Part shown: in pieces, positions 1 to 64,000 of the stretch | Layout: each line of letters begins with the position of its first letter | How positions within the stretch are numbered: position 1 is the first letter of the stretch | NCBI GenBank assembly: GCA_036376135.1 | Contig: DASVAW010000119.1 | Coordinates: 1,767 to 65,766 of the forward strand | DNA from: Candidatus Polarisedimenticolaceae bacterium | GTDB taxonomy: Bacteria > Acidobacteriota > Polarisedimenticolia > Polarisedimenticolales > DASRJG01 | Length of the DNA: 64,000 bases | Direction of reading: 5' to 3' | The notes under the pieces: generated by a model | What the model was told of the DNA's origin: nothing | The model's database searches: none | Seen by the model: only the letters and a program-made list of their open reading frames with translations | Program-made: the position numbers and the translations under genes

Positions 1-525
1 ACGCTCACGGGGAACGAGCGACTCACCTGGATCGATCCCGATCGTCCCGGCGGTCGCTGGAGCGTCGACCTTCCGGCGGGACGATTCGTCAAGGAGGGGA
101 TCGTCGCGCCTCTGGGATCGGGGGCCGCGGTCATCCTCACCGACTCCGCGGGGCTCGGCGGAGAGATCCGCGTCTTCGGGCCGGATGGGAAGGAAACCGC
201 CCGGATCGCCCCCCCCGAGGGGGAGGCGGTGGACGCCGCCGCGGCGGCGGACGCCCCGGTCCTGGCGGTCGACATCGCCTACCCCGCCCGGGCGGGAACC
301 CCCGACCGCGCCATCGTCGTCTTCGACCTGACCCACGGGACGCGGTGGACCTACGGCTGGTCCTACGGATCGGACGAGGAGCCCAGGTCCTGGTCGATCG
401 ACGCGGACGGCGCGCTGGTCGTCGAGCTTCCCGCAGGAGCCCGGCGATTCGACCGGGACGGGGCCTCGACGTCGAAACAACCCGCGGGCCGGGGACCGTT
501 CAATCGGCTCCGGGGAACGCCCTAG
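1..525 (+). CDS. hypothetical protein, C-terminal fragment (5' end upstream of window)
   Basis: Frame 1 is open from base 1 to TAG at 523-525; the track shows it only from an internal Met at 229. Balanced W/Y/D/E-containing composition, unlike shadow frames. No motif recognised. Confidence 0.45.
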   Translation, partial: TLTGNERLTWIDPDRPGGRWSVDLPAGRFVKEGIVAPLGSGAAVILTDSAGLGGEIRVFGPDGKETARIAPPEGEAVDAAAAADAPVLAVDIAYPARAGTPDRAIVVFDLTHGTRWTYGWSYGSDEEPRSWSIDADGALVVELPAGARRFDRDGASTSKQPAGRGPFNRLRGTP

Positions 526-1754
526 CGCAGAAGCGCCGCGAGCGTTCTCTCCGCCCCCTCCCCCGCGTCGCCGGCGAGCACCCCCACCCGCGACCCCGCG
601 CGAGCGACGCGCAGTCCGGGCTTCCCGGCGAGCGCGTCCGCGAACTCCTGCGCGTCCTTCTCGCTGTCCCAGACGGTCGCGAGGAGCGCGACGGCGCGAT
701 CTCCGTTCTGCCAGAGCTCCCAGCGGTCGCCGCCCCATCCCGCCGCGGCCACGTGGGTCCACGCCGACGGCGCCTGCGCCGCCGGGTCGTTCGTGTCGGG
801 CGTCGTCGCGCCGACCATCACCCCGACCATGAGCTCGCCGAGATTCCCGGCGAGGGACCGCTTCCAGCCCCGGCCGAGCGACCGGCCGGCGTCACCCACG
901 GACACCGGTTTGGGGAGGTCGCGTCTGGCGTCATCCCAGTACTTCTCGGGGTGCAGGATCTGCTCCGAGGAGACCGGGCCGGACTTGTAGAAGCGCTCCG
1001 CGTCCGCCGTGGGGTACCCCTTCTGCATCACCGACACGAGGTCCCCACGGGCGACGAATCCGACGCCGAGCAGGTACGGCCCGATCATCTGACGCCGCAG
1101 CGCCGCCGGCATCCGGTTGAGCTTCTCCGCCTTTCCCGCCTCGCTCTTCGCGAACTCCTGGAGCGCGTCCTGCGTGAGCTTCCCGGAGCTCATCGCGCGG
1201 GACATGTAGACGCTCATCGCCGCCATGGCGCTTCCCTCGTGCACGGCGCCGATCGCGAACATCCGGTCGTCGTCCCCCTTGGCGGCGGCGATCCGGGCGT
1301 CGAGGTCGTAGTGCTGGTCCTCCAGGGCGTGCGTCAGCTCGTGCGCGGCAAGGAGCGCGGCCATTCCCCTGGGCATGTCGTCGAGCAGGAAGAACGACTT
1401 CGTCTCCGGGTCGTAGAAGCCCCCCGCCTGTTCCTCGAGGGCGTCGAGGAACGACTTCAGGATGTCCGTCCCCGCAGGCACGACGCCGAGGAGCTCCCAG
1501 GCCTTCGCCGTCGCGGCGAGCTCGGCCTCGGGCATGAACTTCTTGAAGCGGGCGGTGACGTGCCCACGCGCGAACGCGTCGTCCACGACCCTCACCGGGA
1601 CGGAGGACTTGTAGGAGAGGCCGCGAATCTGCGCGAGCTGCGCCGAGACGTCCTCGACCGCCGCCTTCGCGGCGGCGGCGTCGATGGTCTGGGACCGGAC
1701 GACCGAGGCCGCACCGGCCAGCGCGAGGAGAAGCGCGATCGACGTGGGACGCAT
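522..1754 (-). CDS. secreted HExxH zinc-metalloprotease-like protein
   Basis: In-frame ATG at 1754 gives MRPTSIALLLALAGAASVV signal-like N-terminus. 'HELTHALEDQH' HExxH motif. The rest of track ORF 522..3086 upstream of this Met is Arg/Pro-rich shadow. Confidence 0.7.
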   Translation of the reverse strand: MRPTSIALLLALAGAASVVRSQTIDAAAAKAAVEDVSAQLAQIRGLSYKSSVPVRVVDDAFARGHVTARFKKFMPEAELAATAKAWELLGVVPAGTDILKSFLDALEEQAGGFYDPETKSFFLLDDMPRGMAALLAAHELTHALEDQHYDLDARIAAAKGDDDRMFAIGAVHEGSAMAAMSVYMSRAMSSGKLTQDALQEFAKSEAGKAEKLNRMPAALRRQMIGPYLLGVGFVARGDLVSVMQKGYPTADAERFYKSGPVSSEQILHPEKYWDDARRDLPKPVSVGDAGRSLGRGWKRSLAGNLGELMVGVMVGATTPDTNDPAAQAPSAWTHVAAAGWGGDRWELWQNGDRAVALLATVWDSEKDAQEFADALAGKPGLRVARAGSRVGVLAGDAGEGAERTLAALLR

Positions 1755-1796
1755 GGGACCTCCCGTGAAAGCGAGCCCCACGTATCCTACACGGCG

Positions 1797-2552
1797 ATGC
1801 GCGACGCGGCCGATCCCCTGCTTCCCTGGCTGCGGGCGCTCGAGGCGCGCCATCTCGCGGACCTCACCTTCCCGGAAGTCCGGCGCGCACTGCAGGCGCT
1901 CTCGTCCCTCTACGTCGAGCGGCGGGGGAAGCTCTCCCAAGGGGCCGCCTTCGACGGCGCCGGGAAACGCGCGGCCTTCGCCCTCTACTACGGGCCGCTC
2001 CACTTCCTGCTCGTGCGGGAGATCGTGCGCGTGCTCGGGGCGGCGAGGGGGACGCCGCGGACGATCGTCGACCTGGGATGCGGGACCGCGGCGGCCGGCG
2101 CGGCGTGGGCCCTCGAATCCGGCGGCAGGGCGCGCGTGGTCGGGATCGACAGGAACGGCTGGGCGCTCGAGGAGGCGCGCCGGACCGCGCACGACCTCGG
2201 CCTCGACGCCACCTTTCGCCGCGGCGACGCCGTGGAGGTGCCGCTGGAGGGAGCGGGGGTCGGGATCGTCGCGGCGTTCTGTGTGAACGAGCTCGACGGC
2301 CCCGCGCGGGACCGCCTGCGCGAGAAGCTGCTCGGCGCGGCCCGGGCCGGCTCGTCGGTGCTCGTCGTCGAGCCGATCGCCAGGCGACCGGTGCCGTGGT
2401 GGGGGGGCTGGTCCGAGGCGTTCCTCGCCTCCGGCGGCCGAGACGACTCCTGGCGATTCCGGCTCGACCTCCCCGAGCTCCTCGCCAAGTTCGATCGGGC
2501 GGCGGGGCTCGACCATCGAGAGCTCACCGCGCGGTCGCTGTGGATGGGGTAG
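1797..2552 (+). CDS. class I SAM-dependent methyltransferase
   Basis: In-frame ATG at 1797 within track ORF 345..2552. 'VDLGCGTAAAG' SAM-binding motif I and acidic 'GIDRN' motif II. Confidence 0.7.
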   Translation: MRDAADPLLPWLRALEARHLADLTFPEVRRALQALSSLYVERRGKLSQGAAFDGAGKRAAFALYYGPLHFLLVREIVRVLGAARGTPRTIVDLGCGTAAAGAAWALESGGRARVVGIDRNGWALEEARRTAHDLGLDATFRRGDAVEVPLEGAGVGIVAAFCVNELDGPARDRLREKLLGAARAGSSVLVVEPIARRPVPWWGGWSEAFLASGGRDDSWRFRLDLPELLAKFDRAAGLDHRELTARSLWMG

Positions 2553-2561
2553 TCTTCCGGC

Positions 2562-3341
2562 ATGCCCGATCGAGCGTTGGAAGGTCGTCGCGCCGTCGTC
2601 TGCGGCAGCACGCAGGGAATCGGCCTCGCGTGCGCGATCGCGATCGCCGGGCGCGGCGCCGCGGTCACGTTGTTCTCCCGGGACCGCGAGCGGCTCGAGG
2701 GGGCGCTCGCCTCGCTTCCCGGAGAGGGGCACCGCGTCCGCGTGGCGGACTCGCGAGACACCGACGCGGTGCGCCGGGCCGGCCGGGAGGAAGCCGCGCT
2801 CGGGCCGGTCCACGTCCTGGTGAACAACACCGGGGGCCCACCCGGCGGCGCGATCGTCGACGCCACCCCCGAGGAGTTCCTCGAGGCGTTCCGGTCGCAC
2901 CTGCTCGCGAGCCACGTCCTCGTGCAGGCGTTCCTTCCCGGGATGAAGGAGGCGCGTTACGGGCGGATCCTCAACGTGATCTCGACCTCGGTGAAGCAGC
3001 CCATCCCGGGCCTCGGCGTGTCGAACACCGTGCGCGCGGCGGTCGCGTCGTGGGCGAAGACCCTCTCCCTCGAGGTCGGCGCGCACGGCATCACCGTGAA
3101 CAACCTCCTTCCGGGATACACGCGCACGCAGCGGCTGACCTCGATCGCCGCCGCCCGGGCCGGGGCCGCAGGGGTCCCCCAGGAGACGATTCTCGCGGGG
3201 TTCGAGAGCGAGGTCCCCGCGGGACGGTTCGGCGACCCCTCGGAGCTCGCCGCGCTCGCCGCGTTCCTCGCCGGCCCCGAGGCGGGTTACGTCAACGGCG
3301 TCAGCATCCCGGTGGACGGCGGAAGGACGCTGGCGTTATGA
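2562..3341 (+). CDS. SDR-fold oxidoreductase, atypical (beta-ketoacyl reductase-like, no canonical YxxxK)
   Basis: 'VCGSTQGIG' Rossmann motif and 'NNTG'. The position of YxxxK reads 'SNTVRAAV'. Stop overlaps the next start (ATGA at 3338-3341). Confidence 0.8.
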   Translation: MPDRALEGRRAVVCGSTQGIGLACAIAIAGRGAAVTLFSRDRERLEGALASLPGEGHRVRVADSRDTDAVRRAGREEAALGPVHVLVNNTGGPPGGAIVDATPEEFLEAFRSHLLASHVLVQAFLPGMKEARYGRILNVISTSVKQPIPGLGVSNTVRAAVASWAKTLSLEVGAHGITVNNLLPGYTRTQRLTSIAAARAGAAGVPQETILAGFESEVPAGRFGDPSELAALAAFLAGPEAGYVNGVSIPVDGGRTLAL

Positions 3342-4795
3342 GCCTCGCGCGCATCCTCAACTTCGTCGGCGGGGAATGCCTTCCGCCCGCCTCGAACCGC
3401 TACTTCGAGGTCTTCGACCCGGCGGTCGGCCACCCCTGGGCCCTCGCCCCCGACTCCGACGCGTCCGACGTCGACGCGGCGGTCGATGCCGCGACGCGGG
3501 CGTTCCCCGGGTGGTCGCGCACGACCGCGCAGGAGCGGTCGAAGCTGCTCCTCGCCATCGCCGACCGGATCGAGGCCGACGCGTACCGCCTCGCGATGGA
3601 GGAGTGCATCGACACCGGGAAGCCCCTCGAGGTCGCCCGGACCGTCGACATTCCCCGCGCCGTCGCGAACTTCCGCTTCTTCGCGACGGCGATCCTCCAC
3701 ACCTCGTCGGAGCTCCACGCGACCGACCACGCGGCGCTGAACTACACCCTGCGCCGGCCGCTGGGCCCGGTCGCGTGCATCTCGCCCTGGAACCTGCCGC
3801 TGTACCTGCTGACCTGGAAGGTCGCCCCCGCCCTCGCCGCCGGGAACACGGTCGTCGCGAAACCCTCCGAAGTGACGCCGATGACGGCGTTCCGCCTCGC
3901 GGAGATCGCCCGCGACGCGGGGCTTCCGCCGGGGGTCCTCAACATCGTGCACGGCCTCGGCGCGAAGACCGGTCCCGCGCTCGTCTCCCACTCGGGGATC
4001 CGCGCCGTCTCCTTCACCGGCGGCACCGCGACCGGCGCCGACATCGCGCGCAACGCCTCGCCGCGATTCAAGAAGATCTCCCTCGAGCTCGGCGGGAAGA
4101 ACCCGACGCTCGTCTTCGCGGACGCCGACCTCGGCCGGGCCGTGCGCGGCGCGCTGCGGGCGGCCTTCTCGAACCAGGGTCAGATCTGTCTCTGCGGCTC
4201 GCGCATCCTCGTGGAGCGGCCCGTCTACGCCGAGTTCCTCGAGCGCTTCGCGACCTCCGCGAGGACGCTCCGCGTGGGCGATCCGCTCGAGCCGGGAACG
4301 GAGCAAGGCGCGGTCGTCTCGAAGGCGCACTTCGAGAAGGTCCTCGGGTACATCGACCTCGCACGACGCGAGGGGGGCTCGATCGTGGCCGGCGGCGGCC
4401 CGGCTGGGCCGGTCAACGACCGCTGCCGCGACGGCTGGTTCGTGATGCCGACGGTGGTGATCGACCTCCCGCAGGAATGCCGCACCAACCGCGAGGAGGT
4501 CTTCGGGCCGTTCGTGACCGTCCTGCCCTTCGACGACGAGGACCACGCGATCGCCCTCGCCAACGGCACCGAGTACGGGCTCGCGGCGTCGTTGTGGACC
4601 GAGAACGTCTCTCGCGCCCATCGCGTCGCCGACCGCCTCGACGCCGGGACGGTCTGGGTCAACTGCTGGATGGTGCGCGACCTGCGCGTTCCGTTCGGCG
4701 GCATGAAGTCGAGCGGCGTCGGGCGCGAAGGCGGCGAGGAGGCGCTGCGCTTCTTCACCGAGCCCAAGAACGTCTGCGTGCAGGTGCCCGAATGA
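3338..4795 (+). CDS. NAD-dependent aldehyde dehydrogenase, probably 2-aminomuconate-6-semialdehyde dehydrogenase
   Basis: ALDH motifs 'ELGGKNP' and 'NQGQICLCGSR' (catalytic Cys). Specific role inferred from the convergent kynurenine/ACMSD operon and the downstream RidA-type deaminase. Confidence 0.8.
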   Translation: MSLARILNFVGGECLPPASNRYFEVFDPAVGHPWALAPDSDASDVDAAVDAATRAFPGWSRTTAQERSKLLLAIADRIEADAYRLAMEECIDTGKPLEVARTVDIPRAVANFRFFATAILHTSSELHATDHAALNYTLRRPLGPVACISPWNLPLYLLTWKVAPALAAGNTVVAKPSEVTPMTAFRLAEIARDAGLPPGVLNIVHGLGAKTGPALVSHSGIRAVSFTGGTATGADIARNASPRFKKISLELGGKNPTLVFADADLGRAVRGALRAAFSNQGQICLCGSRILVERPVYAEFLERFATSARTLRVGDPLEPGTEQGAVVSKAHFEKVLGYIDLARREGGSIVAGGGPAGPVNDRCRDGWFVMPTVVIDLPQECRTNREEVFGPFVTVLPFDDEDHAIALANGTEYGLAASLWTENVSRAHRVADRLDAGTVWVNCWMVRDLRVPFGGMKSSGVGREGGEEALRFFTEPKNVCVQVPE

Positions 4796-5172
4796 GCGAC
4801 TACGTCAGCTCGCGCGCCCCCGAGCCGGTCGGCGCCTTCCCCCACGCCAAGCGGGTCGGCGACTTCCTGTTCCTCTCCGGAATCGGCCCGCGGACCCCGG
4901 GGACGAACGCGATCCCGACCACGTTCGAGGAGCAGGCGCTCGCCGTGTTCCGCAACGTGCGCACCGTCCTCGAGGACGCGGGGGCGTCGTGGGAGGACAT
5001 CGTGGACGTGACGGTGTTTCTCACGAACATGAAGCGCGACTTCCCGTCGTTCAATCGCCTGTACGCGGAACATTTCGCGACGAACCGCCCGACGCGCACG
5101 ACGGTGGAAGTCGGGGCGTTGCCGACGCCGATCGACGTCGAGCTGAAGGTCGTCGCGTACCTGAAGAAATAG
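4792..5172 (+). CDS. RidA/YjgF-family protein, probably 2-aminomuconate deaminase
   Basis: 126 aa, RidA-like ('FLFLSGIGP', 'TRTTVEV'). ATGA overlap with the ALDH. TAG stop lies inside the foldback repeat. Confidence 0.75.
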   Translation: MSDYVSSRAPEPVGAFPHAKRVGDFLFLSGIGPRTPGTNAIPTTFEEQALAVFRNVRTVLEDAGASWEDIVDVTVFLTNMKRDFPSFNRLYAEHFATNRPTRTTVEVGALPTPIDVELKVVAYLKK

Positions 5173-5319
5173 GGACAGCAACCTTTAATTGGGGACAGTC
5201 ACCGTATTTCTGCAGGGAACCGACCCGCGCTCTGTCGGTATCGGTCGCCGCACGCCCGCGGGTCGGTTCCCTGCAGAAATACGGTGACTGTCCCCAATTA
5301 AAGGTTGCTGTCCCTATTT
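5167..5319. repeat. 153-bp perfect foldback repeat (63-bp arms, 27-nt loop), TAGGGACAG family, copy A
   Basis: Arms 5167-5229 and 5257-5319 are exact reverse complements (checked base by base). AT-richer than flanks. Each arm has two GGGACAG boxes. The outer AAATAG/CTATTT carries the stops of both convergent genes. Confidence 0.9.
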
Positions 5320-5928
5320 TCTCAGGACGGCGCGCACCGGGCTCGCGTCGAACCCCTCGAGCTTGAGGGGCAGCGCGATCAGATCGTAGTCACCCTCGGG
5401 AACGTCGCGCAGCACGAGCCCCTCCAGGATCGCCATGCCGTGCGCGAGGAACCGGCCGTGCGCCGGCAGGTCCTTCGAGGAGAAGAGGTCCACGCTGGGG
5501 GTGTCGATCCCGACGAGGATGACTCCCCTCGCGTGCAGGACGTCGACGAGCGCCGGGTCGAGGGCCGCGAAGTCCTCGTCGAAACGCTCCGGGTCCGGAT
5601 AGGTGTCGGTGCGCAGCAGGAGGCGCGGCGGAAGCGGCCCTTGGGGGACCGCCGACGCCGGAATCCGAGCCCCTCTCGCGACCGCGACGCGGATCACCCG
5701 GCACGGCCCGACGTAGGCGTCGAGCGAAACCGCGTCGATCGACGCGGCGTCGCGGCCGTAGTGGCTCGGCGCGTCGGCGTGTGCGCCGAGGTGGACGGTG
5801 GCACGCAGCGTCGACAACGTGAGGTTCGCCCCGGCCTTCATGTCGCACAACACCTCGCGGGAGGGCGGCGTGTCGCCGGGCCAGACCGCCAGACGCGGCG
5901 ACACGAGGGGAGAGATGTCGAGGATCAC
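5314..5928 (-). CDS. kynB: kynurenine formamidase (arylformamidase)
   Basis: 204 aa from GTG at 5928 (GTGA overlap with the upstream kinase stop). Metal motif 'HLGAHADAPSH'. 'ILDISPL' N-terminus typical of KynB. Confidence 0.85.
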   Translation of the reverse strand: MILDISPLVSPRLAVWPGDTPPSREVLCDMKAGANLTLSTLRATVHLGAHADAPSHYGRDAASIDAVSLDAYVGPCRVIRVAVARGARIPASAVPQGPLPPRLLLRTDTYPDPERFDEDFAALDPALVDVLHARGVILVGIDTPSVDLFSSKDLPAHGRFLAHGMAILEGLVLRDVPEGDYDLIALPLKLEGFDASPVRAVLRK

Positions 5929-7844
5929 CGGACCTCCGTCTCCCCGGCGTCGAGCACCTCGCGGACCTTCCTGGCCAGCTGCGCGATCGTGAACGGCTTG
6001 GGGAGGAAAGGCGTTCCGCTCGCCTCGCCGCCGTGGCGCGCGATCACCTCCTCCGCGTAGCCGGACATGAAGACCAGGCGGACCTTCGGCGCGACCGCGC
6101 GCACGCGCTCCGCGAGCGCCGGGCCGCTGAGACCGGGCATCACCACGTCGGTCAGGAGGAGCGCGAAGCGATCGGGGCGCCGCGTCAGGATCTCGAGCGC
6201 CTCCTCCGCGGTCGCCGGGGCGTGCACCTCGTATCCGCAGGCGCGCAGCGCGTCCTCGACCACCCGGCGGATCGCCGGCTCGTCCTCGACGACCATCACC
6301 GACTCCGTCCCCAGGGGGATCTCCCCCTCCGAGGTGCGCGGCCGCTCCGCGGAGCGGCGCTCGCGCGAGGTCGGGAGGTGGATCGTGAACGTCGTCCCGG
6401 CACCCGGCCGGCTCTCGACCAGGATGTCTCCCTCGAGCTGCCGCACGAGACCGTAAACCGTGGACAACCCGAGGCCGGTGCCGACGCCGAGCGGCTTGGT
6501 CGTGAAGAACGGCTCGAAGATCTTCCCCAGCACTTCGGGGGGCATTCCGGTCCCGGTGTCGGCGACGGTGAGCCGAACGCATTCCGAGCTCCCCGCTCCG
6601 CCGTCCAGGTCGACGATCTCGGTCTCGATCGAGAGGGTGCCTCCCTCCGGCATCGCGTCGCGGGCGTTCACGGCGAGATTCACGACGACCTGCTCGATCT
6701 GGGTCGGGTCGGCCTTCACGAGGGCCGGACGCGAGGTGAACCGCAGCGCGAGGGTCACGTCCTCGCCGAGCAGGCGCCGCAGCATCGGCGCCAGCTCGTT
6801 CAGCCCCGCGTGCAGGTCGACGACCCGCAGCTCCACGACCTGGCGCCGGGAGAACGCGAGGATCTTCCGCACGAGGGACGCCGCGCGCTCGCTCGCCTTG
6901 CGGATCTCCCCGAGGCGCTGACGCAGCTCGGGGCTGGCTTCCGCCGCCGCGCTCGTCGAGGCGAGCTCGTTGAACCCGAGGATCACGGTGAGCAGGTTGT
7001 TGAAGTCGTGCGCGATCCCGCCGGCGAGCCGCCCCACGGCCTCGAGCCTCTGGGCCTGGAGGAATTGCAGCTCCAGTCGCTTGCGGTCCGTGACGTCGCG
7101 ATCGACGCCGTGGAATCCCGTCAGTTGCCCCGTTTCGGAGAACAGCGGAACGCCGCTGGTCTCGAGGACCACGCGCCCGCCGTCCGAGCGCAGATTCGTG
7201 TTCTCCAGGCGGGCGATCGGCCGCTTCTCGCGCACGCAACGCTCGAACGCGGCGCGCACCGCGTCGCGCTCCTCGGGGACGATCAGATCGAACGGCGAGC
7301 GGCCGAGGATCTCCTCGACCGAATAACCGAGCAGATCGACCACCTTGGGGCTCACGTAGGTGTACCGCCCGTTGCGGTCGACTTCCCAGATCCAGTCGCT
7401 GGTGGCCTCGACGAGGGAGCGGAAGCGACGTTCGCTCCGCCGCAGGGCGTCCTGCTCCTCCTTGCGCCGCGTGATGTCGCGCGCGAATCCTCGCATGCGC
7501 GTCGGGCCGTCGGGCGCTGGAAAGGGCTCCTCGATGAGCTCGAGCACGATGCCGGTCCCGTCCTTGCGGCGCACGAACGCCTCGTACGGCTCGCGGCGCA
7601 CGCCGTCGGCCAGCGCCCCGTCGGTGCTCGCGTGCACCCCGTTCGCGGGGCGCCCCGGATCGAGCAGATCGTCGTAGGGGCGCCCGAGCAGCTCCTCCGG
7701 TTCGAACCCGAGCACCGAGCGGACGGAAGGGGAGAGCCAGGTGAAGCGGTGTTCGGCGTCGTGGATGTAGAAGAAGAGCCCCTCCGCACCCTCCACCATC
7801 AACCGGTAGAAGTCGACTTCCGGTTCGGGACCGCCGCCGCCCAT
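5925..7844 (-). CDS. soluble hybrid sensor histidine kinase (PAS-PAS-HisKA-HATPase-REC)
   Basis: H-box '[14 protein letters not shown]', N/G boxes ('[10 protein letters not shown]', 'DTGTGM', 'GTGLGLS'), receiver '[13 protein letters not shown]'. Two PAS modules and no TM segment. ATG at 7844 shares one base with the kynA stop. Confidence 0.9.
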
Positions 7845-8581
7845 CAGAGCTCGTGCCGGATCGCCCACAGATCGGGGAAGAACGGCTTGAAGAGCGATTC
7901 CTTCAGGAAGGCCACCCCCGGCGAGCCTCCCGTCCCCTTCTTGGCGCCGATCGTCCGCTCCACGAGCTTCACGTGCCGGTACCGCCACTCCTGCATCCCC
8001 TCGTCGATGTCCGTCATCAATTCGAAGAGGATCGCGAGGTCGGGGCGCGTCCGGTAGAGCCGGAGCAGCCCCTCCCGGCGGGCGGCCGGCTCGACGCCGT
8101 GGTGGGCGAGGAAGTCGTCGAAATGATCGAGCAGCGAGCGCTCGGCGAGACGGGCCTCGAGGCGGCGGCGCGCCTCGGAGCCCTCGGGGTGGTACTTCAG
8201 CAGCTCCGGACGCCGGTAGCCGAGTACGTACTCCAGCTCGCGGAACTGGTACGACTGGAACCCCGAGGCGGTCTCGAGGCGGCTTCGGAACGAGGCGAAC
8301 GACATCGGGGTCATCGTCTCGAGGATGTCGAGCTGCGCCACAGCGGTCTTCAGGATCATCCGGACGCGTTTGAGGGTGTGCACCGCCCCCCAGAGGTCGC
8401 CCGCGGTGAAGTCGCGCTTCACCTTCTCGATCTCGTGGAGGATCTCCAGGAACCACAGCTCGTAGACCTGGTGAATGACGATGAAGAGCATCTCGTCGTG
8501 TTCAGGGGGGTCCGAGCGCGGCGTCTGGAGCCGGAGGAGCTCCGTGAGCTTCAGGTAACTCGCGTAGGTCAGCTCGCTCAT
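7844..8581 (-). CDS. kynA: tryptophan 2,3-dioxygenase
   Basis: 245 aa. 'SYLKLTELL', 'HQVYELWF' and 'ASGFQSYQFRELE' are typical of bacterial TDO. ATGA overlap with the kmo stop. Confidence 0.9.
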   Translation of the reverse strand: MSELTYASYLKLTELLRLQTPRSDPPEHDEMLFIVIHQVYELWFLEILHEIEKVKRDFTAGDLWGAVHTLKRVRMILKTAVAQLDILETMTPMSFASFRSRLETASGFQSYQFRELEYVLGYRRPELLKYHPEGSEARRRLEARLAERSLLDHFDDFLAHHGVEPAARREGLLRLYRTRPDLAILFELMTDIDEGMQEWRYRHVKLVERTIGAKKGTGGSPGVAFLKESLFKPFFPDLWAIRHEL

Positions 8582-9903
8582 CGCTGCGCGAGGATAGCAG
8601 CGGCGGCCGCCGCCGCGAAAACGATCCCCGCGCCCACCCAGCGCACGACGCGCCACTGGTCGGCCGCCCTCCGGACCGCGTCCGCGTAGGGAGTCCGGCT
8701 GAACGACACGAGGTAATAGAGGGGCACGAACGACCCCGGGAACAGGCGGTGCAGGAGCTTTTCGAAGCGCTTGCCGAGTCGGAACCAGGGGGACGCCGTC
8801 TTGTCCCGCATCTCGACGAAGTTCGCGATCGCCAGGTCGGCGACGGTGTCGGCGTGGACCTTCCGCTCGCGGAAGTAGCGTTCGAACGCGGCGGAGAGAT
8901 CCTCCGCGCTCTCGCGCCAGCACCGGTCGAGGACCAGGCAGTCCTCGAAGGCGGCGTTCGCGCCCTGTCCGTAGAACGGGACGATCGCGTGCGCCGCGTC
9001 GCCGAGGAGGACCGCCTTGTCCTTCCAGAACCAGGGCGCGCAGCGCACGGTGACGAGCGAGCCGATCGGGTTGAGGAGGAAGTCGGAGCCCAGGGTCGGG
9101 ATCAGCGGCACGGCGTCGGGGAAGACGCGCCCGAAGTAGTCGAGGACGTCGCGCTCGGTCTTCGGTGTGGAGAGGCCGTTGGGACCGTCGAACGGCCAGA
9201 AGCAGGTGCAGGTGAACGAGCCGTCGGCGTTCGGGAGCGCGATCATCATGAAGCCGCCGCGCGGCCAGATGTGCAGCGCGTTCGGCTCCAGGCGGTGTTT
9301 TCCTCCCGGCGCGGGCGGGATGGCGAGCTCGCGGTAACCGTGCCCGAGATAGGACTGCGAGTACTCGAAACGGTCCGTGCGCTGCAGCGCGCCGCGGATC
9401 TCCGAGTAGGCGCCGTCGGCGCTCACGACGACGTCCGCGACGACCTCGTCGTGCGCGCCCGTGGCCACGTCCTCGAAGGTGCAGGCGGCACGGTCGAGGT
9501 CGACGCCGGTGCAGCGTCTCCCGAAGACGACGCGGGCGTTCGGGAGCCGCTCGACCGCCTCCACCAGCAGCCGGTTCAGCCCCGCGCGCGACACGGAGTG
9601 CAACACGTGGTGCGCCTCCGAACCGTACGGCTGATAGGCGAGCGCGCCCTCGACGGGATGGATCATCCGCCCGCGCATCGGGACCGACATCTCGCGCACC
9701 GCGGCGTCCAGGCCGACCGCCTCGAGGGCGGCCAGGCCCCGCGTCGAGATCGCGAGGTTGATCGACCGCCCGCGCGTCGCCGGCCCCTTCCTCGGATCGG
9801 GGCGCCGCTCGTGGATCGCGACCTCGTGCCCCTGCCGCGCCAGGAACAGGGCGGCGAGGGAGCCCCCGAGCCCGGCGCCGACGACGGTGACCTTGCGCCT
9901 CAC
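8578..9903 (-). CDS. kmo: kynurenine 3-monooxygenase (FAD-dependent)
   Basis: 'VTVVGAGLGGSLAALFLARQG' FAD fold, 'GDAAHAIVPFYGQGAN' motif, C-terminal hydrophobic tail. GTGA overlap with the kynU stop. Confidence 0.9.
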   Translation of the reverse strand: MRRKVTVVGAGLGGSLAALFLARQGHEVAIHERRPDPRKGPATRGRSINLAISTRGLAALEAVGLDAAVREMSVPMRGRMIHPVEGALAYQPYGSEAHHVLHSVSRAGLNRLLVEAVERLPNARVVFGRRCTGVDLDRAACTFEDVATGAHDEVVADVVVSADGAYSEIRGALQRTDRFEYSQSYLGHGYRELAIPPAPGGKHRLEPNALHIWPRGGFMMIALPNADGSFTCTCFWPFDGPNGLSTPKTERDVLDYFGRVFPDAVPLIPTLGSDFLLNPIGSLVTVRCAPWFWKDKAVLLGDAAHAIVPFYGQGANAAFEDCLVLDRCWRESAEDLSAAFERYFRERKVHADTVADLAIANFVEMRDKTASPWFRLGKRFEKLLHRLFPGSFVPLYYLVSFSRTPYADAVRRAADQWRVVRWVGAGIVFAAAAAAAILAQR

Positions 9904-11138
9904 GCTCCCACCTCCGCGATCGCCTCGGCCGCCCGCCAGACGTCATGGAACGAGTTGTACAGCGGAACCGGGGCCACGCGGATCACCTCGGGCGGCCGGA
10001 AGTCGGCGACGACCCCCGCCGCCTCGAGCGCGGCGAAACGCTCGCGCGGCCGGTCCTTGACCCGGAGCGAGAGTTGGCACCCCCGCGCCTCCGGATCGCG
10101 CGGCGTCAGGATCTCGAACGGGGAACCCGGCACCGCCTCGAGCAGCGCCTCGAGGAACGCGGTCAGCCTCAGCGACTTCGAGCGCAGCGGGCCGATCCCG
10201 GCTTCGTCGAAGATCTCGAGCGACGCACGCAGCGGCGCCATCGCGAGGATCGGGGGGTTGGACAGCTGCCACCCGTCCGCCGTGGCGCGCGGCACGAAGG
10301 TCTCGTTGAGGTGCATCCGGAACCGGGTCTCGGGGTCGTTCCCCCACCAGCCCCCCATCCGCGGAAGCGCGACGTTCGACGCGTGCCGCTCGTGCACGAA
10401 GCACCCGGCGATCGCCCCGGGGCCGGCGTTCAGGTACTTGTAGGAGCACCACGCCGCGAAATCGACGTTCCAGTCGTGGAGCTCGAGGGGCACGTTCCCC
10501 GCGGCGTGCGCGAGGTCCCACCCCACGACGCACCCCTTCGACCGCGCGGCGCGCGTGATCGCGGGGATGTCGAAGAGCCGGCCGCCGTAGTACTGGACTC
10601 CCGACAGCAGCACGACCGCGATCTCTCCTCCCCTGCGCTCCAGCGTCTCGAGGACCTCCGTCTCGGGAACGACCAGCACCGAGGACGCCGGATCGAGGCC
10701 GCGAAGCGTCGCCTGCGACTGCGCGGCGTAGATGTCGGAGGGGAACGCCTTCTCCTCGATCAGGATCGCGTGGCGCGAGGGCGTCGGGCGGTAGAACGTC
10801 GCCAGCATCAGGTGGAGGTTCACGGTGAGGGAGTTCATCGCGACGACTTCGCCGGGGAGCGCCCCGACCAGTCGCGCCAGCGGATCGCGGAGCGTTTCGT
10901 GGTAGCCGTACCACGGCGTCTTCGCGTGGAAGTGCCCTTCCACACCCAGGCGGGCCCAGTCGTCGAGCTCCTGGGCGACGTAGGCCCGCGCGGCGCGCGG
11001 CATCAGCCCGAGCGAGTTCCCGGCGAGGTAGACGAGCGAGCGGCCGTCCGGCCCCGTCGGGAGCTCGAACCGGTCGCGGAACCGCGCGAGCGGGTCGGCG
11101 GCGTCGAGCGCGATCGCCTCCTGCTCTCCGAGCCTCAT
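9900..11138 (-). CDS. kynU: kynureninase (PLP-dependent)
   Basis: 412 aa. 'CSYKYLNAGPG' PLP-lysine motif. ATGA overlap with the upstream ACMSD stop. Confidence 0.9.
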   Translation of the reverse strand: MRLGEQEAIALDAADPLARFRDRFELPTGPDGRSLVYLAGNSLGLMPRAARAYVAQELDDWARLGVEGHFHAKTPWYGYHETLRDPLARLVGALPGEVVAMNSLTVNLHLMLATFYRPTPSRHAILIEEKAFPSDIYAAQSQATLRGLDPASSVLVVPETEVLETLERRGGEIAVVLLSGVQYYGGRLFDIPAITRAARSKGCVVGWDLAHAAGNVPLELHDWNVDFAAWCSYKYLNAGPGAIAGCFVHERHASNVALPRMGGWWGNDPETRFRMHLNETFVPRATADGWQLSNPPILAMAPLRASLEIFDEAGIGPLRSKSLRLTAFLEALLEAVPGSPFEILTPRDPEARGCQLSLRVKDRPRERFAALEAAGVVADFRPPEVIRVAPVPLYNSFHDVWRAAEAIAEVGA

Positions 11139-12121
11139 CGCCCGAGAAACTCCATCGCCGTCCCCGACAGGAGGCGCGTGCGCGTCTCGGCGTCGAGGTC
11201 GCTCATCGACTCGATCATCGCCCCGGGGACCTCTTCGCCGAGCGGGAACGGATAGTCCGACCCGAGCGCGATCCGCTCCGCGCCCACCAGCCGGATGAGG
11301 AACCGCAGCGCGTCGGCGTCGTGCACCAGCGAATCGACGAAGAACCGGCCGAGGTAGCCGCTCGGCGCGCAGGGGACGAGGTCCGGTCGCGCCTCGGCTC
11401 CGTGCTGGATCCGGCCGAAGGTCCCGGGGAACGACCCTCCTCCGTGCGCGAACCCGATCCGGAGCGACGGCAACCTCTCGAGCACGCCGCCGAAGATCAC
11501 CGAGCAGACCGCGACGGCGGTTTCCGCAGGCATGCCGACGAGCCACGGGAGCCAGTACTTCGACATCCGGTCGCGGCCGAGCATCTCCCAGGGGTGCACG
11601 AACACCGCCGCGTCGAGGTCGGCCGCGCGCTCGAAGACGGGGAACAGCTCGGGGTCGTCGAGGTTTCTCCCGTTCACGTTCGAGCCGATCTGCACGCCGT
11701 CGAGGCCGAGCTCGCCCACGCACCGCTCGAGCTCGCCGATCGCGAGCCCGGGATCCTGCAGCGGGATCGTGCCGAGCCCGGCGAACCGCGTCGGCCACCG
11801 CCCGACGATCTCCGCGAGGTGGTCGTTGAGCAGGCGGGACAGGTCGAGGCCGTCGGCGGCCTTCGCCCAGTAGCTGAACATGACGGGGACCGTGGAGAGC
11901 ACCTGGAGATCGATGCCCGCCGCGTCGCATTCCGCGAGGCGCTTGACCGGATCCCAGCAGTTGTCGCCGATCTCGCGGAAGACGCTTCCGCCGACGATCA
12001 TCCGCGCGCACCCGGCGCGATGATGCTCGAGCCTCACGAACCCGGGGTACCCGTAACGCGCCTCGAGGTCCGGCCACTCCTTGGGCAGGACGTGCGTGTG
12101 GAGGTCGACCTTGCGGGGCAT
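11135..12121 (-). CDS. 2-amino-3-carboxymuconate-6-semialdehyde decarboxylase (amidohydrolase family)
   Basis: 'VDLHTHVLP' HxH metal motif and amidohydrolase-2-like sequence throughout. Position between 3-HAO and kynureninase. Confidence 0.85.
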   Translation of the reverse strand: MPRKVDLHTHVLPKEWPDLEARYGYPGFVRLEHHRAGCARMIVGGSVFREIGDNCWDPVKRLAECDAAGIDLQVLSTVPVMFSYWAKAADGLDLSRLLNDHLAEIVGRWPTRFAGLGTIPLQDPGLAIGELERCVGELGLDGVQIGSNVNGRNLDDPELFPVFERAADLDAAVFVHPWEMLGRDRMSKYWLPWLVGMPAETAVAVCSVIFGGVLERLPSLRIGFAHGGGSFPGTFGRIQHGAEARPDLVPCAPSGYLGRFFVDSLVHDADALRFLIRLVGAERIALGSDYPFPLGEEVPGAMIESMSDLDAETRTRLLSGTAMEFLGR

Positions 12122-12129
12122 CGCCCCCG

Positions 12130-12654
12130 TCACGCCCTGGCTGCCGCCGGCGGCTGCATCACGGTCCCGCACTTGCGGCAGGTGCGCTTCGCCTCGTCGG
12201 CGAAGAACCCTTCGATGACCGGCTTGAGCTGCGTGCCGAGGTCCTTGCAGTGGAACGAGGCGTCGTACAACAACTCGCCGCACTTCTCGCAGTACCACTT
12301 GAGGTGGTCGATCTCGCTCGTCGCGCGCATCCGCTCGACGACGAGGCCGATCGTCCCGGCGGGGCGCTGCGGCGAGTGCGGGATCCCGGCGGGAAGGAGG
12401 AAGAGGTCCCCCTCGCGGATCACGATGTCCCGCGGGGTGCCGTTCTCGATCACCTTGACGGTGATGTCCCCTTCGATCTGGTAGAAGAGCTCCTCACCGT
12501 CCTCGACGTGGTAGTCCTTCCGCGCGTTCGGCCCGCCGACGACCATGACGAGGAACTCCCCGTCGCCCCACATCATCTTGTTGCCGACCGGCGGCTTGAG
12601 CAGGTGGCGGTTCTCGTCGACCCACTTCCTGAGGTTGAAGACGCTGAGGGCCAT
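12130..12654 (-). CDS. 3-hydroxyanthranilate 3,4-dioxygenase
   Basis: 174-aa cupin ('DYHVEDGEELFYQIEGD', 'GIPHSPQR') with C-terminal rubredoxin-like 'CEKCG...CRKCG'. Confidence 0.9.
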   Translation of the reverse strand: MALSVFNLRKWVDENRHLLKPPVGNKMMWGDGEFLVMVVGGPNARKDYHVEDGEELFYQIEGDITVKVIENGTPRDIVIREGDLFLLPAGIPHSPQRPAGTIGLVVERMRATSEIDHLKWYCEKCGELLYDASFHCKDLGTQLKPVIEGFFADEAKRTCRKCGTVMQPPAAARA

Positions 12655-12685
12655 GGCGATTTCCTCCCGGGAAAACGCCGGGATT

Positions 12686-13237
12686 CTACACCCCGAGGGC
12701 CTTCACCAGACGCGGGATCAGGAGCCATCGGAGCTCCCCGGCGCCCCCCAGCAGATCGCTCCACTTCTCGAGGTCGAGGTCGAGGCAGGCGACGCTTCCG
12801 GTCGGGAACCGCAGCCGCGCCTTCCCGCCGAGGATCGTCGCGGCCGCCTCGGCGATCCCGGGGCTGTGCGCGACGATCAGCGCGACCTCGGCCTTGGCGG
12901 CGATCCCCCGCGCCGCCTCGAGCCAGGCGGACCCGGGAGCGTCGTAGAGCGAGTCCTCCCAGTGGATCGAACCCGCGAAGCCGCACCCCTTCGCGACGCG
13001 CTCCGCGGTCTCCTTCGCGCGCCGCGCGGGCGACGCGAGGATCCGATCGGGAACGACGCCGGCCGCGGCGAGGGCGCGCCCGATTCGTGGGGCGTCCTCG
13101 AGCCCGCGCGAGGTCAGGGGGCGCTCGAAGTCCTCGAGGCCGGCCTCGCCCCAGTCGGACTTCGCGTGGCGCATGAGGAGGAGGGTCTTCACGGGGGAAT
13201 CGTACACGCTGTCGCGACGGTCGGAGCGGCCGGTCAT
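12686..13237 (-). CDS. histidine phosphatase family protein (SixA-like)
   Basis: 'LLLMRHAKS' RH(G/A) catalytic motif and 'VAHSPG' His motif. The true start may be GTG at 13192. 31 bp upstream of the 3-HAO gene. Confidence 0.7.
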   Translation of the reverse strand: MTGRSDRRDSVYDSPVKTLLLMRHAKSDWGEAGLEDFERPLTSRGLEDAPRIGRALAAAGVVPDRILASPARRAKETAERVAKGCGFAGSIHWEDSLYDAPGSAWLEAARGIAAKAEVALIVAHSPGIAEAAATILGGKARLRFPTGSVACLDLDLEKWSDLLGGAGELRWLLIPRLVKALGV

Positions 13238-13269
13238 CGAGGCGGCTCACCATCTTCGACACGTTCCGA

Positions 13270-13851
13270 CTACTTGACGGTGATCGCGATCTCCTCAGAC
13301 TCCCACACGCCGGACTCACGCCAGACCGTTGTCACTTCGGAGTCAACCGCTCGCAGGTACCCCTGGCGCACCGGGCAGAGATAGGTCACATGCAGCCTGT
13401 ATCGTCCTCGGGACGGGAAGAGATCCTTCGCCGGGCCTGTCAGGTTCACGCCGAGTGACAAACCCCCCTCCAAGTGGACCAGCGAATGCGGGTCATCACG
13501 TTTCGGGGGCCGCACCTGGGCGTCTAGAAGAAACGGCGACTGAACTGGCGCCCCACTCTCGTCGACGATGTGCAACACCAGGCCAGCCGAAAGACCAAAG
13601 CCGACCTGCCCAAACACTCTGAGCGGGTAGATTGAGTCGTTACGAAGCAGCACGAGGAGCGCCACGTCACCGTCGTAAGACACCTCTACCTCGCTGGCGC
13701 TCAGGATGACGCGCAACTCGGGCCGACTCGGTCCTTCGTCCTTTGATACTGGCGCGCCCCACGACGGGCTCGATAGGCGGGCGAGAATACAAACCACCAC
13801 GAGTCCGCACATGAACACCCGGTGCATTCCGAGGGCGTTTGGCTTGTCCAT
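13270..13851 (-). CDS. hypothetical secreted or membrane-anchored protein (orphan, lower GC)
   Basis: In-frame ATG at 13851, then hydrophobic 'FMCGLVVVCILARLSSPSWG'. Beta-rich remainder. Visibly lower GC than neighbours. No family recognised. Confidence 0.5.
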   Translation of the reverse strand: MDKPNALGMHRVFMCGLVVVCILARLSSPSWGAPVSKDEGPSRPELRVILSASEVEVSYDGDVALLVLLRNDSIYPLRVFGQVGFGLSAGLVLHIVDESGAPVQSPFLLDAQVRPPKRDDPHSLVHLEGGLSLGVNLTGPAKDLFPSRGRYRLHVTYLCPVRQGYLRAVDSEVTTVWRESGVWESEEIAITVK

Positions 13852-14048
13852 CGGATCATTCCTTTCGCGAGCGTCACTCCGGAGTGACTTGTGAGGGCGT
13901 CGACTCGAGGGCCTCCGCTCGGGTGAGCATGCAGACGAGACCGGTGCAAGACAGGCGAGGATGACGGCAGCCCTGCGACCCGAGTCGTCCCTCATGGTTC
14001 TCTCCAACCGCGCGGCGTTCGGTTCGGCAAGTCTATACTCCTCGCGCC

Positions 14049-14651
14049 ATGCACGTCCTCCACGCGGACGCTCCCTTCCGGAACTCGGTCACGCAGGCCG
14101 TCCGCGAGCTCGAAAAGACAACCGCCGCCGAGGTCGTCGTCGTCCTCGCCGTGCGCTCGGGGTCGTACCGCGACGTCGCGTATGCCACCGGTGCCGCCGT
14201 CGCGTGGGCGACGCTGCTCTTCTTCATCTTCAGTCCGGCCACGTACTCGCCGCTCTGGGTCCCCGTCGAGATGGCAGCGCTCTTCGCCGCCGCGGCGTGG
14301 CTCGTCCATCGAACCCCCGCGCTCGCGCGCCTGCTGACGTCGACGAAGCGCCGCGAGGCCCAGGTCGCCCAGGCGGCCCAGGCGGCGTTCGTCGAGGAAC
14401 GCGTCGATCGCACCCGCGAGCGCACGGGAATCCTCGTCTACGTCTCCCTACTCGAACGGCGCATCGAGATCCTCCCCGACGCGGGGATCGACGGACGCGT
14501 CGCACCCGGAACGTGGAGCCCCGTCGACGTCCGCACGGGCGACGACGTCCTGCGCGAGCTGAAGCGGATCGGCGAGGTCCTCGCGCAGAAGGTCCCGCCG
14601 ACCGGTGCCAACCCCGACGAGCTCCCCGACGCCCCACGGATCCGCGGATGA
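14049..14651 (+). CDS. TPM-domain-like membrane protein
   Basis: 'AEVVVVLAV...YRD' and 'GILVYVSLLERRIEILPDAGI' resemble the two halves of a TPM domain, split by two hydrophobic helices. ATGA overlap with the next gene. Confidence 0.55.
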   Translation: MHVLHADAPFRNSVTQAVRELEKTTAAEVVVVLAVRSGSYRDVAYATGAAVAWATLLFFIFSPATYSPLWVPVEMAALFAAAAWLVHRTPALARLLTSTKRREAQVAQAAQAAFVEERVDRTRERTGILVYVSLLERRIEILPDAGIDGRVAPGTWSPVDVRTGDDVLRELKRIGEVLAQKVPPTGANPDELPDAPRIRG

Positions 14652-16120
14652 GACGGCGCTGGCCGCTCCTGCTCCTCGCGATTCTCGCGGCGAGCGAAGC
14701 GCTCGCTCGTCTGGGCGGCGGCGAGGGGTACTCGGGCGGCGGATCCTCGGGCGGAGGAGGGGGCGGTGGCGACGACGGCTTCGCGGTCTACGCGATCGTG
14801 CGTCTGCTGCTCTGGCTCGTCTTCCGGCACCCGCTGATCGGGATCCCCCTCGTGATCCTCGCGATCGTCGTCTTCGTGAAGATGAAGGCGGCGGGGAACT
14901 TCCAGGTCGCCTACGAGCCGGTCGTCCTGCGCACGGCCCCGCCGTCGCGCCCCGCCCCGGCGCAGCTGGACACGCTCCGTCAGGCCGACAGGAACTTCTC
15001 CGAGCCGGTCTTCCTCGACTTCGCGCAGCTCGTGTATGTCCGTGCGCAGGGAGCGCGACCGGGGAGCCGTGCCGAGATCGCCCAGCCGTGGATCGCCGAG
15101 GAGGCGCTGCCGATCCTCTTCGCGCGCCCCGAGGGGCTCGAGCAGGTCCGGGACGTCATCTTCGGGAAGACGGCGCCGTCCGGCTATCGGAGAGAGGAGG
15201 GGTTCGACCTCCTCGACGTGGACTTCGAGACGAATCTCACCGAGGTCCGCCAGGGACACGAACGCCAGCTCCTGCTCAAGGACCGCTGGACGTTCCGCCG
15301 GAAAGCGGGCGCGCTCTCCCCCGTCCCCGAACGGATGCGCGCTCTCGGCTGCGCCGGGTGCGGCTCGACCCTCGAGCCCAAGCCCGACGGCTCGTGCCCT
15401 AGCTGCGGCGCACCGCGCACGCGAGGCCTCCTGCAGTGGGAGGTCGCCAAGATCCTCCCCCTGGATCGACGGACGGTCGAGCCCCCGTCGCTCATGCTCG
15501 GGGGCGGCGTCGAGCCGGGGACGAACCTCCCGACGCGCTTCGACCCACGCCTGGGCGCGATGCGTCGCGACTTCGAGTCGCGCCATCCCGAGTTCTCGTG
15601 GGAGGTCTTCGACGCGCGCGCCCGCGAGACGTTCCTTCGGCTGCAGGACGCGTGGTCGAAGGGAAGCTGGGAGCTCGCCCGGCCGTACGAAACCGACGCG
15701 TTGTTCCAGTCGCACCGATTCTGGGTCGAGCGGTACAAGCGGTTCGGCCTCGTGAATCACCTCGAGGGGACGACGATCTCGCGCGTGGACGTCGCAAAGG
15801 TCGGCTTCGACGCCTTCTACGAGTCGATCACGGTGCGGATCTTCGCGACGATGCGCGACTGGACCGAGGACGCGTCGGGGAAGGTCGTCGGCGGGAGCAA
15901 GACGCTGCCGCGCACGTTTTCCGAGTACTGGACGTTCCTGCGCGCGGTCGGCGCGACCCGCAAGGTGCCGGGCGGTGCCGAGAGCTGCCCCTCGTGCGGC
16001 GCGCCGCTCGACAGGATCAACATGGCCGGCGTCTGCGAGTACTGCGGCTCGAAGCTCACGACCGGGGAGTTCGACTGGGTCGTGTCGCGGATCGAGCAGG
16101 ACGACGCGTACGGGGGTTAA
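14648..16120 (+). CDS. Tim44-like domain protein with Gly-rich N-terminus and two zinc ribbons
   Basis: Signal/TM, 'GGGSSGGGGGGGDDG' tract, 'CAGCGS..CPSCGA' and 'CPSCGA..CEYCGS' ribbons. 'FLRLQDAWSKGSW...' resembles a Tim44-like domain. Confidence 0.65.
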   Translation: MRRRWPLLLLAILAASEALARLGGGEGYSGGGSSGGGGGGGDDGFAVYAIVRLLLWLVFRHPLIGIPLVILAIVVFVKMKAAGNFQVAYEPVVLRTAPPSRPAPAQLDTLRQADRNFSEPVFLDFAQLVYVRAQGARPGSRAEIAQPWIAEEALPILFARPEGLEQVRDVIFGKTAPSGYRREEGFDLLDVDFETNLTEVRQGHERQLLLKDRWTFRRKAGALSPVPERMRALGCAGCGSTLEPKPDGSCPSCGAPRTRGLLQWEVAKILPLDRRTVEPPSLMLGGGVEPGTNLPTRFDPRLGAMRRDFESRHPEFSWEVFDARARETFLRLQDAWSKGSWELARPYETDALFQSHRFWVERYKRFGLVNHLEGTTISRVDVAKVGFDAFYESITVRIFATMRDWTEDASGKVVGGSKTLPRTFSEYWTFLRAVGATRKVPGGAESCPSCGAPLDRINMAGVCEYCGSKLTTGEFDWVVSRIEQDDAYGG

Positions 16121-16121
16121 T

Positions 16122-16137
16122 TAGGGACAGGCACCAA
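16122..16137. repeat. TAGGGACAG-family half-site C (TAGGGACAGGCACCAA)
   Basis: Starts 2 nt after the TAA of the Tim44-like gene. Its exact 16-nt reverse complement lies at 52264-52279. Confidence 0.6.
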
Positions 16138-16150
16138 CTCCTTCGCCGGC

Positions 16151-16735
16151 TCAGCGTCCGTCGGCCTGCGCGAGCGCCCGTTCCAGCAGCTCCGACAGGT
16201 CCATGCGTTCCGCTGCGGCGACGAGGTACGGCCGATCGATGTGCTCACCGGTGACCCTCAGGACCGACAACACGTCCCCCCATTGGCGGTCCGACGATTC
16301 GTTCCCGAGCCGATACCAACGCAGTTTCTGGAGGACGATGTCCTCAGGCTGATAGACGAACAGAAAGCGATCGGGATCGACCGCGACGCGAACCTTCCGT
16401 CGCCGCCGCATCTGCTCTTGGTCCACGGCGTGATCGCGGAGCACGAACAGGTCGACCTTCATCCCGGACTCGAGGTGGATCAGGTTCGCGCTCGATCGTT
16501 CGCGGACCGCGCGAACCAGAGCTTCGCGGTCGACATAGAAGCCTTCCCCTAGCAGCCACACCAGCGCTTCGATCTTCCCCTCGTCGAGCCGGACGACCAT
16601 GTCGACGTCCATCGTCGATCGCGGGACCCCGCTCAGCGAGGCAGCGACCGATCCGCCGACGAGGTACTCGACCCCCGCTCCTTCCAGGATCGCGCTGATG
16701 CGCAAGGCGACCTCGATCGGATCGGGGCTCATCAC
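16151..16735 (-). CDS. nucleotidyltransferase-fold protein (MNT-like)
   Basis: 'GGSVAASLSG' (G-S motif) plus 'DVDMVV' (DxD) typical of minimal nucleotidyltransferases. Overlaps the stop of the upstream 91-aa ORF. Slightly lower GC. Confidence 0.6.
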   Translation of the reverse strand: MMSPDPIEVALRISAILEGAGVEYLVGGSVAASLSGVPRSTMDVDMVVRLDEGKIEALVWLLGEGFYVDREALVRAVRERSSANLIHLESGMKVDLFVLRDHAVDQEQMRRRRKVRVAVDPDRFLFVYQPEDIVLQKLRWYRLGNESSDRQWGDVLSVLRVTGEHIDRPYLVAAAERMDLSELLERALAQADGR

Positions 16736-17007
16736 GGCGCGTCGAGGTGCGATCCGACCTCGGGGTAAGCGCGGCGGGCGAGGTCACCTCCGAGCCGCAG
16801 CACGGCCAGCCGCAGGAACACCTCGCGGTCCGAAGCGTTCGGGAATCGATGGCGAATTCCGGCGGCGGCGAACGTGTCGACCATTTGGCAGATCCCGGTC
16901 AACAACTCGGCCCGTTCCTCCGTCGACTTCCGGCGGATCAACTCGATCTGGATCCGCGCCGCCTCCGGCGAAGTGTCGAGATCGAGCCCGTGCCGGATGT
17001 CCTTCAT
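16732..17007 (-). CDS. small helical protein, partner of the nucleotidyltransferase
   Basis: 91 aa with balanced composition. Stop overlaps the downstream start, giving a two-gene module. No family recognised. Confidence 0.5.
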   Translation of the reverse strand: MKDIRHGLDLDTSPEAARIQIELIRRKSTEERAELLTGICQMVDTFAAAGIRHRFPNASDREVFLRLAVLRLGGDLARRAYPEVGSHLDAP

Positions 17008-17044
17008 GGTGCCGTCAGTTTCGCACGGGTCCGTGGGGTTCGGC

Positions 17045-18220
17045 TCATCCCCTCCCGCCCAGCCTCACCCTCAACCCAGCCCGAAGCGCCGCGATCGGAT
17101 AGAGCGTCCCGCGCCAGACGATGCCGCCGCGTTTCCAGCAGAAATAGGCCGACCGGATCAGGGTCCACGCGATCACGAGGAAGCCCAGCGGGCCGAGGAG
17201 CAGCGGCACGATCTTGCGCCCGGTCCGCTGCTTGAGGACGAGCCCCGCCGCGAGCATCACGAGCACGACGGCGATGCCGATCGCGCGGACGGGCCAGTAC
17301 GGTTGCGCGAGCGCGACGACAGGCCCCGGCAGCACCACCGCGATGAACGCGAGAAACGCGAACAATCGCGGGTACTGGTACATCGCGTACGCCCCGAAGG
17401 CGTTCTTCTCCAGGCCGCGGACCATCTGCCGGAGCGAGGCGTACCACTCGACCTCGACCTCCCCGAGGCCGATGGTGAATCCCCCCTTCGCTCCCGCGCG
17501 CTGCAGCATCAGCCCGAGGCCGACGTCGTCGAGGACCTCCATCTTCAACCACTCGAATCCGGGAGTGCGGTCGAACGCCGAGCGCCGCACGAGGTTGAAC
17601 GCCCCGACGCCCACGTACGCGTCGGAGCCCTCGCGCCCCACGTCCACCGCGCGCGTGCCGACCATGAACCCGGTCGCGAAGGCGTTGTAGGCGACCTCCT
17701 GCCAGAAGTTCCGCGCGACGAGCTCCGGAGCGACGACGAAGTGGTCGAGGTTGCGCTCGACGACGTGGGCGACGGCCTTTCTCAACGCGCCCTGCTTGAA
17801 GTGGACGTCGGCGTCGGTGAAGAGGAGAAACTCCCCCGTCGCCTTCAGCGTCCCGCGATGGACCGCGTGGACCTTCCCGAGCCAGTGCGCCGGGAGCTCG
17901 GCCACGTGGATCGGCAGGATCCGCGCGTCGCGTGCGGCGAGGGCGTCCACGACGCGGCCGGTGCCGTCGGTCGATCGATCGTTCACGAGGACGATCTCGA
18001 GGTCGGGGTAGTCCTGCGCGAGCAGGCTCGAGAGGGCCGACTCGAGGTGCTCCTCCTCGTTGCACGCCGCGATCACGACGGACAGGCGCGGGTACCGCGC
18101 GGGCTCGGGCGGCGCGAGGTCCTTGAACCGCACGAAGCGCAGCGCGGTGTAGAGGCCGAAGATCGACACGCCGAGCCACAACAGGCCCGTGACGCCGCCC
18201 CAGATCGCGAACGCCGTCAC
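17045..18220 (-). CDS. family 2 glycosyltransferase, membrane-bound
   Basis: 'LSVVIAACNEE', 'VNDRSTDGT' and 'FTDADV' GT-A motifs. N- and C-terminal TM helices. GTG at 18220 overlaps the upstream stop (GTGA). Confidence 0.8.
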   Translation of the reverse strand: MTAFAIWGGVTGLLWLGVSIFGLYTALRFVRFKDLAPPEPARYPRLSVVIAACNEEEHLESALSSLLAQDYPDLEIVLVNDRSTDGTGRVVDALAARDARILPIHVAELPAHWLGKVHAVHRGTLKATGEFLLFTDADVHFKQGALRKAVAHVVERNLDHFVVAPELVARNFWQEVAYNAFATGFMVGTRAVDVGREGSDAYVGVGAFNLVRRSAFDRTPGFEWLKMEVLDDVGLGLMLQRAGAKGGFTIGLGEVEVEWYASLRQMVRGLEKNAFGAYAMYQYPRLFAFLAFIAVVLPGPVVALAQPYWPVRAIGIAVVLVMLAAGLVLKQRTGRKIVPLLLGPLGFLVIAWTLIRSAYFCWKRGGIVWRGTLYPIAALRAGLRVRLGGRG

Positions 18221-18756
18221 GCGAGCTCGGGCTGCGCCGCGACGACCTCGATCAGCCCCCTGCAGAACGCCGGGAGGTCGTCGGGCTTGCGGCTCGACAC
18301 CGACCAGCGGTCGACGACGACCGGGGCGTCGATCCAGAGGGCCCCGGCGTTCACGAGGTCGTCCTTGATCCCCGGTGAGCCCGTCACGCGAACGTCGCGA
18401 TACACCCCGGCGCTGATCGGTATCCAACCTCCATGGCAGATCGCGGCGACGCAGCGGTTCGAGCCGGCGAGGGCGCGCACGATCGCCAGCACGGCCGGGT
18501 CGCGTCGGAGCTTGTCCGGCATCCAACCGCCCGGACAGATCACCGCGTCGAAATCCGCCGCATCGAGGGAGCCGACGGCGGCATCGGCGACGCAGGGATA
18601 TCCGTGTTTCCCCGAGTATCGTCGGCCGGCCTCGGGACCGGCGACGACGACCGCCCCCCCGGCCTCCTGGACGCGGAGCTTTGGATACCAGAGCTCCAGA
18701 TCCTCGTATTCGTCCCCGACCAGGACCAGAACCCGTCGCCCGCGCAGGTCCGCCAT
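18217..18756 (-). CDS. DJ-1/PfpI family protein
   Basis: 179 aa with 'AAICHGG' nucleophile elbow and 'ICPGG' motif. Confidence 0.85.
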   Translation of the reverse strand: MADLRGRRVLVLVGDEYEDLELWYPKLRVQEAGGAVVVAGPEAGRRYSGKHGYPCVADAAVGSLDAADFDAVICPGGWMPDKLRRDPAVLAIVRALAGSNRCVAAICHGGWIPISAGVYRDVRVTGSPGIKDDLVNAGALWIDAPVVVDRWSVSSRKPDDLPAFCRGLIEVVAAQPELA

Positions 18757-18854
18757 GACGCCTCCGTAAGCCGTCAGATTCTAAACGATTGAAGACAGAC
18801 AACTTAGAAGTCTGAAACGAACACGAATCCAAGTTTCGGCAGCGCTCGTATTAA

Positions 18855-18888
18855 TTGTCCAGGACGAGTGCCAAGTAAAACTGGACAA
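18855..18888. promoter_or_regulatory. inverted repeat TTGTCCAG-N18-CTGGACAA just upstream of the putative -35
   Basis: Perfect 8-bp arms in the most AT-rich stretch of the window. Possible operator for the sigma-factor gene. Confidence 0.3.
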
Positions 18889-18892
18889 AATG

Positions 18893-18920
18893 TTGACAGA
18901 CGATCACCTCCGGGTAGGAT
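18893..18920 (+). promoter_or_regulatory. putative sigma-70-type promoter (TTGACA-16 nt-TAGGAT)
   Basis: Consensus -35 at 18893-18898 and a -10-like hexamer at 18915-18920. GGAAGGAG RBS follows, 7 nt before the ATG at 18949. Confidence 0.35.
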
Positions 18921-18948
18921 TGGCCTCACGCCTCGGAAGGAGTTCGCC

Positions 18949-20112
18949 ATGGCGAGTTGGGAAATGCGTTCCGAATCGATCTACCCCCGGATCGAGGACG
19001 ACGAGGACTACGGCGGTTTCCTGCCGGAGCCCGAGGAGCGCAAGCGCGAGCCGCGGTCGGCGGACGACCCGAGCCCGCAGACGTTGCTGCCGCTCTACCT
19101 CCGCGAGATGGGGGCGACCCCGCTCATCGACGACAAGATGGAGGTGCGCCTCGCGAGCCAGTTGAAGGAGGCTCGCCTCGCCCTCGCGAAACTCGCGATC
19201 CGGCTCCCCGCGTCGTGCCGCGACTACATCCTCGAAGGGGACGCGAAGGGCCCCCGCGCCGGCGCGACGTGGCCGATCGACCGCGTCGAGGTCTTCTGCA
19301 CGCGGCTGCAGCGGTACGCGGCGGAGTTCCCCGAGCCGCGGGTCGTGAAGATCGCCAAGGACGCGAAGACCCACAAGGCCCGCCTCGACGAGGCGCGCCG
19401 CGCGATGATCCTCGCGAACCTGCGCCTGGTGGTGCACATCGCGAAGAAGTACCTGAACCACGGCCTCCCGTTCATGGATCTGATCCAGGAAGGGAACATC
19501 GGGCTCATGCGCGCCGTGGAGAAGTTCGAGCACGAGCGCGGAAACAAGTTCTCGACGTACGCGTTCTGGTGGATCAAGCAGGGGGTCGAGCGGGCGATCG
19601 CCGACAAGGCGAAGGTGATCCGGATCCCCGTCCACGTGAACGAGAAGATGAAGAAGGTGCGCCGGACCTCGCGCGAGATGGCGGAGACCCTCGGGAGGAA
19701 GCCGACGCCGGAGGAGATCGCGAAGGTCCTCGACCTTCCGGTCTCGGTGATCGACGAGGTCCTCGCGGTCGTTCAGGACCCGCAGCCCCTCGAGGATCGC
19801 GGCCCCGACGACCGCGGCTACGACCTCTCGAAGACGGTCCCGGACACGAGCCTGCGCTCGCCGATGGAGCTCACGGGCGAGCGCGAGCTCCGTGCGAAGG
19901 TGGAGGCGTCGCTCCGCGCGCTCGCCCCGCGCGAGGAGGAGATCCTCCGCCTGCGCTTCGGCATCGGCCGCGAGCAGGCGCTCACCCTCGAGGAGATCGG
20001 CCGCGTGCTCAAGCTGTCCCGCGAGCGGGTGCGCCAGATCGAGGCGGTCGCGCTCGGCAAGATCCAGAGCTCGACCGTCTGCAAGGACCTCAAGGAACTC
20101 TACGAAGCGTGA
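18949..20112 (+). CDS. RNA polymerase sigma-70 family factor (RpoD/RpoS-like, regions 1.2-4)
   Basis: 'FSTYAFWWIKQGVERAI' (region 2.4) and 'TLEEIGRVLKLSRERVRQIE' (region 4.2). Acidic N-terminus. Start chosen at the RBS-preceded ATG. Confidence 0.9.
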   Translation: MASWEMRSESIYPRIEDDEDYGGFLPEPEERKREPRSADDPSPQTLLPLYLREMGATPLIDDKMEVRLASQLKEARLALAKLAIRLPASCRDYILEGDAKGPRAGATWPIDRVEVFCTRLQRYAAEFPEPRVVKIAKDAKTHKARLDEARRAMILANLRLVVHIAKKYLNHGLPFMDLIQEGNIGLMRAVEKFEHERGNKFSTYAFWWIKQGVERAIADKAKVIRIPVHVNEKMKKVRRTSREMAETLGRKPTPEEIAKVLDLPVSVIDEVLAVVQDPQPLEDRGPDDRGYDLSKTVPDTSLRSPMELTGERELRAKVEASLRALAPREEEILRLRFGIGREQALTLEEIGRVLKLSRERVRQIEAVALGKIQSSTVCKDLKELYEA

Positions 20113-21037
20113 GCAGCGCCGCCTCGGGGGCGACCCCGAGGCGGAGCGGAATCCCTGAGACGCCCAGTCCACGGCTGACCACGAGCGTGGCGCCGCCGTG
20201 GAGGTAGAGCCCTTCGTCGAGCCGGTAGCGGCTCATCCTGACGAGCACCGGCAAGCCGGGGAAACGCACCTGCCCGCCGTGGGTGTGCCCGCTGAGAACG
20301 GCGGAAGCGCCCGCGGTCGAGGCCTCGAAGAAGGCGTCCGGGTTGTGCGACACGACGACGATCGGCGCCCGCGCATCGAGCGCACGGGCTGCGGCCAGCG
20401 TGTGGGCGAGCCTGGGTTTTCCGATGTTCCAGTCGTCGATCCCGGCGAGCAGCAGCGTTCCGTCGCCGCGGCGCACGACCGCCGCCTCGTTGTGGAGCGT
20501 GTGCACTCCGCAGGTTCTCAGGAAGGCCAGCACGCGCTCGGGCCGTCCGGTGTAGTGGTCGTGGTTTCCGAGGACGGCGAACGCGCCGAGCGGACCCTTC
20601 AGGCGTCGCAGCGCGGACGCGTGGGGCTCGATCTCGTCGATTCGGGTGGTGGCGAGATCGCCCCCGTGGACGACGACGTCCGGCGCGAGGGTGAGCAGCC
20701 GATCGAACGCCTCGGCGAGATCGTCGGGCGCGAGGAACGGCCCCGCGTGGACGTCGGAGACGAAGAGCACCCGCGCGCCGTCGAGGTCCGGGTGCAGGGC
20801 GCGCAACGGGAGGTCGGCCTCCTCCACCGAGAGCGCGCGGGAGAGGATCGCCCCGTAGGGGCGCGTCATCCCGGGCACGCGGGGGAAGACCCAGCGGCTC
20901 AACGCGTAGCTCGCGCGCCGTTCGAGCGAGCGGAACCAGCCGCCGACCGGATCCAGGAAGCGACGCGGCCGCGGGCGAGCCGGAAGCGCGGGCGGGAAGG
21001 CGACGTGACGCGGCGGGGACATCGATCGGCGACGCAT
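20090..21037 (-). CDS. metallophosphoesterase
   Basis: 'SDVHAG', 'GGDL', 'GNHDH' and 'GHTHGG' calcineurin-like motifs. Start uncertain (21037 or downstream Met). 3' end overlaps the sigma gene by 23 bp. Confidence 0.8.
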   Translation of the reverse strand: MRRRSMSPPRHVAFPPALPARPRPRRFLDPVGGWFRSLERRASYALSRWVFPRVPGMTRPYGAILSRALSVEEADLPLRALHPDLDGARVLFVSDVHAGPFLAPDDLAEAFDRLLTLAPDVVVHGGDLATTRIDEIEPHASALRRLKGPLGAFAVLGNHDHYTGRPERVLAFLRTCGVHTLHNEAAVVRRGDGTLLLAGIDDWNIGKPRLAHTLAAARALDARAPIVVVSHNPDAFFEASTAGASAVLSGHTHGGQVRFPGLPVLVRMSRYRLDEGLYLHGGATLVVSRGLGVSGIPLRLGVAPEAALLTLRRVP

Positions 21038-21045
21038 TCGCCCCA

Positions 21046-22122
21046 ATGTGGACGCCACGCGCCATAATCGCCAGCGTGGAAACACGGGTTCTGCCGCCGA
21101 CGCCCGAGACGATCGCGCAAGCCGCAGCCGCACTGCGGCATGGGGATCTCGTCGGGATCCCGACCGAGACCGTCTACGGCCTCGCGGGGAACGCCCTCGA
21201 CGCGCACGCCCTCGCGTCGATCTTCGCCGCGAAGGAGCGCCCTTCGTTCGACCCGCTCATCGTCCACATCGGCGGCGCGATCGACGCGACGGGGCTCGTG
21301 GACCTCTCGGCGTTCGGCGCGTGCGCCCGCGACCGCCTTCGCGCGCTCGTCGACGCGTTCTGGCCGGGGCCGCTGACCCTGGTCCTGCCGAAGACCCCGA
21401 TGGTCCCCGACCTCGCCACGAGCGGCCTGGCGACGATCGCCCTTCGGGCGCCTTCGCATCCGGTGGCGCGCGCCCTGATCGCCGCGGCCGGCGTTCCGCT
21501 CGCCGCGCCGAGCGCGAACCGATTCGGCCGGATCAGCCCGACGACCGCCTCCGACGTCGTCCAGGAGTTGTGGGGACGGGTCTCGATGGTGATCGACGGG
21601 GGGCCCTGCGCCGTCGGCGTCGAGTCCACCGTCGTCGCGATCGATCCGGAGGGAGGGCTTCGGCTGCTGCGGCCGGGCGGGATCTCTCGGGAGTCGCTCA
21701 TCGCGGTCACCGGCGCACCCGTCGCCGTCGTGCCGCGCGTGGTGGGCCCGGGCGCCCCCGCGCGCTCCCCGGGGATGCTCGAAAGCCACTATGCGCCCGT
21801 GAAACCCCTGCACCTGCTCCCGCGCGCGATCCTCGCGTTGAACGACGTGGAACGTCGCGAGCTGCTCCCCGCCGGCGCCGGAATCCTCGCCGCGTCGGGG
21901 GATGCCGAGGCGATCGCCGCCGCCTGCGCCGGGCCGCCCACGATTCTCCGCGTGCTCAGTCCCTCCGGCGACGCGGAGGAGGCGGCACGGAACCTCTTTG
22001 CGGCGTTGCGCGCCCTCGACGCTTCCGAGGCGACGACCCTCGTCACCGAGCCGTGGCCCGGCGAGGAGGGGCTCGGCTACGCGATCGCCGACCGCCTGCG
22101 CCGCGCCACCGCCGTCAAATAG
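21046..22122 (+). CDS. tsaC: L-threonylcarbamoyladenylate synthase (Sua5/YrdC long form)
   Basis: 'GDLVGIPTETVYGLAGNA' and 'PSANRFG' YrdC motifs, plus a Sua5-type C-terminal domain. Start may be GTG at 21076. 'AAATAG' stop lies in foldback B. Confidence 0.85.
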   Translation: MWTPRAIIASVETRVLPPTPETIAQAAAALRHGDLVGIPTETVYGLAGNALDAHALASIFAAKERPSFDPLIVHIGGAIDATGLVDLSAFGACARDRLRALVDAFWPGPLTLVLPKTPMVPDLATSGLATIALRAPSHPVARALIAAAGVPLAAPSANRFGRISPTTASDVVQELWGRVSMVIDGGPCAVGVESTVVAIDPEGGLRLLRPGGISRESLIAVTGAPVAVVPRVVGPGAPARSPGMLESHYAPVKPLHLLPRAILALNDVERRELLPAGAGILAASGDAEAIAAACAGPPTILRVLSPSGDAEEAARNLFAALRALDASEATTLVTEPWPGEEGLGYAIADRLRRATAVK

Positions 22123-22242
22123 GGACAGCAACCTATTCGCTAAATAGGGACAGTCCCTCTTTTCCAGCTCCGCGACGTGTGTCTTCGGAGCTGGAAAAGA
22201 GGGACTGTCCCTATTTAGCGAATAGGTTGCTGTCCCTATTTG
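22116..22242. repeat. 127-bp perfect foldback repeat (57-bp arms, 13-nt loop), TAGGGACAG family, copy B
   Basis: 22117-22172 and 22186-22241 are exact reverse complements, plus one more flanking pair. Shares AAATAGGGACAGCAACCT with copy A. Contains a second box, TAGGGACAGTCCCT. Carries the stops of both convergent genes. Confidence 0.9.
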
Positions 22243-23897
22243 TTGAGGACGTCCATGCCCTGGCGGAAGACGACGTCGGTGGGGACGTCCGAGGCGTTCA
22301 CGGCGTCGAGCGTGGCCTTGAGCGAGCCGGTCGGCTGCGCGCCCTTCGGGAGGAACGCGAGCGATCCTTCGTAGTCGCCGTCCCCCTGCAGCCTGAGGAT
22401 CTTCTCGGCGAGGCGGTCGACCGCCGCGCCCATCTTCTCGAAGTCGACGCGGTAGGCCCCGTCGGCGCCGCGCGTGAACGCCCCTTCCTTCTCGAGGAAC
22501 TCGAATTGCGCGAGGTTCGCGCGCCCGTGCGCGCTCGACGCGCCGAAACGGACGGAGCGGAACAACCCCGCGACGAAGGTGACGTAGTTGTCCGCGAGCT
22601 CCCCGCCCTGCAGCTCGCCCATCTCGCGCAACTTCTTGACCATGTAGAGGCCGAGGACGTCCGCTTTCCCCTCCTCGAGGGCGCCGTACTGTTCCTTGAG
22701 CACCTCGCGGACGAACCCCGAGCCCCCCACCGTCTGTTTGATTCCGAGGCCGTGCGCGACCTCGTGGAACATCACGTTCGAGAAGAACGCGTCGAAGGTG
22801 ACGTGCTTGCGCTGGTCGGCGACGATCACCCGCTCGGAGATCGGGACGAGGATCTTCTCGAACTTCGCCTGCATGGCGTTCTTGAGCTGCAGCCGGCGCG
22901 TCCCCTTCTTGAGCTGGACTTCCTCGTCGTTCGGGAGGTTGATGGCGATCGTCTTCGACCCGGCGTTGCAGTCCCCCGCGTAGAAGACCGCATCGTAGGC
23001 GTTCAGGTCGGACTCGGTGCCGGGCGTCTCCTTCTTGTAGTCGTCGGGGACGGGAAGGCCGCGCTGCAGGGCGGGGAGCAGCTGCGCATAACGCTCGAGC
23101 TTGCGACTCCACGCCCGGTCCTTGACGAGGACGTACCCCTCGTGCGCCGCGCGGATCCCGTAAAGCTGATCCTCGTACGTCTCGATCGGCCCGATCACGA
23201 CGTCGACGACGTTGTTCTTCATCTCCATCCACGCGAAGTCGGACGGACGGTAGTCGTCGGTGAGCAGGGCCCTGGCCCGCAGCTCGAGGTACCGCTTCAG
23301 GCCGGGATCGTCGGCGAGCTTGGCGGCCTCGAGCAGGAGCGACGAGGCGCGGGCGACCTGCGGCGCGTACGCCTCGCGGTAAGGCACGGTGACGAGCTTT
23401 CCGGCGGGATCCCGGCGCACGACGGTGTACAGGCTCTTGAGCGCGGCTCCGCCGTCGGGGGCCGCCTTCACCGCCTCCTGGAACTGGGCGTCGGTCATGT
23501 CCGTCGGATAGAACCCCGCACCCGCGGGTTTCGCGCCCACGCCCTCGAGGAACGGCTTGTTGGCGTCGAGGCGGTCCCACGGGCCGTAGTTGATCTCGAC
23601 GTACCGACGGAGTTCCGGGTCGGAGATCGACGCGAGCAGCGGCTGCCGGTCGCCGTACGCCTGCAGCCAGAAGATCGCGTCCATCTCCCGGCAGGCTTCG
23701 ATCAGCAGCGGGAGCATCCGCCGCTCGTTGTCGGTCAACGCGCCGAGGTCGGTCGTCAGCGTGACCTCGGCGTAGGAAGCACGTCGGGGCGTCACCTTCT
23801 CTCCTCCAGCGGGAGCCGCGGGCTCGGGTTCCGGCGCCCCCGCGCATCCCGCGAGGACCAGCATCAACGTCAAGGACACGATCGTACGCATCGTCAC
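22236..23897 (-). CDS. DPP III (M49)-like zinc metallopeptidase lipoprotein
   Basis: 'LMLVLAGCAG' lipobox. 'HEVAHGLG' plus downstream 'EEGKAD' zinc motifs. The ATG at 23891 (GAGG 5 nt upstream) may be the true start. Confidence 0.7.
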   Translation of the reverse strand: MTMRTIVSLTLMLVLAGCAGAPEPEPAAPAGGEKVTPRRASYAEVTLTTDLGALTDNERRMLPLLIEACREMDAIFWLQAYGDRQPLLASISDPELRRYVEINYGPWDRLDANKPFLEGVGAKPAGAGFYPTDMTDAQFQEAVKAAPDGGAALKSLYTVVRRDPAGKLVTVPYREAYAPQVARASSLLLEAAKLADDPGLKRYLELRARALLTDDYRPSDFAWMEMKNNVVDVVIGPIETYEDQLYGIRAAHEGYVLVKDRAWSRKLERYAQLLPALQRGLPVPDDYKKETPGTESDLNAYDAVFYAGDCNAGSKTIAINLPNDEEVQLKKGTRRLQLKNAMQAKFEKILVPISERVIVADQRKHVTFDAFFSNVMFHEVAHGLGIKQTVGGSGFVREVLKEQYGALEEGKADVLGLYMVKKLREMGELQGGELADNYVTFVAGLFRSVRFGASSAHGRANLAQFEFLEKEGAFTRGADGAYRVDFEKMGAAVDRLAEKILRLQGDGDYEGSLAFLPKGAQPTGSLKATLDAVNASDVPTDVVFRQGMDVLNK

Positions 23898-23898
23898 C

Positions 23899-27383
<3,485 letters not shown>

Positions 27384-27401
27384 CCCCTTCGTCGCGGCGC
27401 G

Positions 27402-28322
27402 TCAGGGAATGGGCTCGATCGAGATCGACCCGCCGGAGGTCTCGACGCGGAGGACCTGGCCGCCCTTCCCGAAGGTGCCGCTCAGGTGGGAGCGCGACTT
27501 GGTCGTCGTCGAGGTGAGCTCGAGCTCGCTCGAGACGCCTCCGCCCGACGCTTCGGCGTCGATCCGCAGGTCGATCGTCGGGTCGAGTGCGACGCGGATG
27601 GAGCCGCCGGAAGTCTCCAGGCGCCCGCCGCGGTTGTTCCCCTTCGCGAACGTCGCCGAGATCGAGCCCCCCGAGGTGTCCGCGTCGACGAGCCCCGCGA
27701 TGGCGTCGAGCGAGATCGAGCCGCCGGACGTGTCGGCCTTGATGTCGCCGGTCACTCCCGCGATCCGGATGGAGCCCCCCGAGGTGTCGGCGAGGACGGA
27801 ACCGTCGAGGCCGGAGACCTTGATGGAGCCGCCGGCGGTGTCGAGCCGCGCGTTCCCGCGGACCTTCTCGACGAGGATCGCCCCGCCGGAGGTATCGACC
27901 GCCACGGCGCCCTCGAGGTCGCGGACGGAGACCGAGCCGCCGCCGGTGTCGACCTCCACGTCGGCCTTGGAGGGAACCTCGACGACGAACTTCGGAGCGC
28001 GCTCCGAGTTGAACCAGCCTCCGAACCAGGACGACTTGCCGTCGCTTCCCTTGCGCCTAGCGATCAGGCGCGCTTCGCCCTGGAGCTCTTGAATCTCGAA
28101 GGTCCACTGCTCCGCCAGATCGTCCGAGGTGGCGGTGATCACCACGCGGACGCCGTCGCGGGCGACGCCTTGGACCTCGACGCTGCCGGCCTGCGAATCG
28201 AGAAAGAACTTCCCGCCGGGGGCGAGCTTCAGGGTCTTCTCGATCCGCGAGTCGGCATGGACGACGGTGGCGGCCGTGACGGCCGCGGCGACGAGGACGA
28301 ACGTGCGGAAGACGGAACGCAT
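27402..28322 (-). CDS. DUF4097-type beta-helical repeat protein, secreted
   Basis: Signal peptide. About 8 repeats of 'DTSGGSI(x)V', visible in the DNA as a periodic ~57-60 nt repeat at about 27480-27960. Confidence 0.8.
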   Translation of the reverse strand: MRSVFRTFVLVAAAVTAATVVHADSRIEKTLKLAPGGKFFLDSQAGSVEVQGVARDGVRVVITATSDDLAEQWTFEIQELQGEARLIARRKGSDGKSSWFGGWFNSERAPKFVVEVPSKADVEVDTGGGSVSVRDLEGAVAVDTSGGAILVEKVRGNARLDTAGGSIKVSGLDGSVLADTSGGSIRIAGVTGDIKADTSGGSISLDAIAGLVDADTSGGSISATFAKGNNRGGRLETSGGSIRVALDPTIDLRIDAEASGGGVSSELELTSTTTKSRSHLSGTFGKGGQVLRVETSGGSISIEPIP

Positions 28323-28400
28323 GGGAAACCTCCTCGCCCGGGTCTACGCAGGCCCGCGCGCCGGGGTTCCCGCGCTTCCGCCTGCCGCTACACTTCGCGC

Positions 28401-29081
28401 ATGCAGCACACGCTCCGACTGCTCGTGATCGACCCTTCGATCGTGTGGCCCGAGGATGCGGGCGTCGCCGAGATCGTCGCGGACTGGCCCGGAACCCACC
28501 GGGTGATCCGCCCCGCGCTCGAGCCGGCGACCGCGCTGCGGCCCGGCGATCCCTACGACGCCGACGCGGTGGTCGTCATGGGGTCGCGGGCTTCCGTCCA
28601 CGACCCCCACCCGTGGCTGGCGGACCTCGGAGCCTGGCTCGACCCGCTGATCTCGGGGGCGTTGCGCCGGCCGTTGCTCGGCATCTGCTTCGGTCATCAA
28701 CTCGTCGCGGCTCGGGCGGGCGCCCCCGTCGGGCGGCTGCACGAGGACGGTGCCGAGGAGCGGGGGGTCCAGACCACGCGATTTTCGGGAAGCCGGCTCG
28801 CCCCGGACGGGCCGATGCGGATCGTGGCGAGTCACGGCGAGGTGGTGCGGTCGCGGCCGCGGGGGTTCCGCGTGACCGCATCGCGCGAGCGTGTGGCGAT
28901 CGACGCGCTCGAGCACGACACGCTCCCGGTCTTCTCGGTGCAGTTCCATCCGGAGGCGCGCGCGGAATTCCTGGCCAGGCGCGGTATGCCGCCGGGGCCG
29001 CAGGACGAGCTCGCGTTCGAGGAGCAGGCGCGATTCCTCGCCGCCTTCCGCCGCGCGGCGATCGCGGAGAAGCGAACCTAG
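28401..29081 (+). CDS. class I glutamine amidotransferase-like protein
   Basis: 'LLGICFGHQL' nucleophile Cys and 'VQFHPE' His/Glu. In-frame ATG at 28401 within track ORF 27486..29081. Confidence 0.7.
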   Translation: MQHTLRLLVIDPSIVWPEDAGVAEIVADWPGTHRVIRPALEPATALRPGDPYDADAVVVMGSRASVHDPHPWLADLGAWLDPLISGALRRPLLGICFGHQLVAARAGAPVGRLHEDGAEERGVQTTRFSGSRLAPDGPMRIVASHGEVVRSRPRGFRVTASRERVAIDALEHDTLPVFSVQFHPEARAEFLARRGMPPGPQDELAFEEQARFLAAFRRAAIAEKRT

Positions 29082-29449
29082 GCGCGGGCCTGCGCGAGCT
29101 CCGCGAGCAGATGTCGCACGGCCAGAAGGTCGTCGTCGCTTCTGGGGTAGAACAGCCCGCCGCAGGTCGCGCCGGGCTCGAACTCCGGCGTGATGTGGAG
29201 GATCACCATCTCCCCGCGGATGGGCGAACCTCCGATCTGCACCTCGACCTCGCGGAGCAGGTCGCCGGCCTCGAGGGTGGGAAGGCCAGGCACCACCAGG
29301 AACGACAGGCCCGAGCCGCTGATGTCGCGCACCTTCGACTCGAACAACGCGCCGTCTTCGTCGGGAAACCGGAACCGGAAGCGGGCCGCCTCCTCGGCGT
29401 CGAACCGGAAGCGGTCGTTGCGGCGGCGTTCGTCGTGCCTCTGGCTCAT
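29078..29449 (-). CDS. PilZ domain protein (putative c-di-GMP receptor)
   Basis: 'RRRNDRFR' (RxxxR) plus 'DISGSGLSF' (D/NxSxxG). 123 aa, single domain. Confidence 0.75.
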   Translation of the reverse strand: MSQRHDERRRNDRFRFDAEEAARFRFRFPDEDGALFESKVRDISGSGLSFLVVPGLPTLEAGDLLREVEVQIGGSPIRGEMVILHITPEFEPGATCGGLFYPRSDDDLLAVRHLLAELAQARA

Positions 29450-29553
29450 CGTCCCCTCGCCGGCGCCGGCCTGCGGTAAGGGGGGCCGGCGCCGAGAGGG
29501 AATATAGGGCCCGGCGCCCCGGGGGGCACGGCACCGGGCCCAGGAGGCCTGAT

Positions 29554-30012
29554 TCAGTTCGACGCGCGGACGTCGCCGGCGCTCTGGAGGGTCAGCCGGC
29601 CGCCCGTGGTCACGACCTGGGCGTTCGCGTCGAGGCGGGGAACCCGAAGGTCGCCCGAGGGGGTGCGGAGGTCGAGCGCGGAGCCGGCGGGGACGCGAAT
29701 CTCGTAGCGGACGCGGATCCCCTCGCGCCAGGCCTGCGAGTCGTTCTTGCGGGCGGTGAACTTGGTGAGCCCGGGCTTGACGTCGGTGCGGACGTTGAGA
29801 AGCTGGGCGATGTCGTCCCGGTCGGAGCTGATCGTGACGGACGCGGCCGCGTCACCGGTGGCGACCACGGTGACGGAGCCGGCGTCGGTCTCGAGCAGGA
29901 ACTTGCCGCCCGGGGTGATGGTCATTTCCTTCTCGATCTTGCCGCCGGCGAGGGCGGGAAGGGCGGCGAGAGCGAGAGCGGCGATCGACAGCGTGCGGAA
30001 CGTGATCTTCAT
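29554..30012 (-). CDS. small secreted protein, paralog of the N-terminal part of the DUF4097 protein
   Basis: Signal peptide. 'GGKIEKEMTITPGGKFLLETDAGSVTV' aligns with 'SRIEKTLKLAPGGKFFLDSQAGSVEV' of 27402..28322. Confidence 0.6.
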   Translation of the reverse strand: MKITFRTLSIAALALAALPALAGGKIEKEMTITPGGKFLLETDAGSVTVVATGDAAASVTISSDRDDIAQLLNVRTDVKPGLTKFTARKNDSQAWREGIRVRYEIRVPAGSALDLRTPSGDLRVPRLDANAQVVTTGGRLTLQSAGDVRASN

Positions 30013-30329
30013 CGTGGCCTCCTCGGATGTCCTCGGGGCGTCGCCCCGTCGTTTCGAATTCCCCGGTTGCGATCTCGAGTCACTCTCTCGATCGCGCCTG
30101 TACTACGCGTGAACGCTCCGGGGGGTTCCTTCCGGAAGGCTGGGTCGGATCACCTTTTACGATTCTTTACATCGCGAATACGCGCTTTTTTCGAGGCGAC
30201 GGAACCGCTCGCGGGGTCGGCGCGACCACTCGCCGCGCATCGCGGCCGCCGGCCCGCGCGCGGCGACCGCTCACGTCGGAGCGGTGCGCCGCACGCGGCC
30301 GGCGGCACGATCGCGCCGGTGAGCGGTGA

Positions 30330-33300
30330 CTACTCGAGGGCGCCCTCGACTCCGCAGGCGTTCACCGCGCTCACGCGGTAGTAGAACGACTCGGGAGCCG
30401 ACGCGGCGCCGGGGTGCACGAAGGTGCGCGTCTGGGTGGTTCCGATGCGAACCGCCTCCTCGAGCGCCGGACCGCCGAGCCGGTAGACCACGAACCGGGT
30501 CCCCGCGACCGGATCCGCCGTCCAATCGAGAACGACGTCGCTGCCGACGCGCGAGACGAGAATCGTGCCGACGGTCGAGGGGGAGGCGCATCCGCCGCAG
30601 CCCTGGTTGCGGTCGACGATGCGGAAGTCGTCGATCGCCGCCTCCACGAGCGAGCCGCCGACACCCCCGTCGCGGGCGGTGAATCGGAAGCGCATGAGCG
30701 CCGATGGCGTCGACACGCCCGCGAGCGGAAGGTCGGGGACGACCCACGCGAGAGGCGTCCCCGCGCCGACCTGCTCCAGACGGACCCACGACGCGCCGTC
30801 GTTGTTGGAGACGTCGACGTCGAACGGATCCTCCCCGGGATTGCCGCCCCGATCGTTGGTGAACCAGCGCGCGTAACGGACGACGGGATCGACCGCCCCG
30901 GTCAGGTCGTAGCGCGACGAAAGCAGCGTCGTGGTGCCCGTGTCGACGTCGAAGTCGCCGTCGCCCGCCCCGGCGGCAAGCCCCGTGACCCAGGCGTTCA
31001 CACCGGGATCGGCGGTCGTGTCGTCCCCCGGCTGCGCTCCCGTCGGCGCGGGATCGCCCCACTCCCAGCGCCCGGTGACGGCATCGTTCGGGGCGCTCGC
31101 CGTCCAGCCGGCGGGGCCGCCCTCGAACGCCTCCGAGATCAGGGGTTTGTCGAGCACGCGAGCGCCGCCCGTGAATCGCACGAGGTTGGCGTCTTCGTTC
31201 CCGAGGCCGTCGCGCGCGCGGACGACGTAGGTGTAGCTGGCCCCGGGGGCCAGCGCCGCATCGGTGAACGTCGTGGCGAACGTGGACGCCACGCGCGTCG
31301 CGGGCGAGGGAACGAACCCCGGGTCGGTCGAACGGTAGACCTCGTACGACACCGGGACCGAGCAGGTCTCGCTCGCCGCCGACCAGGTCAGCACCGTCTC
31401 CCCGCACGCGGTGCCGCTCGAGACGCCGCTCAACCCCGCGAACCCGGGGGGCACGAGGTCGGGGGCCGAGGGCGCGACGACCGTGCGGCGGACGAGGTTG
31501 GCGTCCTCCCCGGAGCGGGAGTCGTCCGCGCGGACGAGGTAGTGGTACGAGGCTCCGGGAGCGAGAAGGGAGTCCTGGAAGGTGGTGCCCGCGAGTCCCG
31601 TCGCGATGCGGTTCGCGGCCGACGGGACGAACGCGGGATCGGTGGACCGATAGACGTTGTAGCGAATCGCGGCGTTCTGGCAGTTCGTGGAGGCGGCGCT
31701 CCAGGACAACGCCACCTCGGCGCACGACGCACCGGGGGTCGCGGAAGCGAGGCCCGCGAACGTCGGCGCCGTGTAGCACGCGGGGGTCGCGTCGCACGTC
31801 GGCCGCTCGATCCGCACCTCGTCCACGGCCGCTTCGATCAGGTTCCCGGTTGCCGTGCCGTCGGCGACCTGGAAACGGATCCGGAACTGGGAGGTGAGGG
31901 CGACGAAGTCCTCGATGCGGAACTCGCGGCGCGTCCACGCCGTCGCCGACTGGTTCGTGTCGAGGTTCTCGACCGTGACCCAGCTCGAACCGCCGTTGGA
32001 CGAAACCTCGACGCGGAAGAAGTCGCCGCTGTCCTCGCCGAGGTCGCGGTTCGCGAACCAGCGCCAGAAGCTCAGTCGGGCCCCGGTCCGGCCGGTGAGG
32101 TCGATCACGGGGGAGAGCAAGGTCGTCACGCCGCCGTCGACGTCGTCGGTCCCTTCGCCCCCGGCGTTGGGCGCCGTGAACCAGCAGAACGTGCCGTCCT
32201 CGGAGACGTCGTCCCCGGGCTGCCACGCGGTCGGGTCGGGATCGCCGAGCGTCCATCCCCCGGCGGTGGCCGTGGAGCTCGCGGCGTCGCGCGTCCACCC
32301 CGAGGCGACCTCGAAGGCGTCGCGGCGGATCGTCTCGCGCGTTCCCATCACCACCTCGAGGTAGGACGTCTCGGGAACGCACCCGCTCCCGTCGGTCGGA
32401 TCGAGCCGGAACCGCACGGCGTCGCCGCACGCGACCTGGGCCGACGCGGTCGAGAAACGGAGGATCCCGGTGTTGTCGGCGGCGGCCCCCGGCTCCAGCG
32501 ACGGCCAGAAGTCGGTCGCGTTGAGCACCGTCACTCCCGGAGTGACGGGGACGAGCGTGGCCGAGGGGTTCCCCGAGGGGATCTCGCCGAAGTTCCCGAA
32601 CGCGACCCGAAGGTCGACTTCCTCCCCCGGATCGGGGAAACCGGAACGATTGCCGCGAGGAAGGTCGTCCGCGACCGCCGAAACGGCGGTCAGGATCGGC
32701 TGCGGGGTGAGACGCGCCGGCGTCCTGAGGTTGATCGGCGACTCGCACCCGGACGACGTCACGGCCATCACGACGTAGCCGTAGTCGGTCCCGGGGGCGA
32801 CATGGACGTCGGTGTACGCGGTCGTGGGGGCGTTCACGGTCGCGACGGGGAAGAACGGTGCGTTCTCGAGGATCTCGTTGCGCAGGACCTCGTAGCGCAC
32901 GGCGCCGGCGACCGGCGCCCACGACAGGGCGATGGTGCTGCACGACGGCGTCGCGGTGAGCGCCGGCTGCGCCGGGCGCGCGCACGGGGTCGAGGCGGGA
33001 CGCTGCGTCCCCGCGATCTCGTGGGCGTTGAAAGCCTGGTAGATCTCGGTCGCGTTCGGCGTCCCGTTCACGAGATTGCCGTCGTCGTCGTCCGCCTGGA
33101 GGTACGCGTCGTAGACGGGGGAGGGCCCGCTGGGCAGATACGAGCTCGCGTTGGGGAGCGACGTGAAGAAGATCCGCTCCGAGGTCCGCCATCCCGTGTG
33201 ATAACCGTGCTTGGCGACGAGCGCCTGGGAGAGGTCCCACGTGGTCTGCCCGTAGATTTCCCCTTCGCAGTGGACCTGGAATCCCTGCGCGCCGGTTCCC

Positions 33301-34796
33301 GCGCCGCACTTGGTGCCGACGTTCGTGCGGGTCATGAGCCCCTTGGACGACTTCGTCTTGTCGAGCTCGCGCACGGGGGAGCCGTTCGTGCGGAACCACG
33401 GCCCGATCGCCGAGGTCTGCGTCATGTGAACGGCCACCGCGTCGGCGGTCGCCTCGCCGGTGGCGCCGTCGCCGCCGAGGGTGTTTCCGTCGAGGCCGTG
33501 CCCCCACTCGTGCTGCATGACGTCGGAGATCTCGCCGGTGTTGTTGCACCCTCCTCCCGAGCGATAGAAGTTCGCGCTCCCGTCCCAGAAGGCGTTGCAC
33601 GTGGAGAGGATGTTCACGTTGGTGACGATCGTCGTGTCGAGCCAGCCGAGCGACGGGAGCCACTTCTTCCCGAGACGTCGGACCTGGTTCAGGTGGAAAA
33701 ACGCGTTGCGGTCCGCCCGCGTCGAGAATCCGTTCCCGACGGCGTCCGCGCCCCCCAGACCGAAGTCCAGCCGCCCCGTTCCGACCGACGACGCGACGAG
33801 GGGAGACGCCGGGTTCGTGCAGCCGTCGACGCAGTTCACGTCGAACCACCGCCCGCCGAGCGCCGAGGAGGCGCTCCCGCCGGCGTAGGTGAACGACCCG
33901 GCGGCGTCGGCGACGACCGCCGCCGGCGCCTGGACACTCGTGAAGGGGAACGGGACCCGGATCTCCTGGTCCACGACCGTGCGCGGGTAGACGCCGCCGG
34001 TCACCCGGCCGTACTGGTTCACGTCGCGGAAGGCGACGACCTCGCCGGTGCGGGCGTCGACGCGACCCTGCCACGTCTCGACGCGCCCAGGAACCTTGTA
34101 TTCGACGATCCAGACGAGACGATGGGCGATCCCTTCCCGGCCGTCGTCCTCGAGCTGGATCACGAGCGCGGGCTGTCCGCGGAACCGCGCGACCTCCTCG
34201 TCCCCCGACCAGCGGGCGAGGATGCGTCGCGCCGCCTCCCCCTCGATCGCGGGGCGGGTCGACACCGCGCTGTCGCCGACGAACGGAGCGCCGAACTGGG
34301 TGATGTTCCCCGAGTTGATCCGGACGAACGCGTACGCCCCCTCGACGGGGACGCCGTCGATCGACCATCGGTACTGGAGAGTGTGCAGGCGTCCGTCGGC
34401 GCTGGACACGCTCGCCTTCGGGTCGAGCTCGAGCCGACCCCGAACGGGGCCGACGAGCGCGGCGTTCTCGAGCAGGAAGGACTCGACGAGGGGAGCCAGG
34501 GTCTCGATCCCCACCTCCCCATCGCGCAGCGGCAGGCCCGCGAGCGCGCGAGCGTCGAGGGTGTTCCCCCGCCCCGGCACGATCGGGATCCCGCGTCCCT
34601 GGACCATCACCATCCGTCCGGTCCGGCGGTCGCGCACGAACTCCCGTTCGCCCTCGCTCGACGACTCGGTCGACGTCACCGGCGGGCGAAGGGGCCGGAT
34701 CCGCGGATCCTGCGCCCCGTGATCGTGTGGATCGGTGACGGCGTACGCGGCGGAGGCCCCGACCGCGAGGCAGACGATTCCCAGGACTCGGCGCAT
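30330..34796 (-). CDS. secreted thermolysin-like (clan MA, M4/M36-like) multidomain metalloprotease, 1488 aa
   Basis: Signal peptide at ATG 34796. 'NAFWDGSANFYRSGGG...DVMQHEWGHGLD' and 'GEATADAV' zinc motifs. Three FN3-like modules, two of them a tandem duplicate at about 31170-31720. Two MAM/jelly-roll-like modules. Confidence 0.85.
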   Translation of the reverse strand: MRRVLGIVCLAVGASAAYAVTDPHDHGAQDPRIRPLRPPVTSTESSSEGEREFVRDRRTGRMVMVQGRGIPIVPGRGNTLDARALAGLPLRDGEVGIETLAPLVESFLLENAALVGPVRGRLELDPKASVSSADGRLHTLQYRWSIDGVPVEGAYAFVRINSGNITQFGAPFVGDSAVSTRPAIEGEAARRILARWSGDEEVARFRGQPALVIQLEDDGREGIAHRLVWIVEYKVPGRVETWQGRVDARTGEVVAFRDVNQYGRVTGGVYPRTVVDQEIRVPFPFTSVQAPAAVVADAAGSFTYAGGSASSALGGRWFDVNCVDGCTNPASPLVASSVGTGRLDFGLGGADAVGNGFSTRADRNAFFHLNQVRRLGKKWLPSLGWLDTTIVTNVNILSTCNAFWDGSANFYRSGGGCNNTGEISDVMQHEWGHGLDGNTLGGDGATGEATADAVAVHMTQTSAIGPWFRTNGSPVRELDKTKSSKGLMTRTNVGTKCGAGTGAQGFQVHCEGEIYGQTTWDLSQALVAKHGYHTGWRTSERIFFTSLPNASSYLPSGPSPVYDAYLQADDDDGNLVNGTPNATEIYQAFNAHEIAGTQRPASTPCARPAQPALTATPSCSTIALSWAPVAGAVRYEVLRNEILENAPFFPVATVNAPTTAYTDVHVAPGTDYGYVVMAVTSSGCESPINLRTPARLTPQPILTAVSAVADDLPRGNRSGFPDPGEEVDLRVAFGNFGEIPSGNPSATLVPVTPGVTVLNATDFWPSLEPGAAADNTGILRFSTASAQVACGDAVRFRLDPTDGSGCVPETSYLEVVMGTRETIRRDAFEVASGWTRDAASSTATAGGWTLGDPDPTAWQPGDDVSEDGTFCWFTAPNAGGEGTDDVDGGVTTLLSPVIDLTGRTGARLSFWRWFANRDLGEDSGDFFRVEVSSNGGSSWVTVENLDTNQSATAWTRREFRIEDFVALTSQFRIRFQVADGTATGNLIEAAVDEVRIERPTCDATPACYTAPTFAGLASATPGASCAEVALSWSAASTNCQNAAIRYNVYRSTDPAFVPSAANRIATGLAGTTFQDSLLAPGASYHYLVRADDSRSGEDANLVRRTVVAPSAPDLVPPGFAGLSGVSSGTACGETVLTWSAASETCSVPVSYEVYRSTDPGFVPSPATRVASTFATTFTDAALAPGASYTYVVRARDGLGNEDANLVRFTGGARVLDKPLISEAFEGGPAGWTASAPNDAVTGRWEWGDPAPTGAQPGDDTTADPGVNAWVTGLAAGAGDGDFDVDTGTTTLLSSRYDLTGAVDPVVRYARWFTNDRGGNPGEDPFDVDVSNNDGASWVRLEQVGAGTPLAWVVPDLPLAGVSTPSALMRFRFTARDGGVGGSLVEAAIDDFRIVDRNQGCGGCASPSTVGTILVSRVGSDVVLDWTADPVAGTRFVVYRLGGPALEEAVRIGTTQTRTFVHPGAASAPESFYYRVSAVNACGVEGALE

Positions 34797-34890
34797 CCAT
34801 ACCCCCAGCTGCTCGGAAACGGCCCCGGCGGGCCGGAGATGTGATACGAGGAGACCGCTCGCGCCGCCACCCCGACCCAGGAGGATCTCC

Positions 34891-35622
34891 GTGTTCCCGA
34901 CCCGAGCGCTTCTGATTCTCGCGTTTTTCGCCCCGATCGCCGCGGCCGGCGACGGCCCCATCCAGGACAACTCGTTCCTCGTGGAAGAGGCGTACAACCA
35001 GGAAACGAGGGTCGTGCAGCACATCAGCAACTGGACGCGCGACGACGACAGCGGCGACTGGGCCTACACCTTCACGCAGGAGTGGCCGGTGAGGAGCCAG
35101 AAGCACCAGCTCGGCTTCACGCTCCCCTACGTCCACCTCGAGGATCGCAACGGCGTCGGCGATCTGTTCGTCAACTGGCGCTACCAGGCGGTGGGAAGCG
35201 GCGAGACGCCGGTGGCGTTCGCGCCGCGCCTCTCGCTCCTCCTGCCGACCGGAGACGACGACCGCGGGCGCGGCTCCGGCGAGCTCGGCGCGCAGGTGAA
35301 CCTCCCGCTCAGCGTCACCCTGGGAAAGAGGTTCGTCTCGCACCTCAATGCGGGGGCGACGATCGTCGCCGACCTCGACACGTGGAACGCGGGGGCGTCG
35401 CTGATCTGGCTCGCACGCCCGCGATTCAACGTGATGCTCGAGTCGTCCTACGTGGAGGGGGACGAGGACGCGATCTTCCTCGTCAGCCCCGGGGTCCGGT
35501 GGTCGCACGACCTGAAGAGCGGGCTTCAGATCGTCCCCGGAATCGCCGCGCCGATCGGGGTCGGCGCGAGCAGCGGCGCCCGCTCGATCTTCCTCTACGT
35601 CAGCTTCGAGCACCCCTACTGA
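34891..35622 (+). CDS. outer-membrane beta-barrel protein (MetA-pathway/transporter-like)
   Basis: GTG at 34891 preceded by AGGAGG. Signal peptide, 'DNSFLVEEAYNQE' N-terminus, alternating beta pattern, aromatic C-terminus. Confidence 0.6.
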   Translation: MFPTRALLILAFFAPIAAAGDGPIQDNSFLVEEAYNQETRVVQHISNWTRDDDSGDWAYTFTQEWPVRSQKHQLGFTLPYVHLEDRNGVGDLFVNWRYQAVGSGETPVAFAPRLSLLLPTGDDDRGRGSGELGAQVNLPLSVTLGKRFVSHLNAGATIVADLDTWNAGASLIWLARPRFNVMLESSYVEGDEDAIFLVSPGVRWSHDLKSGLQIVPGIAAPIGVGASSGARSIFLYVSFEHPY

Positions 35623-37231
35623 GGTCCGGGGCGCGTCGCGACTCCAGGATCGCGTCCGCCGCGCGGTTCCCGTGGAAGAACGCCTCCTCGATCAGCGGCA
35701 GGCCCGCCAGGTCGGCGTTCGCGAAGTGAAGGCGGCCGAGCGGACGGGACGCCGCCACGCGATCCCGTCCGAAGCGGAACCCCGGCACCGCCCGCACCAT
35801 CGCGTGCCCCCATTTCATGACGTCCAGCCGCGCGACGCGGGACCGAAGGTCGGGATGGGCGCGGTCGAGGTCGGACAGGACCCGCTCGGCGAGCTGGGGC
35901 TGCGTGGCCTTCTCCAGCCGGTCGCGGGCGTCGCGCGGGTCGCGACCGGCGAGCGCCTCGTACCAGGTCCACACCGTCTCGCCTCGGTCGATCCCCGCCT
36001 GGTGGGTGGCGACGACATAGCCGAGCGCGTCGCTCTCGTAGAGGACGTTGTCCCAGGCGGCGGGGAATCCGCGATCCACGGGGCGGTCGCGAAGGTGCAG
36101 GTTCGCGACGAGCCAGGGGGCGTAGGTGAAGGCGTCGAGGTGATCGGGGGGCTCGCGGCGCCACGGGCCGACGACGTGGCGCGCGACGAACTGGGGCGCC
36201 GCGAAGATCGCGTGCCGGGCGCGCAAGCCGCGGACCTCCCCCGACGCCGCGGCGGCGACGATCTCCACCCCCTCGGCGACCGGCTCGACGTCGATCGCGA
36301 CCACCCCGGTTCGGATCGCGCCGCGGGCGAAACGGGCGAGGTGCGAAACGATGCGCCCGTTCCCCTCGGGCCACGTGAGCAGCGGCTCGGATTCGCGACC
36401 GGGCTTCGGAATCCGGGCCGCGAAGTAGTACAGCCCCGCCCAGGCGCTGGTCCCTTCCGCGCGCAGCCCGTAGTCGTCGCGGCAGGCGTAATCGACGAGC
36501 CACCGCAGGCGCGGCGAGCCGAACCCCCTCTCGTCCATCCACGACGCCATCGTGATCGCGTCGAGCGCGGCGAGGTCGGCGTCGTCGGAACCCGCGTCCG
36601 ACGGGACCGCGAACGCGCGGCGACCGCGTCCGTCCACGCGCCCCGACCAATCGTCGAGGATCGACTGGAACCGACGCAGTTCCTCGAGGTCGGCCGGCCC
36701 GGCGCCGGCGGTCAGGTAGAGCCCCTCGTACCACCGCCCGCGGTAGAAGACCCGTTCCTCCGGGTCCCGGACGAGCACCTCCTCGGCGAAGACCGGCTCG
36801 CCCTCGACGTCGCGCCCCTCGACGACGCCCATCTCGTCGAGCAGCTCGACGAGGTCCGGATTGGAGGCCGCGGGAGCGGGGAGGTAGTGCGCCCCCCACG
36901 GATGCGCGAGTCCCCCGGTCCGCCCCGATCGCGAGGTGCCGCCGACCGCCGGCTCGACGTCGAGGAGCACGAAGTCCTCCACGCCCGCGCGGCGCAGCCG
37001 CCGCGCGGCGGCGAGTCCGGCAATCCCCGCGCCGACGATCGCGACCTCGACGTGCTCCCACCGATCGGGGCCGGGACGCTCGACGCGAGCCTCCCGGACC
37101 CGGTGTCCCAGCGAGGCCGCGGCGCCGACGACCTCCCCTTCCGGGAGCGGCGCCTGGATCGGCGCGAGCCGGCACGCCGCCGCCCCCGCGCTCGCCCCGA
37201 GGGCGGCGCGCAGGAAGTCGCGCCGCCTCAT
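35600..37231 (-). CDS. Tat-signal FAD-dependent oxidoreductase (amine-oxidase-like)
   Basis: 'MRRRDFLRAALGASAGAAA' twin-arginine signal. 'VAIVGAGIAGLAAARRL' dinucleotide fold. ATGA overlap with the SpeE-like stop. Confidence 0.8.
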   Translation of the reverse strand: MRRRDFLRAALGASAGAAACRLAPIQAPLPEGEVVGAAASLGHRVREARVERPGPDRWEHVEVAIVGAGIAGLAAARRLRRAGVEDFVLLDVEPAVGGTSRSGRTGGLAHPWGAHYLPAPAASNPDLVELLDEMGVVEGRDVEGEPVFAEEVLVRDPEERVFYRGRWYEGLYLTAGAGPADLEELRRFQSILDDWSGRVDGRGRRAFAVPSDAGSDDADLAALDAITMASWMDERGFGSPRLRWLVDYACRDDYGLRAEGTSAWAGLYYFAARIPKPGRESEPLLTWPEGNGRIVSHLARFARGAIRTGVVAIDVEPVAEGVEIVAAAASGEVRGLRARHAIFAAPQFVARHVVGPWRREPPDHLDAFTYAPWLVANLHLRDRPVDRGFPAAWDNVLYESDALGYVVATHQAGIDRGETVWTWYEALAGRDPRDARDRLEKATQPQLAERVLSDLDRAHPDLRSRVARLDVMKWGHAMVRAVPGFRFGRDRVAASRPLGRLHFANADLAGLPLIEEAFFHGNRAADAILESRRAPDLSRGARS

Positions 37232-38733
37232 CGCTCCCATCGGCGCCACTCGTCCTCGTAGTAACGGACGAGCGCCTGGTTGTCGAGGCGGTTCACCTCG
37301 ACCTCGACCGGCCCGAGATCGGGGGGCAGGGTGAACATCGCGCGAAGCGTCGCGTCGTCGAGGAACCGCAGGCCCTCGGGCGCGCGCTCGGGAGGATCGA
37401 ACGGCATCGGCCGCGCGAGCACGAACCCCCAGACGCCGAACGACGGGACCGCGACCTGGTACGGCGCGACGTGCCACCCCGCGGACTCGAGGGTGCGCAC
37501 GATGCACCAGAACGACCGCCGCGCGAACAGCGGCGAGCCCGCCTGCACCGCGATCGCGCCCCCCGGCGCCAGGCGGGCCGCGAGCAGCCGGTAGAAGCGC
37601 CGGGTGTACAGCTTGCCGAGGGCGAAGCTGTTCGGGTCCGGGAAGTCCGCGATCACGACGTCGAAGCGCGCGTCGTGCTCCTCGATCCACAACATGGCGT
37701 CGCGGTTCACGACGGTCACCCGCGGGTCCTCGAAGGCGCGCGCGTTGAGCTCGACCAGCGGAGGGAAGCGTCGCGACAGGTCGGTCATCCCCGGGTCGAG
37801 ATCGACGAGGGTCACCGACGCGACCTCCGGGTACCGCAGCACCTCGCGCAGCGCCAGCCCGTCCCCCCCGCCCAGGATCAGCACCCGTCGCGGCCGCTCC
37901 ACCGCGGCCATCGCGGGATGGGCGAGCGCCTCGTGGTAGCGGTACTCGTCGACGGAGTGGAACTGGAGGTTGCCGTTGAGGTACAGCGAGAAGCCGCTGC
38001 GTCCCTGGGTGACGACGATGCGCTGGTAGGGCGTGGTGACGGCCCGCACGATCTCGTCGGGGAAGAGGTCGGCCTCGGCGTAGGTCGCGAGCCGGTCGGC
38101 GCCGGCGAATCCCGCCCCCAGCAGGAGGACGACGCCCCCGGCCTGGAGCCGCAGGAGGCGCACGCCGCGGCCGAGCTCCGACCGCAGGAGCCACGTCCCC
38201 CAGAACGCGACGAGCCCGTTGAGGATCCCCATGAGCAGCGAGGTGCGCGTCAGCCCCAGGCGGGGCACGAGGAACAGCGGGAAGAGCAGCGACGCGACGA
38301 GCGCGCCGACGTAATCGAAGGCGAGGACCTTGGAGACCACTTCCTTGAACTCGAGGGACTCCTTCAGGATCCGCATCAGCAGCGGGATCTCGAGTCCGAC
38401 GAGCACGCCGATCGCGAAGACGACGCCGTAGAGGAGCAGCGAGAACCAGGTGAGGCGGCCGAACCCCAGGTAGAGGATCGGCGCCGAGAGCCCGCCGAGC
38501 AGCGCGACCGCCGACTCGACCTCGACGAAGCGACGGGCGAGCCCCTTGTCGACGAAACGCGAGAGCCAGGCCCCGACCCCCATCGCCGAGAGGTAGATCC
38601 CGATCACGAGGGAGAACTGGGTGACGGAGTCCCCGAGCACGTACGACGCGAGGGTCCCCGCGAGCAGCTCGTAGACGAGCCCGCACACCGCCACCACGAA
38701 CACGTTCGCGAAGAGCAGCGACGGGCGCGGCAC
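37228..38733 (-). CDS. polytopic membrane spermidine/spermine-synthase-like aminopropyltransferase
   Basis: N-terminal ~200 aa with multiple TM helices, then 'VLILGGGDGLALREVL' and 'VIADFPDP' SpeE motifs. GTG start at 38733. Confidence 0.85.
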   Translation of the reverse strand: MPRPSLLFANVFVVAVCGLVYELLAGTLASYVLGDSVTQFSLVIGIYLSAMGVGAWLSRFVDKGLARRFVEVESAVALLGGLSAPILYLGFGRLTWFSLLLYGVVFAIGVLVGLEIPLLMRILKESLEFKEVVSKVLAFDYVGALVASLLFPLFLVPRLGLTRTSLLMGILNGLVAFWGTWLLRSELGRGVRLLRLQAGGVVLLLGAGFAGADRLATYAEADLFPDEIVRAVTTPYQRIVVTQGRSGFSLYLNGNLQFHSVDEYRYHEALAHPAMAAVERPRRVLILGGGDGLALREVLRYPEVASVTLVDLDPGMTDLSRRFPPLVELNARAFEDPRVTVVNRDAMLWIEEHDARFDVVIADFPDPNSFALGKLYTRRFYRLLAARLAPGGAIAVQAGSPLFARRSFWCIVRTLESAGWHVAPYQVAVPSFGVWGFVLARPMPFDPPERAPEGLRFLDDATLRAMFTLPPDLGPVEVEVNRLDNQALVRYYEDEWRRWER

Positions 38734-38738
38734 CGGGA

Positions 38739-38984
38739 TCAGCCGGAGATCGCGGCGGCGACGATGATCGCGAGCCCGAGCAGCGCGGCGCCCATCACGA
38801 TCCCCATCGCGACGTTGTGGTCCTGCTCGATCTCCTTGCGCAGGGAGAAGGGCGAGAGCTTCCCCATCACCCAGATCGCGAACGCGAACAGGACGATCCC
38901 GAGCAGCGACCACATCGCCGTCTGCGCGAGCAGCGTGGCGAGGTCGCGCCAGGGGAGCAGGATTCCGAGAACGGACGTCATCAT
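38739..38984 (-). CDS. DUF350 (YjfL-like) small membrane protein
   Basis: 81 aa, two or three TM helices, 'EIEQDHNVAMGI' motif. GAGGAGG RBS. Start overlaps the upstream stop (ATGA). Confidence 0.7.
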   Translation of the reverse strand: MMTSVLGILLPWRDLATLLAQTAMWSLLGIVLFAFAIWVMGKLSPFSLRKEIEQDHNVAMGIVMGAALLGLAIIVAAAISG

Positions 38985-39166
38985 TTGCCTCCTCGGTAGC
39001 CGGAGTGCCAGAAATGGAAGGTGCGCGGCCCTCCCGGTGCCCGGGCCTCCGCGGGGAGGCGCTGCTCCGGGGCGTTGAAGAACTCCCGTCCGGTGAACGC
39101 CACGGCCGCCCATCCGGCGAGGACGATCGAGGCGAAGATCAGGTAACCCCTTGCCAGGCGGCTCAT
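38981..39166 (-). CDS. 61-aa single-TM micro-protein
   Basis: ATGA-overlapped at both ends (39163-39166 and 38981-38984). One clear TM helix ('YLIFASIVLAGWAAVAF'). Not Arg/Pro shadow-like. Confidence 0.5.
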   Translation of the reverse strand: MSRLARGYLIFASIVLAGWAAVAFTGREFFNAPEQRLPAEARAPGGPRTFHFWHSGYRGGK

Positions 39167-41097
39167 GCGTCGTCCTCCTCGGGGGCGACGTTGCTCTCCT
39201 CCCAGCGCCGCCGCTCGAACGCACTCCGGTGAAACAGCACCCCGATCGGGACGACGAGCAGCAGGGCGAGCGCCGCGAGCGCGTGCGTGAACCGCGCGAC
39301 CCCCTGGGCGACTTTCACCCCCAGGCGGTCGGGCGGCTGCGCGCCGCCGCGTTCGGTCTCCAGGCGCAGCGTGTATTCACCGGACGCCGGAGCCGAGAGG
39401 TAGATGCGCCGCTTCCGGGTGCCTTCGCTCCACCGCTCGCCGCCGTCGCTCCCGTACCAGTAGTCGACCCCCGTCGAGAAGGGAATCACGCGCCCCGTCG
39501 CGGTCTCGAAGAAATCCCCCTCGACCCAAACCCACGCGTTGTCGACCCCGGCCCAGAGGTCGACCACGAGGTTCTTCCCGCCGGAGAGCCGCATCGGCGG
39601 GGAGAACCAGACCGTCGAGACTCCCGACCCGGTCGCCGGGGTGATGTCGACGGAGTCGGTGAGCACGGACGTCGGGCGGACGATCGTCGTGACGGCGAGC
39701 AGGAGCACGAGCCAGCCGGCCGCCGCCCAGGCGGCGAACCGGAAGAATCCGTCGTGCGGGTAGGGCTGGTTCGGCGCGATCCCGACCGGTCGATCGAGTC
39801 CTTCCACGCCGAACGCCCTCTCGACCTCGCCGACGGGCACGTAGCGCCCGTGCGACCAGGTGACCTCGGCGTCGCGCTCCTTCCCCCCTTTCGTCGACTC
39901 GCGCGAGAGCACGAACGGGGGCGAGACGAAGTCGACCGCGCGCACGCGCTCGCCGACGGCGACCTTCCACGGGAACTCGCCGGCGACCTCGTCCACCCGC
40001 GCCGGGGCGTCCTGGAACATCCGGTACGCGCGCGCGTCGTGGTAGGCGGCCGCCCCGGAGTCGACGACCTCTCCGACGGGGACCTGCTCCACGAGGCTGA
40101 AGTGACCGTCGCTGCGGACGAGCCAGCGGAATCCCACCACGCGCTCCCAGAGGAGGTATTCCTCCCACGGGTAGTCGATCCCGCCGATCTTCGCGGAGCG
40201 CACGAGGTACCCGATGACCGTCCAGGTCGTGCCGTCGAAGGCGGCCCGGGCGCCGATCGGCACGAACGGCTTGCGCCGCGGCCGCTCGAGGACGCGCAGC
40301 AGCTTCAGCTGCCCGCGGTCGGCGTCGAGCAGCGCGCCGCACGAGGGGCAGGTCACGCGCTGGGTCGCGTCGGGGGCGCGCAGCTCGAGCGCCCCCGCGC
40401 ACTTCGGGCAGGACAGCTTGAGGGCGCCGATCGCGCGAGCCTCGCGCCCACGTGCCACGACGTCCGGGGCGAATCCGAGCGCCTCGAGGGTCGTGACGCG
40501 CCCGGCGAACAGGAGCGGCTGGTCCTCGGAGTAATCGAGGGTCGCGAAGGCACCGCCGGGCCCGGACAGGTCGGCGAAGTCGTAGGTTTCCCCCGGAGCG
40601 GCGCGGTAGGGGATCTCGCCGTCCGCCGCCGTCAGCGTCGCCGTCGAGACCTCGGCCACGACCCAGCGTGCGTGAGGGGGAAAGCCGGGGATCGCGACGG
40701 ACGCTCCCGCCTCGAGGGAATCGAGCGCGGGAAGGTCGTTCGACGCGATCCGGCGCTCGGGGAACGTCCACGTGAACCGTCCCTGCGCCTCGGCGAGCCA
40801 GCCCCACCGCCCGTCCGAAAGCCAGGCGAACCACTCCTCCCAGACGGCTCCGGACGGGTGGGCGAGCTGCGCACGGCCGACGAGCTCGAAGGGGATCCCC
40901 TGCCAGACCCCCTTCAACCCGAGCGCGAGCGGAGAGTCGGTCTCGACGACCGCGCCGTACTTGCCGAGATCCTCGAGGCCGCGGTCCGCGCGGGCGATCG
41001 CCGAGCCGCAGAACGAGCAACGCTTGACCGCGGCGTCGCCCGTGCGGAACTCGACCGGCGCCGCGCACGCCGGACAGGAGGCGGCGGCCGGGCTCAT
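39163..41097 (-). CDS. double DUF4178-like protein with zinc ribbons and C-terminal membrane region
   Basis: Two repeats of a CxxC..CxxC ribbon ('CPACAA..CSFCGS', 'CPKCAG..CPSCGA'), each followed by a DUF4178-like beta domain ('GIPFELVGR', 'WTVIGYLVR'). Then TM, ~150 aa, TM. Confidence 0.75.
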   Translation of the reverse strand: MSPAAASCPACAAPVEFRTGDAAVKRCSFCGSAIARADRGLEDLGKYGAVVETDSPLALGLKGVWQGIPFELVGRAQLAHPSGAVWEEWFAWLSDGRWGWLAEAQGRFTWTFPERRIASNDLPALDSLEAGASVAIPGFPPHARWVVAEVSTATLTAADGEIPYRAAPGETYDFADLSGPGGAFATLDYSEDQPLLFAGRVTTLEALGFAPDVVARGREARAIGALKLSCPKCAGALELRAPDATQRVTCPSCGALLDADRGQLKLLRVLERPRRKPFVPIGARAAFDGTTWTVIGYLVRSAKIGGIDYPWEEYLLWERVVGFRWLVRSDGHFSLVEQVPVGEVVDSGAAAYHDARAYRMFQDAPARVDEVAGEFPWKVAVGERVRAVDFVSPPFVLSRESTKGGKERDAEVTWSHGRYVPVGEVERAFGVEGLDRPVGIAPNQPYPHDGFFRFAAWAAAGWLVLLLAVTTIVRPTSVLTDSVDITPATGSGVSTVWFSPPMRLSGGKNLVVDLWAGVDNAWVWVEGDFFETATGRVIPFSTGVDYWYGSDGGERWSEGTRKRRIYLSAPASGEYTLRLETERGGAQPPDRLGVKVAQGVARFTHALAALALLLVVPIGVLFHRSAFERRRWEESNVAPEEDDA

Positions 41098-41435
41098 CCC
41101 CGCTCCACCTCGCGCACGGCGACGCGGGCCGCGCCCAGGCCCTTCGCGAGCCGATCTTCCCACGGCCATCGCGGGGCCGGCCGGCAGCAGTAGAGGTTGA
41201 ACGACGCCCAGCCGGACTCCGGGTAGGTGTGGCAGGCGAGGTGGGACTCCGCGAGGAGGTAGAGCCCGGTCACGCCTCCCGGTCCCGGGAAGACGTGCCA
41301 GGCCGGCTCCCCGACCACGCGAAGCCCGACGTCACGGACGACGCCGTCGCAGATCCCGCGCAGGCGAGCCGCGTCGGTGAGCGCCCCGGGGTCGCACCCC
41401 CAGGCGTCGACGATCCACTCCCTGCCCCGGTCCAT
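41094..41435 (-). CDS. S-adenosylmethionine decarboxylase proenzyme (small pyruvoyl SpeH type)
   Basis: 113 aa. 'LLAESHLACHTYPE' contains the E-S self-cleavage site and the HTxPE motif. Confidence 0.8.
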   Translation of the reverse strand: MDRGREWIVDAWGCDPGALTDAARLRGICDGVVRDVGLRVVGEPAWHVFPGPGGVTGLYLLAESHLACHTYPESGWASFNLYCCRPAPRWPWEDRLAKGLGAARVAVREVERG

Positions 41436-41445
41436 GCCGCGAAGC

Positions 41446-44085
41446 CTACCGCGTCGGCCCGGCGTCGGGGCCGGCGAGCACGGTCACCTTCGTTTCCGCC
41501 TTCTCCGCGCCCATCGTGATCGTCGCCTTGTACGCCCCGGGAGGGACGAACTGCGTCTGGCCGAACTTGTCGGCGTCGACCGTCCCGACGACGTGTTTGG
41601 GGTCGGCGGTGAGGTCCCACACCACGCGGTTGACGCCCCGGCGGCTCGTCGCCGTGAGCGTGCGCACGACGAACCCGCTCGCGTCGGCGATCGCGATGGA
41701 CACCGGCTCGGAGGCGCGGTCGTTGACCCAGAACTGGATCGCCGCGCCGGGGGGCGGGTTCTTCGCACGGAAGATCGCGTGCCCCGAGCCGTACGCTCGA
41801 CCGAGGAACCATCGCGGCCGCGCGGGGGGGCCCTCGAAGGCGGCGAGCGGCTTCGCCATCAGCTCGGGGGTCAACTGGCCGAAGAACCACGCGTCGTCGA
41901 GGACCCAGACGCTGCGGCCGTGCGTGGCGACGACGAGGTCGCCTTCACGCGGATGCACGAGCAGGTCGTCGACCGGCGCGGGCGGGAGCGACCTTCCGTT
42001 GAGGCGCACCCAGTGCTTGCCGCGGTCGACCGTCGCGTAGGCCCCGAACTCCGTCCCGGCGTAGAGCGCCTGCGCGTTGCGCGGATCCTCGTGGAGCATC
42101 TTGACCGGAGCGTCCTTCGGGAGGTCCGCCTCGATCGCGCGCCACGTCTTCCCCAGGTCGTCGGTGGCGAGAACGATCGGGCGCTCCACGTCGGTGCGGT
42201 GTCCGTCGACCGACACGTACGCGCGCGCGGCGTCGTGCGCGGAGGGGACGACCGACGAGACGTACATCCCGCCGACCTCCTTCGGAGTCACCTCGCGCCA
42301 CGTCGCCCCCGCGTCCTCGGTGACGTGCACCCGGCCGTCGTCGGTCCCCGCCCAGAGCAGCCCCTTCTTCGCGGTCGACTCGCGCAGCGCGGTCACCGTC
42401 CCGTGCGTCTCCGCCTCCGAGCCGACCGTCTGGATGCGGTCGACGTCCCGGCGCGAGAGGTCGGGGCTGATCGCCTCCCACGCCTCCCCTTTCCGCGTGA
42501 GCCGGAACACCCGGTTGCCGCCGAGGTACAGCACCGTCGGGTCGTGCGGAGAGACGAAGTAGGGGCTGTTCCAGTTGAAGCGGAACCGTTCCTGTCCCTC
42601 GCGCGGCGCGGGCTGCAGGAACTTCACCGCCCCCGTCCGGAGGTTCACGCGCAGCAGCACGGCCCCCTGCCCGGTCGCGTAGAACTGGTCGGGGTCGTCG
42701 GGATCGAACTGCACCGTGAACCCGTCCCAGCCGAAGATCTCGCGCCAATCGCGGTTGAGGATCCCGTCTTTCGGCTCGTCGTCGGTCCGGAAGATCGTCT
42801 CCGAGGGGCCGACCCAGGATCCGTTGTCCTGGAGGCCGCCCGCGATGCGGTAGGGATCGGCGCCGTCGACCGCCACGCGGTAGAACTGGCCGACCGCGAG
42901 GTTGTCCCGGTGCTCCCACGTCTTCGCACGGTCGACGGAGACGTAGACGCCGCCGTCGTTGCCGTCGAGGATCAGGCTCGGGTCCTCCGGGTGCACGACG
43001 AACGCGTGGTGGTCGACATGCACGAACTCGCTTCCGGAGCGGCGGAACGCCTTCCCCCCGTCGTCCGAGATCGCGACGTCCCAGCCGGGGAGGTAGACGC
43101 GATTCGCGTCCTTCGGGTCGACGGCGATCTTCGAGAAGTAGAACGGGCGGAAGTTGATGTCGCTCACCCGCGTCCAGCTCTCGCCGCGGTCGTCGGTGCG
43201 GAAGACGCCGCCGCTTACCGACCGGTCGTCGAACGGGTCGCGCCCGGTCCCGCCTTCGTCGCTCTCGACGACGGCGTAGACGATCTTCGGGTCCGCGGGG
43301 AACACGGCGAGGCCGATGCGGCCGGTGCGTCCCGGCAGCCCCTGCGTCAGCTTCTTCCAGCTCTTCCCCGCGTCGTCGGAGCGGAAGAGCCCTCCCTTCG
43401 CGGAGACCCCCGTGTAGCTCCACGGCGTGCGCCGCCTCGCGTACAGCGCGGCGTAGACCGTGTCGGGGCTCGCCGGATCGACCACGACCGCGCACGCCCC
43501 CGTGTCGGCGTCCACCTTCAGCACGTGTTGCCAGGTCGAGCCGCCGTCGGCGGTCCTGAAGACCCCGCGCTCGGGGTTGGGGCCCCAGAGTCGTCCGAGC
43601 GCCGCGACGTAGGCGACGTCGGGATCGCGCGGGTCGAGGGCGATCGCCGGGATGTCCCGGGTCGCCTGGAGGCCGACGTTCCGGAAGGTCGCTCCCCCGT
43701 CGGTCGAACGGTAGACGCCGTTCCCCCACGACGAGCTGTTGCGGTTGTTCCCCTCGCCGGTCCCGACCCACACGAGCTTGCCCTTCTCCCCGGCGACCGC
43801 GATCGAGCCGATCGACAGGAGCGGCTGATCGTCGAAGACCGGCGTCCACGAAACGCCCAGGTTCTCGGTGCGGAAGACGCCACCGGTGCCGAATCCGGCG
43901 TAGAAGCTCGTCCGGCTCCCGGGGACCCAGGCGATGGACGAGACGCGGCCGCCCATGTTCGCGGGGCCGACGCTTCGGAACGCGAGCCCGGAGACGTCGG
44001 CCGCCTCGAGGGTGCGTTTCGGGGGGGCGGCGGGCGCCGCGGGCGCGGCGAGGACGATCGACGCCACGGTGCATGCGAGGAACAT
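41446..44085 (-). CDS. secreted BNR/Asp-box repeat (sortilin/VPS10-like) beta-propeller protein
   Basis: AGGAGG RBS and ATG at 44085, signal peptide. At least 8 Asp-boxes ('STDGGATF', 'TADGGSTW', 'SDDAGKSW', 'TDDRGESW', 'TEDAGATW', 'TDDLGKTW'...). Confidence 0.8.
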   Translation of the reverse strand: MFLACTVASIVLAAPAAPAAPPKRTLEAADVSGLAFRSVGPANMGGRVSSIAWVPGSRTSFYAGFGTGGVFRTENLGVSWTPVFDDQPLLSIGSIAVAGEKGKLVWVGTGEGNNRNSSSWGNGVYRSTDGGATFRNVGLQATRDIPAIALDPRDPDVAYVAALGRLWGPNPERGVFRTADGGSTWQHVLKVDADTGACAVVVDPASPDTVYAALYARRRTPWSYTGVSAKGGLFRSDDAGKSWKKLTQGLPGRTGRIGLAVFPADPKIVYAVVESDEGGTGRDPFDDRSVSGGVFRTDDRGESWTRVSDINFRPFYFSKIAVDPKDANRVYLPGWDVAISDDGGKAFRRSGSEFVHVDHHAFVVHPEDPSLILDGNDGGVYVSVDRAKTWEHRDNLAVGQFYRVAVDGADPYRIAGGLQDNGSWVGPSETIFRTDDEPKDGILNRDWREIFGWDGFTVQFDPDDPDQFYATGQGAVLLRVNLRTGAVKFLQPAPREGQERFRFNWNSPYFVSPHDPTVLYLGGNRVFRLTRKGEAWEAISPDLSRRDVDRIQTVGSEAETHGTVTALRESTAKKGLLWAGTDDGRVHVTEDAGATWREVTPKEVGGMYVSSVVPSAHDAARAYVSVDGHRTDVERPIVLATDDLGKTWRAIEADLPKDAPVKMLHEDPRNAQALYAGTEFGAYATVDRGKHWVRLNGRSLPPAPVDDLLVHPREGDLVVATHGRSVWVLDDAWFFGQLTPELMAKPLAAFEGPPARPRWFLGRAYGSGHAIFRAKNPPPGAAIQFWVNDRASEPVSIAIADASGFVVRTLTATSRRGVNRVVWDLTADPKHVVGTVDADKFGQTQFVPPGAYKATITMGAEKAETKVTVLAGPDAGPTR

Positions 44086-44140
44086 CGGAACCTCCTGGGG
44101 CGCGGAGTATAGAAGGCGGGACGCTACAATCCCGGCAACG

Positions 44141-44839
44141 ATGACGAACCATCCGCCGAATGCGCTCGACACGCGGCGAATCGTCGAGACTCCCGAGGGC
44201 GTCACTCTCGAGCTCGCGGTCGCCGGCCCCTTCGTCCGCGCGCAGGCCTGGATCGTGGACGCCCTCCTGCGCGGGATGATCTCGACGTTCGTCTCCATCC
44301 CCCTCGCCCTCCTCGGCCGCACCGGCGGGGGGATCCTGCTGATCGTGATGTTCCTCCTGACCTGGGCGTACCCCGTCGCCTTCGAGGTCCTGTTCGCGGG
44401 CGCGACGCCGGGGAAACGGCTGTTCGGCCTTCGCGTCGTGCACGACGACGGCACCCCCGTGGGGTTCCTCGCGTCGGCGGTCCGCAACCTCGTGCGCGCG
44501 GCGGACTTCCTCCCCTTCGGCTACGGGATCGGCCTCGGGTGCGTCCTCCTCCGGCACGACTTCAAGCGGATCGGGGACATCGCCGCCGGGACGGTCGTCG
44601 TCCACGAGTCGGCCGGGATGCGAAGGGCCGCCGCGCGCCCCGCCGCTCCCGCGCCCCCGCCGGTCCCTCTGACGGCGGCGGAGCAGCGTGCGATCGTCGA
44701 GTTCGGGGAGCGGCGCGCGACCCTCTCGGCGGACCGCGCGCGCGAGCTCGCCGACCTGCTCGAGCCCCTCGCCGGGAACGGCGATCGCGCGGTGGAGCGC
44801 CTCGCGGGGATGGCCGCCTGGATCGAGGGACGACGATGA
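44141..44839 (+). CDS. RDD family membrane protein
   Basis: 'RAQAWIVDALL', 'GKRLFGLRVV' and 'RAADFLP' RDD pattern with TM helices. ATGA overlap with the next gene. Confidence 0.75.
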   Translation: MTNHPPNALDTRRIVETPEGVTLELAVAGPFVRAQAWIVDALLRGMISTFVSIPLALLGRTGGGILLIVMFLLTWAYPVAFEVLFAGATPGKRLFGLRVVHDDGTPVGFLASAVRNLVRAADFLPFGYGIGLGCVLLRHDFKRIGDIAAGTVVVHESAGMRRAAARPAAPAPPPVPLTAAEQRAIVEFGERRATLSADRARELADLLEPLAGNGDRAVERLAGMAAWIEGRR

Positions 44840-45810
44840 CGCGCGAGTCGTTCGTCGCGCGCCACGCCCCCACGTGGTCGGCCTTCGAGTCGACGCTCGC
44901 CGCGCTCGAGGTCCGGACCGGCGACGCCGGCGGCGCCGACCCCGCCGAGTTCGACGCGACGTATCGCGAGGTCTGCCGCCACCTCGCCCTCGCCCGCAAG
45001 CGTCTCTACGGCGCGGACCTCGAGAACCGGCTGCAGGCGCTCGCGCTGCGCGGCCATCGCCTCCTCTACGGCGCCCGTCCCGGCAACTGGCGCGCGCTCC
45101 TCGAGTTCTCGGCCCGGGGGTTTCCCCGGCTCGTGCGCGCGCAGGGATGGCTCGTCGCCTCGTCGTGTCTGCTGTTCTTCGGCTCGATGCTCGCCACCGC
45201 CGCCTGGACCGCCGGCGACCCCGAGCGGATCTACGAGATCCTCGGGGCCGACGCCGTCGCGCAGATGGAGTCGATGTACGACCCCTCGGCCGGGCACTTC
45301 GCCAAGCCCCGCGGCGCCGACAGCGACGTCCAGATGTTCGGCTTCTACGTCTGGAACAACGTCTCCATCGCCTTCCGGACCTTCGCCGGGGGAGTGTTGC
45401 TCGGGGTCGGCTCGATCCTCGTGCTCGTCTTCAACGGCGTCGTGATCGGAGCGGTGTCGGGACACCTCACCGCGATCGGGTTCGGCACGACCTTCTGGAG
45501 CTTCGCGATCACCCACGGCGCGCTCGAGCTCCCCGCGATCGCCCTCGCCGGGGCCGCGGGGCTGCGGCTGGGGCTGCCGGTGATCGCCCCCGGCAGGAAG
45601 AGCCGGGCCCGGGCGCTGCGGGACGGGGCGATCGACGCCGGCCGGATCGTCTGCGGCGTCGCCGGGATGCTCGCCCTCGCCGCCGTCCTCGAGGCTTTCT
45701 GGTCGGCCTCGCTCGCGATCCCGAACGGGGTCAAGTTCGGCGTCGGGGGCTCGTTGTGGGCCGCGGTTCTGGCCTACTTCGCCCTCGGAGGACGTCGCCG
45801 TGCGGCTTGA
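44836..45810 (+). CDS. SpoIIM-like (DUF95) membrane protein
   Basis: 'WNNVSIAFRTFAGGVLLGVGSILVLVFNGVVIG' is typical of stage II sporulation protein M family proteins. Confidence 0.7.
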   Translation: MTRESFVARHAPTWSAFESTLAALEVRTGDAGGADPAEFDATYREVCRHLALARKRLYGADLENRLQALALRGHRLLYGARPGNWRALLEFSARGFPRLVRAQGWLVASSCLLFFGSMLATAAWTAGDPERIYEILGADAVAQMESMYDPSAGHFAKPRGADSDVQMFGFYVWNNVSIAFRTFAGGVLLGVGSILVLVFNGVVIGAVSGHLTAIGFGTTFWSFAITHGALELPAIALAGAAGLRLGLPVIAPGRKSRARALRDGAIDAGRIVCGVAGMLALAAVLEAFWSASLAIPNGVKFGVGGSLWAAVLAYFALGGRRRAA

Positions 45811-47239
45811 CCGCGTCACCGCCGTCCTCCGCCCGCGCTCCCCCTCCGAGGCGGTCGACCTCGGCTTCACGATGGCGCGCACGTCGTGGAAGCCGGTCTG
45901 GGGAGCGATGCTCGCGTTGTGCCTTCCGATCGCGTTCCTGGCCGCCGCGGCCTTCCGCGAGCGCCCGTGGGCGGCGTGGCTCGTCGTCTGGTGGTTGAAG
46001 CCGCTGTACGACGCCGCGATCCAGTTCGTGTTGTCGCGCCTGCTCTTCGGCGAGACGCCGGGGGGTGAGGCGCTGCGACGCGCGATCCCGTCGATCCTCC
46101 GGGGCACCGTCCTGCCCGGCCTCCTGTGGCGGCGTTTCGCGCCGTCGCGTTCGTTCGCGATGCCCGTCGCCCTGCTCGAGGAGCTGCGCGGCGGCGAGCG
46201 CTGGAAACGATTCCAGACCCTCGCCCAGGACGGCCGCGGCACCGCGATGCTGCTGATGGGGATGTGCGCCCTCTTCGAGCTCGTCGTCGCGATGGGCGCG
46301 ATGGGCTTTCTCACCCTGATGATCCCCGACGCCGACGGCAGCTTCTGGAGCCGCTTCTTCGAGGAGCCGACCTCGATCGCCTCGCGGAACACCTACGCCT
46401 GGGTGGCGGCTGCCTCCTTCACCCTCGCGACGATCGCGATCGAGCCGTTCTACGCCGCCGCGGGGTTCGCGCTCTACCTCAACCGCCGGACGTGGCTGGA
46501 GGCCTGGGACGTCGAGATCGCGTTCCGCCGACTGGGCGCGCGCCTCGGTCGGGCCGGCGTCGCGGTCCTGCTCGCCGTCGCCGCGCTCGCCCCCGCGGCG
46601 GGAGCCGCCGAACACTCCCCCCTCCCCGAGCCGGAGACGGCGATCCGCGAAGTCCTCGCCGACCCCGAATTCGGGGGAACGGAGAAGGTCACGGTGCTGC
46701 GCCCGCGGTGGAAGCCGAAGCCGAGCGAGGCGGAACCCCGCGACTTCCGGTTCGCTCCCTGGCTCGCGGAGGTCCTCGAGATCCTCGTGTGGTCCACGGC
46801 CGCCGCGCTGATCGCCGTCCTCGTCGTCGCGGTCGCCCGCGCGGCGGGGCTGCCGAGCTTCCGGCGCGCGGCGAGGCCGCCGCCGCCCCCCGAGACGCTG
46901 TTCGGCCTCGACATCCGCGCGGAGTCCCTTCCCGACGACCCCGCCGCCGAGGCGCGGGCGCTCTGGGCGCGCGGCGAGCGTGCCGCCGCGCTGAGCCTGC
47001 TGTACCGCGCGTCGCTCTCGCGCCTCGCGGTCGACGAGGGGTTCGTCCTCGGTCCCGCCGCGACGGAAGGGGACTGCGTGAGGCTGGTCGAGCGTCGTTT
47101 CCCCCCCGCGCTCGCGGGGTTCTTCCGCCGCCTGACGCGCGCGTGGCAGGCCACCGCCTACGCCCACCGGCCGCCGGACGACGCGGAAGCGGACGCGCTC
47201 CTGGGCGAGTGGGGCACGCACTTCGGGGCGGCGTCGTGA
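45800..47239 (+). CDS. polytopic membrane protein with C-terminal DUF4129-like domain
   Basis: GTG start overlaps the previous gene by 11 nt. C-terminal 'LYRASLSRLA...TEGDCVRLV...AYAHR' resembles DUF4129. Confidence 0.6.
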   Translation: MRLDRVTAVLRPRSPSEAVDLGFTMARTSWKPVWGAMLALCLPIAFLAAAAFRERPWAAWLVVWWLKPLYDAAIQFVLSRLLFGETPGGEALRRAIPSILRGTVLPGLLWRRFAPSRSFAMPVALLEELRGGERWKRFQTLAQDGRGTAMLLMGMCALFELVVAMGAMGFLTLMIPDADGSFWSRFFEEPTSIASRNTYAWVAAASFTLATIAIEPFYAAAGFALYLNRRTWLEAWDVEIAFRRLGARLGRAGVAVLLAVAALAPAAGAAEHSPLPEPETAIREVLADPEFGGTEKVTVLRPRWKPKPSEAEPRDFRFAPWLAEVLEILVWSTAAALIAVLVVAVARAAGLPSFRRAARPPPPPETLFGLDIRAESLPDDPAAEARALWARGERAAALSLLYRASLSRLAVDEGFVLGPAATEGDCVRLVERRFPPALAGFFRRLTRAWQATAYAHRPPDDAEADALLGEWGTHFGAAS

Positions 47240-48501
47240 CGCGCGCGCGCGCGGCGTGGATCGGGTTCGGCGTCGTCGCGCTGCTGACGGTCGTCTTCTT
47301 CCTCTGCTTCGAGTTCGTCGAGGAGAACGTCGATCGCCCGTACGGCCCCCAGGCGCGTCGCAACCCGCTCCTCGCGGCGGAGCGCCTCGCCGTGCGCCTG
47401 GGCGTCCCCGCGCGATCGGTCGTGCGCCTCGAGGAGGTCCCCCCCGTCGGAGAGGTCGTCGTCTTCGCGGACGACCGGCGGCTGCGCACCCGCTCCGAAG
47501 CGCGACGGGTCGTGGAGTGGATCGGGCTCGGCGGCCGCGCGATCGTCGTCGCGCCGTTCGCGGCGGTGGACGGGGAGGCGGTCGACCCGCTCCTGAACGC
47601 GCTCGGGTTCGAGGTCGTCGAGCCCGACGATACACGGTTCGGCTACCTGCGCCTGGTGCTTCCCGGCGACGCGACTCCGTTGTTCCTGCGTTACTTCGGC
47701 CGCGTGCGCCTCCTCCCCGTCGACGAGGCGGAGCTCTTCGAGGCGGAGGTCCTTCAGCCCCGGCGGGCGGAAGGGGCGTCGGACGCGCAGGCGGCGAAAG
47801 TCGAGGAGCTGCTCGATCGCCTTCGCCGGGAGCGGGAGGGCGAGGACGACGACGACCCCGCCGAGTACCCGGCGGGCCCTTCCCCCGCGGCGGACGACGA
47901 CGTCGGCGAGTTCGCCACGATCGCGCGCGTCACCGTCGGGAAGGGCTCGGCCGTCGTCCTCAGCGACGCCGACTTCCTCGCGAACGCCGAGATCGGAGCC
48001 CTCGATCACGCCCGTGCCGCGTGGCGCCTCCTCACCCTGGACGGCCCTCCGAGCGGGATCGTGTTCGTGCACGGCGCCTCCGAGCCCCGGTTCTTCTCCA
48101 GGGTCGCGGGGGCGGTGTGGCCGGGCCTGCTCGCCTCGGCGATCCTCCTCGGCGCCCTCGCGTGGCGCGAGGGGCGGCGCTTCGGCCCCGCCGAGCCGGA
48201 AGCCCCGCTCGTCCGCCGCCGCCTGATGGAGCACGTCGAGGCGACGGGGAGGTTCCACTGGCGTCGCGGCGACGCCGAGCTCCTCCTCGGCGGCGCGCGC
48301 CGTGCGATCGCGGCGAGGCTCCAGCGTCGCCGCCCGCACCTCGCCGACCAGCCGCTCGAGCGGCGCGTCGCCGCGCTCGCGGAGCTGTCGGGGCACTCCC
48401 CGGCCGAAGTCGAACACGCCCTCACGCCGGGGTCCCCCGGCGGTTCCGACGCCTTCACCCGCGTCGTCCGCACCCTCGAAGCGATCCGGAGGCATCTGTG
48501 A
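47236..48501 (+). CDS. DUF4350-like protein
   Basis: GTGA overlap at the start. N-terminal TM helix. Position between DUF4129 and MoxR matches the conserved neighbourhood I recall. Family assignment is from memory only. Confidence 0.55.
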   Translation: MTRARAAWIGFGVVALLTVVFFLCFEFVEENVDRPYGPQARRNPLLAAERLAVRLGVPARSVVRLEEVPPVGEVVVFADDRRLRTRSEARRVVEWIGLGGRAIVVAPFAAVDGEAVDPLLNALGFEVVEPDDTRFGYLRLVLPGDATPLFLRYFGRVRLLPVDEAELFEAEVLQPRRAEGASDAQAAKVEELLDRLRREREGEDDDDPAEYPAGPSPAADDDVGEFATIARVTVGKGSAVVLSDADFLANAEIGALDHARAAWRLLTLDGPPSGIVFVHGASEPRFFSRVAGAVWPGLLASAILLGALAWREGRRFGPAEPEAPLVRRRLMEHVEATGRFHWRRGDAELLLGGARRAIAARLQRRRPHLADQPLERRVAALAELSGHSPAEVEHALTPGSPGGSDAFTRVVRTLEAIRRHL

Positions 48502-49472
48502 CCGAGCCGAACGACTCCATCACCCACGCCGTGGAGGTCGCCCGCCGCCTTCGCGAGTCCGTCTCCCGCGCCGTCGTCGGCCAGGCGACGCTCCTCGACG
48601 AGGTGCTCGCGGGGTTCCTCGCCTCGGGGCACGTCCTGCTCGAAGGGGTCCCCGGTCTCGGCAAGACCCTGACGGTGCTCGCCCTGGCGAAGGCGTTCGG
48701 CGGGAAGTTCTCGCGCATCCAGTTCACCCCCGACCTGATGCCCGCGGACGTCGTCGGCCACGCGATCTACGAGCCCCAGACCGGGCAGTTCCGCACGCGC
48801 CAGGGCCCGGCGTTCACGAACCTCCTCCTCGCCGACGAGATCAACCGCGCCCCCGCGAAGACGCAGTCGGCGCTCCTCGAGGTGATGCAGGAGCGGCAGA
48901 TCACGATCGAGGGGCAGTCGTTCCCCCTCGCCCCGCCCTTCATGACGCTCGCGACGCAGAACCCGATCGAGCTCGAGGGGACCTACCCGCTCCCCGAGGC
49001 GCAGCTCGACCGGTTCCTGCTCAAGGTCCGCATCCAGCACCCGGGCGAGGCCGAGGAGATCGCCATCGTCGAGGCGGCGACGCGCGGCCACGTGGGAGAC
49101 CGCCTCGACGTCTCCACGGTCGAGACCGTCGCCGACGCCGCCCAGGTCGTCGAGGCGCAGCGTGTCGCCGCGCGACTGCTCGTGGACGCGCGCGTCCTCG
49201 GGTACGCGACCCGCCTCGCCCGCGCCACGCGCACCTGGCCGGGGGTCGCGATGGGCGCCGGCCCGCGGGGCTCGATCTCCCTCGTGCGCGCCGCCCGCGC
49301 CGTGGCCCTCCTCGATGGGCGCGACTTCGTCACCCCCGACGACGTGAAGGCGATCGCGCTCCCGGCGCTTCGCCACCGGATCACCCTCGCTCCCGACCTC
49401 GAGATCGAGGGGCGCCACCCCGACGACGTCCTGCGCGCCGTCCTCGAGTCGGTCGAGGCCCCGCGCGCGTGA
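48498..49472 (+). CDS. MoxR-family AAA+ ATPase
   Basis: 'EGVPGLGKT' Walker A, 'LLADEINRAPAKTQSALLEVMQE' Walker B/sensor, 'GAGPRGS' motif. GTGA overlaps at both ends. Confidence 0.9.
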   Translation: MTEPNDSITHAVEVARRLRESVSRAVVGQATLLDEVLAGFLASGHVLLEGVPGLGKTLTVLALAKAFGGKFSRIQFTPDLMPADVVGHAIYEPQTGQFRTRQGPAFTNLLLADEINRAPAKTQSALLEVMQERQITIEGQSFPLAPPFMTLATQNPIELEGTYPLPEAQLDRFLLKVRIQHPGEAEEIAIVEAATRGHVGDRLDVSTVETVADAAQVVEAQRVAARLLVDARVLGYATRLARATRTWPGVAMGAGPRGSISLVRAARAVALLDGRDFVTPDDVKAIALPALRHRITLAPDLEIEGRHPDDVLRAVLESVEAPRA

Positions 49473-50773
49473 CCCCGTCGCGCCGCCTCGCGTGGGTCCT
49501 CGCGGCGTGGGCCGCGGCCGGGTTCCTCCTTCCGGTCGGTCCCTTCGTGCTCCCGGTGTGGGCGTACGCGGGCCTCGCGATCTTCGGCCTTCTGGGGATC
49601 GATGCGATCCTCGGCTCCCGACGGCGGACGCCGACGCTCACGCGGAAGGTGCAGGACGCGTTGCCGCTCGGCGATCCGTCGGAGGTCGTGCTCCACCTCG
49701 CGCACGAGGGGAGTCGCCCGCTCGCCGTCGAGGTGTTCGATCACCCGCCCGAAGCGTTGAGCACGGACGGGCTTCCCCTGCACGTGACGGTCCGTCCCGA
49801 AACGCCGGCCGAAGTCCGCTACCGCGTCACCCCGACCGCGCGCGGCTCGATGCGCTTCGACCGGGCATGGGTTCGATTCCCGTCGCCTCTGGGGCTGTGG
49901 GAGTGCCGCCGTCGCGCGGGCGCGGAGCACACGATCCGGGTCTTCCCGAACTTCCGGAAGGCGGCGCGCTGGTCGCTCTACGCGGTCGACAACCACGCGA
50001 GCCGGCTGGGAGTGCGCCTGCGCCCGCGTCGCGGCGAGGGAACCGAGCTGCGTGAGCTCCGGGAATACCGCGAAGGCGACGCGATCCGGCAGATCGACTG
50101 GAAGGCGACCTCACGGCTGCGCCGGCCCATCTCGCGGGAGTACCAGGCGGAGCGCGACCAGCAGGTGGTGTTCCTCCTCGACTGCGGCCGGACGATGCGT
50201 GCCGTCGACGACGGCGCGGCGCACTTCGATCATGCGCTCAACGCGGTCCTCCTGCTCGGTTACGTCGCCCTGAGGCAGGGGGACGCCGTGGGCCTTCTCG
50301 CGTTCGGCTCGACCCCGCGCTGGCTCGAGCCGGTGCGCGGCCCCGGCGGGATGAAGACGCTCCTGGAGGCGGTCTACGACCTCGAGACGGCGCCGCAGGC
50401 GTCGGACTACGCCGTGGCGGTCGCCGACCTGCTCGCACGGCAGCGCCGGCGCGCGCTCGTCGTCGTGATCTCCAACCTCGGCGACGGGGAGGGGTTCGAG
50501 GTCGCGGCGCCCCTGCAGACCCTGCGACGCAAGCACCTCGTCGTGCTGGGCTCGCTGCGCGAGGCGGCGCTCGATCGCGCGCTCGCGGCGCCGGTGGCGG
50601 GGTTCGACGCGGCGCTGCGGATCGCCTCGACCCACCGTTTCCTCGAGGCCCGCGAGCGCGCGCACCGCGGCTTCCAGTCGCGCGGCATCCACGTGCTCGA
50701 TTGCCCGCCGTCGGAGCTGCCGCCGGCGCTGGTCAATCGCTACCTCGACATCAAGCGGGCTGGGACGCTGTAA
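49469..50773 (+). CDS. DUF58 (vWA-like) protein
   Basis: Two N-terminal TM helices. 'LREYREGDAIRQIDWKATSR' DUF58 signature. 'VVFLLDCGRTM' vWA-like start. Confidence 0.85.
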   Translation: MTPSRRLAWVLAAWAAAGFLLPVGPFVLPVWAYAGLAIFGLLGIDAILGSRRRTPTLTRKVQDALPLGDPSEVVLHLAHEGSRPLAVEVFDHPPEALSTDGLPLHVTVRPETPAEVRYRVTPTARGSMRFDRAWVRFPSPLGLWECRRRAGAEHTIRVFPNFRKAARWSLYAVDNHASRLGVRLRPRRGEGTELRELREYREGDAIRQIDWKATSRLRRPISREYQAERDQQVVFLLDCGRTMRAVDDGAAHFDHALNAVLLLGYVALRQGDAVGLLAFGSTPRWLEPVRGPGGMKTLLEAVYDLETAPQASDYAVAVADLLARQRRRALVVVISNLGDGEGFEVAAPLQTLRRKHLVVLGSLREAALDRALAAPVAGFDAALRIASTHRFLEARERAHRGFQSRGIHVLDCPPSELPPALVNRYLDIKRAGTL

Positions 50774-50793
50774 ATAGGGACAGGAACCTATTT
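50772..50793. repeat. TAGGGACAG-family half-site D (AAATAGGGACAGGAACCTATTT, itself a 7-bp-stem mini-palindrome)
   Basis: Contains the TAA of the DUF58 gene (+) and the TAG of the orphan ORF (-). 20/21 identity with 22117-22137. Confidence 0.7.
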
Positions 50794-52218
50794 CCGACCT
50801 CCGGTCGGCCATCGGCAGACCTCGCGGTCATAGGAGACGACGTCCGAAGCCAAGTCTCCTTCGCCGAGACAGATCTCCTTCGTGGCGGAACCCCAACGCT
50901 CGCGGCTGGTCGGGAGCAGCGGGGTGTAGTCCCGTTCCAGCTCGCCATCGCATCCCGGGCTCACCAGAACGACGCCGAGACCATCTGAGAAATAGAGAAC
51001 GGAGCGCCCCCACCCATCGAGGATGGGACCGACAGCGTCCTTCGATGCAGGATCGACGGCCGTGGCGATCCGCTCGAACGGAACCAATCGTCCCCCGCTG
51101 TCGGGATAACGATCGCCTCGGCGCAGTTTCTCGGAGGCCGTGACAACCGCCCGGCGGATCGCCGCGTACGTTCGTTCGACATCCGCATCATCGAACGAGG
51201 CGCAGCCGTCCACCGCTGCGCCGGCGCAGAGCGCAGGGTTCGTTTCGACCTCCGCGAGGCGACGGTCAACGCATTCCGAAGGACTGCCACTCTGCGCGAA
51301 GCCGTACACGTCGATGTCGACGTCGCAACCGAGGGTGGAGCAGATCCGATCGCAGTAGTCGCGCGGAAGCTCGACCGACCGCTCTTCGCCCGCGACCCAC
51401 TCGTCGGCTCCAGGCCACGGAAGCGACAGGAACACCTCCCCGGAGCGGTCGCCGGCGCGACGAAGGTCGATCGCCTCGGTTTCATCGGAACGTCGCAGAC
51501 TCGTTCCCGACCCGTTGACCAGGACCAGCCGTCTCGTCGCGTCGATTCGCGCGCGAATGCCCTCCTCGGTATTGCACGATTCCACGACGACGGGTTCGCG
51601 ACCGGGATCGGCCACTAGGAAGCGACGGAGCGACTCCGACTCGCCGACGGTGATGCGGAAGGCTGCGCCGTTGCGCTCGTTGCCTTGCTTGTCGACCAGA
51701 GTGGGGCGCACGGAATAGGTGCCGGGCGCTACCTTCGAGGCGTCCCACGCCCCTTCTTTCCCTGAGTCGAAGACGACCGCGATCCCCTCGGTGCCCTCGG
51801 AGCCGGTCAGCGCCAGCGATCGGATGCGCAGCGGGCAGGGAACTTGCGGACAACCGTCCGACGCCGTCCACGTGCGACCTGGCGACGCGTGGACGACCGT
51901 GGCGAAGCATCCGATCAGCAGGCCTGTGAGAGCAGCCCCCAACGTGTTCTGAACGTTCCCGTTGCGGGCAGCGCGCCGACCGAGACGATGCAGCACCGCC
52001 GCCACGACCATCGCCACGCCGGTCGCGAGCAGAACCCAGCCGGTGAAGCGCGGCCCCCGGATCGCCAGCGTGAGCGCGGCGGCAACGATCATCGTGACGC
52101 CCAACGCATCGGCGAGCCGCTTTCCCCGATCTCCCCGGCGTCGAATCCAGATGAGGACGTACCCGACACCGATACCGACCGCCGCGGGGTAGAGGGTCTC
52201 TACGAGATCCATGGGCAC
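50788..52218 (-). CDS. orphan membrane protein with Cys-rich extracytoplasmic region (lower GC)
   Basis: N-terminal 3-4 TM helices, then a balanced Cys-containing sequence. No family recognised. ATG at 52212 is an alternative start. Bracketed by inverted half-sites D and E. Confidence 0.55.
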   Translation of the reverse strand: MPMDLVETLYPAAVGIGVGYVLIWIRRRGDRGKRLADALGVTMIVAAALTLAIRGPRFTGWVLLATGVAMVVAAVLHRLGRRAARNGNVQNTLGAALTGLLIGCFATVVHASPGRTWTASDGCPQVPCPLRIRSLALTGSEGTEGIAVVFDSGKEGAWDASKVAPGTYSVRPTLVDKQGNERNGAAFRITVGESESLRRFLVADPGREPVVVESCNTEEGIRARIDATRRLVLVNGSGTSLRRSDETEAIDLRRAGDRSGEVFLSLPWPGADEWVAGEERSVELPRDYCDRICSTLGCDVDIDVYGFAQSGSPSECVDRRLAEVETNPALCAGAAVDGCASFDDADVERTYAAIRRAVVTASEKLRRGDRYPDSGGRLVPFERIATAVDPASKDAVGPILDGWGRSVLYFSDGLGVVLVSPGCDGELERDYTPLLPTSRERWGSATKEICLGEGDLASDVVSYDREVCRWPTGGRK

Positions 52219-52263
52219 CGCCCTCCCGTCCGATTGCCCGGGAGTGTAGCGCCGAGTCGTTAA

Positions 52264-52284
52264 TTGGTGCCTGTCCCTATTTTT
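52264..52284. repeat. TAGGGACAG-family half-site E (reverse complement AAAAATAGGGACAGGCACCAA)
   Basis: Carries the Lys + TAG end of the 52277..52702 gene. Inverted relative to D (16/17 over AAATAGGGACAGGnACC) and a 16-nt exact inverted match to half-site C. Confidence 0.7.
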
Positions 52285-52702
52285 CGATGCGGACGCCGCG
52301 GCGCTGCATCGCCTCGGACAAGACGGCGGCGATCTTCCTGGGGTTGCCGAGCAGGCGCGGCACCTCGATCACGACCCCCTCGGAGATGGAAAGCGTCAAC
52401 CCCGGCCGCAGGGCGATCGCGATCTGCGTGAGATCGTCGAGGCGCACGGCGATCACCCGGCCGAGGAGGTCGCACGACGCCACGTGCGTCTCCGTCAACA
52501 CGAGCCGCCGCCGCCACGCCTCGAAGAGCGCCCAGATGCAAAGGAGCGGCGCGCCGTAGCCGTAGATCTTGAGGACCCCCGGCCACGTCGCCGCGAACGC
52601 CCCCCAGATCGTGATCGCCCCGAGCACGGACAGCCCGATGCGAAGCCACCACGGGTAACGCCAGATCCTCACGGGAGTGCCGAGATCTTCCGGGATTCGC
52701 AT
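52277..52702 (-). CDS. small membrane protein, possibly bacterial PH (YdbS/DUF304-like)
   Basis: 141 aa, two TM helices then a ~70-aa beta-rich domain. Start shares one base with the upstream permease stop. Confidence 0.5.
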   Translation of the reverse strand: MRIPEDLGTPVRIWRYPWWLRIGLSVLGAITIWGAFAATWPGVLKIYGYGAPLLCIWALFEAWRRRLVLTETHVASCDLLGRVIAVRLDDLTQIAIALRPGLTLSISEGVVIEVPRLLGNPRKIAAVLSEAMQRRGVRIEK

Positions 52703-53802
52703 CAGTCGAGACTCTTCTTGAACCGCAGCGCGGCGAGCGACACGACGAGGACGCCGAAGCCGGCGAGGGCCAACGCTTCCGGCCACAACACGTCGAACCC
52801 CGACCCCTTGAGGAAGACCCCGCGGATCACGTTGTTGAAGTAACGCAGCGGGATCCCGTACGTCGCCAGCTGCATGGGCCTCGGCATGTTCTCGATCGGG
52901 AAGATCAGCCCCGACAGGTAGATCATCGGGACCATCAGCAGGAAGGTCGCCGTCATCATCGCCTGCTGCTGCGTGCGGACGAGGGTCGAGACGAACACCC
53001 CGAGGCCCAGCGTCGTCGGCAGGAACAGGACCGTGAACAGCAGCAGCGTCCCCAGCGACCCGCGCATCGGCACGCCGAACAGCACACGCGCCAGGGTCGT
53101 GACGAGCACCGTGACCACGAGTCCGATCACGAAGAACGGGACGAGCTTCCCGACGATGAGCTGCCACGGGCGCACGGGGGTCACGATCAGCTGCTCGAGC
53201 GTGCCGATCTCCTTCTCGCGAACGACGGCCATCGACGGGAGGATCAGGGTCACGAGCATCAGCACCATCGCGAGGATCGCGGGGACGTAGAACCACCGGC
53301 TCAGCAGGTCGGGGTTGTACCAGACCCGCGGGACGAGCGTGATCCCTTTCAACGTCCTCGCCTGCGCGGCGACGCCCGCTTCCCCGACGATCCGGCCGGC
53401 GTATCCCATCCCGATCACCCCGGAGATCGAGTCGGTGCCGTCGGCGAGGACCTGGACGTCCGCCGTGCGCCCCGTCGCGAGGTCGGAGCCGAAGTTCGCG
53501 CCGATCACCAGGCCGATCTGCGCGCGCCCTTCCGACAGCCACCGGTCCACCCCGCCGATCTCGGGCTCGACGCCGACGAGCTCGAAGTACCCCGACCCGG
53601 TGAAGCGGTCGACGAGCTCGCGGCTCGCGGAGCTCTGGTCGCGGTCGACCAGCACGAACGGGATGTCGCGGACGTCGAGGTTCGCGGCGAAGCCGAGGGC
53701 GAGCAGCTGCACGAGCGGGCCGACGATCATCGCCGGGATCATCTTCTTGTCGCGGCGGAGCTGCTGGAACTCCTTCACGATGACGCGCCAGAGGACCTGC
53801 AT
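52702..53802 (-). CDS. ABC-2 type transporter permease (YbhR/YbhS-like)
   Basis: N-terminal TM, large periplasmic loop, C-terminal 5-TM bundle. 'VVREKEIGTLEQLIVTP' ABC-2 signature. Confidence 0.85.
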   Translation of the reverse strand: MQVLWRVIVKEFQQLRRDKKMIPAMIVGPLVQLLALGFAANLDVRDIPFVLVDRDQSSASRELVDRFTGSGYFELVGVEPEIGGVDRWLSEGRAQIGLVIGANFGSDLATGRTADVQVLADGTDSISGVIGMGYAGRIVGEAGVAAQARTLKGITLVPRVWYNPDLLSRWFYVPAILAMVLMLVTLILPSMAVVREKEIGTLEQLIVTPVRPWQLIVGKLVPFFVIGLVVTVLVTTLARVLFGVPMRGSLGTLLLFTVLFLPTTLGLGVFVSTLVRTQQQAMMTATFLLMVPMIYLSGLIFPIENMPRPMQLATYGIPLRYFNNVIRGVFLKGSGFDVLWPEALALAGFGVLVVSLAALRFKKSLD

Positions 53803-53804
53803 CT

Positions 53805-54929
53805 TCAGTTCCCCCGCTTGACGAGGCGCACCCACGCGAGGGTCAGGATGATCGTCGCGTAGGCGGCGAGGAAGAGGACGTCCTCGAGGTAGGGTCCGAG
53901 CCCCTCCCCCTTGAGGATGATCCCGCGCAGCGCGATCAGGTAATAACGAGCGGGGACGGCGTAGGTCACCCACTGCAGCGGCTCGGGCATCGAGCGGATC
54001 GGGAAGATGAACCCCGAGAGGAAAATCGCGGGAAGCATCGAGGAGATCGTGCCGACCTGGAACGCCATCGCCTGCGTGTCGGCGAGGCTCGACACGAAAA
54101 GACCCCAGCCGAGCGCGCCCAGCAGGTAGAGGAGGGTTACGGCGAACAGGTGCAGGTACGGTCCCTTGATCTCCACCCCGAAGAGAAGGCGCGCGGTCAC
54201 GAGGATCACGATCGTCGCGAGCAGGGAGATCCCGAGGAACGGCAGGACCTTCCCGAGGATCAGCTGGCCGGGGCGCAGCGCCGTCACCCGCAGCTGCTCC
54301 ATCGTGCCTCGCTCCTTCTCGCGAACGACGGAGAGGGCCATCGAGACGACGGCGGTGAGCATCAGGATGAAGCCGATGAGGCCGGGCACGAGGAACTGCG
54401 TCGACTCGAGGTCGGGGTTGTACCAGACGCGCGGCCGATACTCGATCGGGACCTGCGTCCCGGGGGCGCCCTCGCCGTACCGCTCGACCCGGATCGCGCG
54501 GTTGCGCGACTCGACGACCCCCTGCGCGTACCCGAGGAGGGTCGTCGCGGTCTGGGAGTCGGTCCCGTCCACGAGCATCTGCACGGGGGCGTTCCGCCCG
54601 CTCTCGAGGTCGTCGCCGAACCCCTCGGGAATCACCAGGATCGCCTTGGCGCGGCGACGCTCGGTGACCCGCTCGAGGTCGGCTCCGGCCGGGAGGTCCA
54701 CGGCGAGGTCGAAGTAGGTCGACCGGACGAAGGCGTCCACGAGCGCGCGGCTCGCCCGCGTCTTGTCGTTGTCCTGCACCGCGAGCGCGACGTGCTTGAC
54801 GTCGAAGTTCAGGGCGTATCCGTAGAGCAGGAGCATCATCGCCGGGACGCCGACGAGCATCGCGAGGCTCAGGGGGTCGCGCCGGATCTGGCGGAGCTCC
54901 TTCAGGGCGACGGCGAGGATCTTCTTCAC
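53805..54929 (-). CDS. ABC-2 type transporter permease (YbhS/YbhR-like)
   Basis: Paralog of the downstream permease ('VVREKERGTMEQLRVTA'). GTGA overlap with the ATPase stop. Confidence 0.85.
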   Translation of the reverse strand: MKKILAVALKELRQIRRDPLSLAMLVGVPAMMLLLYGYALNFDVKHVALAVQDNDKTRASRALVDAFVRSTYFDLAVDLPAGADLERVTERRRAKAILVIPEGFGDDLESGRNAPVQMLVDGTDSQTATTLLGYAQGVVESRNRAIRVERYGEGAPGTQVPIEYRPRVWYNPDLESTQFLVPGLIGFILMLTAVVSMALSVVREKERGTMEQLRVTALRPGQLILGKVLPFLGISLLATIVILVTARLLFGVEIKGPYLHLFAVTLLYLLGALGWGLFVSSLADTQAMAFQVGTISSMLPAIFLSGFIFPIRSMPEPLQWVTYAVPARYYLIALRGIILKGEGLGPYLEDVLFLAAYATIILTLAWVRLVKRGN

Positions 54930-55861
54930 CGCTTCGCCTCCTCCGCCTCGACGGAGTGGATGAACACGTCCTCGAGGGACGGGACGATCCGCTCCGCGCG
55001 CGCGGGGCCGAGCCCCGCGCCTTCGAGGGCCGTCACGAGCAGCGGGGCCGACGCGGTCGGGTCCTCCACGACGACGTGCAGCCGCGTCCCGAACATCGAC
55101 GCCTCGAGGACGCTCGGGTGCCGCTCGAGCAGGTCGAGGGCGTCGAGGGGCCTCGCGGAGGCGACCTCGAGGATCGCGCGACCGGCGAAGACCTCCTTCA
55201 GCTCCGCGACGGTCCCGAGGGCGACCCTCCGGCCGGCGTGGATCAGGGCGATCCGATGGCAGTGCTCGGCCTCGTCGAGGTAGTGCGTCGTGACGACGAC
55301 GGTCACGCCTTCGCTCGAGAGGGCGTCGATCCGCTCCCAGAAGCGACGGCGGGAGATCGGGTCGACGCCTCCGGTGGGCTCGTCGAGGAAGACCACGCGC
55401 GGCGCGTGCATCATCGAGCAGACCAGCGCGAGGCGTTGTTTCCACCCGGCGGAGAGCGCCTTCGTTGCCGCGTCGTCCTTCCCCGCCAGCTCCGCGCTCT
55501 CGATCGCCCACCCCACGCGCTCGCGCAGCGCCTTGCCGTGCAGACCGTAGATCCCCCCGTAGAACTCGAGGTTCTGGCGCACGGTCAGGTCGTCGTAGAG
55601 GCTGAACCGCTGGGTCATGTACCCGATGCGGTGCTTGACCGCCTCGGGGTCGTTCGCGACGTCCACGTCGAGAACGCGGATGGAACCGGAGGTCGGCCGC
55701 ATCAGCCCGCACAACATCCGGATCGTCGTCGACTTCCCGGCGCCGTTGCTCCCGAGCAGCCCGAAGATCTCCCCGGGGCGCACGTCGAGGTCGACGGCGT
55801 CGACGGCGGTGAACGCCCCGAAGCGCTTGGTCAGCGCGCGGGTCTCGATCGCGGCCTCCAC
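54926..55861 (-). CDS. ABC transporter ATP-binding protein
   Basis: 'GSNGAGKST' Walker A, 'LSAGWKQRL' signature, 'VVFLDEPT' Walker B. GTG start. Confidence 0.9.
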   Translation of the reverse strand: MEAAIETRALTKRFGAFTAVDAVDLDVRPGEIFGLLGSNGAGKSTTIRMLCGLMRPTSGSIRVLDVDVANDPEAVKHRIGYMTQRFSLYDDLTVRQNLEFYGGIYGLHGKALRERVGWAIESAELAGKDDAATKALSAGWKQRLALVCSMMHAPRVVFLDEPTGGVDPISRRRFWERIDALSSEGVTVVVTTHYLDEAEHCHRIALIHAGRRVALGTVAELKEVFAGRAILEVASARPLDALDLLERHPSVLEASMFGTRLHVVVEDPTASAPLLVTALEGAGLGPARAERIVPSLEDVFIHSVEAEEAKR

Positions 55862-55862
55862 C

Positions 55863-57128
55863 TCAGCGCCCCACGGCGCGGGCGAGGCGGGCCGACGCGA
55901 CGCGCCACGCCGCCAGCGCCTCGGCGCGATCGAGACGCGCGCGCTGCAGCGCGACTTCGGCGTCGAGGCGCTCGGCGTTGGTCGCCACTCCCTCGAGGTA
56001 ACGGTCCCGCACGATCCGCTCGGCCTCGGCCGCAGCCGCTTCCGCGCGCGTGGCGACCTCCGCGCCCCGGCGGGCGGCGTCGACGCCCAACCGCCGGGCG
56101 GTGACGTCGAGGCGGACGCGGCGGTCGAAGTCGTCGAGCTGATGGGCCACGCTTTCCGCCTCCGAGCGGTACCGCGTCGCCGCGGCTTTCGATCGCCCGC
56201 CGTCGTAGGCCTGGAAGCTCGCGCGCAGGGACACGTCCCAGGAGTCTTCCCATCCGTCCTGCACCGGGACGATCCGGCGGTTCGGGTCGTTGTAGTCGTA
56301 CCCCGCGGCCGCCGTGAGTTGCGGCAGGCGCGAGGCGCGCTCGACGTCGGCCTGCTTCTCGAGGGCGCGCCGGCGGGCGTCGAGGGACTTCCGCTCCGGA
56401 CGGGCCGCGAGCGCCGCCTCGACGAGGGTCTCGAGCGGCTCCGGTTGAGCCGCGGCGCCGTCGAGCGGCTCGGTGGGCTCGATCGGCGTGCCGGGAGGAA
56501 GGTCCGCCAGCCGCGCGAGGTTCGCCTCCGCGACGGCGGCGGCGTTTTCCGCCTGGACGCGCGCGAGCTCGGACTGGTCGCGCTCGGCCTGCACGGTCAG
56601 CGGCTCGCTGCGCGGCGCCAGGCCCAGCGATTCGCGGTGGCGCGCGTCGGCGAGGTGCTGCTCGTACGCGGCGAGCGAGAGCGTGAGGACGCGCACCCTC
56701 TCCCGGGCGGTGACGAGCTCCCAAAACGCCTCGGTCGTCTCGTAGACGAGGTCGAGGGTCCCGGTCGCGACCTCCCCCGTCGCGGCGTCGCGACGGTGCT
56801 CCGCGGCCTCCCGCTGGCCGGTGAGCCGGCCGCCGGTGTACAGCGGCACCGAGGTCTGCGCGCGCAGCACGACGTTGTCCGGGATGTTCGGGAAGATCAC
56901 CTCGAGGCTTCCGTCGGGTTGCGGCACCGCGTACTCGGGGACGTTCGACTGCCGGGTGTACCCCGCCTGCAGGTCGACTCCGGGCCGGCGCGCGGCGCGG
57001 GTCTCGTCCACCGAGGCGGACGCCGCGGCCTCGAGGGCGCGAAGCCGCGCGAGCTCCGGAGCGGCCGCCTTCGCGCGCTCGAGCGCCTCCGGGAGCGACA
57101 ACGCCATCGCGAGCGTCACGGCGAGCAT
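55863..57128 (-). CDS. TolC-family outer-membrane efflux protein
   Basis: Two-repeat coiled-coil/beta pattern ('LQAGYTRQSN', 'LTAAAGYDYN'). Signal-like N-terminus. Start shares one base with the upstream stop. Confidence 0.8.
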   Translation of the reverse strand: MLAVTLAMALSLPEALERAKAAAPELARLRALEAAASASVDETRAARRPGVDLQAGYTRQSNVPEYAVPQPDGSLEVIFPNIPDNVVLRAQTSVPLYTGGRLTGQREAAEHRRDAATGEVATGTLDLVYETTEAFWELVTARERVRVLTLSLAAYEQHLADARHRESLGLAPRSEPLTVQAERDQSELARVQAENAAAVAEANLARLADLPPGTPIEPTEPLDGAAAQPEPLETLVEAALAARPERKSLDARRRALEKQADVERASRLPQLTAAAGYDYNDPNRRIVPVQDGWEDSWDVSLRASFQAYDGGRSKAAATRYRSEAESVAHQLDDFDRRVRLDVTARRLGVDAARRGAEVATRAEAAAAEAERIVRDRYLEGVATNAERLDAEVALQRARLDRAEALAAWRVASARLARAVGR

Positions 57129-58078
57129 CAGCCGACCTCCTTCCGCCCCGCGCTCACGCGGGCGACGAACACGTCCTCGAGCGAGGGGACGACGACGCGC
57201 GCCGAGTCGACCTCGACCTGCGCGGCCCGCAGGAGCGATTCCAGGCGCGCCAGCTCGCCGGCCGAGCCCTCCGGCGACACGCCGGGAAGGGTCGCGTGCA
57301 CGCGCTCGCCGAACAGCAGGACCCCCGCGACGCCCGGCGCCTGCTGGAGGATCTCCTTCGCGCGGCGGACTGGATGCGCGACGAACTCGAGCATCGTTCC
57401 CGGTTCGCCGCGACGCAGGCTCTCGGGGGAGTCGAGCGCCAGGAACCGTCCGCGGTCCATCAAGGCGACCCGAGAGCACCGCTCGGCCTCGTCGAGGTAG
57501 GGAGTCGTCACCAGGATCGTCATCCCCTCCCGCCGGAGCTTCGCGAGGATCCTCCAGAAGTCGCGGCGCGAGACCGGGTCCACCCCGGTCGTCGGCTCGT
57601 CGAGGACGAGCAGGCGCGGCGTGTGGATGAGGGTGCAGGCGAGCGCGAGCTTCTGCTTCATCCCTCCGGACAGGCGGTCCGCGAGGCGCTCGCGAAACGG
57701 AGTCATGCGCAGCAGGTCGAGAAGCTCGTCCCGGCGGGCCTTCCACCCTCCCACGCCGTGCACGCGCGCGAAGAAGGCGATGTTCTCGTCGACCGAGAGG
57801 TCCCCGTAGAGGGAGAACCGCTGGGCGAGGTAACCGACCTTGCTGGACAGCTGCCGCCGCTCGCGCACCGGCTCGTGCCCGCAGGTCCGCACGGTCCCGC
57901 CGTCGATCGCGTGCAGCCCCAGGATCGCGCGCAGTGTCGAGGACTTCCCGGCGCCGTCGGGGCCGATGAGCCCGAACATCTCCCCGGGCTCGACCTCGAA
58001 CGAAGCGCCGTCCACCGCGACCAGGGCCTCGAAGCGCTTCACGAGCCCCTCGACGACGATTTCGGCCGGGGCCCTCAT
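57128..58078 (-). CDS. ABC transporter ATP-binding protein
   Basis: 'GPDGAGKSS' Walker A, 'LSGGMKQKL' signature, 'LLVLDEPT' Walker B. ATGA overlap with the HlyD stop. Confidence 0.9.
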   Translation of the reverse strand: MRAPAEIVVEGLVKRFEALVAVDGASFEVEPGEMFGLIGPDGAGKSSTLRAILGLHAIDGGTVRTCGHEPVRERRQLSSKVGYLAQRFSLYGDLSVDENIAFFARVHGVGGWKARRDELLDLLRMTPFRERLADRLSGGMKQKLALACTLIHTPRLLVLDEPTTGVDPVSRRDFWRILAKLRREGMTILVTTPYLDEAERCSRVALMDRGRFLALDSPESLRRGEPGTMLEFVAHPVRRAKEILQQAPGVAGVLLFGERVHATLPGVSPEGSAGELARLESLLRAAQVEVDSARVVVPSLEDVFVARVSAGRKEVG

Positions 58079-59037
58079 CGGCTCCCCGCCGCCAGGCGGG
58101 CCTCCGCGGGCATTCCCGGCTTGAACAACCCGTCGGCGTTCTCGAGGGCGATCTTGACCTTGTAGACGAGCTTCTCCCGCTCCTTGCGGGTCTGCACGTT
58201 CTTCGGCGTGAACTCCGCCGTCGACGCGACGTAGGTGATCTTCCCCTCGCGCTTCGCGCCGTCGTCCGTCACGACCGAGGCGGGGTCGCCGAGCTTCACG
58301 CGCGGGAGGTCCTCGCCGCCGACGTAGACGGTGAGCCACGGCTCGCGGAGGTTCGTCAGGACGGCGATCGCCCCCCCGACCTGCAGCCACTCCCCCGGCT
58401 CGGTGAGCTTTTCGGTCACCATCGCGTCGAGGGGGCTCAGGACCGTGGCGTCGGAGATCTGGCGCTCCAGGAACGCGATCCGCGCATCGACGCCGTCGAG
58501 TTTGGCCTTCGCGGACTGGATCTCCTCGGGACGGAATCCGGACTCCGCGCGCTTGAGCGACTGCACCGCCGCGGCGAGCCGCGCCGCGAGCTGGTCCCGG
58601 CGTCCGCGTGCGTCGTCGAGGGATTTCGCCGTTCCCGAGCCGCGATCGAACAATCCCTGCATCCGGTCGAAGTCCTTCTGCGCGGCATCGAGATCCGCCG
58701 CGAGCGCGTCGCGCTGCGCGCGCAGCTCCGCCTTGTCCTCCTCGCGGTACCCCGCGCGGCGCAGGCGGTAGTCGGCCTCGGCCTGCGACCGCTCGGCGCG
58801 AAGCTGGTCGAGCTGGAGCCTCTGGTCCGAGGTTTCGATGCGGGCGAGCTCGGCGCCTTGCTTCACCACGTCGCCTTCGTCGAACGCGAGGGACTCGACG
58901 CGCCCCGCGATCTTCGTCGCGAGACGGACCTCGGTCGCCTCGACGTGCCCCGAGGCGAGGATCGGGCCGTCGGCGCTCCCGTCGTCGCAACCGGCGAGCG
59001 CGAGCGGGAACAGGGCCAGGAGGAGGGTTCTACGCAT
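58075..59037 (-). CDS. HlyD-family membrane fusion (periplasmic adaptor) lipoprotein
   Basis: 'LALAGCDD' lipobox, long coiled-coil, beta-barrel C-terminus ('VKIALEN...KPGMPAEA'). Overlaps the TetR gene end by 8 nt. Confidence 0.85.
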   Translation of the reverse strand: MRRTLLLALFPLALAGCDDGSADGPILASGHVEATEVRLATKIAGRVESLAFDEGDVVKQGAELARIETSDQRLQLDQLRAERSQAEADYRLRRAGYREEDKAELRAQRDALAADLDAAQKDFDRMQGLFDRGSGTAKSLDDARGRRDQLAARLAAAVQSLKRAESGFRPEEIQSAKAKLDGVDARIAFLERQISDATVLSPLDAMVTEKLTEPGEWLQVGGAIAVLTNLREPWLTVYVGGEDLPRVKLGDPASVVTDDGAKREGKITYVASTAEFTPKNVQTRKEREKLVYKVKIALENADGLFKPGMPAEARLAAGSR

Positions 59038-59692
59038 GGGACGACTCCTCGGCGGCGAGGCCGCGCAGGATGAGGGTCTCGAGATGGCGGACGTACGCAT
59101 CGGGGTCGGGAGGAGGGCCGGCGTACGGCAGGCGCCCCTCCTGGAGGATGCGGTCGCGGAACGGAGCGACCAGGAAGAAGAAGATCATCGCGCCGAGGAT
59201 CGACTGGTGGGTCAGCAGCGGGTCGACCGGGCGGAACTTGCCGTTGCGGACGCCGTCCGTGAGGATCTCGAAGAGCGTCCCCCAGACCACGCCGAACTTC
59301 GGGAGCAGGGTGTCGTCGAGGTGGCGGCCGTTGGAGAGGACCTCCCGAATCACCATCCTCGAGAGCGTGGGGCGATTGGTGTGCAGTTGACCGAAGATGC
59401 GGATGAACCGCCGGAGCTTCTCGTCGGCCGGAAGGACCTCCCCGCGCAGGGCGAGCACCGACTTGGCCACCGGCTCGAGGTCCCGGCGCAGCACTTCCTG
59501 GTACAGCCCGTCCTTCCCGTGGAAGTGGTAGCTGACCATGGCCTTGTTCACCCCGGCGGCGGCGCAGATGTCGTCGAGGCTCACGCCGTCGTACCCGTGC
59601 GCGGCGAAGAGGACCGCCGCGGCGTCGAGCAGGGCGTTTTGCGTCGCCTCGGGGTTTCGCTCCCCTTTGGTCCGTCCGGCGGGTTCGTTCAC
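59030..59692 (-). CDS. TetR/AcrR family transcriptional regulator
   Basis: HTH 'SLDDICAAAGVNKAMVSYHFHGKDGLY'. The track start (59707) is a TTG. The GTG at 59692 preceded by GGAGAG is preferred. Confidence 0.85.
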   Translation of the reverse strand: MNEPAGRTKGERNPEATQNALLDAAAVLFAAHGYDGVSLDDICAAAGVNKAMVSYHFHGKDGLYQEVLRRDLEPVAKSVLALRGEVLPADEKLRRFIRIFGQLHTNRPTLSRMVIREVLSNGRHLDDTLLPKFGVVWGTLFEILTDGVRNGKFRPVDPLLTHQSILGAMIFFFLVAPFRDRILQEGRLPYAGPPPDPDAYVRHLETLILRGLAAEESSHA

Positions 59693-59701
59693 GGGCTCTC
59701 C

Positions 59702-59725
59702 TATCAACCAAACGGTTGGTTGATA
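59702..59725. promoter_or_regulatory. putative TetR operator: TATCAACCAA-ACGG-TTGGTTGATA
   Basis: Perfect 10-bp inverted arms with a 4-nt spacer in the 105-bp divergent region between the TetR/efflux operon and the aldehyde dehydrogenase gene. A TATATT -10-like hexamer lies at 59783-59788. Confidence 0.5.
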
Positions 59726-59797
59726 ACAATAACAGCGCTGTCAAGAGGGGGCTCGGAGAATGCCGACCGGCTTTTCGGTCCCTATATTCGCGACGTC

Positions 59798-61480
59798 ATG
59801 TCCAGCCGCCCCGACCCCGCATACCAGGCCACGGCGGGGCTCGGCCCTCCCCTGCTGCCCCTGGTCGAGGGGCAGGCCGGGGTCGGTGCCGGCCCGACGC
59901 TGTTCTGCGTGAACCCCGCGACCGGGGAAGCGTTCGGCCACGTCGCCTGCGCGAACAGCGAGGAGATCGACCGCGCGGTGGAGTCGGCGGCCTTCGCCGC
60001 GAAGTTATGGCGCTCGGCCCCCTTCGAGGAACACGCGCGCGCCCTCAACCGGCTCGCGGAGCGCGTGCGCCTCGAAGCGGAGGAGATCGCGGGGCTCATC
60101 GCCCTCGAGCAGGGGAAGCCCTTCGTCGAGGCGCTGAACCTCGAGATCCTCCCCGCCCTCGATCACCTGCGGTTCCTCGCGAAACACGCGCGCGACCTGT
60201 TGCACGGCGAGCCGATCGACCCGCGCCACCCGCTGTACGCGCACAAGGACGCCTTCTACCTCTACGACCCCGTCGGCGTCGTCGCGCTCGTCACCTCCTC
60301 GCCCCTTCCCTTCGCGCAACCTCTCGTCCAGGCGGCGACCGCGCTCGTCCTGGGAAACGCCGTCGTGCTCAAGCCGAGCGAGCACACGCCGATGTGCGGC
60401 CTTCGCGTCGGACAGCTGTGCGTGGACTCGGGATTCCCCGCGGGGCTCGTCAACGTCGTGCCGGCATCCCGCGAGGACACGCTGCACCTGGTCTCCCACG
60501 AGCGCATCGACAAGGTCTTCGTCTCGGGCTCCCTCGAGGCGGGGCAGAACGTCATGGTCACCGCCGGCTGCGCCCCGCGCCCGGTGGTGCTCGCCCTGGG
60601 CGGCAAACACCCGGCGATCGTCGCCGCCGACGCCGACCTCGATCGCGCCGCGCGCGGGATCGTGTGGGGCGCCTTCGCCAACGCCGGCCAGAACTGCGGC
60701 GCCGTCGAGCGCTGCTACGTCGAGGAGGCCGTGGCCGCGCGCTTCATCGCGCGCGTCCTCGAGCTCGTCGACGCGCTTCGCATCGGCGACCCGCTCTCGA
60801 AGGAGGTCGAGATCGGGCCGATGGTGTCGGAGGATCGCCGGCAACACGTGCATGCCCACGTCGAGGACGCGGTGCGCCGCGGCGCGCGCCTGCTGCGCGG
60901 CGGGACCATGCCCGACGGGCCGGGGTTCTTCTACCCGCCGACGGTCGTGCTCGACCCTCCCGAGGACGCCCTGATCCTCAACGAGGAGACCTGCGGCCCC
61001 GCGCTCGCCGTCGTCGTCGTCCCGAACATCGAGCGCGCCCTGATGCTCGCGAACGAGAGCGAATACGCGATGACCGCGAGCGGATGGACGTCGTCGCCGG
61101 AGAACGGCGAGCGGATCGCGGCCGGCCTCGAGGCGGGTGTCGTCACGATCAACGACGTGTTGTACGCGTGGGGCGAGCCCGCGGCGTCGTGGTCGGGGTT
61201 CAAGCGCAGCGGCCTCGGTCAGGTCCACGGTCGCGCGGGGTTGCAGGAGATGGTCCGCCGCCGGTTCGTGTCGTTCGACGCGGAGCCGGGTCTCTCGCCG
61301 CTGTTCGCATTCCCCTACGACGAGCCCGCCGACCACATGGCGCGCACCGCTCTCGCCGCGATGCACGCGCCGACCAAGCGCAAGCGCTTCTTCGGGGTGC
61401 TGCGCCTGGTGCGCAACGCTCGCTTCCGCGAGCGGGTGAACTGGAAGTCGTTCCTGCTGGGGCGCAAGCGGCAGAAGTAG
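59798..61480 (+). CDS. aldehyde dehydrogenase family protein with basic C-terminal extension (560 aa)
   Basis: 'ALGGKHP' and 'GQNCGAVERCYV' catalytic Cys region. About 80 extra C-terminal residues rich in K/R ('KRKRFFGVLRLVRNARFRERVNWKSFLLGRKRQK'). Confidence 0.85.
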   Translation: MSSRPDPAYQATAGLGPPLLPLVEGQAGVGAGPTLFCVNPATGEAFGHVACANSEEIDRAVESAAFAAKLWRSAPFEEHARALNRLAERVRLEAEEIAGLIALEQGKPFVEALNLEILPALDHLRFLAKHARDLLHGEPIDPRHPLYAHKDAFYLYDPVGVVALVTSSPLPFAQPLVQAATALVLGNAVVLKPSEHTPMCGLRVGQLCVDSGFPAGLVNVVPASREDTLHLVSHERIDKVFVSGSLEAGQNVMVTAGCAPRPVVLALGGKHPAIVAADADLDRAARGIVWGAFANAGQNCGAVERCYVEEAVAARFIARVLELVDALRIGDPLSKEVEIGPMVSEDRRQHVHAHVEDAVRRGARLLRGGTMPDGPGFFYPPTVVLDPPEDALILNEETCGPALAVVVVPNIERALMLANESEYAMTASGWTSSPENGERIAAGLEAGVVTINDVLYAWGEPAASWSGFKRSGLGQVHGRAGLQEMVRRRFVSFDAEPGLSPLFAFPYDEPADHMARTALAAMHAPTKRKRFFGVLRLVRNARFRERVNWKSFLLGRKRQK

Positions 61481-61519
61481 GGGTCGGGCGTAACCGGTTA
61501 ACCAGTCTTGGGAGCGCCC

Positions 61520-62551
61520 TCACACCGCGAAGCCGAACCCCATCAGACTCCAGAGCACGAAGCTGAGCGTGCCGAGGTCTCGTTTCTCGCGCAGGGAGAC
61601 GCAACTCACCGATGCGGCCGTGCTCGGCACCTTGCCGACCGTCAGATCCGTGAGCCCTCGGATCGCCGCCAGAACCTCCTCGCTGTCGGTGTCGGGACCC
61701 GGTGCGACCCAAACCGTGGTCGCCAGATCTTCGCGGACCAGGAATCCGGTCGCGCCATCGAAGGACTCGGGGACCGGCCCCATCCCCTTGCGCGGGGCTT
61801 GGGGGGTCTTCGGAACCCGTCGCAGTCCCCACGCGATGACCGAGGCCTCCGATGATGGGCCGCAGGAACCGCCCTGCGGTGGGATTCGTCGGTGCGCCAA
61901 CCAGGCGACCAGTTTCTCGCCCGTCGCCATCGCTTCTGGAGACGTTGCAGCAATGAGCACTCCCGGTACGGGGTTCTTGAGATGAAGCGGCCGGGGTTCG
62001 TCGTCGGCATCGGTGGTCGCCTGCAAGGTCGAGCCGGCCGGGTTCTTTCCCCCGCCGCCTGCTGCCGCGCTCGGCCCGGCCGGTAGGGCGCAGTCCTCCG
62101 CTCTCGCACACTTGACGATCGTCCCTCCGTCGAACCGCATCAGCCCAAGGCCGGCCGGGGCACGAAAACTCCCGCCGAACATCGCGCTCCACTCGATCGA
62201 CCGACCTTGCAGCTCCGGGGAAGCTCGAACGTCCGTGCACCTGTAGAGGAGCATCGACGCGACAAAACGCATCTCTGCGATGTTCCCTTTCCTGTTGGCG
62301 GGACTGGCGGACGGCGCCACGTACGGCCCGTTCAAGACGACGATCGATTCGATCTCCGGGACTGAAGGCTCCGTGGAAAGGGGCTCGGTATCTCGAGCGC
62401 TCGTGGACATGGAGAGACCGACCGAAGCGAGAATCGCCATCGACCCGATTCTCGCAACAGCCAGGCTACGTGGGCTGATCGGTGCAGGGCCAGTCGAAAC
62501 TCGGCACGACGATTCGCACGCGCTTCGACCGCTCGGTGGCGCCTTCCTCAT
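61520..62551 (-). CDS. hypothetical protein (lower-GC island)
   Basis: Longest frame in this stretch. The Met at 62551 is ATGA-overlapped with the upstream membrane-protein stop. No family recognised, and the start and even the coding status are uncertain. Confidence 0.4.
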   Translation of the reverse strand: MRKAPPSGRSACESSCRVSTGPAPISPRSLAVARIGSMAILASVGLSMSTSARDTEPLSTEPSVPEIESIVVLNGPYVAPSASPANRKGNIAEMRFVASMLLYRCTDVRASPELQGRSIEWSAMFGGSFRAPAGLGLMRFDGGTIVKCARAEDCALPAGPSAAAGGGGKNPAGSTLQATTDADDEPRPLHLKNPVPGVLIAATSPEAMATGEKLVAWLAHRRIPPQGGSCGPSSEASVIAWGLRRVPKTPQAPRKGMGPVPESFDGATGFLVREDLATTVWVAPGPDTDSEEVLAAIRGLTDLTVGKVPSTAASVSCVSLREKRDLGTLSFVLWSLMGFGFAV

Positions 62552-62955
62552 CCTGACCTCTCGCGCATCGGTAGCTGGCTCCGACCTACCAGCGTGGCAA
62601 GAAGGATCCCCGTCAGGACCATCGACGCATCTCCCAGAGCTTCGCTGACACCGACGGCCAAGCGAGCGTCGGCGAACGCCGTGGAGAGGAACTCCATCGT
62701 CGTGGCCACGACCAGCAAGGGCAAAGCGCCGCGCCGGCCTATCCAAGCCAGCACACTAGAAACGGCCAACCCGACGAGCGCGACAAGGCCCGCGAGTGGG
62801 GCCAGACGCCCGGTCGGTAGAATCGATTCCGACACGGCCGTTGAGGGCCCAGGCACGGAAGTAGTGATGCGGGCAACGGCACCAGCGCCGGCACCGAGGA
62901 TGATCACCCCCCACAGTGCCACGATCAGCAGCCGTGTTCGCATCGTCTCGGTCAT
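62548..62955 (-). CDS. hypothetical 4-TM membrane protein
   Basis: 135 aa, four hydrophobic helices, GGGAGG RBS upstream of the ATG at 62955. Confidence 0.5.
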   Translation of the reverse strand: MTETMRTRLLIVALWGVIILGAGAGAVARITTSVPGPSTAVSESILPTGRLAPLAGLVALVGLAVSSVLAWIGRRGALPLLVVATTMEFLSTAFADARLAVGVSEALGDASMVLTGILLATLVGRSQLPMRERSG

Positions 62956-63053
62956 CGAAGCCTCCCAACCGCCGCGCCGGCGATCCGAAGTCGGGAACCG
63001 ACGCTCACGTCACCGGGCTCAGGTCTCCGCTCACCAATAAGCTCGAAGCTAGC

Positions 63054-63725
63054 TCACTCATCCACCCGATCGAACACCGGCAGCAGCGCCTTGAACACTT
63101 CGAGTACCGCCCGCCCGAACTCGGGCGACGCCACGAGATCCATCGACGCGGGGAGCTCCCAGCGGCGTCCCAGCTCCCACCACACCCCGCGCAGCGCGGT
63201 CTCGTGGAAGCTCCGCTGCCAATCCGACTGCGATTCGAAGACGAGTCGCGAGCCGTCCGGCCACGGGGCCGAGGCGTAGACCCTGAAGTACAGGTCCCCC
63301 GCGGCAGCCACCTCGGCGAGGCGGGCGCCGAGCCCCCCATGCCGCGCGCGAAACTCGAAGCGCCCAAAACCGGTCTGCGCGGCGTCCCATGCGAGTCGCG
63401 CGGCGACGTGGTCCGCGTGGACCCCCACGTTGAGCTGGGGGGCGGACTGGTACCCCTGCGCGAGGTGGGAAAGGGCGAGCCACGTGCAGAACGGCTGATA
63501 GGTCTTCGGCCAGTTGAGCTGCGGGAGGTGCGCGTGGAGGGGGGGCTCCCCCGGTGCCGCGAGGCCCTCGACCAGGTCCTCCCCCAGCGCCTCGAGGGCG
63601 GGGTGGAACCCGTCGAGGATCGCCCGCCGGCGCCGCTCCTTCTCCTGGATCGAGAAGACCTCGAACGCGGCGGCGGGAAGCCCGCGGAATCTCCGGTCCG
63701 GCTCGAACAACGAACCTGAGCTCAC
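63054..63725 (-). CDS. hypothetical protein, tentatively DUF1054/YktB-like
   Basis: Balanced composition, unlike the overlapping frame 63058..63732. The layout 'FEVFSI..R...I...HPALEALGEDL....LHAHL' resembles YktB-family proteins as I remember them. Confidence 0.5.
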   Translation of the reverse strand: MSSGSLFEPDRRFRGLPAAAFEVFSIQEKERRRRAILDGFHPALEALGEDLVEGLAAPGEPPLHAHLPQLNWPKTYQPFCTWLALSHLAQGYQSAPQLNVGVHADHVAARLAWDAAQTGFGRFEFRARHGGLGARLAEVAAAGDLYFRVYASAPWPDGSRLVFESQSDWQRSFHETALRGVWWELGRRWELPASMDLVASPEFGRAVLEVFKALLPVFDRVDE

Positions 63726-63827
63726 GCCCCAAGTGTATTGCGGGAGAGGGCCCGCGGTGGCAACCTAGGCGGCCCTCCGCCGTATTGGACGCGGGGGACC
63801 CCTACCGGGTCAATTTTTGGAGAAACC

Positions 63828-64000
63828 ATGAACGTGCGGATGACCGCGCGGACCTCGGGTCTCGCCGCGGCCCTCCTCGTGCTCGTCGCCTTCCCGGCGG
63901 CGGCGCAGGATGTGGCCTCGTTCGAGAAGAACCTCACGGTCCACAAACTCGACAACGGATTGACGTTCCTGATCTACGAGCGCCCCGCCGCGCCCGTCGT
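63828..64000 (+). CDS. M16 (pitrilysin/insulinase) family peptidase, N-terminal fragment
   Basis: ATG at 63828 after GGAG. Signal peptide 'LAAALLVLVAFPAAAQ', then 'HKLDNGLTFLIYE', typical of M16 N-termini. Open to the window end, so absent from the ORF track. Confidence 0.6.
   Translation, partial: MNVRMTARTSGLAAALLVLVAFPAAAQDVASFEKNLTVHKLDNGLTFLIYERPAAPV

Follow-up and report, generated by a model that had tools for sequence, protein, structure and literature searches.

Genes and features at the locus

Within the window, that is, the whole 64-kb stretch of DNA that was analysed, two convergent genes run into one perfect palindrome, hereafter element A. The genes and the parts of the palindrome are as follows.

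4792-5172, plus strand: RidA-family gene (ridA, PF01042), whose last codon AAA and TAG stop lie inside the terminus of element A
5314-5928, minus strand: kynB, cyclase / arylformamidase family (PF04199), whose last codon AAA and TAG stop lie inside the terminus of element A
5167-5319, no strand: element A, a perfect palindrome and REPIN-like dimer with two units per arm (arm match 63/63, RNA fold z = -19)
5167-5229, plus strand: left arm of element A, with outer unit AAATAGGGACAGCAACCTTTAATT, inner unit AATTGGGGACAGTCACCGTATTTC, then CTGCAGGGAACCGACCCGCG (nhmmer profile matches)
5230-5256, no strand: spacer (loop) of element A, 27 nt, 70% GC, orientation reversed in a sister strain
5257-5319, minus strand: right arm of element A, reverse-complementary to the left arm at every position (nhmmer matches at 5326-5300 and 5294-5271)

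The Pfam match of ridA (E = 2.5e-29) reaches profile position 120 of 121 at residue 123 of 126, and the gene ends CTG AAG AAA TAG; on the minus strand, kynB ends CTG AGA AAA TAG. The kynB product is 100% identical to a MAG protein of Candidatus Polarisedimenticolaceae at NCBI. These gene ends bear out a preliminary description of this DNA, which had read the AAATAG / CTATTT termini as encoding a lysine and the TAG stop of ridA (+) and kynB (-). The same description spoke of two convergent kynurenine operons. This holds for the minus-strand cluster, where KMO-like, TDO and histidine kinase genes are followed by kynB; the plus-strand cluster (methyltransferase, SDR, aldehyde dehydrogenase, then RidA) is not clearly kynurenine-related.

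The palindrome was correctly described as a perfect foldback of 153 bp with 63-nt arms and a 27-nt loop: the arms are reverse-complementary at 63 of 63 positions and the loop reads CTCTGTCGGTATCGGTCGCCGCACGCC. When two mismatches are allowed the palindrome extends over 5160-5326, the perfect part being exactly 5167-5319. Its arms are indeed AT-richer than their surroundings, with a GC content of 52% compared to 70% in the flanks, 70% in the loop and 70.8% in the whole window. Folded as RNA, element A has a minimum free energy of -154.5 kcal/mol, against -61 +/- 5 for shuffled sequences (z = -19). In the left arm the nhmmer profile matches 5163-5186 (E = 2e-5) and, weakly, 5192-5215. The two GGGACAG boxes of one arm lie at 5172 and 5192, a spacing of 20 nt rather than the approximately 24 nt given earlier.

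Further copies in the window

The terminus of element A, AAATAGGGACAG, is shared with a second perfect palindrome (element B) and three solo units.

22116-22242, no strand: element B, perfect palindrome with 57-nt arms, a 13-nt loop and two units per arm (AAATAGGGACAGCAACCTATT, AAATAGGGACAGTCCCTC), box spacing 25 nt
21046-22122, plus strand: Sua5/TsaC gene (PF01300 and PF03481), ending GTC AAA TAG within element B
22236-23897, minus strand: M49-family peptidase gene (PF03571), ending AAC AAA TAG within element B
16118-16139, plus strand: solo unit TAATTAGGGACAGGCACCAAC, directly 3′ of the TAA stop of a Tim44-like gene at 14648-16120 (nhmmer E = 0.003)
50769-50798, plus strand: solo unit GTAAATAGGGACAGGAACCTATTTCC, whose A-tract overlaps the TAA stop of a DUF58/VWA gene at 49469-50773 (nhmmer E = 6e-8)
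52253-52287, minus strand: solo unit GAAAAATAGGGACAGGCACCAATTAAC, whose TAG ends the minus-strand ORF 52277-52702 (nhmmer E = 3e-8)

All recurrences of the terminus listed in the preliminary description (22117, 16122, 50772 and, in reverse complement, 52284) are present; for 22117 it noted the terminus copy and missed that 22116-22242 is a palindrome in its own right. The window holds 11 units at 5 loci in total. Allowing up to two mismatches, the core TAGGGACAGSMACC has 10 matches in the window compared to 0.69 expected, and none of 100 shuffled sequences reached 10. Every adjacent gene end (7/7) stops in a unit or at most 1 nt from one, five of them via AAA-TAG. For Sua5/TsaC, the Sua5_C profile is aligned to its last position (136/136) at residue 356 of 358. 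A cargo-carrying composite bounded by the units at 50775 and 52279 was considered and rejected, as the two differ in subtype and each can be explained as the unit that follows the gene upstream of it.

The repeat unit and its distribution across genomes

At its simplest the repeat is one hairpin, about 25-30 nt long, in which the A-rich 5′ strand (G)GAAAAATAGG and the T-rich 3′ strand CCTATTTTC(C) enclose the 8-nt loop GACAGSMA. Such units are found alone or in inverted pairs; in this MAG of Candidatus Polarisedimenticolaceae (Acidobacteriota) every arm contains two of them, with the pair folding into a long perfect hairpin. The unit has the REPIN arrangement of a short hairpin that, in inverted pairs, gives a longer one. 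The flanks covary in the unit fold, native sequences having a minimum free energy of -8.4 kcal/mol compared to -7.25 when 5′ and 3′ halves are combined into chimeras (p = 0.003). At the 5′ end, the tag reads ATAG in 57 of 57 units, which were selected with that pattern, and TTAG at 16122; the TAG lies within the stem, and no unpaired 5′ GTAG next to the stem-loop was found.

A pattern search with the 16-mer AATAGGGACAGSMACC matched at least 120 genome loci. The extended A-run/T-run context was present in 57 of 142 pattern matches, compared to about 3% expected from composition, and in none of the 39 matches in IMG/VR viral contigs, which were scanned with the pattern as a negative control. The unit is found near-unchanged in genomes of at least 10 phyla, the unit-bearing taxa being Planctomycetota, Verrucomicrobiota, Nitrospirota, Acidobacteriota, Omnitrophota, Actinomycetota, Alphaproteobacteria, delta-proteobacterial lineages, Armatimonadota, Elusimicrobiota, Hydrogenedentota and Rhodothermota. 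Dimers and arrays of units are present in other genomes as well, and in the inverted dimers (n = 17) the units lie 43-85 nt apart. The family is multi-copy, a point that the preliminary description had wished to see checked. Three solo units and two dimers with doubled arms lie in the window, and together with the dimers and arrays elsewhere they give the singles, dimers and groups of a dispersed TIRtron-like family.

Furthermore, the units are biased towards gene 3′ ends: 32 of 54 have a same-strand ORF (at least 100 codons) ending at -40 to +13, compared to 5.3 +/- 2.2 for random positions. Like REPs, they are extragenic and found preferentially where convergent or unidirectional genes end.

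BLAST of the consensus unit against plasmid and phage collections returned chance partial matches only. Covariance models of Rfam 15 gave no match at gathering score in the window and, at permissive scores, only chance miRNA-type hairpins at 5100-5400, and a full-text literature search for the motif strings retrieved primers and guide RNAs only. Several other identities were set aside. A sigma-54 promoter (GGCAC-N5-TT) is broken by CCACC and CAACC variants and does not fit a 3′-end position; an integron attC site would require RYYYAAC/GTTRRRY cores, which are absent, and the boxes within an arm are direct, not inverted; for a SECIS/PYLIS-type recoding signal the stop frame is too variable. A likeness to rRNA or RNase P segments was judged coincidental.

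Association with Y1 transposase genes

At five loci in other genomes (L010, L017, L024, L026 and L056) inverted units flank a Y1_Tnp-type (TIRYT-like) gene, one unit lying about 40 nt 5′ of the ATG and the other directly 3′ of the stop. By tblastn with published TIRYT sequences, the genes at L010, L024, L026 and L056 are 42-47% identical to Koribacter aba2776, and the L017 gene was also found; a Pfam search run on three of these genes (L056, L010 and L017) assigned all three to PF01797 (Y1_Tnp). The published TIRYT aba2776 (L210) is itself bracketed by GGAAAATCGGGGACAGACGAAATAAT repeats, and its inverted repeats carry GGAAAATCGGGGACAG; in inverted orientation the repeat brackets a Y1/HUH gene at the five loci and in Koribacter. 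The aba2776-like genes at L213-L215 have no recognisable flanking box. Contigs with TIRYT genes are mostly 1-3 kb long. A tblastn search found no TIRYT-like gene in 80 kynB-selected control loci or in the 64-kb window. All-against-all clustering of ORFs around 60 units revealed no recurrent gene family; it missed the transposase because few loci carry the gene, which the targeted tblastn did find.

The inverted repeats around TIRYT genes (TIRtrons) have been described as sharing the motif GGGGWSAS and as occurring in singles, dimers and groups (Di Nocera et al. 2013, PMC3733652). The repeats of aba2776 match this motif. Both inner boxes of element A, at 5191-5198 in the left arm and at 5288-5295 in the right, read GGGGACAG, which fits this motif exactly, and the outer boxes read AGGGACAG and agree with it at 7 of 8 positions. 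The motif hence does belong to a described family, which the preliminary description had not recognised; its suggestion of a REP/BIME-like element moved by a Y1 (RAYT, IS200/IS605-like) transposase fits: Y1_Tnp genes of five other genomes, and aba2776, have identical units on their flanks. Most TIRYTs have been placed in subclass 2.1 of TnpA-REP (Quentin et al. 2018, PMC6006769). The literature on TIRYT repeats is scant, with mention in two papers only. New here, and modest, are the points that each repeat beside a TIRYT gene forms a small hairpin of its own, with a conserved loop, that a single near-invariant core is common to many phyla, and that the units are abundant in some uncultured lineages, where they break assemblies.

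Strain comparison at the kynB-ridA junction

None of 80 relatives at 65-74% kynB identity has an element after kynB, and in about a dozen of them ridA converges directly or overlaps. Relatives at 76-80% identity are also without the element. At 85% identity or above all relatives carry it at the same stop codon, with different interiors, a pattern that would also fit long residence with selection for function. With regard to the empty sites that the preliminary description proposed to look for, the junction is thus empty in kynB relatives at up to 80% identity; no empty site at nucleotide resolution was obtained, because those at 76-80% differ in synteny and have no convergent ridA. Among the relatives compared, no transposition event or excision footprint was seen either.

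In a sister strain, the same 6-nt deletion and two substitutions relative to the window, one G>C and one C>T, are found in both arms, on the ridA side (L001) and on the kynB side (L202), and the spacer is inverted. As far as a comparison of sequences can tell, these symmetric changes are explained by concerted evolution of the palindrome. A recent origin or active maintenance, which the preliminary description had suggested on the strength of the flawless arms, is therefore not needed. Quasipalindrome correction by template switching was reportedly described by Ripley in 1982 and in work of the Lovett laboratory. As in that process, a change in one arm appears to have been copied to the other, matching the symmetric 6-nt deletion and two substitutions; it differs in being a general replication-error mechanism and not an element family, and here it is deduced from two strains only. 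A de Bruijn assembler can merge arms that are nearly identical and so give a palindrome that is perfect in appearance only; the perfect arm identity of element A may partly be such an assembly effect.

Interpretation and alternative explanations

Taken together, we consider it probable (roughly 80%) that element A is a non-autonomous, REPIN-like palindromic repeat of the family that flanks TIRYT genes (RAYT-like Y1/HUH, IS200 type, subclass 2.1). It is regarded as a miniature mobile element because the repeat flanks an IS200-like Y1/HUH transposase gene in other genomes. Such an element is of a kind already described, and here it happens to supply two stop codons.

Judging from IS608 TnpA and E. 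coli TnpA-REP, the element would be copied or moved by a TIRYT that is encoded once elsewhere in the genome and binds the unit hairpin in single-stranded DNA; because the 64-kb window holds no cognate TIRYT, we can only infer mobilisation in this genome. Copies persist almost only directly 3′ of genes, in the orientation of the gene. A copy reaching into a gene end would overwrite the last codon or two and supply the stop, because the unit terminus reads AAA-TAG, and between convergent genes this would take place on both sides. Since the arms of a palindrome evolve in concert, they would stay identical, presumably through template switching or arm-to-arm conversion, with a flip of the spacer possible. 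Both convergent mRNAs would terminate in a very stable hairpin, which may protect their 3′ ends or insulate the transcription units.

The constant position at gene 3′ ends in sense orientation, the RNA hairpin of extreme stability with an A-run and a T-run at its sides, and the presence of an element at this kynB stop in every relative from 85% identity upwards could also be expected if element A were chiefly selected by the host as a bidirectional terminator or as a hairpin that stabilises mRNA, kept in place, not mobile at present and linked to the transposase only historically; REPs in general are thought to function as RNA (Di Nocera et al. 2013, PMC3733652). We nevertheless find this unlikely. 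The T-run is base-paired within the stem and not 3′ of it, and an intrinsic terminator consensus scan, which looks for a stem followed by a U-run, called neither palindrome (A or B). Furthermore, a terminator has no need of a 14-nt core invariant over 10 phyla, the same units bracket Y1 transposase genes, and at the kynB site close relatives have in common only the transposase-type termini, with complete turnover of the interiors. A terminator role for element A is possible. Two boxes per arm with a helical-repeat-like spacing of 20-25 nt, and a core near-invariant in many phyla, would suit an array of GGGACAG binding sites for a host DNA- or RNA-binding protein (nucleoid, partition or regulatory), whose conservation across phyla would then require no mobility, and the C-terminal HTH / DnaA_C-like domain of TIRYTs (Quentin et al. 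2018, PMC6006769) could bind duplex DNA. Such an array is very improbable given that no recurrent neighbour gene or regulon was found around 60 units, that copy number and internal sequence vary greatly among genomes, and that the Y1 transposase is the only protein found in physical association.

The preliminary description also entertained a Correia-like element or a MITE of a TA-duplicating DDE transposon (IS630/Tc1-like), to which the size, the terminal inverted repeats and the TA that precedes GGGACAG at the terminus of most window copies would correspond. The dinucleotide before the box varies, being TT in an inner box of the window (AATTGGGGACAG), TG at L026 (ATAATGGGGACAG) and TC in Koribacter (AAAATCGGGGACAG); the flanks are inverted-symmetric and not direct repeats; full-length elements with these termini encode PF01797 and no DDE enzyme, and no recurrent DDE gene lies near the 60 units. 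We therefore reject this origin as having next to no probability. It is likewise scarcely credible that the perfect palindrome is an artefact of assembly. Such an artefact would agree with the fold-back chimera seen in the related contig L202, with the end of L001 inside the palindrome and with the collapse by assemblers of inverted repeats longer than k; against this, the same type of element is joined to both genes at the same junction in independent assemblies (L206 from JGI; L001 and L202 from ENA), the window also holds a second palindrome and three solo units, and perfect dimers are present in the isolate genome of Collinsella tanakaei.

As a REP/REPIN-type repeat of Y1 (RAYT/TIRYT) transposases, the long palindrome ending two genes would be resolved; stop-codon capture is a known habit of such repeats, and REP termini often provide TAG stop codons (Di Nocera et al. 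2013, PMC3733652). In genome annotation the unit can serve to recognise genuine 3′ ends of genes and places prone to mis-assembly, and work on mobile elements gains from it a well-defined substrate with which to ask what subclass 2.1 enzymes bind. More speculatively, and with considerable doubt, we suggest that the TAGGGACAGSMACC hairpin might mark one ancient, horizontally spread replicator family tied to subclass 2.1 RAYT/TIRYT enzymes in at least 10 mostly uncultured phyla, with one sequence throughout, unlike species-specific REPs, and that its palindromes actively symmetrise and grow outward over the last codons of both genes (L-(K/R)-K-stop). Under this hypothesis, the element would be a portable module of stop codon and 3′ hairpin by which gene ends are remodelled, and recognition of hairpins would, after all, be a property of subclass 2.1 enzymes.

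Comparison with known systems

The closest likeness is to the TIRtron/TIRYT repeats (PMC3733652; PMC6006769), which share the box GGGGACAG, the preceding A-run seen in Koribacter aba2776 (GGAAAATCGGGGACAG), the bracketing of a Y1_Tnp gene at a fixed short distance, and the occurrence as singles, dimers and groups. In contrast to these, most units here read AGGGACAG within the longer invariant core TAGGGACAGSMACC, and each repeat is a hairpin, whereas Quentin et al. (2018, PMC6006769) found no REP-like structures beside subclass 2.1 genes. The two-unit arms of 57-63 nt are perfect here, and 11 units at 5 loci in 64 kb contrast with TIRYTs having been judged ‘less productive’ than RAYTs (Di Nocera et al. 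2013, PMC3733652).

With the REP/REPIN-RAYT systems of E. coli, Pseudomonas and Stenotrophomonas (SMAG), the family has in common short hairpin units whose head-to-head dimers form long hairpins, an extragenic position where unidirectional or convergent genes end, a terminus able to give a TAG, and a single-copy Y1/HUH transposase between repeats. It differs from them in its tag (ATAG here, GTAG there), in conserving the loop and closing pairs and not the stem, in a sequence common to many phyla instead of species-specific, and in a transposase of another RAYT subclass with a C-terminal HTH-like extension. Correia elements (NEMIS, Neisseria) and TA-duplicating MITEs are similarly palindromic, about 100-150 bp long and high in copy number, and they too adjoin genes and can affect transcripts; unlike them, the present elements have no TA duplication, DDE partner or IHF-type internal organisation, and their termini are tied to the Y1 transposase family.

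A perfect palindrome supplies the ends of two convergent genes

The palindrome between the convergent genes ridA and kynB (element A) has arms at 5167-5229 and 5257-5319 that are exact reverse complements (63/63), an identity that has to be read knowing that short-read assemblers may collapse near-identical arms. The 27-nt spacer between them reads CTCTGTCGGTATCGGTCGCCGCACGCC. This agrees with the perfect foldback given in the preliminary description, as does the AT-richness of the arms (52% GC, against 70% in spacer and flanks and 70.8% in the window), while the two boxes of an arm, said to lie about 24 nt apart, are 20 nt apart. Folded as a single strand, element A reaches -154.5 kcal/mol, compared with -61 +/- 5 for shuffled sequences (z = -19).

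Features at the junction
4792-5172, plus strand: ridA (PF01042), 3' end CTG AAG AAA TAG
5314-5928, minus strand: kynB (PF04199), 3' end CTG AGA AAA TAG

Both stops are indeed supplied by the palindrome: its outermost six bases contain, on either strand, the final Lys codon and the stop (AAA TAG), and both proteins terminate in L-(K/R)-K-stop. Of the two kynurenine operons proposed to converge here, the minus-strand cluster stands (KMO-like, TDO, PAS histidine kinase, kynB); the plus-strand cluster is not clearly kynurenine-related. The kinase, encoded at 5925-7844 (minus strand) between kynB and the gene for tryptophan 2,3-dioxygenase, is of the hybrid PAS type and includes a receiver domain.

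The repeat unit is dispersed in the window and across phyla

Within the window, TAGGGACAGSMACC occurs 10 times against 0.69 expected, and a profile made from the copies of other genomes found 11 units at five loci and no further matches, so the further copies of the terminus described earlier are real.

Units found in the window by profile search
5167-5319: element A, four units
22116-22242: element B, perfect palindrome with 57-nt arms and a 13-nt loop, four units
16122, plus strand: solo unit
50775, plus strand: solo unit
52279, minus strand: solo unit

Element B provides the AAA-TAG ends of a Sua5/TsaC gene and an M49 peptidase gene. All three solo units point the same way as the upstream gene, whose stop they overlap or abut. 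Beside solo units lie genes whose GC and GC3 are below those of the remaining window: a pair of 194 and 91 aa (16151-17007, minus strand) and, flanked by the inverted solo units at 50775 and 52279, a gene for a 476-aa membrane protein (50788-52218, minus strand). A Pfam search of these genes gave no family at the curated threshold. They could be accessory DNA inserted next to units.

A pattern search, proposed earlier as a genome-wide check, was run across species: AATAGGGACAGSMACC, scanned in one genome per species (596 Gb), was found at at least 120 loci. Because by our arithmetic about 1000 chance matches are expected in 596 Gb for a 16-mer with two two-fold positions, single matches prove nothing. 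The extended context (G)GAAAAATAGGGACAG[G/C]CACC[T/A][T/A]TTT[T/C]C, however, is present in 57 of the 142 matches listed, where base composition predicts about 3%, and in none of 39 matches in viral contigs. Among the matches listed, two inverted units lie 43-85 nt apart at 17 loci, and the unit is found in Planctomycetota, Verrucomicrobiota, Nitrospirota, Acidobacteriota, Omnitrophota (39% GC), Actinomycetota (Collinsella, Anoxymicrobiaceae), Alphaproteobacteria, delta-proteobacterial lineages, Armatimonadota, Elusimicrobiota, Hydrogenedentota and Rhodothermota. The unit is a hairpin with strands AAAATAGG and CCTATTTT and an 8-nt loop, GACAGSMA. Furthermore, the variable outer parts of the strands covary (minimum free energy -8.4 kcal/mol for native units versus -7.25 for chimeric halves, p = 0.003). 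We found no family for the unit in Rfam, no copy in plasmid and phage collections and no paper containing the motif string.

In some loci the full unit is preceded by several incomplete copies of its 5' half in tandem (GAAAATCGGG(G), elsewhere AAAATAG(G)): upstream of the Koribacter versatilis gene aba2776 (L210, ~840-905) and in L003, L018, L022, L023, L072, L090 and L106. They may represent footprints or serve as additional binding sites. Elsewhere, dimers follow each of several consecutive genes ~1.1-1.5 kb apart, in a planctomycete (L095, 488-2715) and in Collinsella tanakaei scaffold_4 (L035, 7148-7201; L066, 523-576 and 2002-2043); the likeness to a cassette array is superficial, since the intervening genes seem to be ordinary and unrelated, not cassettes. 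The 16-mer also recurs with a 150-nt period within an apparent coding tandem repeat of Candidatus Kapaibacterium (L117, 5107-5722), which is probably unrelated to this family.

Units bracket Y1 transposase genes

Clustering of the ORFs neighbouring units gave no recurrent gene, from which we conclude that the units do not serve a single gene family as its operator or terminator. Di Nocera, De Gregorio and Rocco (2013, PMC3733652) named "TIRYTs" the RAYT-like tyrosine transposases that have long inverted repeats at their flanks instead of GTAG REPs and lie in "TIRtrons", many of whose repeats, in families of singles, dimers and groups, have GGGGWSAS in common. Most TIRYTs fall in TnpA-REP subclass 2.1, long proteins with a C-terminal HTH/DnaA_C-like domain, beside whose genes Quentin et al. 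(2018, PMC6006769) found no REP-like structures. In element A the inner box reads GGGGACAG, an exact match to GGGGWSAS, so the motif, which was not recognised in our preliminary description, does belong to a described family.

Using the TIRYT sequences of Additional file 5 of Di Nocera 2013 as tblastn queries against all DNA fetched, we found genes at four loci (L010, L024, L026, L056) that share 42-47% identity with Koribacter aba2776 and 37-44% with Geobacter gsu2396, and a more distant one in L017. The three proteins run against Pfam (L056, L010, L017) all contain Y1_Tnp (PF01797). Inverted units bracket the Y1 gene at all five loci, and this association spans several phyla.

Units bracketing Y1 genes
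L056: GATAATAGGGACAGCCACCTATTTT ... gene ... AATTGGTGACTGTCCCTAAT
L010: ATAAATAGGGACAGCCACCTATTTC ... gene ... GAAATAGGTGACTGTCCCCATTT
L026: ATAATGGGGACAGTCACCTATTATT twice in tandem before the gene, a single inverted unit after it
L024: complete dimers before and after the gene, one each
L017: a single unit before the gene, two inverted units after it

In the Koribacter genome aba2776, the published reference, is itself bracketed by GGAAAATCGGGGACAGACGAAATAAT repeats. Since units bracket Y1 genes including aba2776, the elements of the window are gene-less members of the TIRYT repeat family. The search for Y1 or RAYT genes thus succeeded at other loci; the same tblastn search gave no match in the window or in 80 control loci selected by kynB.

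Contigs with aba2776-like Y1 genes are mostly just 1-3 kb long, as expected if assemblies break at multi-copy repeats flanking the gene. No GGGGWSAS box could be recognised within 160 nt upstream or downstream of the aba2776-like Y1 gene (62% identical) in L213-L215; this copy may have decayed or been domesticated.

The element is long resident and its arms change together

The source MAG is NCBI Candidatus Polarisedimenticolaceae bacterium (kynB 100% identical), and presence of the element follows kynB identity. No GGGACAG box was found 3' of the kynB stop in 80 metagenomic relatives at 65-74% identity; in about a dozen of these ridA converges directly, with overlapping 3' ends in several, as at the L143 junction GTGCTCAGAGCGTCGCGATGA, which encodes the kynB terminus VLRASR* and, on the opposite strand, the ridA terminus IATL*. 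Relatives at 76-80% also lack the element, with different synteny. All relatives at 85-98% have it; in each it begins at the same stop codon, the terminal unit being shared and the interiors unrelated.

Elements of close relatives
L206: one GGGACAGTCACCG unit and a GGGGTCAG box, perfect 41-nt arms, 29-nt loop
L203: element continues ...GGGACAGCCACCGTATTAATTCGAGACGCAAGACGG
L204, L205: element reads AGATAGGGACAGTCACCGTATC

Presence tracking kynB identity, the shared terminus and the differing interiors indicate a lineage-specific, long-resident element, and this comparison points to internal turnover while transposase-type termini persist. Flanks beyond the unit are inverted-symmetric rather than direct repeats (CCTGAGAAAATAG on both sides in L206; CCTGAAGAAATAG and CCTGAGAAAATAG in the window), and no target duplication is visible at either. 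In other soil lineages, unrelated palindromic repeats occupy the same kynB stop region (L199, L151, L156, L161, L126, L187, L188); in L199 a GTAG-type dimer (GTAGGGTGGGTCGAGCG...CGCTCGACCACCCTAC) provides the TAG. It seems that palindromic repeats in general collect at the 3' ends of convergent genes.

Next, we compared the arms with those of a sister strain from a forest-soil metagenome (ridA 100%, kynB 98% identical). Its ridA-side arm (L001, which ends within the palindrome) and kynB-side arm (left half of L202) share, relative to the window arms, a 6-nt deletion (GCAACCTTTAATT to GCT[A/C]ATT), a G>C and a C>T, and differ from each other by a single base. Three changes on both arms are not independent and imply concerted arm evolution or replacement of the whole palindrome. 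Template switching in quasipalindromes is an established mechanism that would make arms change in concert. So is recombination of one inverted arm with the other, in which the spacer flips as well. In both sister contigs the 27-nt spacer (window 5230-5256; L001 3425-3451) has the opposite orientation with respect to the flanking genes; either it has really flipped between the inverted arms, or short k-mers leave its orientation ambiguous. L202 1-1407 (ENA GD_forest_Scaff12615072) is a fold-back chimera of kynB, variant arm, spacer, window-type arm and kynB reverse complement, an assembler mis-join at the palindrome that apparently mixes two strains. Flawless arms had been taken to suggest recent origin or active maintenance; with concerted evolution or replacement, no very recent origin is needed. 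Arms of 63 nt with a 27-nt spacer are within the range that bacteria tolerate, instability being a matter of larger palindromes without spacer.

Units are concentrated at gene ends

A same-strand ORF of at least 100 codons ends within -40 to +13 of the unit in 32 of 54 units, compared with 5.3 +/- 2.2 at random positions. The unit's own TAG is the stop in 13 of 54, mostly in GC-rich genomes, and in 5 of 7 in the window. By analogy with IS608 TnpA and E. coli TnpA-REP, which act on hairpins in single-stranded DNA, a TIRYT would act on the unit hairpin in this form. Copies would then survive only where they do little harm, at gene ends, where the AAATAG terminus would yield a clean Lys-stop ending. 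In the transcripts, the hairpin may make the convergent mRNAs more stable or insulate them. A simple terminator scan called neither palindrome because the T-run lies inside the stem.

Two other classes were considered. A GTAG REP does not fit, the tag being ATAG and part of the stem. A TA-duplicating MITE, suggested earlier by the TA|GGGACAG ends, is rejected: the dinucleotide before the box varies and there are neither direct repeats nor a DDE partner. The REP/BIME-like option holds, given the bracketed Y1 genes, inverted dimers and dispersed units. With its box, the bracketing of Y1 genes and the dispersed singles and dimers, element A is a TIRYT repeat; the cognate TIRYT in this MAG is putative. 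Modestly new are the extended, almost invariant core common to many phyla, the hairpin nature of repeats in a subclass described as lacking REP-like structures, the abundance of units in uncultured lineages and the symmetric turnover at one site. The window elements relate to the TIRYT repeat family as REPs and REPINs do to RAYT genes, and element A works like a REPIN.

Follow-up and report, generated by a model that had tools for sequence, protein, structure and literature searches.

The 127-bp perfect palindrome between the convergent genes for Sua5/TsaC and an M49-like lipoprotein (copy B) is probably an inverted doublet of boxes of the TIRYT ('TIRtron') family, i.e. a REPIN-like, non-autonomous element of RAYT Group 1, most like TnpA-Y1 subclass 2.1. 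This assignment would place an unannotated perfect palindrome of an uncultured acidobacterium in a defined, transposase-linked repeat class. The kind of element is already known and what is reported here are new copies in this lineage; the advances are modest and on a known theme, and they do not amount to a new kind of system. Unusual in this lineage are the very long and always perfect arms, the differences mirrored between the arms and the centre, which is unique at each locus. Coordinates refer to the window, the whole 64-kb stretch of DNA that was analysed (Table 1).

Reading of the sequence and a palindrome script both identified 22116-22172 and 22186-22242 as exact reverse complements. 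Copy B, with a total length of 127 bp, thus has arms of 57 nt around a loop of 13 nt (22173-22185). The exact inverted arms and the loop length given in the preliminary description were correct, but its arm length of 56 nt had to be replaced by the 57 nt found by the script. As had also been described, the outer 18 nt (AAATAGGGACAGCAACCT) are identical in copies B and A, the inner box contains the AGGGACAGTCCCT dyad, and both convergent genes end with Lys-TAG inside copy B (Sua5 ...TAVK-TAG, M49-like ...VLNK-TAG). Each arm contains two direct copies of the box (AAATAGGGACAG...), in agreement with the two same-family units per arm that had been proposed. The RNA fold of copy B was calculated to have -121.3 kcal/mol, compared with -41.6 +/- 3.7 for 200 shuffled sequences (z = -21.7). 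No Rfam family matched in a gathering-threshold scan of the whole window. The copy B centre had no other copy in the window or in any fetched locus, and the stem tip and loop of the orthologous element L123 differ from it.

Table 1. Boxes and box-containing palindromes of the 64-kb window
Feature	Position	Strand	Remarks
Copy A, two-tier perfect palindrome	5167..5319	none	63-nt arms, 27-nt loop
Solo box TTAGGGACAGGCACCAAC	16121..16138	+	In a 30-nt spacer of convergent genes, right after TAA 16118-16120; absent from the preliminary description
Copy B, whole perfect palindrome	22116..22242	none	Two-tier inverted doublet of boxes
Copy B, outer left box AAATAGGGACAGCAACCTATT	22117..22137	+	Its TAG 22120-22122 is the Sua5/TsaC stop
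Copy B, inner left box AAATAGGGACAGTCCCTCTTTT	22142..22163	+	Degenerate box variant containing the AGGGACAGTCCCT dyad
Copy B, centre	22164..22194	none	9-bp G+C stem CCAGCTCCG/CGGAGCTGG around the 13-nt loop
Copy B, inner right box	22195..22216	-	Exact reverse complement of the inner left box
Copy B, outer right box	22221..22241	-	The M49-like lipoprotein gene stops on its TAG 22236-22238 (minus strand)
Single box AAATAGGGACAGGAACCTATTT	50772..50793	+	Entire spacer between convergent genes
Single box (AAAATAGGGACAGGCACCAATT on minus strand)	52262..52283	-	The upstream minus-strand gene (...IEK*) stops on its TAG 52277-52279

The terminus TAGGGACAGCAACCTATT occurred six times in the window when up to three mismatches were allowed, compared with an expectation of 0.00. 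Nine exact GGGACAGnnACC boxes were counted in addition to the inner pair of copy B, and the boxes are distributed over four loci, as three single boxes and two doublets with two boxes per arm. Copy A (153 bp) has the outer box GGGACAGCAACC and the inner box GGGACAGTCACCGTAT, and provides Lys-TAG to a RidA-like and a KynB-like gene. Every box of the window adjoins the 3' end of a gene and most of them supply a TAG stop: the TAG of the box is used by five of the seven genes that read into the 5' end of a box, and at six of eight box-adjacent gene ends overall. In the whole family the stop-codon preference is weak (24 of 193 boxes, versus 9 and 18 in the control frames). At the box in 50772..50793 the left gene stops with TAA at 50771-50773, and a 476-aa ORF stops with the TAG at 50788-50790 (minus strand), on the CCTATTT side of the box. 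This ORF is flanked by the single boxes at 50772-50793 (+) and 52262-52283 (-), an arrangement that was absent from the preliminary description. In the 64 kb sampled, copies A and B have in common only the 18-nt terminus and the box cores. Since their centres are unrelated, they are not copies of one master element, unlike the members of classical REPIN or MITE families.

The family was scanned with the pattern AATAGGGACAGNNACC in one genome per species, and at least 120 loci were found in more than 10 phyla with GC contents of 27-74%. The consensus is a box of approximately 24 nt, AAAATA-GGGACAG-nn-ACC-W-TTTT, encountered in MAGs of over ten phyla. Boxes occur as singles, as tandems (direct boxes in L154, L143, L109 and L083), as inverted doublets and as inward inverted repeats around a transposase gene; close inverted doublets numbered approximately 40 among the matches listed. 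These further loci in the window and in other genomes, and the link to a transposase, agree with the earlier claim that the foldback is a copy of a dispersed repeat family. Among the matches listed, the 5' tag of the box is ATAG, with A in 86% at -1, T in 89% at -2 and A in 84% at -3, and a GTAG tag was seen once only (L058). Conservation reaches approximately 4 nt outside the TA, with A in 84% and 63% at two positions that the search pattern left unconstrained. A stem AAATAGG/CCTATTT within a single box is possible only in the ACCTATTT variants. Doublets of the outer type were found in the PVBE contigs L129, L130, L150 and L153, and this organism has a population of four doublets, each 70 nt from core to core. 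A metagenome scan with the lineage-specific terminus AAATAGGGACAGCAACCT gave 36 loci, none of which belonged to the 70% GC lineage. Viruses were considered as a vector and rejected, because the 91 matches of the viral scan were all single, without any pair, in line with chance expectation. The boxes lack the defining cores of integron attC sites, Xer/dif modules, DNA uptake sequences and CRISPR repeats, which were rejected as well, and the association with a transposase explains the data.

The transposase is a protein of 221-231 aa whose gene is flanked by boxes in L034, L076, L071, L013, L083, L021, L047 and L017. One box lies approximately 55 nt before the start of the gene and one 11-35 nt after its stop, both pointing inward, which makes a stereotyped full element of approximately 750 bp; the full element of L083 has two tandem boxes at one end. 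The protein matched Pfam Y1_Tnp above threshold (E 1e-12 to 1e-18). The best NCBIfam model was REP_Tyr_transpos (REP-associated tyrosine transposase) with 66-74 bits, versus 20-28 bits for IS200, these scores being below the equivalog cut-off of 80 bits. The motifs NHVH, HLWQ, Y-x-E-x-NP and WSSA were recognized; the Tyr motif Y[IV]E[NRQL]NP (YIELNP in L033) fits subclass 2.1 and also subclasses 2.4 and 2.7. A single-sequence search of PDB with the transposase found no match and only a profile search reached E.coli TnpA-REP (4ER8, E 1.5e-5), the best structure, with further matches to 2XM3 and 2A6M (Y1 HUH core). At E <= 1e-10 at least 7,757 protein clusters matched. A permissive Pfam scan found nothing credible for a C-terminal HTH, and residues 152-221 gave weak PDB profile matches (E 0.2-0.4) to the HTH protein EDF1. 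By tblastn, no transposase gene was found in the 64-kb window, nor in 238 kb of relatives' and metagenome loci. All transposase genes found between box termini were of the Y1/HUH type and none was of the DDE type. Y1/HUH transposases of the IS200/IS605 class are not known to make target duplications.

At the Sua5 site, L121 and L122 (Sua5 90% identical) have only AAATAGGGAC-A-GTCCCTATTT, a 21-nt 'double-foot' with no full box, while L123 (84%) has a two-tier perfect palindrome. At least five differences separate L123 from copy B; all are mirrored in both arms and none is unmirrored. At the copy A site, L164, L161 and L162 (KynB 90, 87 and 85% identical) have the inner-type box only, directly at the gene end. 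Their box is the copy A inner type GGGACAG[T/C]CACCGTA and the centres are unrelated. In L164 perfect symmetry extends over 47 nt and takes in 7 nt of each coding region. Elements at orthologous sites thus have zero (21-nt form), one or two boxes per arm, and all are perfect palindromes. An empty site with a single TA was not found at the relatives' orthologous sites that were looked at. The distant KynB orthologs L165, L166, L258 and L259 were rejected as empty sites because their gene order differs, and L160 (KynB 98% identical) was discarded because its contig folds back on itself. Since the inner-type box stands alone in three relatives at the copy A site, the outer box is most simply a later addition. 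From these sequences the outer box of copy A looks like a later addition, an order opposite to that of nesting. At the Sua5 site, where the window and the more distant L123 have two tiers and the closer L121 and L122 the 21-nt form, the two-tier state is more simply ancestral. The polarity of outer-box gain and loss depends in both cases on ranking the relatives by the percent identity of a single protein.

The preliminary description had read the two tiers of copy B as one foldback inserted, with TA duplication, into the centre of another. On this view, a foldback MITE of the TA-duplicating kind (Tc1/IS630 or Correia-like) would have landed precisely in the middle of another copy of the same family. 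In copy B the inner and outer units do start with the same 9-mer (TAGGGACAG) and the inner unit has TA at both sides. As that reading had anticipated, units also occur alone: the outer type as singles in the window and as doublets in other genomes (the PVBE contigs), the inner type at the orthologous sites of relatives (L121, L164). However, the loop-less palindrome left by excision, which had been put forward in support, is obtained whenever a perfect palindrome is cut symmetrically, and TA is its own reverse complement, so the residual palindrome and the flanking TA follow automatically from palindromy and carry no information. With this, a tempting but uninformative argument for nested TA insertion is removed. 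The conservation extending approximately 4 nt beyond the TA indicates that the TA is internal to the repeat unit. Copies with boundaries away from TA had been named in the preliminary description itself as evidence against nesting, and the inner boundaries coincide with TA in only one of the three two-tier elements, the others being AATT/GGGG (copy A) and AAAT/GGGG (L123). The only transposase gene found between the repeats codes for an HUH Y1 transposase and not for a DDE enzyme, outside the box the inner unit of A is unrelated to that of B and neither was found elsewhere, and at site A the inner-type box stands alone in relatives. Moreover, a pre-insertion AAATATTT junction would strip both genes of their stop codons. 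We therefore consider the nested insertion very unlikely. A possible, although not the favoured, alternative to the stepwise growth of box doublets is that two-box arms are ancestral, as a composite end or an old inverted duplication of tandem boxes, and that the single-tier and 21-nt forms are deletions between direct GGGACAG repeats with no later addition. Loss is parsimonious at the Sua5 site, as judged from the two tiers of the window and L123 and the 21-nt form of L121/L122, and slippage between the TAGGGACAG repeats, then between the GTCCCT repeats, yields the exact L121 sequence. The full element of L083, with its two tandem boxes at one end, and the proposal of Quentin et al. that an inverted dimer becomes a 'double-foot' REP when its centre is deleted point the same way. 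On the other hand, ancestral two-box arms require three independent symmetric losses at site A (L164, L161, L162) instead of one gain, and the wholly different centres of relatives indicate that simple deletion is not the whole explanation.

That the hairpins are host-selected two-way terminators or RNA-stability elements, their shared motif being the site of a host factor and not mobile DNA, appears improbable. All copies of the window are located at the 3' ends of genes, either behind one gene or between two; the stability of the stem is very high, the hairpin has an A-run before and a T-run after it, and effects of REPs on termination and mRNA stability have been reported (PMC3733652). But the 24-nt box is kept across phyla whatever the GC content and flanks a transposase gene in fixed geometry, and single and tandem boxes unable to fold into a long hairpin occur as well. 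With TATTTG the T-run is weak, the stem tails TATTTG and TATTTG/T being weak U-tracts. A consensus promoter and terminator scan around copy B found nothing at the palindrome; the terminator scan does not flag copy B because its loop exceeds 8 nt. A host role could be secondary. It is hardly credible that the perfect palindromes are fold-back chimeras, i.e. artefacts of MAG assembly. The L160 contig does fold back onto its own gene after the palindrome, and the contigs of several relatives end at palindromes, but both palindromes of the window are flanked by different, intact genes, and the same junction with both flanking genes was present in independent assemblies from other samples (L123, L164, L121/L122).

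For the transposase-linked boxes the following mechanism can be envisaged. A transposase encoded elsewhere in the genome would nick and join single-stranded boxes, and would thereby seed new boxes or add boxes beside existing ones. The second box of an arm may have been added on the gene-proximal side of the existing box, and intramolecular template switching within the hairpin could then transfer the change to the other arm. Template switching would keep the arms perfect and spread the symmetry for a few nucleotides into both coding ends, whereas a central deletion would lead to collapse to the 21-nt form. As a side effect, the long hairpin, preceded by an A-run and followed by a T-run, probably provides the converging genes with a two-way transcript-end or RNA-stabilising structure. 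Such template switching is the established mechanism of quasi-palindrome correction, described in the Ripley model and reportedly studied with E.coli reporters of the Lovett laboratory. Tentatively, and with considerable doubt, we suggest that in this lineage the boxes act as nuclei of long palindromes whose symmetry is continuously restored, by template switching or by transposase-driven hairpin copying. Whole boxes would appear in, or disappear from, both arms simultaneously, close relatives would differ by replacement of their centres, and symmetry would spread into both genes and rewrite their last codons and stops. If true, this mobile-repeat system would shape the 3' ends of genes and may mark rearrangement breakpoints.

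Known systems resemble copy B to different extents. Under quasi-palindrome correction a change in one arm should be either removed again or carried over to the other arm, so that the arms stay perfect, which fits the mirrored differences between copy B and L123; however, it is known as a mutational mechanism acting on short quasi-palindromes, whereas here whole boxes of 20-25 nt would be added. TA-duplicating foldback MITEs, such as the Neisseria Correia elements and derivatives of IS630/Tc1-mariner, are similar in their short terminal inverted repeats, foldback structure, intergenic location, TA at the termini and effect on neighbouring gene ends. In contrast to these, a TA duplication could not be demonstrated for the elements described here, no DDE transposase was found with their termini, their interior is not conserved, and their enzyme is an HUH Y1 transposase. 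The IS200/IS605 elements (IS608, ISDra2) have the same Y1 HUH catalytic core, and their single-strand mechanism without target duplication serves as our working model. Their ends, however, are asymmetric subterminal hairpins and not terminal inverted repeats, and the protein found here has an extra tail of approximately 100 aa and RAYT-type motifs.

The REP/REPIN-RAYT systems (Nunvar 2010; Bertels & Rainey 2011, PMC3116915; TnpA-REP 4ER8, PMC3479197) are closer. They share the short extragenic palindromic units, the hairpin-forming inverted pairs with a spacer, and the tie to a Y1/HUH transposase, usually of low copy number, whose gene has the same units on both sides. They also share persistence at orthologous sites, 'double-foot' forms by central deletion, and termini that supply TAG, as REP termini often do (PMC3733652). 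RAYT Groups 2 and 3 have a 5' GT[AG]G at the foot of an imperfect hairpin, whereas the tag of the boxes described here is ATAG or ATGG. The hairpin of the single box is weak or absent in many variants, the copies of the window share boxes only, with no near-identical population of whole doublets in the 64 kb sampled, and the transposase is below the NCBIfam RAYT cut-off although RAYT is the best-matching model.

The best agreement is with TIRYT (2013, PMC3733652), which equals TnpA-Y1 subclass 2.1 (Quentin et al. 2018, PMC6006769) and RAYT Group 1 (Bertels et al. 2017, PMC5581495). The repeats that flank TIRYTs have the common motif GGGGWSAS, occur in Acidobacteria and Planctomycetes, and form dimers and clusters (PMC3733652). 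The (A/G)GGGACAG core of the boxes fits this motif, exactly in the form GGGGACAG (inner boxes of copy A and L123, and also L083 and L021) and in 7 of 8 positions in the form AGGGACAG (most other boxes). Subclass 2.1 proteins are approximately 238 aa long, with HuH, Tyr and SS motifs and an HTH-like domain at the C terminus (PMC6006769). The boxes of other genomes flank a Y1 transposase of approximately 225 aa with NHVH, WQ, Y..xNP, SS and a C-terminal tail. Group 1 RAYTs are the widest-spread group and among the two most IS-like, with moderately repeated flanking 16-mers (PMC5581495). Here, too, the repeats occur as singles, dimers and clusters and have a wide, patchy distribution over phyla, Acidobacteria and Planctomycetes being among the published examples. 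The elements of this lineage differ from the published ones in that no transposase was found in the window or in the 238 kb of other loci. They also differ in having perfect arms of 47-63 nt, two boxes per arm, locus-unique centres and both ends fused to stops, features that are absent from the texts of PMC3733652, PMC6006769 and PMC5581495. No RAYT group is larger or less understood than TIRYT/Group 1, whose repeats have so far been described only as an 8-nt motif, whereas the box described here is conserved over approximately 24 nt in more than 10 phyla. This box, the full element of approximately 750 bp and the series of orthologous sites provide concrete starting points for understanding the growth and decay of HUH-linked repeats and their interaction with gene ends.

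The palindrome between the convergent Sua5/TsaC and M49-like lipoprotein genes (copy B) was re-read from the sequence. Its arms (22116-22172 and 22186-22242, 57 nt each; counted as 56 nt in the preliminary description) are exact reverse complements, as claimed there, separated by a 13-nt loop, 127 bp in total. As RNA the element is predicted to fold with -121.3 kcal/mol, compared with -41.6 +/- 3.7 kcal/mol for shuffled sequences (z = -21.7). Comparison of the two sequences confirmed that the outer 18 nt are the same in copy A, the palindrome between the RidA-like and KynB-like genes, whose perfect arms are 63 nt long. Both TAG codons of the Lys-TAG gene ends (Sua5/TsaC ...TAVK-TAG, M49-like ...VLNK-TAG) lie inside copy B. 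The sequence TAGGGACAG is present twice, in direct orientation, in each arm of copy B (at 22120 and 22145). The inner tier begins with the box of the outer tier, and each arm thus carries two boxes in tandem. Nine exact GGGACAGnnACC boxes are present in the window, in addition to copy B's inner pair, which is degenerate.

Coordinates of boxes, palindromes and related features in the window and in loci fetched from other genomes or metagenomes (L-numbers)
Feature	Location	Position	Remark
Copy A	window	5167-5319	
Copy B	window	22116-22242	
Solo box	window	16121-16138	overlooked in the preliminary description
Single box (+)	window, locus C	50772-50793	overlooked in the preliminary description
Single box (-)	window, locus C	52262-52283	overlooked in the preliminary description
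476-aa ORF (minus strand)	window, locus C	50788-52218	
70-nt doublet	L129	3520-3589	64% GC organism
70-nt doublet	L130	463-532	64% GC organism
70-nt doublet	L150	10354-10423	64% GC organism
70-nt doublet	L153	3965-4034	64% GC organism
Palindrome reaching into coding regions	L164	573-695	CCTGAGA+AAATAG on both sides
Palindrome reaching into coding regions	L123	1524-1648	TCGGA+AAATAG
Fold-back of contig	L160	1234-1407	assembly chimera
Frame-broken transposase gene	L017	369-993	decaying full element

The preliminary description had interpreted copy B as a foldback inserted, with TA duplication, into the centre of another foldback of the same family. A repeat family with two units per arm was indeed found, but nested insertion with TA duplication is not supported. 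Two of the three observations offered in its favour are uninformative: a perfect palindrome is still a palindrome after any symmetric central removal, and TA at the first boundary forces TA at the second because TA is self-complementary. The third, the common start of the two tiers, survives. Against the nesting model, conservation in the box profile reaches about 4 nt outside the TA, and the inner boundary does not coincide with TA either in copy A (AATT/GGGG) or in L123, an ortholog of copy B (AAAT/GGGG). Moreover, the pre-insertion junction AAATATTT would deprive both genes of their stops, and the enzyme associated with the boxes is an HUH Y1 transposase, a class that, judging from IS200/IS605, is not known to make target duplications.

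The box's own TAG, following an AAA codon, is the stop in five of the seven genes of the window that read into the 5' end of a box; the remaining two have a TAA stop one base earlier. The 476-aa ORF of locus C ends with AAATAG, which a box provides when read from its CCTATTT side. This ORF, whose N-terminus is membrane-like, has an inverted box on either side, the two being 1.5 kb apart. Pfam gave nothing credible for it (DUF2142 with E 0.007, under the threshold), and it was rejected as a transposase; the boxes around it look like ordinary intergenic copies, not the ends of a cargo element. The spacer between two convergent genes at 50771-50790 consists of one 22-nt box and nothing else, the TAA stop of the left gene overlapping the A-run of the box. 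Across phyla the box TAG is the stop of a long ORF in only 24 of 193 boxes (control frames: 9 and 18), which indicates that the tight fusion of box and gene end is a feature of the Polarisedimenticolaceae lineage.

Scanning bacterial genomes, one for each species, yielded at least 120 loci matching AATAGGGACAGNNACC. With 14 specified bases in this query, many single matches must be due to chance. Beyond chance are the close inverted doublets (about 40 among the matches listed), the tandem boxes, and the continuation of matches into a ~24-nt consensus, AAAATA-GGGACAG-nn-ACC-W-TTTT. Genomes with this consensus have 27-74% GC and belong to Planctomycetota, Omnitrophota, Nitrospirota, Desulfobacterota, Elusimicrobiota, Hydrogenedentota, Verrucomicrobiota, Gemmatimonadota, Actinomycetota and others. 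Counted inward from the core, doublet arms are 12-24 nt long in other phyla and 35-58 nt long in the Polarisedimenticolaceae lineage. Four single-tier doublets in one organism, each exactly 70 nt core-to-core, have conserved arms, diverged ~28-nt loops and the same CAACC box as the window, and constitute a classical REPIN-like population. In metagenome contigs of ~40-45% GC (L128, L132, L133, L137, L144, L151, L152, L154, L159; box position plus ~70 nt) a conserved segment of ~50 nt, AGAAGCGATCTTGAGATGCAGATCCGGGAATCATGCAGCGTCCCCC, comes after the box and recurs at several loci; the combination resembles a further box-based composite repeat. In MAGs of Planctomycetota, Omnitrophota and other groups (L002, L019, L067, L074), degenerate mini-repeats (AATAGGGAAT, AATAGAAAA, AATAGGAAA) form runs upstream of many boxes.

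In at least 12 loci a box adjoins the gene of a 221-231-aa protein. The geometry is fixed in eight loci: the upstream box precedes the start by ~55 nt, the downstream box follows the stop by 11-35 nt, and both point inward, forming a ~750-bp unit. The protein matches Pfam Y1_Tnp above threshold. Among NCBIfam models it scores best with REP-associated tyrosine transposase (66-74 bits, against an equivalog cut-off of 80 and only 20-28 bits for IS200), and a profile search gave E. coli TnpA-REP (4ER8) as the nearest solved structure. The motifs NHVH, HLWQ, Y-x-E-x-NP and WSSA are present and the C-terminal tail is conserved; the family comprises at least 7,757 clusters. Neither the 64-kb window nor 238 kb of DNA from relatives and metagenome loci yielded a transposase gene. 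A sigma-70-like promoter, TTGACA-17-TAnnnT, is located just inside the upstream box, before the ATG (L094, L017, L076). In L017 the gene is frame-broken between intact boxes, with only partial tblastn matches.

Relatives compared at the Sua5/M49 junction, as the preliminary description had proposed, carried either a 21-nt form or a two-tier palindrome. The former, found in two independent assemblies (Sua5 90% identical), consists only of AAATAGGGAC-A-GTCCCTATTT and still supplies both Lys-TAG ends. The latter, in L123 (Sua5 84%), has boxes as in copy B and differs from it at five or more points (linker indel, two linker substitutions, TAGGG>TGGGG, stem tip), all present in both arms and none in one arm only. 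At the copy A junction, relatives with KynB 90, 87 and 85% identical have one box per arm, of copy A's inner type (GGGACAG[T/C]CACCGTA), directly at the gene end, followed by centres unlike copy A's and each other's. In L164, the sole complete case, perfect symmetry spans 47 nt and takes in 7 nt of both coding regions; both genes therefore end L-R-K-stop. In L164 and L123 alike, symmetry past the box gives the two converging genes common last codons. When relatives are ranked by the identity of a single protein, site A is most simply explained by an older inner box and a later gain of the outer CAACC box, on the gene side of both arms; at the Sua5 site it is simpler to assume that the outer tier and the centre were lost. 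Gain and loss of the outer box probably both occur.

KynB orthologs of 80% identity or less are 2-3 residues longer (..RSLP), end with TGA and have a different downstream gene; because gene order differs there, they were rejected as true empty sites. Comparison with these orthologs shows the Lys-TAG ending to be derived. KynB/RidA convergence (window 5100-5400, compared with L165, L166, L258, L259) was found solely in the box-bearing clade, placing the copy A palindrome at a synteny breakpoint; in relatives of 80% identity or less a co-directional gene follows KynB. Short-read assemblies are broken by perfect palindromes: L160 folds back on its own KynB gene after the palindrome, and L161, L162, L163 and L123 end within or just past palindromes.

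What the boxes are, where they lie, that they are linked to the transposase in other genomes and that the arms evolve in mirror image is established here, and a mechanism can be proposed. A transposase encoded elsewhere in the genome may cleave and join single-stranded boxes, and new box-bearing segments would land beside existing ones, as in L154, L143, L109 and L083 with their tandem arrays. Intramolecular template switching in a hairpin is the basis of quasi-palindrome correction. Such switching would copy or erase any arm change, which would explain why the arms stay perfect, why a box added on one side appears on both and why symmetry can creep into coding ends. Central deletions could then reduce the element to the double-foot form. 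The palindrome is also a plausible candidate for a two-way transcript-end structure.

The value of the finding lies chiefly in the cross-phylum 24-nt box and in the palindromes of the Polarisedimenticolaceae lineage, which are always perfect, change fast and are fused to both gene ends. TIRtrons/TIRYTs were defined by Di Nocera et al. 2013 as RAYT-like tyrosine transposases whose flanking terminal inverted repeats share GGGGWSAS; the hosts include Acidobacteria and Rhodopirellula, the dispersed repeats occur as singles, dimers and clusters, and GTAG-REP termini often supply the TAG stop of flanking ORFs (PMC3733652). Most TIRYTs were assigned to TnpA-Y1 subclass 2.1 (NHVH, W[EQ], a YIELNP-type Tyr motif, ~238 aa, SS motif, C-terminal HTH), and inverted dimers were proposed to become 'double-foot' REPs when their centre is deleted (Quentin et al. 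2018, PMC6006769). The matching RAYT Group 1 has the widest distribution of all groups, resembles IS elements most closely along with Group 6, and has moderately repeated flanking 16-mers (Bertels et al. 2017, PMC5581495). The box core (A/G)GGGACAG is compatible with the published GGGGWSAS, and the signatures of the box-flanked protein fit subclass 2.1 best, although its Tyr motif is also compatible with subclasses 2.4 and 2.7 and Pfam detected no C-terminal HTH. On these grounds the copy B foldback is a REPIN-like doublet of TIRYT-associated boxes, an element of a kind already known.

Follow-up and report, generated by a model that had tools for sequence, protein, structure and literature searches.

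A hypervariable slot between two REP-type units at a convergent gene junction

Is a gene that lies between two inverted repeats their cargo, or do the repeats mark a place where DNA comes and goes? A junction in the window, as we call the whole 64-kb stretch of DNA analysed here, raises this question. The DUF58/VWA gene (49472..50773, + strand), the last gene of a MoxR-type operon, converges on the junction. The tail gene of an efflux operon (52277..52702, - strand), which encodes 141 aa and has no Pfam family, closes the other side. Between them lies an accessory "orphan" gene of 474 aa (50788..52212, - strand, counted from the conserved ATG), with a repeat unit at each end. REP stands for repetitive extragenic palindrome, and a REPIN is an inverted REP doublet. 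REPINs are usually portrayed as short passengers of stable DNA that are inherited vertically. An earlier note on this DNA suggested that the repeat termini might bracket mobile cargo, or that foldback centres might be insertion hotspots. We argue that repeated gain, loss and replacement at this junction favour the second suggestion.

The repeat units and the genes they terminate

Both ends are where the earlier note placed them. The left unit, AAATAGGGACAGGAACCTATTT (50772..50793, + strand), is an AAATAGG-GACAGGAA-CCTATTT mini-hairpin with a 7-bp AAATAGG/CCTATTT stem and an 8-nt loop. It overlaps the TAA of DUF58 (50771-50773) and, on the minus strand, contains the AAA-TAG (Lys-TAG) of the ORF, whose stop is at 50788-50790. 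The right unit (52264..52284, - strand) is the reverse complement of AAAAATAGGGACAGGCACCAA and contains the AAA-TAG (Lys-TAG) of the tail gene, with the stop at 52277-52279. The left palindrome and the stop codons had been read correctly. So had the inverted relation of the ends: a repeat search pairs 50772-50798 with 52256-52282 at 85% complementarity, and the units agree at 19/22 positions.

Through the REP units, the flanking genes have acquired new 3' ends and stop codons. The C-terminus of the tail protein (...GVRIEK, then the stop) is provided by the REP unit. Homologues that lack a REP continue as ...IERSTGRS, ...VRRSTAPRSS and similar, that is ...IER plus 0-8 extra residues against ...IEK and the stop.

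The unit recurs in the window. It is 22 nt long, AAATAGG-GACAGSMA-CCTATTT with a 7-bp stem, a short imperfect palindrome as expected of a REP. TAGGGACAGG occurs 12 times at no more than one mismatch, against 1.42 expected, and 0/100 shuffles reach 12. There are 11 REP units at 5 loci, each at a gene 3' end. Two of the loci are intact REPIN-type foldbacks with two units per arm and arms that are 22/22 identical. The one at 5167..5319, where the units contain GGGACAG, provides the K-TAG stops of both convergent genes and has an MFE of -134 kcal/mol (z = -21). The second (22117..22241) has an MFE of -118 kcal/mol (z = -22). As had been claimed, the layout at our junction is that of these foldbacks with a gene replacing the loop. 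A single unit has no folding advantage over shuffled sequence (z = -0.5 to -1.7). A promoter/terminator scan of 50.5-52.6 kb found no sigma-70-like promoter and gave the half-sites no terminator score, and no Rfam family matched the window at gathering thresholds.

There is also a REP singlet, AATTAGGGACAGGCACCAAC (16118..16137, + strand), with 19/22 identity to the right-end unit; the exact 16-nt match reported between the right end and the half-site at 16122 is real. This singlet adjoins a low-GC3 segment of two genes.

A REP family and its transposase

A metagenome scan using the motif alone gave 120 loci. These include 22 inward-facing neighbouring pairs spaced 50-135 nt, which are typical REPIN hairpins. 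Four of the five wider inverted pairs enclose Y1_Tnp genes (L129, L154, L168, L169). The genes of L129, L154 and L168 match PF01797 (E = 2e-15 to 3e-8), and their top NCBIfam match is "REP-associated tyrosine transposase" (NF047646) at 68-76 bits, slightly below the 80-bit cut-off; L169 was not scanned. RAYT-like matches that are adjacent or partial, seen by tblastn only, occur at L138, L161, L169, L171, L186 and L206. Judged by eye, the units flanking the Y1 genes agree with those of the window at ~19-20/22 positions. The stem differs among contigs yet stays complementary (e.g. GCAAAATAGG...CCTTTTTGC). The core of the repeat is shared by contigs of 33-71% GC, and the associated RAYTs are mutually 34-65% identical. 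Both half-sites belong to a REP/REPIN family that has a cognate RAYT, a Y1/HUH tyrosine transposase, elsewhere. A tblastn search with the RAYTs found no RAYT gene in the window or in any close-relative contig, so any active RAYT in this organism is hypothetical. Against the PLSDB plasmids the RAYT gave only matches of <=42% identity, annotated "transposase", with no named host.

Two large REP superfamilies are marked by GTAG or CGTC tags (PMC3733652). GTAG/CTAC and CGTC/GACG are absent from our unit, in which the conserved head is AAATAG-GGACAG. This places the family outside the two tagged superfamilies and is compatible with REP status. A full-text search of the literature brought up nothing relevant on the repeat sequence, and GGGACAG/CTGTCCC is absent from the REP/RAYT papers searched. 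The family is previously undescribed, and its core is conserved across very different genomes.

The gene between the units

The ORF is a genuine accessory gene, though an atypical and fast-evolving one. Its leader (52213..52263, - strand) has a GGGAGGG ribosome-binding site ~8 nt before the ATG. The product contains 13 Cys and, within residues 3-109, four hydrophobic (TM) helices, which agrees with the 3-4 helices and Cys-rich region reported before. It is membrane-anchored and probably extracytoplasmic. The helices are followed by an Ig-like beta-sandwich (~129-189, weakly predicted), a Cys-rich linker and a putative GspG/T2SSG-like domain (~340-470). The gene was rightly said not to be a transposase. 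It was also called unrecognisable, and that is not wholly so since the C-terminal ~130 aa probably form a GspG/T2SSG-like domain. Residues ~330-472 match 80+ proteins (E down to 5e-19), and PF08334 is carried by 7/8 of those that were scanned. The ORF itself has no PF08334 match, nothing above cut-off in Pfam and NCBIfam, and no match in a PDB sequence search. An AF2 model of residues 340-470 has a pLDDT of ~90. Foldseek of the model against PDB gave no match at E <= 0.001, weak Ig-like hits only, and a pilin first at rank 39.

The composition of the ORF is atypical, as suspected: its GC3 is 0.768, while seven neighbouring genes have 0.91-0.97. Across the 64 kb there are four sustained stretches of low GC3, and the ORF is one of them. 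These were found with a phase-GC sliding window, used instead of per-gene GC3 from greedy ORF picking, which is unreliable in high-GC sequence. The description of this DNA as a lower-GC segment has to be qualified. The drop in GC3 is specific to the ORF. Bulk GC is lower too (0.671 in 50794-52263 against 0.708 in the window), but this drop extends through the ABC-2 permease genes to ~54.5 kb, where it is due to low GC2.

The ORF has a dN/dS of 0.49 relative to L001, whereas five flanking genes have values of 0.04-0.11. Its nucleotide identity to L001 is a mosaic, at ~75% in the leader and codons 1-110 and ~97% in codons 111-474, with 93-95% in the flanks. The sole full-length homologue among 5.8 billion proteins is P0002, which is 89% identical and comes from the same junction. 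A set of 1.84 billion representatives has no full-length match, only domain-level hits and P0013, which also sits at the DUF58/tail junction.

Alleles of the junction

Relatives that have the DUF58 and efflux-tail genes show about nine alleles of the junction, with flanking genes that are 78-97% identical. In the window the ORF lies between both units. L001 and L002 have the ORF plus an AAA_14/DUF4143 gene. L087 has the N-terminal module of the ORF, a stop and then unrelated DNA. L085 has the leader, 9 codons and 0.39 kb of unrelated DNA, all inside both units. L084 is a simple foldback (a REPIN with 23/23-nt arms, a 51-nt loop and ~97 nt end to end), and the earlier note had predicted just such a form in a relative. 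L086 has the right unit alone, joined at an ATTA/ATTTA microhomology. L210 is reduced to one 21-nt palindromic unit, with end-points that are symmetric from unit to unit. The deletion end-points of L210 and L086 are in or at REP units. L211 and L213-215 have different neighbouring sequences.

The left unit is at the equivalent position in L085, L084 and L211, and L001 has a degenerate copy. The right unit is kept 3' of the tail gene in L001, L083, L084, L085, L086 and L087; it is truncated in L210 and a variant in L213-215. The ORF leader is conserved in L001, L087 and L085, and its start is also seen in L083. The variable bodies of L085 and L087 have no homology to the ORF at the DNA or protein level. 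The junction slot is hypervariable, with repeated gain, loss and replacement.

The outgroup L212 (DUF58 62% aa identity) has DUF58 and tail genes that overlap convergently without a REP or ORF, and the C-terminus of its tail protein is longer. Both the ORF and the REPs are thus derived. The ORF leader is present in the most divergent clade members (L085, L083), so the simple REPIN of L084 could be ancestral or a secondary replacement. It must be noted that NJ trees from 400-470 nt are too weak for ordering events inside the clade, and that all relatives are short, unbinned metagenome contigs. A search of GTDB species genomes via DUF58 gave as nearest Candidatus Polarisedimenticolaceae/Polarisedimenticolia at 55% identity, which is too far for comparing junctions; the motif is absent there.

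In principle the alleles could be products of metagenome assembly, with contigs mis-joined or repeats collapsed at short palindromes. The contigs of L083 and L213-215 stop 29-39 nt past the tail-gene stop codon, just beyond the REP, which means repeats or strain mixtures do break assemblies. However, the shared repeat core is only 13-23 nt, and this is below the k-mer sizes usual for metagenome assembly. The alleles were recovered independently, from different samples and pipelines (Logan, JGI, ENA), flank divergence is consistent with each allele, and L001 and L002 are the same allele in two runs. We consider an artefact extremely improbable.

Cargo, bystanders or a hotspot

Another possibility is that REP(+)-gene-REP(-) is mobilised in trans by a RAYT, with the ORF in the place of the RAYT gene, much like a mobile insertion cassette. 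The RAYT genes in L129, L154 and L168 show an equally tight layout. At L207 a DUF7544 membrane-protein gene, which is not a transposase, is tightly enclosed by an inverted REP pair. L210 would match precise excision between two units, and the outgroup L212 is without repeats and gene. The ORF is not found at a second locus among 5.8 billion proteins, its 89%-identical orthologue is at the same junction, and the 1.84 billion representatives add no full-length copy. There is no target-site duplication, as the flanks ...ACGCTGT / AAATAGGG and CCCTATTT / TTCGATG have no direct repeat. The arms are 19/22 identical, against 22/22 in intact REPINs. The left end is 20/22 identical to the 22.2-kb units, so the two ends do not form a closest pair and are not more alike than unrelated family members, an outcome that the earlier note had named as refuting its idea. 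Transposition should be all-or-none, but the repeats are found without the gene in L084, L086 and L210, and the leader or N-terminal module is joined to other bodies in L085 and L087. A tblastn search of the variable bodies found no RAYT remnants. Nothing supports the ORF moving as a unit, and cargo bracketed by the family's termini is an improbable reading of this locus. A fast-changing gene at a junction with a different form in nearly all close relatives points to a recombination-prone repeat site, not to a demonstrated cargo transposon.

It is worth considering whether the REPs are just bystanders. The ORF would then be a plain accessory gene between operons, the units would have colonised both intergenic regions independently because REP units prefer gene 3' ends, and the gene-less relatives would be ordinary deletions. 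The units share only 19/22 positions, and each has equally close or closer matches among units elsewhere. All family members in the window abut gene 3' ends, the leader is common to the whole REP-bearing clade, and L086 resembles a plain microhomology deletion. In Pseudomonas, REPs accumulate in stable, older DNA and strain-specific genes are in REP deserts (PMC3390384), which is the opposite tendency to a REP hotspot and counts against that explanation. On the other side, L084 is a canonical REPIN whose 23/23 arms and ~97 nt fall within the 50-135 nt of the family, and a random 1.5-kb deletion is unlikely to produce it. L085 retains both units around its unrelated 0.39-kb body. The end-points of L210 are symmetric within two units. 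About nine alleles at one junction between flanking genes that are 78-97% identical is exceptional turnover. We regard the bystander scenario as unlikely, but it deserves to be taken seriously.

We argue with moderate confidence that the REP doublet is at a convergent junction where the DNA between the units is a variable accessory slot, turned over through REP-linked instability. A doublet would have settled where the DUF58 and efflux-operon tail genes converge, replacing both stop codons. Its very stable hairpin is followed by a T-run, so it is probably a bidirectional terminator or an RNA-stabilising hairpin. The DNA between the units is not the repeat itself but a strain-variable accessory slot. 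In the window this slot holds a fast-evolving, GC3-poor gene gained after the split from REP-less relatives, and since then sister lineages have replaced part of the ORF, extended it or deleted it. The likeliest mechanism is that the REP units form hairpins or cruciforms, or are nicked by a RAYT, which would create a breakage-prone spot. What lies between them could then be turned over by illegitimate or microhomology-mediated joining and by homologous exchange via the conserved flanks. We infer from one junction that the REPs are the cause of the hotspot.

At this junction the spacer of one REP doublet turned into a gene slot with rapid turnover. Should REP hairpins and gene turnover prove to be linked throughout the genome, REPINs would contribute to accessory-gene flux and provide a tractable way to study the entry of ORFan genes into bacterial chromosomes when no classical mobile element is involved. 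A bolder idea is that REP doublets are hairpin-bounded single-gene slots whose content is excised, captured and exchanged by the Y1/HUH transposase or by host hairpin processing. We think this is a long shot. If true, the REP-gene-REP units (with the ORF, the DUF7544 gene of L207 or a RAYT) would be a cassette system that is integron-like in function and HUH-run.

Comparison with known systems

The closest known system is that of REP/REPIN elements and their RAYT transposase (Nunvar 2010, PMC2817692; Bertels & Rainey 2011, PMC3116915; Bertels 2017, PMC5581495). Our family has a 22-nt hairpin-forming unit that is extragenic and at gene 3' ends. It occurs as singlets and as inverted doublets spaced 50-135 nt that fold into long hairpins, and in metagenome loci the same units flank a Y1/HUH transposase gene. 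It differs in having ATAG-GGACAG instead of GTAG or CGTC tags (PMC3733652). Classical systems are lineage-specific, whereas our core spans contigs of 33-71% GC with RAYTs that are 34-65% identical. The units here provide the stop codons of flanking genes, the 64-kb window and close-relative contigs have no RAYT, and the doublet encloses a 1.5-kb gene where the usual spacer is up to ~100 nt.

IS1397 and ISKpn1 target enterobacterial BIMEs. ISPpu9 inserts in the REPs of Pseudomonas putida (PMC8450116). These cases share with ours foreign DNA within or between palindromic units and a split doublet. Unlike in those cases, the DNA inserted here is not an IS. It lacks a transposase, terminal repeats of its own and a target duplication, and its content varies between relatives. 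MIC231 of Bacillus cereus is a mobile insertion cassette, a MITE with a passenger gene. It too has a non-transposase gene between inverted repeats, with the family's transposase acting in trans. The multi-site cassette, target duplication and all-or-none presence of such elements were sought here and not found.

Integron cassettes with their attC sites are a functional analogy only. Our junction has no attC R/L boxes, integrase or array, and site-specific recombination at it is without support. Any enzyme acting here would belong to the HUH Y1 transposases and not to the tyrosine recombinases. What the two share is single-gene units with imperfect-palindrome hairpins that are recognised single-stranded, and a variable content that is often made up of ORFan genes.

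Repeat units in the window

The 474-aa minus-strand ORF at 50788-52212 is a strain-variable accessory gene. It occupies a hypervariable slot flanked by two REP (repetitive extragenic palindrome) units. Both units are where the earlier note placed them. The left unit (50772-50793, +) is AAATAGGGACAGGAACCTATTT, with a 7-bp stem and an 8-nt loop. On the plus strand it overlaps the stop TAA of DUF58 (49472-50773, +), and on the minus strand the AAA-TAG that ends the ORF. The right unit (52264-52284, -) is the reverse complement of AAAAATAGGGACAGGCACCAA, and inside it is the AAA-TAG of the last gene of the ABC-2 efflux operon (the tail gene; 52277-52702, -). A repeat search of the window recovered the inverted pair, which bears out that the ends are inverted copies of one family. 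With at most one mismatch TAGGGACAGG occurs 12 times in the window versus 1.4 expected, and no shuffle gets to 12. With GGGACAG as anchor, 11 units of the family can be placed, at five loci. There are perfect long foldbacks at 5167-5319 (MFE -134 kcal/mol, z ~ -21) and 22117-22241 (MFE -118 kcal/mol, z ~ -22), and a REP singlet at 16118-16137; the other two loci are the left and right units just described. All units in the window adjoin the 3' end of a gene, and most supply the stop codon (K-TAG).

The AAATAG head of the REP is the Lys-TAG stop of the adjoining gene (TAA for DUF58) at each copy whose frame was read (that of the 16.1-kb singlet was not). These heads or stops are at 5167-5172, 5314-5319, 22117-22122, 22236-22241, 50771-50773, 50788-50793 and 52277-52282; P0008-P0011 and the outgroup contig L212 were also compared. 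The singlet shares 19 of 22 positions with the right-end unit. Directly beside it (window 16118-17250, singlet included) is a sustained low-GC3 segment that may be another accessory insertion next to a REP, and the two small minus-strand ORFs in this segment (16151-16735, 194 aa; 16732-17007, 91 aa) have no Pfam match. Sustained low codon-position GC is also found at 13050-14250 and 61200-63300 (maximum-phase GC 0.65-0.78 vs a median of 0.91), with no REP unit detected near either stretch. Away from the REP units the window has only one strongly AT-rich 12-mer, GGTTGATAACAATAACAGCGCTGTCA at 59720-59745. The efflux operon is downstream of it and a TetR-type gene nearby, and it may be an operator.

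A REP/REPIN-RAYT family

JGI metagenome contigs were scanned with AAATAGGGACAGSMACC alone, which gave 120 loci with GC of 0.33-0.71. Within these are 22 neighbouring inward-facing pairs 50-135 nt apart. Their arms are near-perfect and their loops variable, the architecture of a REPIN (an inverted REP doublet). Five pairs are wider (440-970 nt), and in four of them (L129, L154, L168, L169) the units flank an ORF that carries HUH and Tyr motifs. The first three ORFs match Pfam Y1_Tnp (E = 2e-15 to 3e-8). On the NCBIfam model for the 'REP-associated tyrosine transposase' (RAYT), NF047646, they reach 68-76 bits, which just misses the cut-off of 80 bits and far exceeds their scores on the IS200 model. 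By tblastn, more RAYT-like copies adjoin the motif in L138, L161, L171, L186 and L206. The units flanking these metagenome RAYTs, such as AAATAGGGACAGCCACCTATTTT, are identical by eye to the window units at ~19-20 of 22 positions. The repeats appear to have the defining features of REP/REPIN-RAYT systems (PMC2817692, PMC3116915, PMC5581495). No RAYT was found in the window or in the contigs of close relatives.

The REP core AAAATAGGGACAGGCACC... makes REPIN-like doublets in metagenome contigs of 33-71% GC (L090-L209), and the RAYTs flanked by it are mutually only 34-65% identical. Across these contigs its conservation seems unusually broad for a REP sequence.

The gene between the units

The segment between the units had been described as lower in GC. 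Its bulk GC is slightly low (0.671 vs 0.708 in the window), but this continues across the neighbouring permease genes. What is specific to the ORF is its GC3, 0.768 vs 0.91-0.97 in seven neighbouring genes, so its composition is atypical as claimed. Sustained low GC3 occurs in four stretches of the window, of which the ORF is one. The frame is correct because GC3 > GC1 > GC2, the leader with its GGGAGGG ribosome-binding site is kept in four relatives, and the length is kept in an orthologue.

The protein was called unrecognisable, and this is only partly so. Pfam and NCBIfam give no match above cut-off, and the only homologue that a word-indexed search turned up among 5.8 billion proteins is P0002, an orthologue at the same junction with 89% identity. 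When 1.84 billion representatives were searched exhaustively with HMMER, relatives were found for parts of the protein only. Residues ~330-472 are matched by 80+ proteins, and seven of the eight scanned have the Pfam T2SSG (GspG-like) domain. A few matches suggest an Ig-like sandwich at ~137-204, and the N-terminal membrane module has one match, the 99-aa protein P0013. AlphaFold2 gives four N-terminal helices and a confident C-terminal domain (pLDDT ~90, residues 340-470), with the middle not predicted; Foldseek of the model against the PDB has no significant match. With 13 Cys, the product is predicted to be membrane-anchored and probably extracytoplasmic, in line with the Cys-rich membrane protein first proposed. 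It is not a transposase, as the earlier note had it.

Relative to L001, the closest ORF-bearing relative, dN/dS of the ORF is 0.49 versus 0.04-0.11 for five flanking genes. Divergence is mosaic: nucleotide identity is ~75% over the leader and codons 1-110, ~97% over codons 111-474 and 93-95% in the flanks. This mosaic points to recombination inside the ORF. Over window 50820-52260, the leader and first ~110 codons have dS 0.35 and dN 0.19, and the remaining ~365 codons have dS 0.04-0.10. Codons 111-474 are less diverged than the flanking housekeeping genes, which suggests that the gene body was recently exchanged between lineages.

Alleles of the junction

Among GTDB species representatives no genome is close: DUF58 is most similar there to sequences of Candidatus Polarisedimenticolaceae/Polarisedimenticolia, at 55%, a weak hint of an acidobacterial host. 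Junction-spanning contigs were obtained through tail-protein and DUF58 homologues in metagenome assemblies, and the comparison rests wholly on these short, unbinned contigs. L210 (tail region 97% nt) lacks the ORF and has a single 21-nt perfect palindrome, AAATAGGGAC-A-GTCCCTATTT, which supplies both stop codons. L213-215 (tail 99% aa) have a variant unit and then unrelated sequence where the contig ends; that sequence, CTGTCCAAGATACCGGTCTGGGAC, is seen in no other allele. L001/L002 (98.5% aa) have the ORF, a 1.2-kb AAA_14/DUF4143 gene and a degenerate left unit. In L087 (95% aa) the leader and N-terminal membrane module (67% aa) run into a stop, with unrelated DNA beyond it. In L086 (92% aa) the right unit alone is directly joined to the DUF58 stop, and L083 (91% aa) has the right unit and leader start before the contig ends. 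L211 (DUF58 89% nt) has the left unit and a degenerate second one, followed by a different gene in convergent orientation. L084 (tail 80% aa) has no ORF, just a simple REPIN (arms 23/23, loop 51 nt; MFE -60.7, z = -7.6). This is the simple foldback that relatives should show if the ORF had been inserted. L085 (79% aa) has both units; the leader and first 9 codons are followed there by unrelated DNA, 0.39 kb long, with AAATAG at its end. The slot is extraordinarily variable: ~9 alleles occur in contigs with 78-97% identity in the flanking genes. Deletion end-points are in or at REP units: the L210 deletion is symmetric, unit to unit, and the L086 join is at ATTA/ATTTA microhomology.

In L001 the 1.2-kb AAA_14/DUF4143 ATPase segment (L001:11426-12768, window 50694-50790) separates the ORF from DUF58. 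It is preceded by ~90-100 nt that copy the DUF58 3' end at 74-78% identity, and the functional DUF58 ends in TAG without a REP unit. The arrangement resembles either an insertion that duplicated its target or the product of exchange with a REP-less allele.

One can imagine that these alleles are assembly artefacts. This is unlikely because they come from independent samples and pipelines, and the divergence of the flanks is consistent with each allele. Four independent Logan contigs (L083, L213, L214, L215) end 29-39 nt past the tail-gene stop codon, just beyond the REP containing it, which is consistent with strain heterogeneity at the junction.

In the outgroup L212 (DUF58 62% aa) the convergent DUF58 and tail genes overlap, with no REP and no ORF, and the tail protein ends ...VRRSTAPRSS. 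More distant tail homologues end in ...IER plus 0-8 more residues, not ...IEK*. The repeats and ORF are thus derived, and the ancestral junction was one of direct convergence. REP-less tail homologues have longer, different C-termini, so when the REP arrived it rewrote the 3' ends of both flanking genes. The simple REPIN of L084 may be ancestral or secondary because L085 and L083, which diverge most among the REP-bearing members, have the ORF leader; trees of within-clade order, built from short sequences, cannot decide its status.

Hotspot or mobile cargo

The earlier note offered two readings, termini that bracket mobile cargo and a foldback centre that is an insertion hotspot. Under the first a REP(+)-gene-REP(-) element moves as a unit. 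The layout is exactly that of RAYT genes, precise excision would fit L210, and another non-transposase gene is bracketed alike: L207:12071-13045 has a tight inverted REP pair around a 298-aa multi-pass membrane protein with a weak DUF7544 match. However, the two ends are only 19/22 identical while the left end is 20/22 identical to the 22.2-kb units, and the arms of intact REPINs are 22/22. The earlier note had itself named such an outcome as one that would refute its idea. There is no target duplication at the junction flanks, and the ORF is at no other locus among the 5.8 billion proteins or 1.84 billion representatives. Relatives have the repeats without the gene, or gene fragments with different bodies, and no variable body has a RAYT remnant. 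A mobile cargo element is therefore unsupported and improbable, and insertion at a foldback hotspot is the favoured reading. That the REPs cause the hotspot is something we infer from one junction.

Comparison with known systems

No description of this repeat was found in the searchable literature, and no Rfam family matches it. The repeats are a previously undescribed family within the known REP/REPIN-RAYT kind. Their unit has neither GTAG nor CGTC, the tags of the two large REP superfamilies (PMC3733652). In Pseudomonas REPs mark stable DNA (PMC3390384); the variable REP junction described here is the opposite picture.
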